Origin: Candidatus Aenigmatarchaeota archaeon
Lineage (GTDB): Archaea > Aenigmatarchaeota > Aenigmatarchaeia > QMZP01
DNA: 32,015 bases
Direction of reading: 5' to 3'
Assembly (NCBI GenBank): GCA_020343575.1
Contig: CP070801.1
Span: 998,273 to 1,030,287, forward strand
This document shows positions 1-32,015 of this stretch, piece after piece; positions within the stretch are counted from its first letter, which is position 1; each line of letters opens with the position of its first letter. The notes under the pieces are model-generated. The model was not told the origin of the DNA. It searched no databases and saw nothing but the letters and a program-made list of their open reading frames with translations. Made by a program: the position numbers and the translations under genes.

Positions 1-3000
1 CTGATCTGTTGGATACGTTGCCGTAGCCTCCCCAGATTATTTTGAATGTAACTTCGTCTTGTTCTATGTCTATGACCTTGGAGATGCTGGTGTTGTAGTT
101 AGAGTTGTTGTCTGTTAGGTTGAACCTATAATAGGCTGAGTCGTTTATGTCGTTGCAGGTGAAGTTGATTAGAGTGAAGTTTACATAACTCCAGGTGGAG
201 CATTCAGTGCAGTTTTTGGTCTCTATGTTTGTCCACCCAGAGCCTGTGTCTATCTGTAGTGTTACGTTAACGTCGTCGAATTCGGCTGTAGAGTCTTTGA
301 CTTGGACTGAGAAGTTCCAGTTTTCACCCCAACCTGCCTGCACGCCGGATGATTTGTCTCTTGCTAGCATGTTCTTGTAAAGAGGTGGCCAGTTGACCTG
401 TATGTCAACTGTTAGGTTCTCGGTTATGTTGTATTGGTAGCAGGTATCGTCTGTATCGACCTTTGCATACCAGGTTTTGTTGCCTCCAGAAAAATCCAAG
501 CTTACATAGAAGGAAACGTTAGCATATCCTGTTTCGTTGGTGTAGGACTGGTTTACAAACTGCATCCCTCCTGAGCTGTTTTCTACATAGAACTTGACTA
601 ATGGATATTCTCCTGTTGAGAAGTTCTTTGTTGTGTTATCTAAATCATAAACTCTTACTACGAAAATGGCTGGTGTTGTTGGAGTTGCTATAGAGTTGTT
701 TCCTGATATGTAGGTGACGTTGGTGTCTGCCTTCTGTAGCTCGAAGGTATCATCTTGTCCATAATATTGAGGGAAACTATCGGTGTAAATAAGGTTTCCT
801 TCAGTATCGTTTGCCCTGAACCTGAACTTCATCCAGTTTCCTGCATAACCAGAGCATGAGTATAATTTACTGAAGTTTAATGTTGTGTATCCCAGTCCAT
901 TGTCACTACAATTAGTGCAGTTCTGCCATTCAACATCATACCATGATTGCCCAAGTATTTGCTCTTGAAGTGTTACATTAACTACGTCTCCTAGATTGTC
1001 TGCAACCCTTATTGAGAAGTTATGCAAGATGTTCCAGGCGTCTTGTCTGGGAGTGACGTTGGCCTCTGTCATACTTGGGCTAGTTGTTAGGTAGAATATG
1101 TTTTCTGCTATCGTGGTGTTTTCATAATAATTTGTGTAGTTCGACCACATGGTTACGTTGTAGTAACCTGCAGAAGTTGTCTGGTCTGGATTCCAGTTAC
1201 ATTTGTAGACGTTTGCACCAAGCGTTTCTACAGGTGTGCAGTTTGTAACGTAACCTGTTGTTGACAGATTATAATTTATCTCGGTTGTTGTATTCAGAGT
1301 TATAGGCTCTTCACAGTAGTTCTCAACAGCCCCCTGTATCAAAATCGTGTCTGCTGCAGTATAATTCTCTGAGCCGTCTGGTAGGTCTATAGTATTGGAT
1401 AGTGTACCAATAACGCTGAAGTTCCAGGTATCCGATTGTTCATCCTGACACAAATCCGGATCTTGTGTAGTTGTTATTATCGTATACCAGTCATGGTCTC
1501 CCACCTCATATTCTTCATCCTCTAGAGGTGTTGATAGGTTATCACATGTTGGGAAGAAGCTGTAATTTACTTCGCCTGAAGCGTTTGTAGTAAGCACGCG
1601 ACCAGAGTCCCATGTTGCACCCGCGCCAGAACCGACTTTGGTTATGTAAAGAGTAACGTTATGTCCTGCACCAACTACTGTTCCATTACCATATTTAACA
1701 CGAACCCTCATTGTAAGGTTGCCAGCAGTTGTGCTTCTGTTAGTAATTGTGTTGTTTCCAGAAATCACATCGAAGGTGTAGTTAAGATTAGGGTCACAGG
1801 GAGCGGATAGTGTTATTGTGAGTTCTGTCTTTCTGTCCAAATCCACTGGTTGTGAAGTTGTTGTGTAAACGGTTTTTGAAACAGTTATGGTAAACGGTGA
1901 GTATGTTCTATTACCTGTGTAATTGTACTGTGTGTGAGTAACCTCTTGTCTAGGTATGGTTCCGCTTGAGGATGTGTTTATCTCGAAAATAGTATTTGAA
2001 TATGTATCATTTAGCTGTACTGTTGCATTCTCTATCGGGTCTCCACTTGCATTCTGGACCCTTACATTGATTGTGTATTTCCTGAAGAAGGTTCCGTTGT
2101 CAGAGAACCATGTGAAGTTCCATACATCTGAAATTATATTTATTGTTGTTCCGTTATAGGATGTTGCAGAAAACCCATAACCGTCTTCAGTATTTATCTT
2201 CTTTTCTGTTTCTGTATTGTTTATGGCTGATCCGTTGAGTATTAGGTAAACGTAAGATGTGTAAGTAGCACAATCATCGGTTGTTGTTAAGACATCTGTC
2301 AGGTATTCTTCTCCTTTAGTATAGTTTACCTGAAGGGCTTGCATATAGTCGTATACCTGGCTGGTGTTTTTATCCTCTGAAATTGTTATGTTTCCGCTAT
2401 AGAAGTACACGGGAGTGACGTTGGTTGTCTCATAACCATCTACAAAGAAAATCGTTCCGTTGTCATAATTTATTGTGTAGTCGCTCTTTGAGACAACAGA
2501 CATTGGGACCAGCCTTACTGCGCTAATTCCTTCTATGTTCAATATCTGGAAGTGCTCTGACTGTGTTATTGGAACTCCTGAAAGCTGTATCTCGTCATCA
2601 GCTCCCACATCACCGGAATCAGTCCAGTCCTCAAACTCATACTGGGTTGGTGTATTATAGGTTATTCCGGTCTGGCCAGCAGCATTTGATTCGTTCAAAA
2701 CAGTGCAGGGATTGTTATAAAGAACAGCGGATGTTGTAATCGGGTTTGACATTGATATAGATGTTTTTATATATTTGTAACCGTATTTTCGATAGTATAA
2801 CTCGTGTGGAGTATAATCTGCTTTGTCCTGGTTGGCCTCAACAGCACTAAGTACATGAATCTTCTTGAAATCCAGAGTCTGCTCATCTATGGTTCCGTTT
2901 GCATAAGTTGATTTATTGAAAACTATCCTTCCCTGAAGGATTCTTGCAGCTGCTGTCAGGTCTTCAAGGTAATCATCTGTGGCGTTTTTGAAATCTATGT

Positions 3001-5728
3001 TAAGTGTACTCTTCCTTATAATGTAGCTATAGTCATTACTTGCATTCGCACTACCTGAACCACAGCTGCTGTAGTCTATCTTGCTCTCATTGATTTCAGA
3101 ATTTATCGCGATCAGGTAGTGGTATCCACCCATTCTTATATCATCAACGTTATTTATACCCTCATAACCCTTGACTGAGCCGGCAGCATAACATATTCTT
3201 ATTCCTGCTCTTGCGTCTTGGAAACGTATCACCTCGAGGGGCTCATCAGGCTCACCGCTCATCTCCATGGCGTATCTTGCGTTATATGATGCAAGGTCGT
3301 ACAAAGTAGTGTTTGCTGGGACATATAATATTATCGAATTGCTTTCATCACCAGTTTTTGGTACACTGGTTTGCATAGTGAATCTGTTTATATCAATATG
3401 TTGGGTTCCCAGACCAGCACATGAGCCGGTTATACCAGTGCTTGGAGAGCCAGCATCTATGTTGTTTCTTTGGTTGTTAACCCTGAAACTGATGTAATTG
3501 CTGGCGTAGAAGTAACCCTTTCCCCCAGCTGTTCCGTTATCCGAGCAGTTACCATACAAAAAGTCCCTGAAACACATGGCTGACTGGTCACATATCTGGG
3601 AAGTTACATATGTCTGGGTGGTGGAACCCTGTTGAGGGCCAGAAGGTGTTAAGTTACCAAACCTGGCGTTTCCTCCTTCAGAAACTCGCATGGAAGGAGT
3701 CATGTCGCTGGGTCCTCCTATGTTGATGACCTCGTTCTCTGTGACCCACCATGTATCATTATTTGTCTGAGTTGCTATCTGGAAAAGAACAAGAAACATC
3801 CACACATTCGTGTCTTCTGGATTGTAAAGGTCAGCAGACGGTGTTTGAGCGCATCTGCCACCTATTGTATCACAAATGTCCTGCATTGTGCATGGTGCTG
3901 CTTTCGTGCAACATGCTCCTGAGTCAGTGGCGTTTGCATCCACGCGTATGTAAGCGTTGTTGGACCATGTTATGCAGCCGGATTTATCACTGTTGTGAGC
4001 TATAGTCTCTTCGCCTCTGAAAGAAAACAAAAGTGTGTGGTAGTCCTGGACCTTTACGTTGTTTATAATCCTTGCCTCCTCCCCGCATCTCCATGACCGA
4101 ACGTATATACTTGTTCCCTGAAGCTCTGTGTCAATTCTCTGTTCACCACAGTACAGTCCAAAAAACTCCAGGTCCTGTACAGAGTTCTCATCATAATCTA
4201 TCTGAAGGTCATCTGTTCCTCTTGTAAGGAACCTGACAGTCCAGTTCTCGCCTTCAAACGGAAGCTCGTTCTGGTTTATTATGAGAAGATTTGTTATGCT
4301 CACAGAATCCCCTTCCTTTGTCACGAATTCGTTCTTTGCAAAATTCTCTATCCTAGAACCATCAGGATGGGTGAAATTGGTTTTGTTGAAGTTGGTTCTT
4401 CTTGATATTTCGAATCTGTTTGCCTCGAATGAGGCCCCATCCTCAACTATGAAGTTGTTTTCTGCAACGTCCTCGAGGACCTTGAATGTTGCGTCGTAAA
4501 GCTTTACCTTGCCGCCATTTTCAACATAAAACGCTGAGTTACTTTTGCCTTCCTGTCCTGGAGGAATCTTTGAGAATATCTGTCCACCATGCCTTACAAC
4601 ACCATCAGTGAAGTCACCTAACTGGAATGAACCCTTATCACTAACCTTCCACGGCTTCCTTATGTCAAGGTGCTGCAAGGTGGAGACCATGTATGTCTCA
4701 GTAGTGCCATCTCCTATAACTATGTTTGCCATTGTAACGAAATAGTTGTTGAACCTCTCAACTCTTCCCCATCCATTTATTGCATCTTCGTTGTATATAT
4801 CCGCTATGCTGCAGGGATTCTGCTCAGTGCACATGCTGCCTATGGCAACTACGTAAATTGTATCAGTTGTAGGATCATAGGTTATTGGTGAATTGACCTG
4901 ACTGGCCTGGTTTTGGGAGAATGTCTGAATTCCACTTGCAAACTGCGAATTTCTCACAATTGTATCGATTATGTAGTTCGTTTTTCCGTATTCTGAAAAC
5001 GCTGTCATGAATGTCTGATACCCTCCTCGCGGAAGCCTGAATGAAACCTCGAACTCGCCTGTTGATTGGACAATATTCCTGTAAACTTCCTCACTATAAG
5101 CGTCAATTACAACTATTGAAACATTGTAATCAATTCCTGTTGGATATACATTACCAGTTATGGTCACCATGCCGTTATTGTCTATCTGCTGGTCAGCATG
5201 CATTACCATCTCAGTAATTTCTATATCTTCTGATGGTTTGATGGTGACTATGTGTTCTGAAGATGATGGGTTTATGTAACTGGTTCCATGAAACATGGTT
5301 CTAAGAGCACTCTCGCCAACCTCTTCCCCTGATATGTCGTATTCGAAGATTGCGATTCCCTGGTAGTCAGTCAAACTTGATCCCATCAAGAAATCATTTA
5401 GGTAGAACTCCACTACCCTGTTCTCAAGGAAGGTTCCGTTGTCCATGCTTAGGGTGGTCAGCATGGAGACTGTCTCGTTTTTATACAAAACTTGTTTGTC
5501 CACGCCCACAACTATCTGTGAGTTTGCATATATCTCAATGGCTTTTGATATCTCTATTGTCTGTTGTGTTGATTCATTTGTTATGTTTTCAAATGAAGCG
5601 GGGTCAAATATCAGGTTACCTGTGAAGTTGGTCATATTGGTTGCATTCTGCGCAATCACAGCCCCAGATATCAAGACTATAAACAGTGCAGCAACAAGTA
5701 TCTCTGACTGACCAAGTGTGGACTTCAT
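1..5728 (-). CDS. Giant secreted/surface protein, at least 1909 codons; the C-terminus lies beyond the window edge. It has an N-terminal hydrophobic anchor or pilin-like signal, Ig-like and carboxypeptidase-regulatory-like beta domains, and very many N-x-S/T sequons.
   Basis: ATG at 5728-5726, 19 nt downstream of the preceding gene's stop. My translation begins MKSTLGQSEILVAALFIVLISGAVIAQNATNMTNFTGNLIFD. I spot-checked the frame codon by codon at 181-300, 841-1010 and 1621-1680. The ORF track lists no complete minus-strand ORF in 1-5747, which fits one frame open to the edge. All plus-strand ORFs here are short shadows. Confidence 0.85.
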   Translation of the reverse strand, partial: MKSTLGQSEILVAALFIVLISGAVIAQNATNMTNFTGNLIFDPASFENITNESTQQTIEISKAIEIYANSQIVVGVDKQVLYKNETVSMLTTLSMDNGTFLENRVVEFYLNDFLMGSSLTDYQGIAIFEYDISGEEVGESALRTMFHGTSYINPSSSEHIVTIKPSEDIEITEMVMHADQQIDNNGMVTITGNVYPTGIDYNVSIVVIDAYSEEVYRNIVQSTGEFEVSFRLPRGGYQTFMTAFSEYGKTNYIIDTIVRNSQFASGIQTFSQNQASQVNSPITYDPTTDTIYVVAIGSMCTEQNPCSIADIYNEDAINGWGRVERFNNYFVTMANIVIGDGTTETYMVSTLQHLDIRKPWKVSDKGSFQLGDFTDGVVRHGGQIFSKIPPGQEGKSNSAFYVENGGKVKLYDATFKVLEDVAENNFIVEDGASFEANRFEISRRTNFNKTNFTHPDGSRIENFAKNEFVTKEGDSVSITNLLIINQNELPFEGENWTVRFLTRGTDDLQIDYDENSVQDLEFFGLYCGEQRIDTELQGTSIYVRSWRCGEEARIINNVKVQDYHTLLFSFRGEETIAHNSDKSGCITWSNNAYIRVDANATDSGACCTKAAPCTMQDICDTIGGRCAQTPSADLYNPEDTNVWMFLVLFQIATQTNNDTWWVTENEVINIGGPSDMTPSMRVSEGGNARFGNLTPSGPQQGSTTQTYVTSQICDQSAMCFRDFLYGNCSDNGTAGGKGYFYASNYISFRVNNQRNNIDAGSPSTGITGSCAGLGTQHIDINRFTMQTSVPKTGDESNSIILYVPANTTLYDLASYNARYAMEMSGEPDEPLEVIRFQDARAGIRICYAAGSVKGYEGINNVDDIRMGGYHYLIAINSEINESKIDYSSCGSGSANASNDYSYIIRKSTLNIDFKNATDDYLEDLTAAARILQGRIVFNKSTYANGTIDEQTLDFKKIHVLSAVEANQDKADYTPHELYYRKYGYKYIKTSISMSNPITTSAVLYNNPCTVLNESNAAGQTGITYNTPTQYEFEDWTDSGDVGADDEIQLSGVPITQSEHFQILNIEGISAVRLVPMSVVSKSDYTINYDNGTIFFVDGYETTNVTPVYFYSGNITISEDKNTSQVYDYMQALQVNYTKGEEYLTDVLTTTDDCATYTSYVYLILNGSAINNTETEKKINTEDGYGFSATSYNGTTINIISDVWNFTWFSDNGTFFRKYTINVRVQNASGDPIENATVQLNDTYSNTIFEINTSSSGTIPRQEVTHTQYNYTGNRTYSPFTITVSKTVYTTTSQPVDLDRKTELTITLSAPCDPNLNYTFDVISGNNTITNRSTTAGNLTMRVRVKYGNGTVVGAGHNVTLYITKVGSGAGATWDSGRVLTTNASGEVNYSFFPTCDNLSTPLEDEEYEVGDHDWYTIITTTQDPDLCQDEQSDTWNFSVIGTLSNTIDLPDGSENYTAADTILIQGAVENYCEEPITLNTTTEINYNLSTTGYVTNCTPVETLGANVYKCNWNPDQTTSAGYYNVTMWSNYTNYYENTTIAENIFYLTTSPSMTEANVTPRQDAWNILHNFSIRVADNLGDVVNVTLQEQILGQSWYDVEWQNCTNCSDNGLGYTTLNFSKLYSCSGYAGNWMKFRFRANDTEGNLIYTDSFPQYYGQDDTFELQKADTNVTYISGNNSIATPTTPAIFVVRVYDLDNTTKNFSTGEYPLVKFYVENSSGGMQFVNQSYTNETGYANVSFYVSLDFSGGNKTWYAKVDTDDTCYQYNITENLTVDIQVNWPPLYKNMLARDKSSGVQAGWGENWNFSVQVKDSTAEFDDVNVTLQIDTGSGWTNIETKNCTECSTWSYVNFTLINFTCNDINDSAYYRFNLTDNNSNYNTSISKVIDIEQDEVTFKIIWGGYGNVSNRS

Positions 5729-5747
5729 TCTCCTTGGAGGGAATTTC

Positions 5748-6632
5748 CTATTCACTGTAGCTCACCCTAACCCTGATATCATTCAAGCCCAAATTGGAGG
5801 AAAGGGAGACGGTAGCTGTTAAGTTGTTCCAGCAGGAGGTTTTAGGAGCAACTTCTTGACAATTAACGCTACCGCTCCCTGATAATATGACAAAACCATC
5901 TGGCAGAATCCATTCTATACTAACATCCATTGCTGAGGCAGAGCCAATGTTCTTTGCGTAAGCACTCATTTCAAAAGTATACCCTCTTGTTATTTTTTCA
6001 GGAGATATTATACCAACGTCAAGAATCGGAATAAATTCGAGTGTTTCATTTGGGATTGTTTCATTTATCGTTTCATTCAGGGTTTCATTGATGGTCTCAT
6101 TAGTTTCTGGTATTACTGGCTCTGGTTCGATGGTTTCATTAGTTTCGGTCTCATTAGTCAAAGTCTGGTTTATTATTGTTTCATTAATTACAGTTTCGTT
6201 TACTGTCTGGTTCAATTCGTCAGGAATTGTTACGTTTTCCTCCATTCCCGTCTCATTAGTTTGGTTAGACGGAGTTTCAATTGTTTCATTTATTTCCTGT
6301 GTTGTATTTTCTGGCGGGGTTTCTTGTGTTTCATTATCTTCTATCGTGATATTTACATCTTCCTCAATCGTATCCGTTGCTGTATCATTCCCGGTATCCT
6401 CTGGTAAGGCAGTTTCATTTGTTGTCGGGATTTCATCTATGATATCTCCAGTGAAGGTTGAATTGATAGTCGAGTTCTGAGCGATAATTACGGTTGTGGG
6501 TATGAGGAGTAGGAACAGAAATATTGCAAGGATCTGGACCTGTCCCAACTCCATTCTACCTTTGACTAAGGCTTCTCTTTCAGAAAGTAGCTTTTTACTA
6601 TTCATAGGGTATACCCACAATATAGTCTCCAT
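5748..6632 (-). CDS. Surface protein: hydrophobic or pilin-like N-terminus, acidic NET-repeat (N-glycosylation sequon) stalk, and a C-terminal CARDB/Ig-like beta domain.
   Basis: 294-aa ORF. An alternative start at 6605 (MNSKK...) fits the AT-rich box at 6642-6652 better. The N-terminus ...LGQVQILAIFLFLLLIPTTVIIAQNSTINSTFTGDII is paralogous to the N-terminus of the downstream giant gene. The C-terminal ~90 aa (ILDVGIISPEKITRGYTFEMSAYAKNIGSASAMDVSIEW...) has a CARDB-like pattern. Confidence 0.8.
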   Translation of the reverse strand: METILWVYPMNSKKLLSEREALVKGRMELGQVQILAIFLFLLLIPTTVIIAQNSTINSTFTGDIIDEIPTTNETALPEDTGNDTATDTIEEDVNITIEDNETQETPPENTTQEINETIETPSNQTNETGMEENVTIPDELNQTVNETVINETIINQTLTNETETNETIEPEPVIPETNETINETLNETINETIPNETLEFIPILDVGIISPEKITRGYTFEMSAYAKNIGSASAMDVSIEWILPDGFVILSGSGSVNCQEVAPKTSCWNNLTATVSLSSNLGLNDIRVRVSYSE

Positions 6633-6677
6633 GCGTCGATGTATATAATATAGTTGGATAGCTAACCAATCGAAACC

Positions 6678-6685
6678 TTTAAATT
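6678..6685 (+). promoter_or_regulatory. TATA-box-like element (TTTAAATT) centred about 26 nt upstream of the 6707 ATG, which implies a leaderless transcript.
   Basis: Seen directly. The same -26 spacing recurs upstream of several first-in-operon genes in this window. Confidence 0.4.
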
Positions 6686-6706
6686 GTCGACCGACAAATC
6701 TATAGT

Positions 6707-7174
6707 ATGGTTAGTTTTCGTAGAGGGGCGGACAAGAAGAAAAAGGAGATGTTAGATTCTTTACTTATTCTCAAAAATAAACTACAAAAGGAACGTGTTA
6801 AGGTTCAAAAGGGAGAGGGGGTAAAAACTCCTTGGGTCGAGCAGAAGATGGAAGATATCCTTTTCAGGCTTAGAGAGATGGAAAAGAAAATAGAGGATGT
6901 AAAACGGGATAGAATTCATGATTTTTTGGAATACGAAAAACTTGCAACTAGAAGTCAACAAGTTGATGGAGAAAGCGTAAGAACCTTAAAAGTTAAAGGT
7001 ATGATAAAATCGCTATTGGGAGAACATAAAAGACTTACTACCCCACAAGTGAGTAAGTTAATCAATTTATCTAGGACGAGATGTAGTGAATATCTGAAGG
7101 ATATGGAGAGGAAGGGGGTTGTCAAGGGAACGACAATCCGACGCCAGAAGTTCTATGAGCTGGTTAAGAAGTGA
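6707..7174 (+). CDS. Putative transcriptional regulator: N-terminal Lys/Glu-rich coiled coil plus a C-terminal winged helix-turn-helix.
   Basis: The C-terminus LTTPQVSKLINLSRTRCSEYLKDMERKGVVKGTTIRRQKFYEL fits the helix-turn-helix-wing pattern of MarR/ArsR-like archaeal regulators. The gene is divergent from the surface-protein operon. Confidence 0.55.
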   Translation: MVSFRRGADKKKKEMLDSLLILKNKLQKERVKVQKGEGVKTPWVEQKMEDILFRLREMEKKIEDVKRDRIHDFLEYEKLATRSQQVDGESVRTLKVKGMIKSLLGEHKRLTTPQVSKLINLSRTRCSEYLKDMERKGVVKGTTIRRQKFYELVKK

Positions 7175-7226
7175 AACAATTCCCCTATTTAGGTATCATG
7201 CTAAACTGTCTATTTCCGTCGATAAG

Positions 7227-7235
7227 TTTTTATAT
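7227..7235 (+). promoter_or_regulatory. TATA-box-like element (TTTTTATAT) centred about 26 nt upstream of the 7257 ATG.
   Basis: Seen directly. Confidence 0.4.
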
Positions 7236-7256
7236 CAAATCTCTTAAATATTCACA

Positions 7257-7688
7257 ATGCTCAAGAAACTTGTTTTCGTTTTGATATTACTGGTGTTTGT
7301 TTTATCAGCAGCTAGCTACATGACCGGTTTCATCACAATCGAAAGTTCTGAGGGGATGAAAATAAGCATGTCCATTCTGACTGATACCGAAACCTATCAC
7401 TCTGGAGAATTTATGGAGGCAAGAGTTTCCACAGCCTGTGACAAAGATTTGGATTCTGTGATAGTCAAAATTTATGGGATTAAAGACAGGTTTGGAAAAT
7501 ATAATATTAATGAAGAAAAGATAGTTCAAATCAATTCACCTGGGAACGAGACTGTGTTTTTGGTCAGAATGCCGAGATGTTATGGGTGTGCTGGGATTTC
7601 ACCTGGGGAATATGAGGTAACAGCAGAACTGATTTACAATAATATAGTTGTTGGGAATACATCAAAAACCATAACACTTGTAAAGTGA
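7257..7688 (+). CDS. Small secreted or membrane-anchored beta-rich protein (Ig/CARDB-like), function unknown.
   Basis: N-terminal signal or anchor MLKKLVFVLILLVFVLSAASY. The rest is beta-rich with a CxxC (PRCYGCAG) and two N-x-T sequons. Confidence 0.6.
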   Translation: MLKKLVFVLILLVFVLSAASYMTGFITIESSEGMKISMSILTDTETYHSGEFMEARVSTACDKDLDSVIVKIYGIKDRFGKYNINEEKIVQINSPGNETVFLVRMPRCYGCAGISPGEYEVTAELIYNNIVVGNTSKTITLVK

Positions 7689-8435
7689 TTATTTTCCAAA
7701 CCATCTTCTGAGTCTTGGGAACCGTGGCGAGAAATATTCCTGACCTATAAGGTTTGCAGCAATCTTTCTGAAGGCGAGTGAAGCTGGGGAGGATGGTCTG
7801 TATTTTATTACTGGTGTTTTTTCAAACAAACTTCTTTTCACGTTCTTATCTTCGGGTATCATGCCTATAATAGGAACATCACACATTCCCTCAATTTCCT
7901 TAGGTTTAAGTTCATACTTGTCCTTCATCCTGTTGAGAACGATTCCCATTGGCTCCTTTCCCATCTCCCTTGAAACCTTTATAATCTTCAAAGCGTCAGT
8001 GACAGCTGGTATCTCAGGATTTGTGAGAATCAATATCTCGTCAGACGCTTTCAGAACGAGCATGCTATCGTCCCTCAAGCCTGGGGGAGAATCTACCAAG
8101 ATCAATCCCCTCAGGTCATTGAGTAGGGATTTGAGCCTGTAGGGAGTTGGGACCTTAGTTAAGTAGTCAAGGGATATGGATGCAGGCACAAGCTTCAATC
8201 CTGAAGGGTGTGTATATATTGCGCTTGTTATTGGTATGCTCCCTTCCAAAACGTCCTGAAGGCCCATAGGGAACTGGTAAAAACCTAGTTGAAGACCAAG
8301 GTTCGAGGTTGAGAGGTCAACATCAACCACAACAACATCCTTTTCGAGCTCTATGAGGGACAGCCCAACGTTAGCTACAAATGTTGTTTTTCCCACTCCT
8401 CCCTTACCAGAAACAACACCTATGATTTTTTCCAT
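7689..8435 (-). CDS. minD: MinD/ParA-family P-loop ATPase (archaeal MinD-like).
   Basis: Deviant Walker A SGKGGVGKTT near the N-terminus and Walker B ILVDSPPG. The basic amphipathic C-terminus (RFPRLRRWFGK) resembles a MinD membrane-targeting helix. Confidence 0.85.
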   Translation of the reverse strand: MEKIIGVVSGKGGVGKTTFVANVGLSLIELEKDVVVVDVDLSTSNLGLQLGFYQFPMGLQDVLEGSIPITSAIYTHPSGLKLVPASISLDYLTKVPTPYRLKSLLNDLRGLILVDSPPGLRDDSMLVLKASDEILILTNPEIPAVTDALKIIKVSREMGKEPMGIVLNRMKDKYELKPKEIEGMCDVPIIGMIPEDKNVKRSLFEKTPVIKYRPSSPASLAFRKIAANLIGQEYFSPRFPRLRRWFGK

Positions 8436-8474
8436 ACAGGAAAATTGTCTTTAAAATATAAATGTTTGTGCTTT

Positions 8475-8879
8475 TTACTCGGACAACTCCCATTTAAGGC
8501 CATAGTTAATCAAACCTTCATTTCCGTCCTCATTTATCTTCCTGAAAACCGCCCTGACTGGCTTACCTGTCTCTACCTTGCTAAAATCCCCCACTATCTG
8601 TCCTGATAACCTTGCTCCCTCATCAAGCTCTATTATCGCTGCAGCATATGGGGCATATTTTTCAAAACCCTCTGGCGGAACCCTGATTACAGTGAAGGAC
8701 ACTATTTTTCCCTTACCACTAAACTGAAAATCATCCAAGTTTCCCCTTCTTCTGCAGTTAGGACAGAGACTCTTCTTTGGGAAAAACACCTTATCACACG
8801 TGTTGCATTTGGTTCCTATAAGGTTATACTTGGATTTTTTCAGCCTCCAGAACAATGGAACAGATGATTTGTATGGCAT
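8475..8879 (-). CDS. DUF35 family Zn-ribbon/OB-fold protein, the scaffold partner of archaeal thiolase and HMG-CoA synthase.
   Basis: Zn ribbon CNTCDKVFFPKKSLCPNC followed by an OB-fold-like C-terminus. It sits immediately downstream of the thiolase in the conserved archaeal three-gene order. Confidence 0.85.
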   Translation of the reverse strand: MPYKSSVPLFWRLKKSKYNLIGTKCNTCDKVFFPKKSLCPNCRRRGNLDDFQFSGKGKIVSFTVIRVPPEGFEKYAPYAAAIIELDEGARLSGQIVGDFSKVETGKPVRAVFRKINEDGNEGLINYGLKWELSE

Positions 8880-8888
8880 ATGAATCTC

Positions 8889-10052
8889 CTACTTTGGTTT
8901 ATCTCTCCCGAATATGTTCACAACAGCTGTTGCTCCAGAACCTCCTATGTTCAAGGCCAGACCGGTTTTTGCGTCCTTTACCTGAAGTTTACCGTAATCT
9001 CCTCTGAGTTGCTTGATGATATCAGATATCTGTCTTATTCCTGTTGCTCCAACAGGATGACCTATTGATTTCAGCCCACCTGTTGGATTTATGGGTTTCT
9101 CACCTTCCCTCGCGATCTTTCCATCCTCCACGAATTTTCCTCCCTTGCCTTTTTCACAAAAGCCAAGGTCTTCTATCGCAATTATCTCGTTTATTGAAAA
9201 GCAGTCATGAACCTCTGATATGTCAATGTCCTTGGGTTTTAAACCAGCCTGTTCGTAGGCCTTTTTTGCAGCAGCCTTTGTGGAAAGAAGTTCTGTCATT
9301 GATTTCCTGTGATGTAGAGCCAAGGTATCTGAGGCTTGACCAGAGCCAAGAATCCATATCGGTTTTTCGAATTTTTTTGCGAGCCTTTCTGAAACCAGAA
9401 TAACAGCGGTTGCTCCATCGGTTATGGGTGAGCAGTCCAGAAGTCTGAGGGGATCTGATATGAGTGGTGATTTCAGTACTTGTTCTACAGTTATCTCCTT
9501 AGGGAATTGGGCAAGCTCGTTTAGTGTTCCGTTCCTGTGATTGTTGACGCTAACCATTGCGAGCTGTTCCCTTGTTGTTCCGTACTTCTCCATGTGCCTT
9601 CTTGCCATCAAAGCGTAGAGGCTTACGAATGTCAAGCCTATTGCAGATTCCCATTCTTGGTCCCCAGCGCCCATCAGAGTAGCGATTGCATCAGTTCCCT
9701 TTAGATCAGTCATCTTCTCTGACCCTGCTGCCATGACAATGTCGTACTGCCCACTTAAGATTGAGAAGTATGCTTCCCTGAATGCCAAAGCGCTTGATGC
9801 ACATGCTGCCTCACACCTGGTTGCTGGTATGGGAATCAAACCAGCCTGGTCAGCTGCAAGGGCACCCAGATGTTCTTGTCCTATGAACCTGCCGGCAGAC
9901 ATGTTTCCTACATAAAGGGATTGTATATCTCTTCCGTCTATCCTAGCGTCTCTCAAAGCGAGGGCCCCGGCTTCTGTGGAGAGGTCTCTGAGGGATTTCT
10001 CCCAGTGTTCATCAAATTTGGTCTGTCCCACGCCCACTACCGCTACCCTCAT
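8889..10052 (-). CDS. Acetyl-CoA acetyltransferase (archaeal thiolase).
   Basis: Thiolase active-site Cys context TRCEAACASSALA and the C-terminal motif NIGGSGATAVV; 387 aa. Confidence 0.9.
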   Translation of the reverse strand: MRVAVVGVGQTKFDEHWEKSLRDLSTEAGALALRDARIDGRDIQSLYVGNMSAGRFIGQEHLGALAADQAGLIPIPATRCEAACASSALAFREAYFSILSGQYDIVMAAGSEKMTDLKGTDAIATLMGAGDQEWESAIGLTFVSLYALMARRHMEKYGTTREQLAMVSVNNHRNGTLNELAQFPKEITVEQVLKSPLISDPLRLLDCSPITDGATAVILVSERLAKKFEKPIWILGSGQASDTLALHHRKSMTELLSTKAAAKKAYEQAGLKPKDIDISEVHDCFSINEIIAIEDLGFCEKGKGGKFVEDGKIAREGEKPINPTGGLKSIGHPVGATGIRQISDIIKQLRGDYGKLQVKDAKTGLALNIGGSGATAVVNIFGRDKPK

Positions 10053-10060
10053 ACTCTCAC

Positions 10061-11098
10061 CTAGATCTTGAGCTTTCTCCTTAGTTTAACATAAACACCA
10101 TAATCGATATTTTTCTTATTTTTTATGTAGTCCTCTGTCTTCTTTGCTCTATCTCTTCTCTCAAGAATCTTGTCTGTAACCATAAAGGAAAATGAGTCTG
10201 ATCCTGCTCCAGAACCGTATGATGTCATCAATATCCTGTCTCCTGGTTTTGCCGCATCCAAAATAGCGCACAACCCTACTGGGCTTGAGCCTGAGTATGG
10301 GTTGCCTATCCTCTTAACAACAAACCCTTGCTCAATTTGCTCATTTTTAAAACCGAGTATTTTTGACGCCGTCAAAGGAAACTTCCCGTTGGGCATATGA
10401 AAGACAATATGGTTGAAATCGCTTGGTTTCAGGGACAGTTTTTCCATCAGCAGCTTAGATGCAGATACAACGTGTTTGAAGTATGCAGGTTTTCCTGTGA
10501 ACCTTGCACCATGTGAAGGATAGTCTTCACCCTCCCTTCTCCAAAAATCACTCGTGTCTGTTGTGTAGGAGTGTGTCCCCTCTAAGGTAGCCAAAGGGTC
10601 TTTTCCTATAACAAACGCGCCAGCAGCAGCTGCCGCTGTATACTCGAGAGCGTCTCCAGGTCTTCCCTGTGAGGTATCTGCTCCTATCGCGAGTCCGTAT
10701 TCGATCTCCCTTGCTTTCACCAGTCCATAGCAGCACTGCATGGCAGCTGTCCCTGCCTTGCAAGCGAATTCAAAATCAGCAACCATGATATTCTCACCAA
10801 GTCCCAACGCTTCTGCAACAACCGTTCCACTGGGCTTGACTGCATAGGGGTGTGACTCAGAACCGATATATACAGCACCTATCTTCTTTGGGTCTATTCC
10901 TGCTCTCAGAAGAGCGTTTCTCCCTGCCTCAACTGAAATAGTTATCGTATCCTCATCCATCTCAGGAACAGCTTTCTCCTCAACTATCAGTCCCTTCTTA
11001 AAGCTTTCTGCATCTGTTCCCCAAACCCTTGCAATCTCGTCTACAGAGATTCTGAGTCTGGGTATGTAACAACCATATCCAACTATGCCTATATCCAT
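10061..11098 (-). CDS. Hydroxymethylglutaryl-CoA synthase (archaeal type).
   Basis: N-terminus [24 protein letters not shown] and the catalytic Cys context [13 protein letters not shown]; 345 aa. It is first in the HMGCS-thiolase-DUF35 operon. Confidence 0.9.
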
Positions 11099-11118
11099 AG
11101 ACTTTCCTCTCAGGGCTA

Positions 11119-11128
11119 TTTTTTAATT
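11119..11128 (-). promoter_or_regulatory. TATA-box-like A/T tract centred about 26 nt upstream of the HMG-CoA synthase ATG (11098).
   Basis: The minus strand reads AATTAAAAAA. Spacing is consistent with a leaderless operon transcript. Confidence 0.35.
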
Positions 11129-11190
11129 AGGACAGACATAGGTTTTTAAACCTTAAGGGGCAGATTCGACAATAAATCAATTCTTTAGAA

Positions 11191-11799
11191 TCAAGTGCCA
11201 GAAATCTTCAGAATCATTATTGCCTCGAATGCCTCTGCATACTTCACAGAGGTCGTAAGCCCTCTGAACTGGGCCAGACCCTTTATAGCGTCTATCTTCA
11301 TGTAGTCCTTTGAGTTCTGGGTAGCGTAGGTGTTGAGAGCTTCTGTTTTGTTTTTAATGAAGTTGGTTATGTCCACATAGTAGTTTGGCTGGAAGTTCAG
11401 GTAAAGGCTTGGTGACTCGTAGCAGAATATCTCAGGAATGAACCTTGCCGCTGCAAGGGTTGCATATGCAACAGTCCTGTGATCCTGATGGGTGTCCTTT
11501 GTGGAGTGGGTATAAATCCTCTGGGGCTTGAACTCCTCTACAATCTTTTCCAGTTTCTCTATAACATCGTGGGTTTGTGGGATGTTGGTATCAGGGTAAT
11601 TAAACAGATAAAGTTTTGCTCCAACGCGTTTTGCAGACTCTATCGCTTCCTTTTTCCTGACATCCTTGTCTCCGCTTTTCTCCCCATGAGATATGACTAT
11701 AAAAACTACCTTGTCCCCTTCTCTCCTGTGCTTCATTATGGTTCCTTAGCACCCGTATTCTATGTCGTCCGGGTGCGCACCAATTGCAATCACGTTCAT
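11191..11799 (-). pseudogene. PIG-L/LmbE-family N-acetylglucosaminyl deacetylase interrupted by a single in-frame TAA (11746-11748).
   Basis: Minus-strand reading from 11799: MNVIAIGAHPDDIEYGC-TAA-GTIMKHRREGDKVVFIVISHGE...THQDHRTV. The AHPDDxE metal/catalytic motif lies upstream of the stop and HxDH lies downstream, all in one frame. The ORF track only reports the 181-aa tail (11191-11736). Confidence 0.8.
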
Positions 11800-11804
11800 C
11801 TCTC

Positions 11805-12743
11805 TCACCTTTCTATTTTTTGTGAGCACTCTATCTCCTGCCAGACAAGCTTTTCCTTGTTTACTTTCTTGCCTCGCAGCAGGTCATATAGTACATTCAG
11901 GGTATTCACTCCTGCTTTTATGGTTATTGGCAGACCACCGGAAAACCTTGGGTTTGCCTCAACGAGCTTTGGGTTTCCGTTGGTATCAATCTTAAACTGT
12001 ATATTTATAGGACCTATAAACTTTAAAACCTCGCACATTTTCTCTATATTTTTGATTATTTTCTCATTCTTTTCCATCTTTCCCCTGACGCATACGCCCT
12101 TATAGACCTCCAGTCTCTTCCTGGGCATTATAACCAATGGCTTCCCATCAAGGTCGCACAAAACATCTGATGTGTATTCATATCCGGGCAGGTGCTCGCA
12201 AAAAACATTGTTCTTGTTTATTAGATCACTGGGGATATCATCTACGCTTTCGAAGGTCCTTGTTCCCCTACTTCCCCTTCCAATTCTCGGTTTCATGAAT
12301 ATCTTTCCCTTATCGAAAACTCTCAAGTCTTCTCTATTATCCGTCAGAACGTATCTTGGCGAAAAACCATGTTCCTTGAACCTTTCGTAAAAGAGATATT
12401 TATCATTACAAACATTAACGGTTTCGAATGGAGATATGATGATTTTCGTGTTGAATCTTTCCCTGCTTCTTGAAAACACCATAAGCTCCTCATCAACAGT
12501 TGGGATTATCAAATCTATTTTCTCCTTCGAGACAATATCATTTATTGCTTCTATGAATTTTTTCTCGTCTTTTGCATAGGGAACCTGGTAAAACTTCAAA
12601 CCAGTCTTACTGAGGGAGCCAAGCCTTTTCTTTGCATCAGGATCAGCATCGCATATCACAATTTCAAGATCGCTTGGGCTGTGATTAACAACATTCATTC
12701 CTGCAGGACCACCAACACCGGTTACCAATACCCTAATATCCAT
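11805..12743 (-). CDS. ATP-grasp family ligase (carbamoyl-phosphate-synthase L-chain-like fold), substrate unknown.
   Basis: N-terminal Rossmann-like VLVTGVGGPAG and the C-terminal ATP-grasp signature LVEANPRFSGG. The track starts at a GTG at 12746. The ATG at 12743 is preceded by AGGTGA and is the more likely start. Confidence 0.75.
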   Translation of the reverse strand: MDIRVLVTGVGGPAGMNVVNHSPSDLEIVICDADPDAKKRLGSLSKTGLKFYQVPYAKDEKKFIEAINDIVSKEKIDLIIPTVDEELMVFSRSRERFNTKIIISPFETVNVCNDKYLFYERFKEHGFSPRYVLTDNREDLRVFDKGKIFMKPRIGRGSRGTRTFESVDDIPSDLINKNNVFCEHLPGYEYTSDVLCDLDGKPLVIMPRKRLEVYKGVCVRGKMEKNEKIIKNIEKMCEVLKFIGPINIQFKIDTNGNPKLVEANPRFSGGLPITIKAGVNTLNVLYDLLRGKKVNKEKLVWQEIECSQKIER

Positions 12744-12746
12744 CAC

Positions 12747-13757
12747 CTAACCTAGCATCTGAATCAGTAGCAGACACCACAACGCCTGCAAGCCTATTAT
12801 CAAAAAGGTCACATCATTTTCATAGCAACGACCTTTTATTCTCTTTATTATTTTTATTGCAACATGGGTTAAAGACCATATCTCCTTATAAGGAGGGTCC
12901 AGATCTCCCTCTTTCCTGACCTTCCCAAAGCATTCGGGCTTGAAGGTTTTTTTATGTTTTATTATATATGGAATCTCCCTTGCTTTTATTATGCCTTCGA
13001 GTATGTACGGAAGCATTATTAGTATAAGTATTGTCTGGAAGTATCCCAGAACAGCAACAAACGCGAAGAGACAACCAAGGAAGTAGGTTAGTGCATCACC
13101 TGGGAAAATCCTGGACGGGTATCGGTTGAAGTAGAGAAAAGCCAGCATTGCAGCAACAGCTATGAGAACGATAGGGAAGAATGCTGTCCCGTATGTAAAC
13201 CAGAGCAGTGTCAGACTACATATTATTCCCAGACCGGTTTCAAGGCCGTTAAAGCCCCCAAGGAGGTTTACGGCGTTGGTTGCTGCTATAAATCCTATGG
13301 GAACCATAATCAGTGGGTAGAAAAACAAAGGCAACTCTATTACATAATCAAGTATGCTTATAGTTGTCCTGTTCAATAAAAGCGGTATCAGTGGAATGGC
13401 TCCTATAAAGGTGAGAATTGGTTTTTTCCACCTAGCGATTCCTTTCTTCCATCCTGTTATATCATCCCAAAAAGCAATACCAGTGACAATGGATAGGGAT
13501 GTTATTGCAAGCGCGATATAAACCAGTCTTTCAAACCTCTGCTGAAAATAATAAAAACCAAACAGTACAAGGAGACCAATGATAAATCCAAGGAAAACCA
13601 TAACGCCCCCTGCCTCTGCTACCTTTGGTTTGTCCTTCTTGTTCATGTCCTTTCCCATAAGTTTTCTCTTCTTGGCATGGGATATCCATCTAGGAGTAAA
13701 GAGAAGTGTAACCAAAAACGCCACGATTCCTGATATCAAGAGTTCATATATTGGCAT
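12747..13757 (-). CDS. Polyprenyl-phosphate HexNAc-1-phosphate transferase, glycosyltransferase family 4 (AglH/WecA/MraY-like).
   Basis: Polytopic membrane protein (about 10 hydrophobic segments) with the family signature NAVNLLGGFNGLETG and a DD-type loop (FWDDITG). Confidence 0.8.
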   Translation of the reverse strand: MPIYELLISGIVAFLVTLLFTPRWISHAKKRKLMGKDMNKKDKPKVAEAGGVMVFLGFIIGLLVLFGFYYFQQRFERLVYIALAITSLSIVTGIAFWDDITGWKKGIARWKKPILTFIGAIPLIPLLLNRTTISILDYVIELPLFFYPLIMVPIGFIAATNAVNLLGGFNGLETGLGIICSLTLLWFTYGTAFFPIVLIAVAAMLAFLYFNRYPSRIFPGDALTYFLGCLFAFVAVLGYFQTILILIMLPYILEGIIKAREIPYIIKHKKTFKPECFGKVRKEGDLDPPYKEIWSLTHVAIKIIKRIKGRCYENDVTFLIIGLQALWCLLLIQMLG

Positions 13758-13838
13758 AGATACACCAATTAAATTGATATAAAACTTAGTTAAATACAGT
13801 ATTTAAATGTTTATTTACTATAGAACAGTGGTAATACA

Positions 13839-14468
13839 TCATATCATCTTTCTCAGTCCCCATACAGAATGAGCATCAGAACCAATCACTGTTTTTGCAC
13901 CGAGTTTTCCAGCTAGTTTGAGGAAATCTGGAGGTGTTTCGTACTTTGGGCAGAGGTTGTTTTCTATGAGAACCTTGTTTCTTATGCAGAGGTTGATTAT
14001 GTCTTCCATCTCCTTCCTATTAAGTTCACAGTTTCTGAGCATGGTCGCTGGGTGACCCCATATGTCCACTTCAGGGTTTTTCAGCATCTTTTTCAGGGCG
14101 TTTATTTGCTCTTCTTTAACAGGGGGGAACCCGTGAAAGCTTATGATAACAACATCACAGAGTTTTAGAATGTCTTCAGAAACATCAATATCCCCGTTAA
14201 ACAAAATCTTTGCCTAGCACCCTGTGAGAAACTTCAGGTTGGGGAATTTCTTTCTGGCCTCCTCTATCTCCTTCACAAGATTGTTAAAATCGTAACTCAG
14301 TTCCCTTCTCACATGCTCTGTAAAGGCTATCAGCTGCAAACCGTTTTTCTCTGCCTGTTTGCACATCTCAAAAACCGAATTCTCACCCTCAATGTAATTC
14401 GTGTGGACATGCCAGTCCCCACTTTCCAGGAATTCCTTGAACTGCTCCCATCTCTTCATACTAACCAC
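13839..14468 (-). pseudogene. PHP-domain (polymerase/histidinol-phosphatase-like) metal-dependent phosphoesterase interrupted by a single in-frame TAG (14214-14216).
   Basis: One frame reads ...GDWHVHTNY...IAFTEHV...KFLTGC-TAG-AKILFNGDIDV...IISFHG...IGSDAHS. All PHP metal motifs are present except that the stop occupies the G-x-E glutamate position. The track splits it into 14214-14468 and 13839-14204 (TTG start). Confidence 0.8.
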
Positions 14469-15096
14469 TTATTTTCAGTATTTCATCCAGTTTATGGATT
14501 AAATAATCAGCCTCTGTTTCAACCTTTCCCCTACTCCTATTCATTCTTACAGTCTTTATTCCTAATCTTTTTGCTGTAATTAGTTGCGATTCAACATCCT
14601 CCACAAAAATCATTTCCCTCGGCTTTGTTTTCATTTCATTCATTAACTTTTTCCAAAACATCTGATCTTGCTTTATAGCTTTGAAATCATCTGCAGTAAA
14701 AACAAAATCAAAAGAGTTTTGCAGACCAGTAGCATGTAGCTTTATTTCCTGAAAAACTCTGTAACCATTACTCACAAAGCAAATTATTTTTTTCCTTGAT
14801 TTTAGTTCTCTTATCGTCTGTTTCACTTCACTGTAAGCCTTTATCAAATCTGAATATTTCTTATGCAACTCTTCAAGTTTCACGGTTCCGCCAAGCTTTA
14901 GTATTTTGGTATTCCAGTCGTAAAATTCTAGAGACAACGAATTCGGGTATCCTGATTTCATTTCTTTCTTAACCTCTTCTATACTCTTTCCTGTATTTTC
15001 TGATATGTTTTCATATGTCTCTCCATATATCTTTGGATCAGATTTACTGTTGTCTATTAACACACCATCCATATCAAAAATGTAAGCTTTTATCAT
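14461..15096 (-). CDS. HAD-superfamily hydrolase/phosphatase (subfamily IA-like).
   Basis: Motif I FDMDGVLID at residues 7-15, motif II VSNG, and a late acidic motif FVEDV. Confidence 0.8.
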   Translation of the reverse strand: MIKAYIFDMDGVLIDNSKSDPKIYGETYENISENTGKSIEEVKKEMKSGYPNSLSLEFYDWNTKILKLGGTVKLEELHKKYSDLIKAYSEVKQTIRELKSRKKIICFVSNGYRVFQEIKLHATGLQNSFDFVFTADDFKAIKQDQMFWKKLMNEMKTKPREMIFVEDVESQLITAKRLGIKTVRMNRSRGKVETEADYLIHKLDEILKISG

Positions 15097-15149
15097 AATT
15101 CACCCTTACAAAAGATATTAATACTTTAATTCATTTAACAATTTTAAAT

Positions 15150-15674
15150 ATGCAAACCATGGAGTGTATAAGGGAAAGGAGAAGTGTTAGGAATTATAAA
15201 CCAGATCCCATACCAGAAGATATTATTAAAGAAATCATTGAAGCGGCAACCCATGCCCCGTCTTCTGGAAACGTTCAGGACTGGGAGTTTATCGTTGTTA
15301 AAAACCCGGAAACGAAAATGAAGGTTGCTGCAGCTGCCTGGGAGCAGAATTTCATTGTCAGTGCACCGGTGGTTTTGGTTGTATGTTCTGACCTTGATAG
15401 AATCTCTGCTGCCTATGGGAGTAGAGGTGAGACCTTATATTCGATTCAGAATACATCAGCTGCTATCCAGAACATTCTGCTGGCTGCCTGGGAGAAGGAG
15501 GTTGGTTCCTGTTGGATTGGAGCCTTCAATGAGAACAAGATCAGAGATACACTTGTCCTACCGAGCAATGTCAGACCACTGGCAATAATAACATTGGGTT
15601 ACCCGGCAGAGGTTTCAAAAAAACCAAGGAGAAGAGATGTAAAAGAGGTTTTGCATATGGAGAGGTGGGAGTGA
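15150..15674 (+). CDS. Nitroreductase-family FMN oxidoreductase.
   Basis: RRSVRNYKPDPIPEDIIKEIIEAATHAPSSGNVQDWEFIVV is the classic nitroreductase N-terminal pattern; 174 aa. Confidence 0.85.
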   Translation: MQTMECIRERRSVRNYKPDPIPEDIIKEIIEAATHAPSSGNVQDWEFIVVKNPETKMKVAAAAWEQNFIVSAPVVLVVCSDLDRISAAYGSRGETLYSIQNTSAAIQNILLAAWEKEVGSCWIGAFNENKIRDTLVLPSNVRPLAIITLGYPAEVSKKPRRRDVKEVLHMERWE

Positions 15675-15683
15675 GGTTAGATT

Positions 15684-16124
15684 ATGGCTACGAAAACTGA
15701 GAGATTCATGGCAATATTCATTGGTGTTATTATGTTGGGATCTGTTGCTGGTTTCGCTTTAATCCAGACCATGCCAGCTGGTCCTCAATCACCTGAGATT
15801 CCAAACATAATAAAGAGGCAGCTAACAACTGATGAAACCCTTTTCATCCTGGGGAGTGGTAAGGTTCTGATAGAGGATTTCTATACAATAGATTGTGATG
15901 ATTGTTTTGAGAAGAATGTGGTGTTGGAATCCTTTGCGAACAGGCTCAAGGACTTTGTGGTTCTGGAGGAGGTTGTTGTAAACCAGACCAATCAAACTAT
16001 GCTAAAAATGATAGGATCCGGTGGCACGATTGTGGACCTTGAAAATAAAACTATAGATGAGGAGAACCTCTTGGAGGTTTTCTGTGATATAGCAATCGCG
16101 CAGCCGATTGTGTGCCTTATCTAA
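15684..16124 (+). CDS. Membrane-anchored protein with a CxxC (CDDC) motif in a thioredoxin-like strand-CxxC-helix context; possible extracytoplasmic thiol-disulfide oxidoreductase.
   Basis: N-terminal anchor FMAIFIGVIMLGSVAGFALI, then VLIEDFYTIDCDDCFEKNVVLESFANRL. The fold assignment is pattern-based only. Confidence 0.4.
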   Translation: MATKTERFMAIFIGVIMLGSVAGFALIQTMPAGPQSPEIPNIIKRQLTTDETLFILGSGKVLIEDFYTIDCDDCFEKNVVLESFANRLKDFVVLEEVVVNQTNQTMLKMIGSGGTIVDLENKTIDEENLLEVFCDIAIAQPIVCLI

Positions 16125-19044
16125 CTCCTCCCATTACCTTCAGTAGTTTTGAAAGCTGTACTCTGCCCTGTGCAAGCTCCTTGTTTCCTCCGCCTGATCC
16201 TCCTGATTTCTCACATATCTCTCTTATAAGCTTGCTCATGTCCCTTGTCTTGCTCATGCCTATTATATTCCCGGCTTCATTTGAGAGTATAACTGTTAAT
16301 TCCGGATTCATGGTAAGTAGTTCATTTGCGATTTCTATGAGCTCTTTTCTGTCCCCGCTTATGACCTCGAAAACTCTATCCTTCTTTGCTTTTAAAAGCA
16401 GCTCTTTCGCTTTGTCCCTTGCGACCTCATTCCTTAGGCTTTCAATCTTCTTCTTCTGATCCTTCCAGAAATTGAATACTGTTTTTGAGAGATCTTCAAA
16501 CGTATTCACAGATCTCAGTTTCTCCTCAAGGATTTCCTTCAATTCCATCCTCTCCTCTGGAATCTGGAGCTGCTTCTTTAGTTCTTTTAACTTTGAGTGG
16601 TCTTCCTTGATTTCTCTGAAAAACCTCTCAATGGTTTTTGGCAGTTGTCTCGTCTCTATTGAAAAAATCCTCGATGCCTTCTCAAGCTCCTTGTGAACAT
16701 CTGTTTCCTTGCCCATGATATCGCTTATACTTTCTTGAAGACCAAGGTTTTCCAAAACTTTAAAGGTCTCTCTCGCTATCCTCTCTTGTCCATGGATGAA
16801 TTCATACGCCTTTTTACCTGAAGTGAATTCTATTCTGTTGACTCCATCCTTGATTCTCTCTGTTCTTATAATCTTTATAATCTCTGCCTCTCCTGTCTTA
16901 TCTAGGTGCATACCACCACACGCCTCTGCATCAAAACCATGGCCTATGTTTATCACTCTTACCATCTTTCCTGGAGAGGCGCCTCCTTGATAGAGAACAA
17001 AACCGTATTTCTTCTCTGCAATGTTCCTTGGTAGGAATTCCTTGTCAACGATGAAGTTTCTCTTAACAGTATCATTCGCAATCTTTTCTATCTTCTCTAT
17101 CTCCTCATCAGTGAAGCCCTTGTAATGGGTCAGGTCAATCCTCGATGAATCCAGTCCCTTTTGTGCGCCTGCCTGCCATACATGTGAACCAACAATCTTT
17201 CTAGCAGCTCCTGCAACTATGTGGGTAGTTGTGTGCATCTTCATTAACTGGTGTCTTCTCTCCCAGTCTATTCTCCCTCTCACACTCTGGTTCTTCTTCA
17301 CCCCGCCTGCTTTTCCAATATTATGTACGACAACGTTTCCTATCTTCTGGACATCCTTCACTTTGAACTCCTTGTCTCCTATTGTTAGCATTCCAACATC
17401 GGTTGGTTGTCCACCACCCTCTGGATAGAACAGGGTTTTGTCAAGGATTACCCATACATCGCTCCCTGATCTGACTGTTTTCAGGATCTTTGCTTTGAAG
17501 TCCCTCTTGTAGGGTTCATTGTAGTAAAGGGGTTTTGTTCTGGGTATTCCGGTGACATCAACCCATATCCTTTTCTTCTCAACCTCCTTCTCCCCTACCA
17601 TATGCTGCTCTGTTATTTTCACGTAGAAATCCTCTGGTATGTCAATCTTGATCTTCTTTTCCCTCGCAACTTTCTCAACAAGCTCTGGGGATATTCCATG
17701 GGATATGTAGAACTTTATCAGGGTTTTTTCATCCACCTTGCCCCTCTCAAACTCCCTCTTTATGAGCAGTCCTGCCTTCTCCATTGTTTTTTCATACCTT
17801 TCCCTTTCTAGGGCAAGGATTTTTGTGAACGTGTCAATCCCATTCGTAATCTCGGGGAACATTGGATGTAGGTGTTTGGCATGCAGTCCAGCTATCTTCT
17901 CAAGCTCCATATCAAACTCGAACTCCTTTAGGAAGGACAAGGCCCTCCTGAGCAGTACCCTTAGATTGTAGCCGCCTCCAACATTCGAAGGGATTCCACC
18001 ATCTGTTATTGCGAAGAGAAGGGTTTTCACATGATCCACTGTTGCATAAATTGCCTGCATGGGTTCCACAACTTCGTTAAGGGTTGCGACATTCACACCG
18101 AGTCTCCTTGCTATGTTGTTCCTGATTTTTTTCATATCATGCGTCTGGTCAAAATCCAATCCTCCGGAAAGGATAGAGTATCTGTCAAAGAGTTCTGAGT
18201 CCTTAAGCCCGATCCTCTTCTTTGCCCATTTGACAACAGGACCGAAAACTGCATCATATCCTGTGGGGGTTCCCTGTGTAAACCATACAAGTCTCTCGTG
18301 TCCCCAACCCACATCCACGACCCTTTTCGGGAGTTCTTTCCATTTGTTTCCAACCTTGGTGAACTGCATGAACACGGAGTTAACGAGCTCCAGGCCTCTG
18401 GAGTAGGTTTCTATACATGGACCAAATGCAGAGAAGTCAGGCATTGTCCAGATATCCTCAACGTAGAATATCTCTTTTTCTGGGATTCCCATATCCTTGT
18501 TCAGAAAATTGAAATTCAGTTCGATACATCTATCCTTACAGTATTTCCCAAAAGAATGCTGCCCAGGCATTATAAAGGATGTATGATGACGTCCTGTTAT
18601 GCCTACATTTGGTATGTCATTGAACCTCAGGCACATTTGCGGAACTATCAGCGGATCTGCTGGGTATTCGAAAACAATGTTTCCCTGGTCTATTCTCTGG
18701 AAGTCCTGAATGGATGCAATAGTGAAGAAGAGGTCAGGTCTCCACCTGTCTATTACAGGATACCTAGGAATAGGGGTATGACCTTCCTTCTTGAAGAACC
18801 TCTCGAAATGTTTCCAGGTCCCTATGTAATCCAATTTTCGTTTTGTTATGGGATTCCATATGAATCCGTAATTCTCACATGGCGGATCTGGACAGGTTTT
18901 TCTCTTCTCATTCAGGGTCCAGAAATGCTTCCCACATTTATGGCAGGTTTTTCTATGAAACCCAACATCCTTGAAGAGTTTGACTTGGTAATGCTTCTTC
19001 CAGTCTCTTGCAAAATCCTTCCTCAGGGATTCTTTTGTGAACAT
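16117..19044 (-). CDS. alaS: Alanyl-tRNA synthetase, archaeal type.
   Basis: 975 aa. It has the archaeal N-terminal Zn motif (KTCHKCGKHFW...CPDPPCENYGF), the editing-domain HTTTH...CGGMH motifs, and a C-terminal DHHA1-like GGSGGG region. Confidence 0.95.
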   Translation of the reverse strand: MFTKESLRKDFARDWKKHYQVKLFKDVGFHRKTCHKCGKHFWTLNEKRKTCPDPPCENYGFIWNPITKRKLDYIGTWKHFERFFKKEGHTPIPRYPVIDRWRPDLFFTIASIQDFQRIDQGNIVFEYPADPLIVPQMCLRFNDIPNVGITGRHHTSFIMPGQHSFGKYCKDRCIELNFNFLNKDMGIPEKEIFYVEDIWTMPDFSAFGPCIETYSRGLELVNSVFMQFTKVGNKWKELPKRVVDVGWGHERLVWFTQGTPTGYDAVFGPVVKWAKKRIGLKDSELFDRYSILSGGLDFDQTHDMKKIRNNIARRLGVNVATLNEVVEPMQAIYATVDHVKTLLFAITDGGIPSNVGGGYNLRVLLRRALSFLKEFEFDMELEKIAGLHAKHLHPMFPEITNGIDTFTKILALERERYEKTMEKAGLLIKREFERGKVDEKTLIKFYISHGISPELVEKVAREKKIKIDIPEDFYVKITEQHMVGEKEVEKKRIWVDVTGIPRTKPLYYNEPYKRDFKAKILKTVRSGSDVWVILDKTLFYPEGGGQPTDVGMLTIGDKEFKVKDVQKIGNVVVHNIGKAGGVKKNQSVRGRIDWERRHQLMKMHTTTHIVAGAARKIVGSHVWQAGAQKGLDSSRIDLTHYKGFTDEEIEKIEKIANDTVKRNFIVDKEFLPRNIAEKKYGFVLYQGGASPGKMVRVINIGHGFDAEACGGMHLDKTGEAEIIKIIRTERIKDGVNRIEFTSGKKAYEFIHGQERIARETFKVLENLGLQESISDIMGKETDVHKELEKASRIFSIETRQLPKTIERFFREIKEDHSKLKELKKQLQIPEERMELKEILEEKLRSVNTFEDLSKTVFNFWKDQKKKIESLRNEVARDKAKELLLKAKKDRVFEVISGDRKELIEIANELLTMNPELTVILSNEAGNIIGMSKTRDMSKLIREICEKSGGSGGGNKELAQGRVQLSKLLKVMGGVR

Positions 19045-19083
19045 AAAACCGCCTTGGGATTATACATTACCAGTTATTAATAA

Positions 19084-19094
19084 TTATATATAAT
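19084..19094 (+). promoter_or_regulatory. TATA-box-like element (TTATATATAAT) centred about 25 nt upstream of the 19114 ATG.
   Basis: Seen directly in the alaS / 19114 divergent intergenic region. Confidence 0.4.
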
Positions 19095-19113
19095 TGTATA
19101 ACAATATTATAAT

Positions 19114-20988
19114 ATGCGGGGTCAGGCAAGCTTTATATTAATAATCGGGGTTCTGCTTGTTATCGCAATTGTTATTTATTATGCATATCAGGGATTTGCT
19201 CCACCACCTGTTGTTGGAGAAGAACAAAGGATGGTTCAGGAGATGATTGAAAGCATAATAACAAGTGGCACAGAACTTTCTCTGAAAGCAATAGAACTAC
19301 AGGGAGGTTACGTGATACCACCTAATCAGAGTCTTTTATTTACAAACATAGGAGTTCCCTACTGGCAGATATGTCAAAATGATGTATCCCCCAATTTTGA
19401 TGATGTTAAGGAGAGGTTCGAGAAAGGGATAGAGTTTTACGTTAACAATCATACAAAGGATATCGAGGATTTCTTTGGGGAAAACCTTTCACTAAGCAGT
19501 GTTTCCAGAGTTGATGTGAACATACTGGATAACAAAATAGACGTGGCTGTTTACATGCCAACCGAATTCCGGGGCTATCCCATAAGGCAACCCTATAGGA
19601 TATCTGTTCCCACCAAGTTCAGGTATTTGTTTAATTTTGCAAAGGATATTGTAACAGAGATAAACAAAGATCCAACACAGGGTGGTAGATTCTTTGAAGT
19701 ATTTACCGTTGCGTCTCTTTACCGTTCCAGATATCTGCCCACAATTGGTTTTCTGACAGAGTGTGGGGAACCCTTACGACTTACCCCTCAACAGGTTTCA
19801 CATGGACTGTATGGCATTATTACTTACACAATAACACACTTTCTCTGGTGGCAGGAAATTGTGCCTAATTCACTGACTTATGCAGTGAATGATGTAAATG
19901 GTAAGCAATATTTAGATTTAGAGCCAATGTTATTCTTGCCACAGGGATTTGAGATTGCTTCATCCAGTGGTATTAACATCCAAAATAGACAATTTATAGC
20001 CAGTTTTCCTTCAATCCCATACTGCTATACCACTTACAACATAAAGTATTCTGTTGCTTACCCAATTGTTATAAAGATCACTGATTCTGAAACTGGCTAT
20101 GATTTCAATTTCGCTGTTTACGTTAATGTGGATGAGATGGAACCTGGTGATTGTGATGCCATAATCACAATACCGGGTCAGGAGACGTGCACAGACCTGC
20201 CATGTTCAGCAAGTATAAGGGTTGTTGATTGTAATGGGATACCCTTGAGTGGAGCGACTGCATACTTCGGTGACTGTCTTGTAGGTACATCAGATTCGAA
20301 TGGTTATATTAATGGAGAAATATTATGCGGCACATACCTGTTAGATATCTATCATAGTGGAGACTATGGTTATTATTCTAAGACTGTCTCTTCCACAAAC
20401 ATAGACGGAACTTATACTCTCTGCAAAAAACCAGATTTTGCTGCCTACTTTAATGAGGTAGAGATATTGTATTGGGGCTACGATGAGTATAATACTTATT
20501 TATCATGCTATCCGTGTGCAGAACCACTGGATTGTCCTGATACCTTTACTTGGCAGTCAACTGATTGTACTTCAAGTGCTGTTAGTGACAGGTGTGTAAT
20601 GATAACATTGACCTCAGCTCAAACAGGAATATCATATCCTATACACAATATTGACTATGAAAATATTCCAATAGAAGAGTGTTTGGATCGAAATTATTTT
20701 GAGGCTCATCCAGTAGAGTGTTCGGGGTGTACCCTGCACAGAGTTGATATGGATAACATACCTGCTGGCACATACGATGTGGTTGCAGAACTCAAGAACC
20801 CTGCAGATAATAAACATGTGGGATACTTTGAGTTGGATGATTTCAATCTACTTGAAAACACTAAAAATTTGTACATAAGCATACCAAAGTTTGGTAACTC
20901 TACACGTCAACCAGATCCTTGGCAAAAACAGTGTGTTGTAGATAAGGTGAAAGCCTGTCCTAGTATAGAACTTATGAGGCAAACATGA
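19114..20988 (+). CDS. Secreted Cys-rich protein with an archaeal class-III (type IV pilin-like) signal peptide; contains a carboxypeptidase-regulatory-like beta domain.
   Basis: The N-terminus MRGQASFILIIGVLLVIAIVIYY matches a short basic leader, an RG|Q cleavage context and a hydrophobic helix. Later, IRVVDCNGIPLSGATAYFGDCLVGTSDSNGYINGEILCGTYLLDIY resembles CarboxypepD_reg. There are many Cys in the C-terminal half. Confidence 0.8.
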   Translation: MRGQASFILIIGVLLVIAIVIYYAYQGFAPPPVVGEEQRMVQEMIESIITSGTELSLKAIELQGGYVIPPNQSLLFTNIGVPYWQICQNDVSPNFDDVKERFEKGIEFYVNNHTKDIEDFFGENLSLSSVSRVDVNILDNKIDVAVYMPTEFRGYPIRQPYRISVPTKFRYLFNFAKDIVTEINKDPTQGGRFFEVFTVASLYRSRYLPTIGFLTECGEPLRLTPQQVSHGLYGIITYTITHFLWWQEIVPNSLTYAVNDVNGKQYLDLEPMLFLPQGFEIASSSGINIQNRQFIASFPSIPYCYTTYNIKYSVAYPIVIKITDSETGYDFNFAVYVNVDEMEPGDCDAIITIPGQETCTDLPCSASIRVVDCNGIPLSGATAYFGDCLVGTSDSNGYINGEILCGTYLLDIYHSGDYGYYSKTVSSTNIDGTYTLCKKPDFAAYFNEVEILYWGYDEYNTYLSCYPCAEPLDCPDTFTWQSTDCTSSAVSDRCVMITLTSAQTGISYPIHNIDYENIPIEECLDRNYFEAHPVECSGCTLHRVDMDNIPAGTYDVVAELKNPADNKHVGYFELDDFNLLENTKNLYISIPKFGNSTRQPDPWQKQCVVDKVKACPSIELMRQT

Positions 20989-23900
20989 ACTACAAAAACG
21001 TATTCATGGGTGTATTTGCAATATTGGCAGCGACATTAATATTCGATCTTCCTGTTGTTGGTGCTACACAGATCAACATCTATTATGATGTCGGTGGTGG
21101 TACTTACATCAAACAGGATGATGTTACCATAGAGCCTGAAAATCTCATTGACAAAACTGTATCAGTTCAGAGTATAGGCGCTTCTTGGATTAATGTAAAG
21201 GTCATTATAAACATCACCAACGGGGGCATGGGTGATCTGGAGAGTGTTCATATATACAAATGTAAGGATCTTTCCCCAAGCGATTGTGTAGAAACAGAGA
21301 CACCAGATATGTACAGTATTGTCAATAATGATCTAGATCTAGTAATGCTCTGGGGCGATGTGTCCCAGATTATAATATCATGCTCGTCCAACCCGGGCTC
21401 CTGCCTTGAGATTGCGAACCTTTTCTTCCTTTTCAAAGTAAATGATAATGGAAAAACCGTTTGGGTTGGCATCTGGAACAAGATAGAAAGAAGGACTTAT
21501 GATTTTGCTTCACCATATCTCTTTGAGTACAGCCTTGATGAGATAGACTTATATGCACAAGCTGGTTTTGCGGTACCTGTGAAGGAATTCATTCAGACAT
21601 ATCTGACAATACCATTCAATCCTGCCTGGGTTTCGGCTGCAATTTTCAAGGGGGCAGACTCCCTTTATGAGCTCAGTATCGCCTCTTCAGGACTCCAGCA
21701 ATCATCTCCGAATTTCTATACACAGGACCACACCAATGACACTGTTCATAGTATAACAAGAGACTATTCCTTTATATTCTCAGAGGCTAGCCAGGACATA
21801 TTCAATCCCACAACCCTGAGACTGAACCCAAGTTTTTTCTGTGGGCAGTATGGGTGCGAAACAGAACTTGGAGAAACCTCTGCTAACTGTTGCTATGATT
21901 GTCCTTGCTCTGAAGGCTACTATTGTGATGGTGGAACTGAAGGCATATGCAAACTGGAAAGCTTGATATCCCTGAGTCTATATGAACCACCAAACACAAC
22001 GATCACAAACTGTAATGAACAGCATGTGATTAATGTAACAGTAGAAGTGGGTTATGCTCCTTCAGACACGGAGTTGACCAGAAGTGAATACAAACTGAAT
22101 GAGACGGTATATTCAACACAATGTGAAGAGATACTTTCTAATGTTTACCGCTGTCCTATAACCATTCCTCCAATACCAGGCTGCCAAGAAGGGGAGTATG
22201 CGATTGGTCCAAATTATCTGAACTTTACCATAAGCTATACAGATGGTCCCAACGCGAAAAGTAAGGACCTGGTTCTTCAGTTCCCTGACATAACCGTGGG
22301 TTCCTTTACATGTGGTCAAGATGGTTGTGAATCGGAACTAGGAGAGAACTCCAATAACTGCTGTTATGATTGTGGGTGTCCGAATGGTTACTGTGATATA
22401 GAGAATGGTGCACAACCAAACACAGGAACCTGCAGACAAGACATAACTGTTAATAATCTCCAGATAACAGCAAACCCAACTCATTTCTACTCACACAACA
22501 ACATATCTGGTGATAGGGTAGATATTGTATTGCAGATAACTGATGCGCCTTTGAGTCTGGAGATAACTAGTAGCTCGTGTGAAATGGATTGCCTGAATAA
22601 CTGCTCTGTTTCATGTGGTGTTTCATGTTCAGAGATATCATCCTCTGACCCGAACATCTTCAATGCGAGCTGCCTACTGACCTTTTTGATAAGCGATTAC
22701 AACAAAACAATAGATTATTCTCTGTTCCCAACCATGAATATATCCGTAATCTACACCAATGGTTCGTCTGGTGACGTGAACAAAACCTTTAGCAAGCTTT
22801 TCAGTACCATTTCAGTTGGTTCCAGTTGGTGTGGGGATGGGGTGTGTGCACCTGATGAAAACCAATTAAACTGTTGTTATGACTGTGGGTGTCCAGAAGG
22901 ATATTATTGCGATACTGCCAACAGTGCTGCGCCAACTGCAGGGGATTCGTGTAAATCAGAAGAGGGTATTAGGTTAGTTGTGGATGGTGTGGAAGTAACC
23001 ACATTTGACTATTCTGATATGTCCCATTACACCGTCCTTATGGCGCATGTAGAGAATGCACCAAGTAGCCTCAATGGTTCAACTTCATGCATGTTCGGTG
23101 ATGGTAGTAGCCTGTACTGTAACATGGTATGTGAACGCTTCGGGACTGACCCTAGTTCCCACATACTTCAATGTAACTTATCTATTCCTGTGATAGACTA
23201 CAAAACATCTCCATTCTACAACCCAAGCACAAAGCAGATAGTCATTGGCCCCAACACCATGAACTACTCTGTGACCTTCAACAACGGATCTGGTTTGATA
23301 AGCAAGGAGCTAAGTGATGGTTTCTCAAATATTGTCATAAACGTTAAGCCGAGGTGCGGAACTGGTGCTGGATACCTGGGATTCGAGACTGAACGCTGCA
23401 TGCCCTACAACAGGACACTGGCATGTGAGACTGATTTGGGTGAAAGCTCTGCAACATGCTGTTGTGATTGTCCGTGTACTAGTGGCCAGTATTGTGATAT
23501 AAATGCTAACGGTGGTCGTGGAAGATGTATATCAGTTGCTGAAATCCATCTTGTGACAGATGAATTTGATCCACAGCCCTTAGAATGTGAGATTAATCCG
23601 ACGAGAGATTTTTGTGTATTTTATGAGCAGATGGATATTGATTTGCATATAGAGCCTACAGCAAACTACAGCTTTGTTTCTGCATCTTATGAGATGGGTG
23701 GAGAAAAACGTGAGTTATGGAGTTGCATACCTGGGTCTGATAACTCTCCATGGAATAAATATAACTGCTCAATTGTGATGGCGCCGATAGAATCTGAAAC
23801 GGATATATATGAAGGTACGATCACAAAGGATATTGAAATATCTGTAGAGATTGAATCCACCGGTTTGCTTCACACAACAGTTACAGACACAGGCAACTTC

Positions 23901-24785
23901 CAGATAAAGAAGGTGGATTCGAAGGCATTGGAGACGTTGGAGGAGCAGTTAGAAAATCTTGAAGCTGATAAAAGTAGCTGGAAAACACTCAGAGATATTA
24001 TAATAGCTGTTCTTGTAATTCTTGCTCTTTGGTGTCTATGTACATGCATACCAATATGTGAGGGTTCTCCATGTTGTCCATGGCCTAGTTGTTCAGATTG
24101 TTGGGGCATCTATTCATGTATCGTAGCGGCTGTAATGCCGTTCTTGATATCTATCATCAATAAGATTAACGAGATTGAAAACCAGATAATGGCCATAAAT
24201 GCTGCACAAAATCCTGAAGAACTTTATGTAGCAGAACAAGGTACAGCAACCTTGGTGTTAGGTATAATTGGTGCTATAGCAGCAATATATTGTGCATTTT
24301 ACATTGGTGGTGGTGGGTTTGGAAAAAAGGATGTGAGTACAAACTCTTCTTCTACTTATAGTAAAATGTTCAGTTTAGGTTCCCAAGCATTAAATACCTT
24401 TAGCCTTAGTCCGTTTAGTGGTTCAGAATGCTATGCAGATTATGATTGTACTCTTAAGCATGGTTTTGGGTGGTACTGTTGCGAGACTGCGTCTGGTTTC
24501 ACGTGTTTGAATATCCAATGTTCTCAAGCCCAACAAGAAGGTTATGGAAATGGATGGGGTAATGGCAACAATGGTGATAATGGTGGATATTATGGAAATG
24601 GTGATAAAAAGAAAACATGTGGTCAACTTGAAAAGGAAAAGAATGTAAAGCCTGCATGTCACTGTTGTAACGATGATGGTTATGATACCGGTGCTTCTTG
24701 TAGTGGGAATAAAAAACCTGGCGACAAATGTGGCTTGGGTAATACCCGTGGTAAATGTAAAGAGGGGATGTGTAAACACTCATAG
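20985..24785 (+). CDS. 1266-aa Cys-rich surface/membrane protein: Sec-type signal, four [8-Cys module + beta domain] repeats, a coiled coil, about 3 hydrophobic segments with a Cys cluster, and a Gly/Asn/Tyr-rich, Cys-rich C-terminal tail.
   Basis: The ATG overlaps the upstream TGA (ATGA at 20985-20988), with GAGG 5 nt upstream. Signal FMGVFAILAATLIFDLPVVGA. The repeats are listed separately. Confidence 0.85.
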   Translation: MNYKNVFMGVFAILAATLIFDLPVVGATQINIYYDVGGGTYIKQDDVTIEPENLIDKTVSVQSIGASWINVKVIINITNGGMGDLESVHIYKCKDLSPSDCVETETPDMYSIVNNDLDLVMLWGDVSQIIISCSSNPGSCLEIANLFFLFKVNDNGKTVWVGIWNKIERRTYDFASPYLFEYSLDEIDLYAQAGFAVPVKEFIQTYLTIPFNPAWVSAAIFKGADSLYELSIASSGLQQSSPNFYTQDHTNDTVHSITRDYSFIFSEASQDIFNPTTLRLNPSFFCGQYGCETELGETSANCCYDCPCSEGYYCDGGTEGICKLESLISLSLYEPPNTTITNCNEQHVINVTVEVGYAPSDTELTRSEYKLNETVYSTQCEEILSNVYRCPITIPPIPGCQEGEYAIGPNYLNFTISYTDGPNAKSKDLVLQFPDITVGSFTCGQDGCESELGENSNNCCYDCGCPNGYCDIENGAQPNTGTCRQDITVNNLQITANPTHFYSHNNISGDRVDIVLQITDAPLSLEITSSSCEMDCLNNCSVSCGVSCSEISSSDPNIFNASCLLTFLISDYNKTIDYSLFPTMNISVIYTNGSSGDVNKTFSKLFSTISVGSSWCGDGVCAPDENQLNCCYDCGCPEGYYCDTANSAAPTAGDSCKSEEGIRLVVDGVEVTTFDYSDMSHYTVLMAHVENAPSSLNGSTSCMFGDGSSLYCNMVCERFGTDPSSHILQCNLSIPVIDYKTSPFYNPSTKQIVIGPNTMNYSVTFNNGSGLISKELSDGFSNIVINVKPRCGTGAGYLGFETERCMPYNRTLACETDLGESSATCCCDCPCTSGQYCDINANGGRGRCISVAEIHLVTDEFDPQPLECEINPTRDFCVFYEQMDIDLHIEPTANYSFVSASYEMGGEKRELWSCIPGSDNSPWNKYNCSIVMAPIESETDIYEGTITKDIEISVEIESTGLLHTTVTDTGNFQIKKVDSKALETLEEQLENLEADKSSWKTLRDIIIAVLVILALWCLCTCIPICEGSPCCPWPSCSDCWGIYSCIVAAVMPFLISIINKINEIENQIMAINAAQNPEELYVAEQGTATLVLGIIGAIAAIYCAFYIGGGGFGKKDVSTNSSSTYSKMFSLGSQALNTFSLSPFSGSECYADYDCTLKHGFGWYCCETASGFTCLNIQCSQAQQEGYGNGWGNGNNGDNGGYYGNGDKKKTCGQLEKEKNVKPACHCCNDDGYDTGASCSGNKKPGDKCGLGNTRGKCKEGMCKHS
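21840..21950 (+). repeat. Cys-rich module 1 (protein-level repeat): CGQYGCETELGETSANCCYDCPCSEGYYCDGGTEGICK.
   Basis: Shared pattern CG-x2-G-C-E-x-E-L-G-E-x-S-x-N-CC-Y-D-C-x-C-x2-G-Y-(Y)-C-D-x(5-11)-C, aligned by eye with modules 2-4. Confidence 0.8.
22311..22436 (+). repeat. Cys-rich module 2: CGQDGCESELGENSNNCCYDCGCPNGYCDIENGAQPNTGTCR.
   Basis: Same Cys spacing as module 1. Confidence 0.8.
22830..22955 (+). repeat. Cys-rich module 3: CGDGVCAPDENQLNCCYDCGCPEGYYCDTANSAAPTAGDSCK.
   Basis: Same Cys spacing as module 1. Confidence 0.8.
23424..23531 (+). repeat. Cys-rich module 4 (N-terminally diverged): CETDLGESSATCCCDCPCTSGQYCDINANGGRGRCI.
   Basis: It retains the E-x-(E/D)-L-G-E-x-S-x-x-CC-x-D-C-x-C-x2-G-x-Y-C-D core. 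Confidence 0.7.
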
Positions 24786-24832
24786 ATGTAAAGAAGGGTT
24801 TTGAGGGATATCAAGTTCTATATTTCTACAAT

Positions 24833-25141
24833 TTACCCGAACAGACTTGACAATCCCTCTGCTGCTTCCTCTGCTTTCTTTTCTGGTTTTTCCTCTTTCT
24901 TCTTCTCTTTTTTTTTCTCTTCTGGCTTCTCTGCTGGAGCTTGTGCAGGCGCGGCAGTAGCTGCGGAAACAGTCTGTTTTATTGCCTCATCTATGTTGAC
25001 ACCTTCAAGGCTCGATACCAAGGCTTTCACTTTCGCGGCTTCGGTCTTTGCGCCAGCGGCATCAAGCACCTTCTTTATTCCTGCCTCATCTATCTTCTTT
25101 CCAGCTGAGTGCAAGAGTAGTGCTGCATATACAGTTTCCAT
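24833..25141 (-). CDS. rpl12: Ribosomal stalk protein P1 (archaeal L12).
   Basis: [19 protein letters not shown]..., an Ala/Pro hinge, an EK-rich linker and the canonical C-terminus [19 protein letters not shown] lies upstream of the ATG. Confidence 0.95.
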
Positions 25142-25157
25142 TCAAACACCTCCATGA

Positions 25158-26162
25158 TTATTTTTTCTTTTTATCATGCTTTTTCTCTTTCTTTTTGGGT
25201 TTTACTTCTTTTTTAGCTTTTGGTTTCGGTTCTTTTTTCTTCTTGGGTTTCTTCTCTTTGGGTTTTTCTTTCTTTTTCTTTTCTTCCTTTTTCTTTTCTA
25301 GTTTCTCTTTGGGCTCTTCCTTCACCTCTTTCTTTATCATGTCCTTCAGGGTCTCTGCTTGGGTTTTCGCCTTCGCGATTAGTGATTTAGCCGTATCCTT
25401 TGTGAGTATGTCCGCCTGCAGAGCAATGGTGTAGGCCTCTTGGTGAGCCCTTGAAAGGAAAAGAGAAACATTATCCTTTGTGTAGTAGTTCACATTGTAG
25501 GCAAGGCTGAATGCCTGTGAACTTGCAAGTTGCAAATCCTCAAGATATTTCTCGGTTGGTATGAAAAGAATATCCTTTGTGTAAACATGTCCATTCTCCC
25601 AGGCAGCGAGTAGGTTGAGCCCGATCTCCATGGGTTCAACACCGAGCTTCACCAAAACGTCAGCGAGGGTTTTGTCTATCGTATCTCCTTCCTCTGCAAC
25701 CACCGTGTCTTCCCTTACTGTTATTTTCTCCCCCTCGACTGTTGCGGGGATCTTTGCCCTCTGGAGCTCCCCTATAACCGGTCCTGGTGGAAGAGGTGTT
25801 GGTCCTGCCCTGACGATTATATCTATAGGAGCAACATCACCGGCCTTTGCAAAGGCCTTGGATTTGGACTGGTTTATGGTTTTTGCCAGCCTGAATGGGT
25901 CTGTTTTGCTGAGCAATAGGGCGGGCTCGCCCTGAATGTATTTATCCATTTCTTCAATGCCCTTCAGGCCACAATCCTTTAGGGCAAGTTTTATTATTCT
26001 CTTCTTGACCATCTTTATTACAGCCTCGTTCCTAAGCTTGTTTCTGATCTCATGCAGCTGCCTTCCAGGTAGCTTGAACATATCGATTATTCCTATGACT
26101 GGATACTTCCTGAGGTCTTCTTTAACTTCCTTCAGTTTTTGCTTCTTTTTTTCCGAAACCAT
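25158..26162 (-). CDS. rplP0: Ribosomal stalk protein P0 (archaeal L10) with an atypical Lys-rich C-terminal tail.
   Basis: The L10/P0 N-domain (YPVIGIIDMFKLPGRQLHEIRNKLR...) is clear. The last ~58 aa are K/E/P-rich and end ...KKHDKKKK. Confidence 0.9.
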   Translation of the reverse strand: MVSEKKKQKLKEVKEDLRKYPVIGIIDMFKLPGRQLHEIRNKLRNEAVIKMVKKRIIKLALKDCGLKGIEEMDKYIQGEPALLLSKTDPFRLAKTINQSKSKAFAKAGDVAPIDIIVRAGPTPLPPGPVIGELQRAKIPATVEGEKITVREDTVVAEEGDTIDKTLADVLVKLGVEPMEIGLNLLAAWENGHVYTKDILFIPTEKYLEDLQLASSQAFSLAYNVNYYTKDNVSLFLSRAHQEAYTIALQADILTKDTAKSLIAKAKTQAETLKDMIKKEVKEEPKEKLEKKKEEKKKKEKPKEKKPKKKKEPKPKAKKEVKPKKKEKKHDKKKK

Positions 26163-26175
26163 ACTATCCCTCTGG

Positions 26176-26814
26176 TTATCCTCCTACTTCGACCCTTACT
26201 GGCTTTCCCATGGTCAGCTTGATGAACATGGATCTTATGTTGGTCTTTCCTTTAGGAAGTTTTTCCCTGACTGCATTGTAAACAGCCTCAATGTTTTTTG
26301 AAATCTTCTCATCATCCATCTTATCTGTTCCCACAGGAACATGAACAACAGGGCTCTCCTTAACAAATATCCTGATGGATCTCTTTGCCCTCTGAACGAA
26401 TGGCTCTACGTTTACCTTCGGGGGGATAGGCTTTGGGACCTTTCCCCTAGGTCCAAATATCACTCCAAAGCTCTTTCCTATGAGCGGCATAAGTGATGCT
26501 TCTCCAAAAAACCAGTCGTATTCATTCGCTATCTTTTTGAGTTTTTTCTTGTTCTTTGCCAGGTTTTCTATCTCTGATTTCTTGATAACAAGGTCTGCGT
26601 GCTTCTTTGCTTCTGTTTCCAAGGTATCCACAACGAAGGCAACCTTCTGGTCCTTCCCTCTGCCCTCTGGTAGCATGAGTTCAAAGTTAAATCTGTTCTC
26701 TGGCTTCTTCAGATCCAACCCCTTTAGATTGATAGAAAAATCCCAGGTTTGAACGAATTTCCTGGGTTTTGAATTTTCCTTCGCTTCCTTTACCTTCTCG
26801 AGAATGTTTTTCAT
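26176..26814 (-). CDS. rpl1: Ribosomal protein L1.
   Basis: Typical archaeal L1 (KPRKFVQTWDFSINLKGLDLKKPENRF...; ...GPRGKVPKPIPP...). GGAGG lies 6 nt upstream of the ATG. Confidence 0.95.
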   Translation of the reverse strand: MKNILEKVKEAKENSKPRKFVQTWDFSINLKGLDLKKPENRFNFELMLPEGRGKDQKVAFVVDTLETEAKKHADLVIKKSEIENLAKNKKKLKKIANEYDWFFGEASLMPLIGKSFGVIFGPRGKVPKPIPPKVNVEPFVQRAKRSIRIFVKESPVVHVPVGTDKMDDEKISKNIEAVYNAVREKLPKGKTNIRSMFIKLTMGKPVRVEVGG

Positions 26815-26884
26815 CTTATCCTCCTGCCTAAGCAGTAAAGCGGATTAGATTATATTGTTTTTTAAAAGTATTTAAATGTTTTGT

Positions 26885-27586
26885 CTAAAAACCAGGAACA
26901 TAATGGATTGCTCTTCCTCTCCCCCTTCTCTTGAGGAATCCCTTCTTCACAAGGTCGTTTATCTCTCTCAGGGCAGTTTTGTCTCTAATCCTGAATCTCT
27001 TCACATAATCTCCTGTTGTAATTCTTCCGCTCTTCCTGACCACTTTCAGGGCTTTAATCTGTCTGTCAGAAACATCGAAGACCTTGCTCTCCACCATTCT
27101 TCTCTCCCTGACGAGAAGGTTTGCGAGTTTGTCAATTCTGTCTATAAGATTCTTTTCCCTCATCAGTTCCTTTGAGGTTTTGTTCAGTCTGTTTTCCACC
27201 TCTATTATCTTTCTGACAATATCCCTGTAGTTCTTTTCTATCTTCTTGTCCATGTCTGCTCTCTTGCTGTCCAGGTGGTGGAGCCTGTTCTCATGGGTGT
27301 CTTTCAATCGTTTCGTGAACTCGTAACTGTGGCTCAGCCACTCCATCACGTTGTCCACGTCCTCTGAAACCCTTTCCTGTTCCCTCTTTATGTTGTCTGT
27401 TATGAATTCCTCTCCGATTTTGTAAAGTCCAATTATAACCAAAAATAGACCCATTAGCATGTCTATATAAAAGATGCTTGTTACTATTCCTGATATCAAC
27501 ACGGCTCCAAGTATTATGAACACTAACCAGAACACCTTATTCCTGTGCATACCGAATGTGTATGTGAGTCCGCTTTCTCCATTCAT
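26885..27586 (-). CDS. Membrane-anchored coiled-coil protein with a C-terminal winged-HTH, inserted between rpl11 and rpl1.
   Basis: Two hydrophobic segments (VFWLVFIILGAVLISGIVTSIFYI, MLMGLFLVIIGLY), a long heptad-like K/E/R region, and the C-terminus RQIKALKVVRKSGRITTGDYVKRFRIRDKTALREINDLVKKGFLKRRGRGRAIHYV. Confidence 0.7.
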   Translation of the reverse strand: MNGESGLTYTFGMHRNKVFWLVFIILGAVLISGIVTSIFYIDMLMGLFLVIIGLYKIGEEFITDNIKREQERVSEDVDNVMEWLSHSYEFTKRLKDTHENRLHHLDSKRADMDKKIEKNYRDIVRKIIEVENRLNKTSKELMREKNLIDRIDKLANLLVRERRMVESKVFDVSDRQIKALKVVRKSGRITTGDYVKRFRIRDKTALREINDLVKKGFLKRRGRGRAIHYVPGF

Positions 27587-27607
27587 GTAGTTATCTTATA
27601 GTGAAAA

Positions 27608-27616
27608 CTTTTAAAG
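27608..27616 (-). promoter_or_regulatory. TATA-box-like element (minus strand CTTTAAAAG) centred 26 nt upstream of the 27586 ATG.
   Basis: Seen directly. It suggests the inserted gene has its own leaderless promoter. Confidence 0.4.
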
Positions 27617-27652
27617 CTTTTGGTTAGGAAATATGGATTGAAAAATAGAAAA

Positions 27653-28294
27653 TTAAGTCTTTTCTTCTTTTTTTTCTTCCTTTGGTTTTTCCTCTTTTGC
27701 TTCTTCCTTTTTCTCTTCTGGTTTCTCTTCCTTTACTTCCTCTGGCTTCTCCTCTTCCTTTACTTCCTCTGGTTTGGCTTCTTCTGCTGGAGCTTCTGCT
27801 ATCCTTGCTGCTTCTGCCGCTGCTTTTGCTTCCTCTTCTGCTCTCTTTTCTTCTTCGTATCTCTGGATCTCCTCTTCTGTGACAGCACCCTCGCCTATTG
27901 TCACACCCATGCTCCTGCACGTTCCCTTTACCTGGTTCAAAAAAGCATCAGAATCAGAACCGAATTTCTGTCTTGCAATCTTCTTTACCTGCTCCTCTTT
28001 CAGGTCTCCCACCCTCTTCTTCCCTGCTTCCTCAGATCCCTTATCGAGACTGAGTTCTTTCTTCACAAGAGCAGCAACCGGTGGCGAACCAACCTCAACC
28101 TTAAATTTATGTGTTTCAGTATCAACCGTTACCTTCACAGGGATTTTCATTCCTGCCAGATCCTTAGTCTTCTCATTTATCTCTGCCACCACATCTGGGA
28201 TGTTAACCTTGAGTGGTCCCAGTGCTGGTCCCAGGGGCGGGCCTGCAGACGCCTTCCCGCCTTCAACCATCGCTTCGATTGTTTGTTTTGTCAT
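27653..28294 (-). CDS. rpl11: Ribosomal protein L11 with a ~60-aa Ala/Glu/Lys-rich C-terminal extension.
   Basis: Canonical L11 core (GGKASAGPPLGPALGPLKVNI...VGSPPVAALVKKE...), then ...EEKRAEEEAKAAAEAARIAEAPAEEAKPEEVKEEEKPEEVKEEKPEEKKEEAKEEKPKEEKKEEKT. Confidence 0.9.
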   Translation of the reverse strand: MTKQTIEAMVEGGKASAGPPLGPALGPLKVNIPDVVAEINEKTKDLAGMKIPVKVTVDTETHKFKVEVGSPPVAALVKKELSLDKGSEEAGKKRVGDLKEEQVKKIARQKFGSDSDAFLNQVKGTCRSMGVTIGEGAVTEEEIQRYEEEKRAEEEAKAAAEAARIAEAPAEEAKPEEVKEEEKPEEVKEEKPEEKKEEAKEEKPKEEKKEEKT

Positions 28295-28303
28295 AGAATC
28301 CCT

Positions 28304-28792
28304 CTATAGTTTCTCTTCTTCCTTCTTTTCTTCCTTTGGTTTTTCCTCCTCTTCCTTCACTTCCCTCTTTATAATCTTTATGAACTCCGTCGCGATTGTT
28401 ACTGGTATGGGTATGGAGGCCTCAAGCAGCTCGATTGTTACCTCGTCTTTGACAGCATCAACCCTTGTGATCTTTCCCTTTTCGCCCCTGAAGGGTCCAC
28501 CTATGATCTCTACAATGTTCCCTTCGTCTACCTTTATTCTGTCTTTCTTCAGTTCAAGGAAGTGTTTTATCTCTTCCAGCTCAATGGGTTTCTCTATGAT
28601 TCCCCGGACATGCATCAGTCCCTGCACAGCCTTGTGTATCGCTCCAGAGCTCCCCTCTGCAAAGACGTATCCCTTTATCTCTGCTGGGTGGAATATTGCC
28701 TTTAATGGAAGGGATTGAGCCCTAACGTTGCTCGTCATGATGTCTATAACTATATCCTCTCTTCCTGATGTTGTCCTGATCGCATAAATCAT
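28304..28792 (-). CDS. spt5: Transcription elongation factor Spt5 (archaeal NusG) with a short EK-rich tail.
   Basis: MIYAIRTTSGREDIV... is the NGN domain. The KOW motif is GNIVEIIGGPFRGEKGKITRVD. The track begins at a GTG at 28804. The ATG at 28792 matches the usual MIYA(V)RTT start. Confidence 0.9.
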   Translation of the reverse strand: MIYAIRTTSGREDIVIDIMTSNVRAQSLPLKAIFHPAEIKGYVFAEGSSGAIHKAVQGLMHVRGIIEKPIELEEIKHFLELKKDRIKVDEGNIVEIIGGPFRGEKGKITRVDAVKDEVTIELLEASIPIPVTIATEFIKIIKREVKEEEEKPKEEKKEEEKL

Positions 28793-28796
28793 TTTC

Positions 28797-28970
28797 TCAC
28801 GCACCTGGTAGCAAAAAAGTGAAAAGCAGGAATATCACAAATCCTATAAAACCTATCAAAGCTATGCCCAGAGCACATATCTTGGTAGAACTAAGGAATT
28901 CTTCCTTCCCGGGCTTCCTTGATATTTGTAAAACCCTTCTATACTTCCTGATGTTCTCCTTTATGTTCAT
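28797..28970 (-). CDS. secE: Preprotein translocase subunit SecE / Sec61-gamma (57 aa; below the ORF-track length cut-off).
   Basis: My translation: MNIKENIRKYRRVLQISRKPGKEEFLSSTKICALGIALIGFIGFVIFLLFTFLLPGA. It has the conserved RVL-x3-KP-x2-EF motif, a single C-terminal TM, and the conserved position upstream of spt5-rpl11. Confidence 0.85.
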   Translation of the reverse strand: MNIKENIRKYRRVLQISRKPGKEEFLSSTKICALGIALIGFIGFVIFLLFTFLLPGA

Positions 28971-29035
28971 AGCAATTCCTGTTCGTTAAGGATAATATAT
29001 AAGTATATGCTTTTTAATGTTTATCATGCCTGCTT

Positions 29036-30100
29036 TTAAATATCCCTTTCTATTAGAAAATCTGCAAAGGTCTTCAGCTTCTTCTTTGCATCAGACTCTG
29101 GTAGGATTGGGTCTATATCCTTCCATGCATCGGATACGATATCCCTTGCAACCCCACTTGCGTAATCAATGGAACCGTACTTATGTAAGATATCTATCGC
29201 TTCTTTTATGAGTTCTTTATCCCTGGTATGCATATCTAGAATCTGAAGGAGGCGTTTCTTGTCTCCCTCGCTCGCTTTTTTGAGGCTGTATATAACCATA
29301 AGGGTTCTCTTTCCTTCGGTTATATCATCTCCGTAGCCCTTTTTCTCTTGAAACTTTCCCCCACTTGCACTCAGTATGTCATCTTGTATCTGGAAAGCGA
29401 TCCCGATGGATTCGGCAAACCTTCCAATCTTTTCCTCCTGTTCTTCTGTCCCTCCAGAGAGGGCGACTGCGAGCTTTGCTGCCATTCTGGCAAGGGTTCC
29501 TGTCTTGCAGGAACACATCTGCAGGTATTGCTTTTCAGTGATGCCATCCGCTTTTCCCTTGTGCCACCAGATATCCAGTCCCTGTCCTATACTGAGATTG
29601 ATCATCTCCTTTACATATATCTCATAAACCCATAGCAGTGTCTTGGGGTCAATGGTGTCCCTGTTTTTGATCAGTATTGCAAGAGGCATGTAGAACATAA
29701 AACTGCTTGTATTTACTGCAACATCCACACCATATATCTTGTGTATGCATGGTTTCCCTCTCCTAAGATCTGAACCATCCTCCACATCATCAGCCATCAA
29801 GGTCCCATTGTGAATGATCTCGGGTATTATAGCGAAATCCTGAATCTTTTCAAGATCCGCGCCCATTGCCTTGGCTATCAAAAGGAACAGGGTGGGTCTC
29901 CATCTCTTTCCTCCCCTTTTAAGAATATCCCAGACAGGTTCTGTTATTGATTTGTTTATTGAGTCCAGGTCGTATTCGTGCCTTGTTTTTCCTAGGATTT
30001 CCTCAAGGTAGCCACTATCCATTTTCTCTGGAAAATGCTCCCTTATCTTGGAGTCTATGAATGGTTTTTTCTCCTCAAGAAATCTGATTATATCGTCCAT
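29036..30100 (-). CDS. Polyprenyl diphosphate synthase, probably geranylgeranyl diphosphate synthase.
   Basis: GGKRWRP, the first Asp-rich motif LMADDVEDGSDLRRGKP, and the second Asp-rich motif FQIQDDIL. Confidence 0.85.
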   Translation of the reverse strand: MDDIIRFLEEKKPFIDSKIREHFPEKMDSGYLEEILGKTRHEYDLDSINKSITEPVWDILKRGGKRWRPTLFLLIAKAMGADLEKIQDFAIIPEIIHNGTLMADDVEDGSDLRRGKPCIHKIYGVDVAVNTSSFMFYMPLAILIKNRDTIDPKTLLWVYEIYVKEMINLSIGQGLDIWWHKGKADGITEKQYLQMCSCKTGTLARMAAKLAVALSGGTEEQEEKIGRFAESIGIAFQIQDDILSASGGKFQEKKGYGDDITEGKRTLMVIYSLKKASEGDKKRLLQILDMHTRDKELIKEAIDILHKYGSIDYASGVARDIVSDAWKDIDPILPESDAKKKLKTFADFLIERDI

Positions 30101-30172
30101 TTTATTCTCTTTGAAAATCAGGTTTTTAAATATATAACGAAAGCTTATTAAGCCAAAAAATAAATAGAATCC

Positions 30173-30850
30173 ATGACCTTCAGTAGGATAGAGTCTGGGA
30201 TACCTGGGTTGGATAAGCTATTGGGTGGTGGTTTCATAGAGGATTCTGTGATTCTTGTAACCGGTGAAACAGGAACAGGAAAGACAATATTTTGTTCCCA
30301 GTTTCTGTGGCACGGTTTGAAGAAGGGTGAGACTTGCATATTCATAACACTGGAAGAAGATCCAGAGGAGATAAAAGAGGATATAAAGGTATTTAACTGG
30401 AATTTTGATAAATATGAGAAAAAGGGTCTGTTCAGAATAATATACCACGATCCTGCACAGGTCAATAACCTTGGCTCCCTAATCATAGACGAGATTAAAA
30501 ATCTAAAGGCAAAGAGACTTGTCATCGACTCAACTTCGCTTATCGGTTTAAGTATACAGGATATCTCGCAGATAAGAAAACTTCTTTTCAACACGATAAA
30601 CGTCATAAAGAAAAACAAATGCACTGCACTGATAACCGCAGAGATCCCTGAGGGGGCAAAGGGCCTTTCTAAATTCGGTGTTGAGGAATTCATAGTTGAC
30701 GGTGTCCTTGTTCTCAACTACCTTGAGTATGCAGCGGGTGGTTTGGACAGATCGCTGATTATAAGGAAGCTGAGAAGAACAGACCATGGGAAGGATATAT
30801 ACCCAATAGATATAACCAGCAAGGGAATTGTTGTCAAGCCCGTGGAATAG
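30173..30850 (+). CDS. Single-domain KaiC-like / RecA-superfamily ATPase.
   Basis: RIESGIPGLDKLLGGGFIEDSVILVTGETGTGKT (Walker A), Walker B RLVIDS, and the KaiC-like C-terminus RSLIIRKLRRTDH. Confidence 0.8.
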   Translation: MTFSRIESGIPGLDKLLGGGFIEDSVILVTGETGTGKTIFCSQFLWHGLKKGETCIFITLEEDPEEIKEDIKVFNWNFDKYEKKGLFRIIYHDPAQVNNLGSLIIDEIKNLKAKRLVIDSTSLIGLSIQDISQIRKLLFNTINVIKKNKCTALITAEIPEGAKGLSKFGVEEFIVDGVLVLNYLEYAAGGLDRSLIIRKLRRTDHGKDIYPIDITSKGIVVKPVE

Positions 30851-30923
30851 GCTTTTTATAATTTTAAGATTGAATTAATTTTATAAGTTTCAGAATCATT
30901 AATTATATAACCAGGAGATTGTT

Positions 30924-31448
30924 ATGGTTAAGATACGAGAGATAATGAAAAAATCCGTTGTGACCATTGATCCAGAACTTACTCTGGCGGATGTTGCAAA
31001 GATAATGACCAACAACAGGGTTGGCTCTGTAATCATTATGAATAAAACAAAGCCTATTGGAATCATTACTGATGACGACATAGTTGGGACCATTGCAGTG
31101 GGCAAAGACCCCAAGAAAGTAAAGGTAAGAGATCTGAAAAAGAAAACCAAGTTCGTAACCGCATCTCCTGATGAGGATGTGCTGAAGGTAACTAAGAGGA
31201 TGGTAAAAAACGGTATCAAGAGGGTTCCTGTTATAAAGGATGGAAAACTTCTTGGCATAGTCTCTGACAAAGAGCTGTTGCTTATATCTCCTGAGTTGAT
31301 AAATGTTCTCTCAGAGAAACTGAAAATGAGGGTTAGTTCTGTTGCCAGTTTCGATCAGGTTATATCTGGTATTTGTGAGAGATGTGAAGCCTACTCGGAT
31401 GATCTTAAAAACATTGGTGGTAGGTGGCTTTGCGAAGAATGTAGGTAA
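30924..31448 (+). CDS. CBS-domain pair protein with a C-terminal Zn ribbon.
   Basis: Two CBS repeats (VREIMKKSVVTIDPELTLADVAKIM...GIITDDDIV and VRDLKKKTKFVTASPDEDVLKVTKRM...GIVSDKELL), then CERCEAYSDDLKNIGGRWLCEEC. Confidence 0.85.
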   Translation: MVKIREIMKKSVVTIDPELTLADVAKIMTNNRVGSVIIMNKTKPIGIITDDDIVGTIAVGKDPKKVKVRDLKKKTKFVTASPDEDVLKVTKRMVKNGIKRVPVIKDGKLLGIVSDKELLLISPELINVLSEKLKMRVSSVASFDQVISGICERCEAYSDDLKNIGGRWLCEECR

Positions 31449-31611
31449 CTAATAGGAGTATATATCAACTATTACCTCCCCGGTTTGTGTGCAGCCGGAA
31501 AAAGTAATTAAGAATACGACAAGCATTAATAAAGCAAGTTTCATAAAAGATTTTTGATTTAAACCCTAATAAATAATAGTGGACCCGTAGCTCAGTTGGA
31601 TAGAGCACCAG

Positions 31612-31628
31612 AGAACAGATTCGGTGAA
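31612..31628 (+). other. tRNA intron 1 (17 nt) in the anticodon stem, between positions 30 and 31.
   Basis: BHB: central helix CACC (31606-09) pairs with GGTG (31623-26). The 3-nt bulges are AGA (31610-12) and AAC (31627-29). The outer helices are GAG:CTC and GAA:TTC, the latter closed by a CAGA loop. Confidence 0.8.
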
Positions 31629-31657
31629 CCTCCTAAGCTGGGTGTCGTGGGTTCGAA

Positions 31658-31679
31658 AGTCTCCAGCAACCATCGAAAT
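31658..31679 (+). other. tRNA intron 2 (22 nt) in the T loop, between positions 59 and 60.
   Basis: BHB: central helix TTCG (31652-55) pairs with CGAA (31674-77). The bulges are AAA (31656-58) and ATT (31678-80). The outer helix is the T stem GTGGG:CCCAC, and the inner helix is weak. Removing the intron yields the canonical T loop TTCGAAT. Confidence 0.7.
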
Positions 31680-31731
31680 TCCCACCGGGTCCGCTTCAAC
31701 CTTTTTAACCTTTTGCTGCAAATAATAAACT

Positions 31732-32015
31732 ATGACTCGCGTTATCTGTGTGGCTTCTGGTAAAGGCGGTGTTGGGAAAACGACCGTCGTTTCAAACCTC
31801 TCAGCTGCCCTCGCTGCCCTAGGGAAATCTGTCATTGCGATAGACGGGAACCTTACGACTTCGAATCTTGGTCTGCATCTGGGCATATCCATGTATCCAA
31901 TAACCCTGCAAGATGTTTTGAGGGGGAGGGCGAACATAAGGGATGCAGTATATCACCATCAAGATGGGTTTAAGGTTGTTCCTGCAGATGTTTCAATAGA
32001 CAAGGTAATGTCCCC
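31732..32015 (+). CDS. minD: Second MinD/ParA-family ATPase, 3'-truncated by the window edge.
   Basis: MTRVICVASGKGGVGKTTVVSNLSAALAALGKSVIAIDGNLTTSNLGLHLG... is clearly paralogous to the 7689-8435 product. Confidence 0.85.
   Translation, partial: MTRVICVASGKGGVGKTTVVSNLSAALAALGKSVIAIDGNLTTSNLGLHLGISMYPITLQDVLRGRANIRDAVYHHQDGFKVVPADVSIDKVMS

Follow-up and report, generated by a model that had tools for sequence, protein, structure and literature searches.

Two in-frame stop codons in a shared GGGTGCTARG context of an Aenigmarchaeota-like genome assembly are probably consensus errors

Two premature stop codons interrupt a PIG-L/LmbE-type de-N-acetylase gene and a PHP-domain phosphoesterase gene in the window (the whole 32,015 nt stretch of DNA that was analysed). 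They are probably substitution errors of the deposited consensus, as judged from assembled sequences, and probably not lesions of the living genome. Both are private alleles of the assembly: they are sense codons in near-identical populations from three public runs, and three further stops of the same assembly are sense codons in proteins of 95–97% identity. They also belong to an assembly-specific excess of gene-breaking changes that includes core genes (22 in-frame stops against none in a sister genome of the same genus).

The window derives from an Aenigmarchaeota-like DPANN archaeon and a fragmented MAG (completeness 73%) in which 167 contigs have been joined with 100-N spacers, the window being one of these contigs. 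Its relevant features are collected in Table 1. An earlier note had described the two stops as lying in a common GGGTGCTARG context, and re-reading of the sequence confirmed the positions, frames and codons: the minus strand reads GGG TGC TAA G at nt 11754–11745 (TAA at 11748–11746) and GGG TGC TAG G at nt 14222–14213 (TAG at 14216–14214). With the stop written as X, the PIG-L ORF matches PF02585 (E 5e-29, 101.8 bits, cut-off 28.2, residues 5–117) and the PHP ORF matches PF02811 (E 4.7e-12, 47 bits, cut-off 26.4, residues 15–166), and each match spans the stop. The suggestion that each stop hits a conserved residue is borne out for PHP, and holds loosely for PIG-L, where nine relatives' loci carry Tyr (4), Gly (3) or Ala (2). 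Similarly, these are the only interrupted genes found by the census within the 32 kb window but not in the genome, which has at least 20 further in-frame stops on other contigs. A possible third window stop at nt 30220 was rejected: it precedes the ATG of a 354-aa ORF (nt 29036–30100), and a gene in a different frame covers this region.

Table 1. Features of the window discussed in the text (coordinates are those of the window).
Feature	Position (nt)	Strand	Remarks
PIG-L/LmbE-type de-N-acetylase ORF	11191..11799	-	202 codons, broken at codon 18; PF02585
Motif copy 1, GGGTGCTAAG	11745..11754	-	Gly-Cys of AHPDDxExGC, in 7/9 relatives' loci
In-frame TAA, PIG-L codon 18	11746..11748	-	TAT (Tyr) in near-identical public contigs, TAC (Tyr) in same-genus genomes
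ATP-grasp enzyme gene	11805..12746	-	Between the two broken genes, intact; PF15632 and PF02655
Glycosyltransferase family 4 gene (sugar-phosphate transferase type)	12747..13757	-	Intact; PF00953, E 1e-24
PHP-domain phosphoesterase ORF	13839..14459	-	206 codons, broken at codon 82; PF02811
Motif copy 2, GGGTGCTAGG	14213..14222	-	Gly-Cys before conserved Glu, in 8/8 relatives
In-frame TAG, PHP codon 82	14214..14216	-	GAG/GAA (Glu) in near-identical public contigs and 8/8 relatives
HAD-family hydrolase gene	14461..15096	-	Upstream of PHP gene, intact; PF13419
Window-private positions versus all of X1–X3 (at least 10, among differences listed)	11216, 11746, 11800, 11889, 12498, 12731, 12732, 12768, 14216, 14231

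Forty relatives were searched for orthologues, and the stop was present in none of the 19 matched for PIG-L and none of the 14 matched for PHP. The corresponding codon in relatives is TAC, GGC, GCG or similar at the PIG-L position (nine loci) and GAG or GAA at the PHP position (8/8). Much closer comparisons were provided by Logan contigs of three public runs (X1–X3), which are about 98–99.5% identical to the window; run X1 covers 0.83 of the sampled words and X3 comes from a second study. On the plus strand, all three have A at nt 11746 and C at nt 14216, giving TAT (Tyr) and GAG (Glu), so that, relative to them, the third base of the PIG-L codon carries T>A and the first base of the PHP codon G>T. 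In these contigs, which lose minor variants, the depth for the sense base is 10.1/12.2, 9.31/9.31 and 60.7/60.7 at nt 11746, and 12.7/12.7, 8.67/8.67 and 55.8/55.8 at nt 14216.

Among the differences listed over 4 kb, the window carries five private transitions (three synonymous, one Ile/Val, one intergenic) and five private transversions (two nonsense, two missense at conserved residues, one synonymous). The PIG-L ORF has a private K195M, at a site that is K or R in 6/6 relatives, and the PHP ORF a private I77F, five codons upstream of the stop, where 8/8 relatives have Ile. Outside the window, the stop in PolB is open in a closer relative at 97.4% identity, which has Lys there (the representatives gave none above 91% identity, and cluster members were used instead), and the two stops in an M50 protease are open in a closer relative at 94.8% identity, with Gly and Glu.

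Under identical filters, in-frame stops number 22 in 163,772 codons of this MAG and 0 in 158,810 codons of the sister, a comparison that uses heuristic coding filters and a sister MAG for which 722 kb of about 800 kb was covered. The figure of 22 is a lower bound, the strict filter losing likely real stops at MAG positions 74322, 141506, 250289, 964906 and 1038360, while it may keep doubtful ones at 328832, 597823 and 862188 that have no Pfam match. Third-position share alone failed as a filter because one antisense frame has the same third positions as the sense frame, and a best-of-six-frames codon-usage filter was added. Two other lists were set aside. The first tblastn lists consisted mostly of antisense or out-of-frame ORFs, open in the sister and closed in the MAG by third-position differences (TGG>TGA, TAY>TAR), and in a codon-usage scan for same-frame ORF pairs, which was unusable as a census, most of the 110 candidates were ordinary gene junctions. 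Internal frameshifts are at most one in the MAG: the scan gave six frame changes (three in the sister), all but one of the changes lying in the first 35–55 residues, and these were discounted since that part of a stop-to-stop ORF is upstream sequence.

The stops break the Pfam domains of PolB, PheRS-beta, GlmS, NrdD, a UbiA-type prenyltransferase, a DHH/RecJ-like protein, Ogg (the Ogg-HhH domain of 8-oxoguanine glycosylase, by a TAA at MAG 1039063) and others, and the M50 protease is broken twice, once within HExxH. Broken copies of genes such as PolB, PheRS-beta, GlmS and NrdD are hard to reconcile with a viable cell. Thirteen of the 22 stops stand for Glu or Gly codons, implying G>T, where a uniform model gives an expectation of 24.7%; eight of the 22 are TGA.

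These observations would be accounted for if the deposited consensus bore a thin layer of single-base substitutions, at roughly 0.1%, rich in transversions (especially G:C>T:A), absent from near-identical populations and lacking signs of purifying selection. Substitution at GAG, GAA, GGA, AAA, TAY and similar codons would then create in-frame stops, and the PIG-L TAA (from TAT) and PHP TAG (from GAG) would be two of at least 22 of this kind. Such a layer is most likely an artefact rather than recent real mutation, and may have arisen where unique coverage was low, where templates were damaged or where the local assembly went wrong. A context-specific sequencing or polishing artefact had been among the explanations offered earlier; an artefact is indeed the best supported (22 versus 0 stops), but specificity for the context falls away, as none of the 20 other stops has the motif. 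Local assembly errors of MAGs are documented by Chen et al. 2020 (PMC7111523), and the cases there resemble the present one in that near-identical populations do not support the consensus, the errors are private to a single assembly, and genes are broken in a fragmented, uncurated bin. They differ in concerning regions without read support, often repeats, whereas the changes here are isolated, transversion-rich and of single bases.

Artefacts due to 8-oxoG normally have a low allele frequency and should seldom win the consensus except at very low unique coverage. G>T artefacts of oxidative origin (8-oxoG) arise in library preparation, according to Costello et al. 2013 (PMC3616734). The G>T/C>A excess among the stops on Glu and Gly codons recalls such damage, but the changes here are at consensus level and A:T>T:A is also present, and a link between the two is tentative. 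The A:T>T:A class makes up three of the five private transversions listed in 4 kb; this and the private synonymous transitions, which mark a distinct strain, speak against the error reading. If the break in the 8-oxoguanine glycosylase gene is real, the G>T excess would have a biological explanation.

The stops could instead be real and recent nonsense mutations of the assembled strain, under relaxed selection or in a G:C>T:A mutator; the PIG-L/PHP glycan cluster would then be decaying or have been selected for loss, for example in escape from a glycan-using virus. This main rival to the error reading is unlikely, though several observations agree with it. The private synonymous transitions show that the strain is truly distinct from those of X1–X3, so that the absence of the stops there is no proof that they are false. 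Both window stops fall within one glycan gene cluster, the spectrum is biased to G>T and an Ogg-HhH domain is itself broken. Private changes in PolB (six missense and one stop) are similar in load to those of other strains (four and six missense), and a pseudogene reading has before it stops that are private to the assembly, with private missense changes at conserved residues in the same genes. Against real mutation stand the striking of presumably single-copy essential genes (PheRS-beta, PolB, GlmS, NrdD, the UbiA-type prenyltransferase), the breaking of one gene twice, the near-lack of internal frameshifts where natural decay usually brings indels, the sister genome with no comparable stops, and the lack of both window stops in three near-identical runs. 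The nonsense pseudogenes of reduced or host-associated genomes offer a similar picture of stops in conserved ORFs, two of them in one functional cluster, but here presumably essential genes are affected too, there are almost no frameshifts, and the stops are absent from near-identical strains and the sister. A particular form, in which a DPANN lineage without 8-oxoguanine glycosylase is a natural G:C>T:A mutator with dozens of real nonsense alleles, some in core genes, is decidedly improbable. If true, the lineage could survive by leaky termination or dependence on a host, and the two glycan genes would be casualties.

The context common to the two window stops was regarded earlier as unexpected, being identical over 8 nt. 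Before mutation, however, the two sites overlapped in GGGTGC alone, and TAR is the form of any ochre or amber stop. The sequence GGG TGC specifies an inherited Gly-Cys pair in both protein families, and given this and dozens of stops in the genome, a common context is no longer unexpected; it reflects inheritance plus coincidence, with no mechanism. The window has exactly two copies of GGGTGCTAR (shuffle expectation 0.20; one of 100 shuffles reached two). The genome-wide search for it that the earlier note had proposed gave six copies against about 3.4–4.2 expected, a background level, and of these just the two in the window fall in the reading frame of a long ORF. GGGTGC itself has 186 copies on both strands, followed by unremarkable triplets. 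For two nonsense sites taken at random, the probability of an identical upstream hexamer is 5.7e-4, but among 22 stops some pair will match in this way with a probability of 12%, and among 40 with one of 36%. These latter values are comfortable rather than overwhelming, and two stops among the 14 in-frame GGGTGC pairs in ORFs of at least 200 codons would be very unlikely had the hexamer been named beforehand.

Those two in 14, together with the presence of GGGTGCTARG in both broken genes of the window (2/2), are what could be cited for a process targeting GGGTGC, either a motif-triggered sequencer or polisher error or a mutational enzyme, that changes bases just downstream. It is very unlikely, and is largely refuted. 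The changes agree neither in place nor in kind, with G>T at +7 of the motif in one case and T>A at +9 in the other, the hexamer is accounted for by the inherited residues, it is missing at the other stops (0/20), and TAR follows it at background frequency. The sequence-directed mutational process put forward in the earlier note fails on the same points.

That UAA and UAG after Gly-Cys are decoded as amino acids, perhaps by a suppressor tRNA(UUA) present in the bin, can scarcely be credited. Stop-codon recoding with suppressor tRNAs is known from pyrrolysine systems and from recoded crAss-like phages. The likeness here lies in in-frame TAG and TAA codons in ORFs that stay open and conserved beyond the stop, and in a well-formed tRNA with a UUA anticodon (62.9 bits versus Rfam tRNA, MAG 693829–693903). 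The tRNA is real, but it was rejected as a lead, as it sits on a phage-like contig of 4.4 kb that has PHROG matches and a helicase whose nearest counterparts are in crAss-like and Flavobacterium phages, and it was not found in 25 relatives. Unlike the stops of recoding systems, those seen here are unconserved in orthologues and are sense codons in near-identical populations, the residues replaced differ (Tyr and Glu), and all three stop codons are represented, including TGA, which a UUA anticodon could not read. TAA, TAG and TGA terminate long ORFs 169, 73 and 89 times, respectively. As for dedicated decoding machinery, none was found in the 73% complete MAG: PylS did not exceed the cut-off (23.5 bits versus 178) and a tRNA with a CUA anticodon was not detected. 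The earlier proposal of context-dependent read-through or recoding is not upheld by these data.

The assembly is the representative of its species in the genome collection searched, and carries at least 22 in-frame stops, extrapolating to about 40. The MAG's own gene calls are shortened, PolB being reduced to a fragment of 320 aa and the M50 protease to one of 151 aa. Using this assembly to count pseudogenes or to infer metabolic loss would give wrong results, and the suppressor-type tRNA on a phage-like contig of the bin could mislead analyses of the genetic code. For the biology of the organism, the shared context is most likely of no consequence, with neither context-dependent recoding nor motif-directed mutagenesis operating at these genes.

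Both stops reported in the earlier note are present exactly as claimed, on the minus strand, and as a feature of the deposited sequence they are genuine. As biology, however, the feature is most likely not real, and the two stops probably belong to a layer of substitution errors private to this assembly. The TAA of the PIG-L ORF falls in the context ...AHPDDIEYGC-stop-GTIMK and the TAG of the PHP ORF in ...LKFLTGC-stop-AKILF. With the stop translated as X, Pfam domains run across it in each case (PIG-L: PF02585, E 5e-29, residues 5-117; PHP: PF02811, E 4.7e-12, residues 15-166). The two interrupted genes belong to a single minus-strand cluster, beyond which lie genes for a ketoacyl-synthase-like protein and a thiolase. 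Their stops are the only census stops in the window, so that within it the claim that no other gene is interrupted stands.

Features of the window and of its parent metagenome-assembled genome (G000); coordinates without prefix are window positions
Feature	Location	Strand	Remark
HAD hydrolase	14461-15096	-	cluster member, intact
PHP	13839-14459	-	cluster member, TAG inside at 14216-14214
Family-4 glycosyltransferase	12747-13757	-	cluster member, intact
ATP-grasp enzyme	11805-12746	-	cluster member, intact
PIG-L	11191-11799	-	cluster member, TAA inside at 11748-11746
Family-B DNA polymerase (PolB)	G000, L077		stop within Pfam domain
PheRS beta chain	G000		stop within Pfam domain
GlmS	G000		stop within Pfam domain
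Anaerobic ribonucleotide reductase	G000		stop within Pfam domain
UbiA-type prenyltransferase	G000		stop within Pfam domain
M50 protease	G000		two stops within Pfam domain, one inside HExxH
DHH/RecJ-like protein	G000		stop within Pfam domain
HerA-like ATPase	G000		stop within Pfam domain
NAC	G000		stop within Pfam domain
Metallo-beta-lactamase-fold protein	G000		stop within Pfam domain
GT2 glycosyltransferase	G000		stop within Pfam domain
8-oxoguanine DNA glycosylase (Ogg-HhH fused to DUF123)	G000:1038626-1039669 (L095)	-	TAA at G000:1039063
tRNA(UUA)	G000:693829-693903 (L035:1311-1384)	+	ochre-suppressor type
tRNA(UUA) contig (L035)	G000:692519-696897		4.4 kb

A search of 40 related genomes returned 19 matching PIG-L and 14 matching PHP relatives, none with an internal stop. 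At the PIG-L stop position, the two same-genus genomes read GGG TGT TAC GGA and GGA TGC TAC GGA (Tyr), and remoter genomes have Tyr, Gly or Ala; the PHP position is GAG or GAA (Glu) in 8/8 aligned relatives, with GGN TGY before each. The preceding Gly-Cys pair is found in 7/9 PIG-L and 8/8 PHP loci and is thus inherited and conserved in both families; it did not arise together with the stops.

The stretch is also present in three public runs with near-identical contigs, X1 (0.83 of sampled words), X2 (0.53) and X3 (0.52), the last two from one study, separate from that of X1. Logan contigs of these runs were compared with the window over 11000-15000. All three have A at forward-strand position 11746 (10.1 of 12.2 depth in X1, the entire depth in X2 and X3) and C at 14216 (entire depth throughout), giving TAT (Tyr) in PIG-L and GAG (Glu) in PHP. 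The window therefore carries T>A in the third base of the PIG-L codon and G>T in the first base of the PHP codon, two changes that differ in kind and in their distance from GGGTGC; until then the two sites had only GGGTGC plus one A in common. Among the 40 of 270 differences listed, at least ten positions separate the window from all three runs. Five of these ten are transitions (three synonymous, one Ile/Val, one intergenic), which look like ordinary strain divergence. The five transversions (two nonsense, one synonymous, K195M in PIG-L, I77F in PHP) look unselected; PIG-L position 195 is K or R in 6/6 relatives and PHP position 77 is Ile in 8/8. Assembly-private differences tend to cluster at spacings of ~1-40 nt, examples being the adjacent bases 12731-12732 in the ATP-grasp gene, the PHP stop (14216) and I77F (14231), 15 nt apart, and a stop at residue 321 of PolB with P327H and L335F, a pattern that would fit local consensus errors. 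In a ~4.6% diverged relative present in a further run (X4), 18 nt at 13757-13776, between the PHP and glycosyltransferase genes, are swapped for 67 other letters.

In-frame stops were then counted genome-wide by tblastn of ORFs from 722 kb of the same-genus sister genome (G001) on G000, plus the reverse. Initial lists were contaminated by non-coding frames, and final filters were added; they required, on each side of the stop, an alignment of 15 or more codons, identity of 55% or higher, a third-position share of 45% or more among nucleotide differences, and codon usage that favoured the stop's frame over the other five. This leaves G000 with 22 in-frame stops, the PIG-L and PHP stops included, across 163,772 codons that are open in G001, and G001 with none across 158,810 codons that are open in G000; no more than one internal frame change was found in G000. 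The ORFs were matched to Pfam with the stop as X (see table). Three of the stops are sense in closer relatives: Lys in PolB at 97.4% identity, and Gly and Glu in M50 proteins at 94.8%. Near them lie radical private replacements (P110H in M50, like P327H in PolB).

The main rival, that the stops are genuine mutations in the assembled strain, is unlikely, if still to be taken seriously: the 8-oxoguanine glycosylase gene is itself broken, but the stops fall in presumably essential genes, indels are nearly absent, and the 22:0 asymmetry between G000 and G001 also argues against it.

The sequence-directed mutational process proposed in the earlier note is poorly supported and very improbable. In the window, GGGTGCTAR occurs twice against 0.20 expected (1/100 shuffles reached two), and two random nonsense-capable sites share an upstream hexamer with a chance of 5.7e-4. 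Some such pair, however, arises in 12% of trials at 22 stops and in 36% at 40, the latter an extrapolation to the whole genome. GGGTGC has 186 copies in G000 on both strands, followed by TAA three times (Markov expectation 2.1-2.5) and by TAG three times (1.3-1.7). Of the six GGGTGCTAR copies, only those in PIG-L and PHP are read in frame within long ORFs; no copy coincides with a true gene end. GGGTGC precedes none of the remaining 20 census stops, and the 22 contexts show no evident shared motif. The note had held that background frequency with no other interrupted genes would count against a special context; the frequency is indeed background, whereas other interrupted genes do exist, which also dissolves the coincidence.

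Read-through or recoding, the note's other biological option, is poorly supported and very improbable. The one candidate tRNA, reported by ARAGORN, has anticodon UUA, with which the 8 TGA stops among the 22 could not be decoded. This tRNA is well formed (62.9 bits against Rfam, anticodon loop CUUUAAA) and was not found in 25 relatives searched. ORFs of its contig match PHROGs, and a DnaB-like helicase has 27-30% identity to those of crAss-like Bacteroides and Flavobacterium phages; the contig is probably a mis-binned bacterial-phage fragment, whose phage may use stop-codon recoding. A second tRNA on the contig has a ~62-nt insert, and the contig's GC (42.8%) is that of the bin (42.9%). The G000 searches gave no PylS above cut-off and no tRNA with anticodon CUA, and TAA, TAG and TGA each end long ORFs.

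Assembly-private errors remain the probable reading. G000 was deposited as a single 1,051,577-base sequence, but runs of exactly 100 N split it into 167 contigs, which makes it a scaffolded metagenome-assembled genome (73% complete), and the window is exactly one of these contigs. The names under which homologues are recorded put the lineage with Aenigmarchaeota-like DPANN archaea. In-frame stops interrupt at least 22 conserved genes of G000, and its own calls for PolB (320 aa) and the M50 protease (151 aa) are fragments. Local errors in uncurated metagenome-assembled genomes (PMC7111523) and G>T artefacts from oxidised templates (PMC3616734) have been documented, and either could be the cause in G000. 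The G001 residues replaced by stops are E (8), G (5), K (3), S (2) and Y, W, C, L and T (1 each); E and G, which imply G>T at codon position 1, make up 13/22 against 24.7% expected (uniform model, G000 codon usage). The sister genome reads TTA (Leu) at the position of the glycosylase stop. We take the conjunction of this stop with G>T-dominated stops as coincidence; if the stops were real, a broken 8-oxoguanine glycosylase would matter.

Follow-up and report, generated by a model that had tools for sequence, protein, structure and literature searches.

The locus studied here raises the question of what is encoded by a long, cysteine-rich open reading frame (ORF) of a Candidatus Aenigmatarchaeota archaeon, and whether its product acts together with that of the gene directly upstream. 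Throughout, the window refers to the whole 32,015-nucleotide stretch of DNA that was analyzed. A preliminary description, made from the sequence alone, had placed a 1266-aa protein with four 8-Cys modules at 20985-24785, and both the ORF and its translation confirm this.

20985..24785, + strand: target gene, 1266 aa, 80 Cys (6.3%), founding member of the family in the window
20985..21065, + strand: Sec-type signal peptide, aa 1-27, predicted cleavage after VGA and before T
21066..21824, + strand: N-terminal β-rich head, membrane-distal, aa 28-280, AlphaFold2 (AF2) pLDDT mostly >90

The target ORF encodes a genuine protein that had no annotation, is predicted to sit at the cell surface, and is conserved in Candidatus Aenigmatarchaeota, a phylum of tiny archaea. 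Its surface location is indicated by the Sec-type signal peptide, the acidic ectodomain (pI 4.2) and a covariation of paired Cys that indicates disulfides (described below), which supports the earlier suggestion of an uncharacterised Cys-rich surface architecture. An equivalent N-terminus is found in all 81 homologues, A27 is invariant, and the signal peptide is unusually conserved in the family (pairwise identity 0.39). The AlphaFold2 model of the target (mean pLDDT 84.7, 82-sequence alignment) contains the signal peptide, the β-rich head, four units of a Cys module and an Ig-like β-sandwich, a stalk helix, and hydrophobic helices. In this model, Cys modules that are low in secondary structure alternate with all-β domains.

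21960..22298, + strand: β-sandwich domain 1, aa 326-438, 4 conserved Cys, Ig-like matches in Foldseek
22443..22817, + strand: β-sandwich domain 2, aa 487-611, 6 Cys, AF2 model
22962..23345, + strand: β-sandwich domain 3, aa 660-787, AF2 model
23538..23918, + strand: β-sandwich domain 4, aa 852-978, AF2 model

The β-rich sequence expected after each module was modeled as an all-β domain of ~110-130 aa. Foldseek, run with whole chains (TM-scores 0.06-0.16), matched the target only to generic multi-Ig/MG-domain proteins in PDB and BFVD. The four repeat units align locally with one another at z = 6-23 relative to shuffled controls. DNA-level tandem repeats were looked for in the target and none were found, which indicates that the repeats are old protein-level duplications. 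No confident family match emerged, since Pfam, NCBIfam, and PDB sequence/profile searches with the target, the family, and the module gave zero matches, the head domain included; this agrees with the initial impression that the full 8-Cys unit has no nameable family.

23919..23984, + strand: amphipathic stalk helix with heptad pattern, aa 979-1000
23985..24164, + strand: hydrophobic hairpin, aa 1001-1060, in which a turn with 10 Cys joins TM1 and TM2, from hydropathy and AF2
24165..24239, + strand: return helix following TM2, aa 1061-1085
24240..24320, + strand: third hydrophobic segment, aa 1086-1112, varying in the family and missing from many homologues
24321..24785, + strand: tail specific to the clade, aa 1113-1266, 14 Cys in two clusters, pI 7.9

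The coiled coil, hydrophobic segments, and Cys-rich tail anticipated from the sequence were all found in the C-terminal part. The coiled coil corresponds to the stalk helix, ALETLEEQLENLEAD, which lies in an AF2 helix (980-1021) that runs on into TM1; further helices were modeled at 1036-1075 and 1089-1108, and hydropathy places three hydrophobic segments at 999-1029, 1039-1064, and 1085-1112. We infer that the return helix lies outside the cell and packs onto the stalk helix. The column of L985 in the stalk is Cys in most homologues and covaries with the return-helix Cys, while the column of N1072 in the return helix is Cys in 63/82 sequences. Within the core subfamily, 48 sequences have both Cys, 19 have neither, and 0 have one alone, a pattern suggesting that the return helix is disulfide-linked to the stalk in most relatives. 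The tail, in which a Gly/Asn/Tyr low-complexity stretch separates the two Cys clusters, is missing in the ~1130 aa relatives.

The upstream gene, noted for its pilin-like signal, had been proposed to form a cassette with the target.

19083..19093, + strand: TATA-box-like element ATTATATATAA, ~27 nt before the partner ATG, read from the sequence
19114..20988, + strand: partner gene, 624 aa, 20 Cys, directly 5' of the target
20976..20988, + strand: translational-coupling junction, GAGG 5 nt before the target ATG, ATGA overlap

A homologous partner lies directly upstream of the target relative in 27 of 28 loci, which bears out the cassette, and close or overlapping spacing recurs in related loci. 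At the junction, GAGG is Shine-Dalgarno-like and ATGA joins the partner stop to the target start. Archaeal promoters usually have their TATA near -26 and, by analogy with this geometry, the TATA-box-like element is likely the promoter of a leaderless two-gene transcript. From gene adjacency and translational coupling, we infer that target and partner form a fixed-ratio two-protein complex.

The partner ORF begins MRGQASFILIIGVLLV, and its N-terminus (aa 1-25) is a prepilin-like (class III-like) signal/anchor consisting of MRGQASF and a hydrophobic helix. The homologous partners share the motif [KR][GA]Q.E followed by ~20 hydrophobic residues. A short basic leader, with G/A and a following Q where cleavage would occur and ~20 hydrophobic residues behind them, is present in all 23 partners read from the related loci as well as in the window's partner, and resembles that of archaeal type IV pilin-like (class III signal peptide) proteins. 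However, Glu stands at +3 and not +5, and the partners are multidomain proteins of 600-800 aa, in contrast to small pilins. The partner gave no Pfam match, class III signal and pilin models included (E<=1), and neither prepilin peptidase nor assembly ATPase genes occur within the cassette. In the remainder of the partner (AF2 pLDDT 79.9), a long helix was modeled together with an α/β domain and several β-sandwiches. The window also holds a second large surface ORF, at 2..5761 (-), which shares the prepilin-like N-terminal motif and has 85 sequons where 32.6 are expected.

The target family comprises 81 clusters, and every named one is from Candidatus Aenigmatarchaeota. The architecture is constant at 25-35% identity, and most of the 81 homologues have four modules at about equal positions. 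Genomes were scanned with the peptide pattern [NV]CCYDCGC, so the taxonomic range and prevalence hold for that pattern; all named full-length genomic matches were from Aenigmatarchaeota. The cassette is often located between AlaRS and ribosomal genes, in the order AlaRS / cassette / P1(L12)-P0(L10)-L1-L11-Spt5, and this synteny is kept between genomes even at a protein identity of only 32-35%. The best reading of this conservation is that the cassette is vertically inherited across Candidatus Aenigmatarchaeota. Some genomes have two cassettes or tandem copies, and a distant subfamily has long additional C-terminal regions and another genomic context, variation that is also compatible with adhesins. 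Based on the vertical inheritance and the invariant architecture, often beside ribosomal genes, our current hypothesis (probability roughly 0.6) is that the target is an exported, membrane-anchored, rod-like protein that forms a core envelope complex of the phylum with its partner.

A special case of this core envelope complex, which we consider possible but doubtful, is that the pair builds the paracrystalline lattice of an Aenigmatarchaeota S-layer, in which the target would be a membrane-anchored stalk like SlaB and the partner a second lattice component. The slaA/slaB genes of Sulfolobales are a two-gene operon, which the cassette resembles, and the phylum-wide synteny in a housekeeping region would suit an S-layer. 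Like SlaB (PDB 8qox), the target combines a signal peptide and a stalk helix with β-sandwich chains, and its membrane anchor is C-terminal; its acidic ectodomain and N-glycosylation sequons are shared with Ig-chain archaeal S-layer glycoproteins such as Haloferax volcanii csg, which likewise carry Ig-like β-sandwiches on a C-terminal anchor. The best Foldseek match of the partner is SlaB (8qox_B, E 2.8e-5, prob 0.99), and NCBIfam SlaB matches it faintly (E 0.09, 11.7 bits). The Foldseek TM-score is only 0.12-0.16, however, and the likeness rests on a generic CarboxypepD_reg-like β-sandwich, a domain that the partner search also returned; the NCBIfam score is far under the cut-off of 700 bits. 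No sequence-family match of the cassette to SlaA/SlaB was found in Pfam or NCBIfam, and the S-layer families of Pfam were searched without a match. The target is ~3x longer than SlaB, contains Cys modules, and has a hairpin anchor where SlaB has a long trimeric coiled coil and a single TM. Target and partner are both membrane-anchored, the latter N-terminally by its prepilin-like helix, whereas SlaA is not, and the gene order is reversed in size. Relative to the Ig-chain glycoproteins, the target is unrelated in sequence, its β domains are separated by four-disulfide modules, and its anchor is a hydrophobic hairpin. High Cys content is unusual for S-layer proteins. The target had been called sequon-bearing; sequons are present, but their enrichment is weak (21 N-x-S/T vs 14.4 expected from composition), and by this measure the ORF at 2..5761 (-) appears the stronger glycoprotein or S-layer candidate.

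To the same tentative degree, the target could be an adhesin or contact spike with which an episymbiotic DPANN cell attaches to its host, the distal head binding a ligand on the host surface and the rod bridging the gap. The AF2 model indeed shows an elongated rod whose head is distal, the partner carries a prepilin-like signal, and paralogues, second cassettes, and module expansions (e.g., P0099 with 10 modules) would fit such a role; DPANN archaea are described as mostly ectosymbionts. However, the pairwise conservation of the head (0.29) is the family average and not that of a hypervariable region, the target keeps one architecture and one genomic position throughout the phylum, as host-specific adhesins seldom do, and Pfam and other profile searches recognized no lectin or adhesin domain.

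21840..21950, + strand: Cys module 1, aa 286-322, 8 Cys
22311..22433, + strand: Cys module 2, aa 443-483, 8 Cys
22830..22952, + strand: Cys module 3, aa 616-656, 8 Cys
23355..23528, + strand: Cys module 4, aa 791-848, 8 canonical Cys and a 22-aa insert

The modules bear on a third alternative. The proposed consensus motif matches exactly at aa 286, 443, and 616, which are the starts of the first three modules. The fourth, previously placed at 814, begins at C791 (CG) in the family alignment; C814 is its second Cys, and the clade-specific 22-aa insert lies between the two. The insert contains C805, which is present together with the extra C827 ('CCC') in 12 sequences, while 70 have neither and 0 have a single one; this covariation indicates that C805 is paired with C827. 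Disulfide pairing within the module was read from paired Cys losses across 313 aligned modules. C1+C3 were lost together 17x, C2+C5 16x, and C6+C8 2x, in different modules and different lineages, and single losses were almost nil. These losses suggest disulfides 1-3, 2-5, and 6-8, with 4-7 assigned by elimination only.

Whether the module is a disulfide knot or a metal site had been left as a question. Zn or Fe-S clusters, which would make the target an extracellular redox or metal-handling protein, have in their favor eight conserved Cys per ~40 aa module, the little regular secondary structure, and a precedent in small 8-Cys archaeal 'dark' domains that were proposed as metal-binding (PMC13607799). 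We consider this very improbable. Because Cys are lost strictly in specific pairs, disulfides are favored over four-ligand metal sites; in addition, no conserved His was found in the modules, and they sit in an exported, acidic ectodomain. The connectivity also matches the ladder rule of the granulin half-module (I-III, II-V, IV-VI; PMC11035057), and on the paired losses the 8-Cys module is a granulin-type disulfide ladder. The likeness to granulin would be one of connectivity pattern, accompanied by a CC doublet, small size, and a terminal β-hairpin (AF2 strands such as 312-315 and 321-324). In contrast to granulin, the module has 8 Cys and not 6 or 12, different loop lengths, one CC doublet and a CxC where granulin has four CC doublets, and an invariant Glu and Asp; it is an inter-domain spacer of prokaryotic surface proteins, whereas granulin is a secreted growth factor. 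Pfam Granulin did not match the target at E<=1.

A module profile search returned 574 proteins. Some of them are bacterial and carry the 8-Cys unit in tandem, so that by profile the full module is not unique to the target. The widespread 4-Cys short form was also matched, as had been foreseen for the CGDG-x-C part in surface proteins, in proteins with 8-23 tandem copies (P0098, P0109, P0151, P0163). These 'CGDGxC...GE...CPxDC' repeats correspond to the module's first half (C1, C2, C3/4, C5, Gly, Glu, Asp), and presumably are comparable to the Myxococcus cysteine-rich repeat, TIGR02232/DUF4215. However, TIGR02232 and the Pfam repeat models matched neither the target nor the proteins with short repeats. 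The second half, C-x-C...G-Y-Y-C-D...C, would give the target modules two more disulfides than the short repeats, and the target modules alternate with β-sandwiches and do not form tandem arrays. Eukaryotic rods in which Cys-rich modules alternate with Ig/FN3 modules have a comparable layout and an unrelated sequence.

Even less probable is a role as the envelope or fusion glycoprotein of a mobile element such as a virus or provirus, perhaps as a fusexin/HAP2-like fusogen: the likeness to such fusogens, in which an exported β-rich ectodomain precedes C-terminal helices, is superficial (signal peptide, β-rich disulfide-bonded ectodomain, stem helix, C-terminal hydrophobic helices), zero relatives were found on 2.9 million IMG/VR viral contigs, the gene lies within the AlaRS-ribosomal protein gene synteny with no integrase found near the cassette, and class II fusogens are absent from the top 50 Foldseek PDB or BFVD matches. 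We do not favor reading the target as an adhesin that varies, as a metalloprotein, or as the product of a mobile element.

In the core envelope complex that we favor, the target consists, in order, of the Sec signal peptide, the β-rich head, and four units of module and Ig-like β-sandwich, after which the amphipathic stalk helix leads into the putative two-helix membrane hairpin. The 8-Cys modules may connect the β domains as rigid joints that withstand heat and proteases. Since they are the best-conserved parts of the target, even without counting Cys columns, and keep the invariant Glu and Asp, they probably serve as contact or cation sites as well. Target and partner would be made from one transcript, and the prepilin-like helix would keep the partner in the membrane. 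The pair would form a spacer or spike layer of the Aenigmatarchaeota envelope, and a role in cell-cell contact is possible too.

The target gene encodes a protein of 1266 aa with 80 Cys (6.3%) and 21 N-x-S/T sequons, and directly follows the gene for a 624-aa partner protein with 20 Cys. The features referred to in the following are these:

2..5761, minus strand: giant ORF of >1900 aa, cut by the window's left edge, N-terminus MKSTLGQSEILVAALFIVLISG
8475..11098, minus strand: thiolase and adjacent HMG-CoA-synthase-like gene, with a 134-aa ORF beside them
16117..19044, minus strand: alanyl-tRNA synthetase (AlaRS), flanking housekeeping gene
19114..20988, plus strand: partner
20985..24785, plus strand: target
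20985..21065, plus strand: signal peptide of the target (aa 1-27), also in homologues
24033..24119, plus strand: turn between two hydrophobic helices of the target (aa 1017-1045), 10 Cys (CLCTCIPICEGSPCCPWPSCSDCWGIYSC)
24321..24785, plus strand: clade-specific tail of the target (aa 1113-1266), 154 aa with 14 Cys, in the closest relatives only
24423..24783, minus strand: two antisense ORFs of 94-118 aa inside the 3' end of the target, low-complexity sequence
24833..26814, minus strand: ribosomal P1/L12, P0/L10 and L1, flanking housekeeping genes
26885..27586, minus strand: 233-aa ORF between the L1 and L11 genes, no Pfam match, with hydrophobic segments in its N-terminal part and charged, helical sequence in the middle

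The preliminary description proposed four 8-Cys modules in the target, each followed by a β domain. Modules 1 to 3, at residues 286, 443 and 616, fit its motif exactly. A fourth module is indeed present, with a CC.DC.C core at residues 825-831, but its start had been misplaced: the family alignment puts its beginning at C791-G792 and its second Cys at C814, with a 22-aa insert in between. The insert residue C805 and an extra Cys of the same module, C827, occur together in 12 sequences of this alignment, are both missing from 70, and never occur singly. The four units of module and following domain resemble one another well above shuffled controls (z 6-23). When the β parts were compared alone, the first and third and the second and third were similar (z 8-9) and the fourth was not. 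A tandem-repeat search of 19000-25000 found no DNA-level repeats, and an Rfam search of the whole window returned nothing within the target or partner gene. The two antisense ORFs are regarded as chance ORFs.

The Cys residues of the module are lost in pairs. Among 313 aligned modules, C1 and C3 disappeared together 17 times, C2 and C5 16 times, and C6 and C8 twice; single losses were almost absent, and the paired losses were spread over different modules and lineages. By elimination, C4 would pair with C7. Whether the module is a disulfide knot or a metal site had been left as a check on the preliminary description, and the paired losses favour a disulfide ladder (1-3, 2-5, 4-7, 6-8) and speak against a metal cluster. 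For module 1, this predicts bonds between residues 286 and 302, 291 and 306, 303 and 314, and 308 and 322. EGF-like domains are connected 1-3, 2-4 and 5-6, with an additional 7-8 bond in laminin-type EGF. Neither type describes the module, as C2 covaries with C5 and not with C4, C6 covaries with C8, and there is no Pfam EGF match. The predicted connectivity, which comes from covariation and not from chemistry, is instead a granulin-type ladder. Granulin half-modules follow a laddered rule in which I pairs with III, II with V, and IV with VI (PMC11035057). Ladder connectivity is thus what the module, judged by its Cys covariation, has in common with granulin (PF00396), whose ladder starts I-III, II-V, IV-VII. 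The two differ in their Cys pattern: granulin contains four CC doublets among 12 Cys, the module a single doublet among 8, and no Pfam match to granulin was obtained.

The claim that the 8-Cys unit belongs to no nameable family was borne out by the database searches, as neither Pfam-A 2025 nor NCBIfam r20 gave a confident match. The target matched 0 Pfam-A 2025 families at E ≤ 1, a Pfam search with 36 homologues gave only scattered single matches, and NCBIfam r20 returned noise (13 bits against a cut-off of 275). A search of PDB sequences with the protein, the family profile, and the module profile yielded nothing significant, the module profile having 0 matches at E ≤ 10. The Myxococcus cysteine-rich repeat (TIGR02232) and DUF4215 were absent from the target at E ≤ 1 and from the short-repeat proteins described below at E ≤ 0.1 or 0.01.

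A profile of the module (45 positions, built from 93 modules) was searched against 1.84 billion representative proteins and matched 574 proteins at E ≤ 1e-3, 182 of them at E ≤ 1e-10. Of 115 newly returned proteins, 59 carry the head domain of the target family and 56 do not. The latter form two groups. Proteins of the first carry a 4-Cys short form, CGDGxC...GE....CPxDC, in 8-23 tandem copies (P0098, P0109, P0151, and P0163). The second has tandem full 8-Cys modules with no β domains between them, several with lipobox-like N-termini (P0105, P0156, and P0157); the gene for P0105 (L030:6001-8736) lies among bacterial-type genes, including a Ser/Thr kinase and an FHA-sigma54 activator. No Pfam or NCBIfam repeat model matched these headless proteins. 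Since there is neither such a model nor a PDB match, the module is a widespread but uncurated domain, and the features specific to Aenigmatarchaeota are the constant domain arrangement and the cassette of partner and target, not the module itself.

The target family itself is conserved and, judged by its named members, phylum-restricted. A search of 5.8 billion proteins gave 81 homologue clusters, none with an informative name and none with a Pfam domain except for CARDB in one. In the family alignment, the identity of the homologues to the window protein ranges from 24% to 96%; the majority have lengths of 1050-1900 aa and cover ∼70-90% of the query. A Sec-type signal peptide with the ending A-x-A|T is present in almost every homologue, four CC.DC.C cores, near residues 280, 435, 610, and 785, occur in most, and most Cys are invariant or almost so. 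All named relatives come from 'Candidatus Aenigmatarchaeota' MAGs. A scan of one genome per GTDB species, based on a 9-sequence alignment and the pattern [NV]CCYDCGC and thus confined to relatives with this pattern, found 23 full-length loci, sometimes two in a genome, and all of the named ones are from Aenigmatarchaeota. A literature search on Cys-rich surface proteins of DPANN archaea or Aenigmarchaeota and on a named repeat returned no description of the family.

An AlphaFold2 model of residues 1-1125, built on an 82-sequence alignment, had a mean pLDDT of 84.7 and a pTM of 0.42. The model consists of a signal helix (3-21), a β-rich head (28-280, pLDDT >90), four repeats in which a module with little regular structure ends in a small β-hairpin and is followed by an all-β domain, and C-terminal helices at 980-1021, 1036-1075, and 1089-1108. 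Whole-chain Foldseek searches of PDB and BFVD returned only Ig-, MG-, or cadherin-like chains at TM 0.06-0.12, including CD109, A2ML1, IgA, DSCAM, and phage Ig-like proteins. As these are only generic Ig-like chains, the ectodomain is best described as Ig-like sandwiches arranged in a string, for which no particular relative stands out. Within the core subfamily, the Cys modules are the best-conserved regions, with a pairwise identity of 0.47-0.54 (0.36-0.45 when the Cys columns are removed) and with one invariant Glu and one invariant Asp kept per module. The corresponding values are 0.26-0.38 for the β domains, 0.29 for the head, and 0.17-0.22 for the membrane region. With this value the head is not hypervariable, and an adhesin tip that diversifies rapidly becomes less likely. 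The signal peptide, at 0.39 across the family, lies above the head domain; its consensus, MNxKxxxxExFAIxAxYLIxxLPxAxA|T, has a conserved Glu within the hydrophobic part. This conservation and the internal Glu are atypical of a simple Sec signal that is cleaved off.

The membrane-proximal part offers a further pair of Cys. Most homologues have one Cys at the position of L985, in the stalk helix, and another at that of N1072, in the helix after the second hydrophobic segment. In the core subfamily 48 sequences have both, 19 have neither, and none has one alone; 15 apparent single-Cys cases all fall in a distant subfamily, whose members carry four Cys in this helical region. In the clade of the window protein, the pair has been lost. 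From this co-occurrence, a disulfide would join the stalk helix to the return helix in homologues that have both residues, which would place both helices outside the cell and make the two hydrophobic segments a membrane hairpin. The Cys-rich turn between these segments would face the cytoplasm or sit in the membrane; Cys are common here in homologues and poorly aligned. The third hydrophobic segment varies among homologues, many of which stop before it. The clade-specific tail, with two Cys clusters around a Gly/Asn/Tyr low-complexity stretch, is absent from relatives of ∼1130 aa, and the distant subfamily has instead C-terminal extensions of 400-600 aa with Cys-rich and Ig-like parts. The mildly basic pI of the tail (7.9, against 4.2 for the ectodomain) fits a cytoplasmic location, yet the tail contains 14 Cys. 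Taken together, the target is an exported, disulfide-rich, hydrophobically anchored protein of Ig-like domains and Cys modules.

The target is also consistently paired. A homologue of the partner lies directly upstream in 27 of 28 loci, the remaining locus having no upstream DNA, and some loci have one partner followed by two tandem target copies. The partner ATG of the window is preceded by a TATA-like ATTATATATAA at a distance of ∼27 nt, the stop of the partner and the start of the target overlap in ATGA, and GAGG is found 5 nt upstream of the target ATG, from which we infer a single leaderless transcript with translational coupling. The cassette lies between AlaRS and P1-P0-L1-L11-Spt5 also in three genome groups, whose targets are 32-35% identical to the window's, and the most distant member has another gene context with the partner still adjacent. 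Other genes flanking the cassette in the window encode L11, Spt5, a polyprenyl synthase, a KaiC-like ATPase, thiolase/HMG-CoA-synthase-like proteins, and a GT4 glycosyltransferase. Window positions 16117..30100 and four related loci (L001-L004) share the order AlaRS, cassette, P1-P0-L1, a small unannotated ORF, L11-Spt5-(SecE-like), polyprenyl synthase, and KaiC-like ATPase, and this order from AlaRS to the KaiC-like gene is kept although the cassette proteins of these genomes are only ∼33% identical. The 233-aa ORF between L1 and L11 has unannotated counterparts of 208-236 aa at the equivalent position in L001-L003. The genes at 8475..11098 look like the archaeal cluster of acetoacetyl-CoA thiolase and HMGS with which the mevalonate pathway begins; one paper describes Aenigmarchaeota as being without mevalonate-pathway genes for membrane synthesis.

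All 23 partners from related loci begin with M..[KR][GA/S]Q.[ES][FLIV] followed by ∼20 hydrophobic residues, and the window partner, beginning MRGQASF, fits this motif. This start, in which a basic leader with G/A at -1 precedes a hydrophobic helix of ∼20 aa at the extreme N-terminus, corresponds in form to the class III (prepilin-like) signals of archaea. A Q at +1 is typical of EppA-type substrates. Pfam models for class III signals and archaeal pilin N-termini gave no match to the partner at E ≤ 1, a profile search to extend the partner family gave the same 16 proteins, and the partner profile found nothing usable in Pfam, NCBIfam, or PDB sequences. A model built on the 16-sequence alignment (pLDDT 79.9) predicts an N-terminal helix, a long helix, an α/β domain, and β-sandwiches. 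Its best Foldseek match was SlaB of Sulfolobus acidocaldarius (8qox_B; E 2.8e-5, probability 0.99, TM 0.12/0.16), with an rmsd of 22.8 Å over 314 columns upon superposition; a partner domain of ∼80 aa superposes on carboxypeptidase-regulatory-like domains at 2.3 Å. The Sulfolobales SlaB model NF040788 matched the partner only, below threshold (E 0.09; 11.7 bits against a cut-off of 700), and SlaB was absent among the best 50 Foldseek matches of the target. We treat the similarity between the modelled partner and SlaB as a probable shared generic β-sandwich.

The boldest reading, to which we assign a probability of roughly one in four, is that the cassette encodes the main envelope or host-contact apparatus of Aenigmatarchaeota, a new type of archaeal surface layer whose subunits would be rigidified by an undescribed granulin-like four-disulfide domain. 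Our main reading goes less far: partner and target would form a complex of fixed ratio, the Cys modules would act as rigid joints and perhaps as contact or cation sites (in module 1, Ca2+ might bind at E297/D305), and the complex would be a core envelope or contact structure. This complex may be the S-layer proper, or it may be a host-contact spike. Against the former, sequons in the target are weakly enriched (21 against 14.4 expected); since this excess is only 1.5-fold, it was not used as S-layer evidence. The giant ORF, by comparison, has 85 N-x-S/T sequons against 32.6 expected, a pI of 4.3, and the same prepilin-like [GA]Q.E plus hydrophobic motif at its N-terminus as the partner; its sole Pfam match was CarboxypepD_reg, sub-threshold. 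It is a stronger candidate than the target for a heavily glycosylated surface or S-layer protein. A class II fusogen of the fusexin/HAP2 type was not among the best 50 whole-chain Foldseek matches in PDB or BFVD, and synteny also speaks against it. A viral glycoprotein is disfavoured by the synteny, by the lack of fold matches, and by zero relatives of the target on IMG/VR viral contigs. An α2-macroglobulin/CD109-like protein is rejected, as the sequence has no GCGEQ thioester motif (and no CGEQ) and the TM values are 0.08-0.09.

The target is an archaeal multi-Ig surface protein in kind, and what is new is the spacer domain, granulin-like by its predicted ladder, and the conserved partner. 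The finding overturns nothing; its use lies in the cell biology of DPANN archaea and in the annotation of domains. Hundreds of proteins from bacteria and archaea contain the 8-Cys module or its 4-Cys short form, for which neither Pfam nor NCBIfam offers a model and no structure has been solved. If the module were defined as a family, with its predicted ladder of the granulin type, many surface proteins now called 'hypothetical' would gain an annotation, and the module could serve as a small and stable scaffold held by disulfides. The Aenigmatarchaeota belong to the DPANN archaea and have not been cultivated, and we know of no experimental work on their cell surface. A phylum-wide, syntenic two-gene surface cassette thus provides a handle on how these organisms build their envelope or make contact with partner cells.
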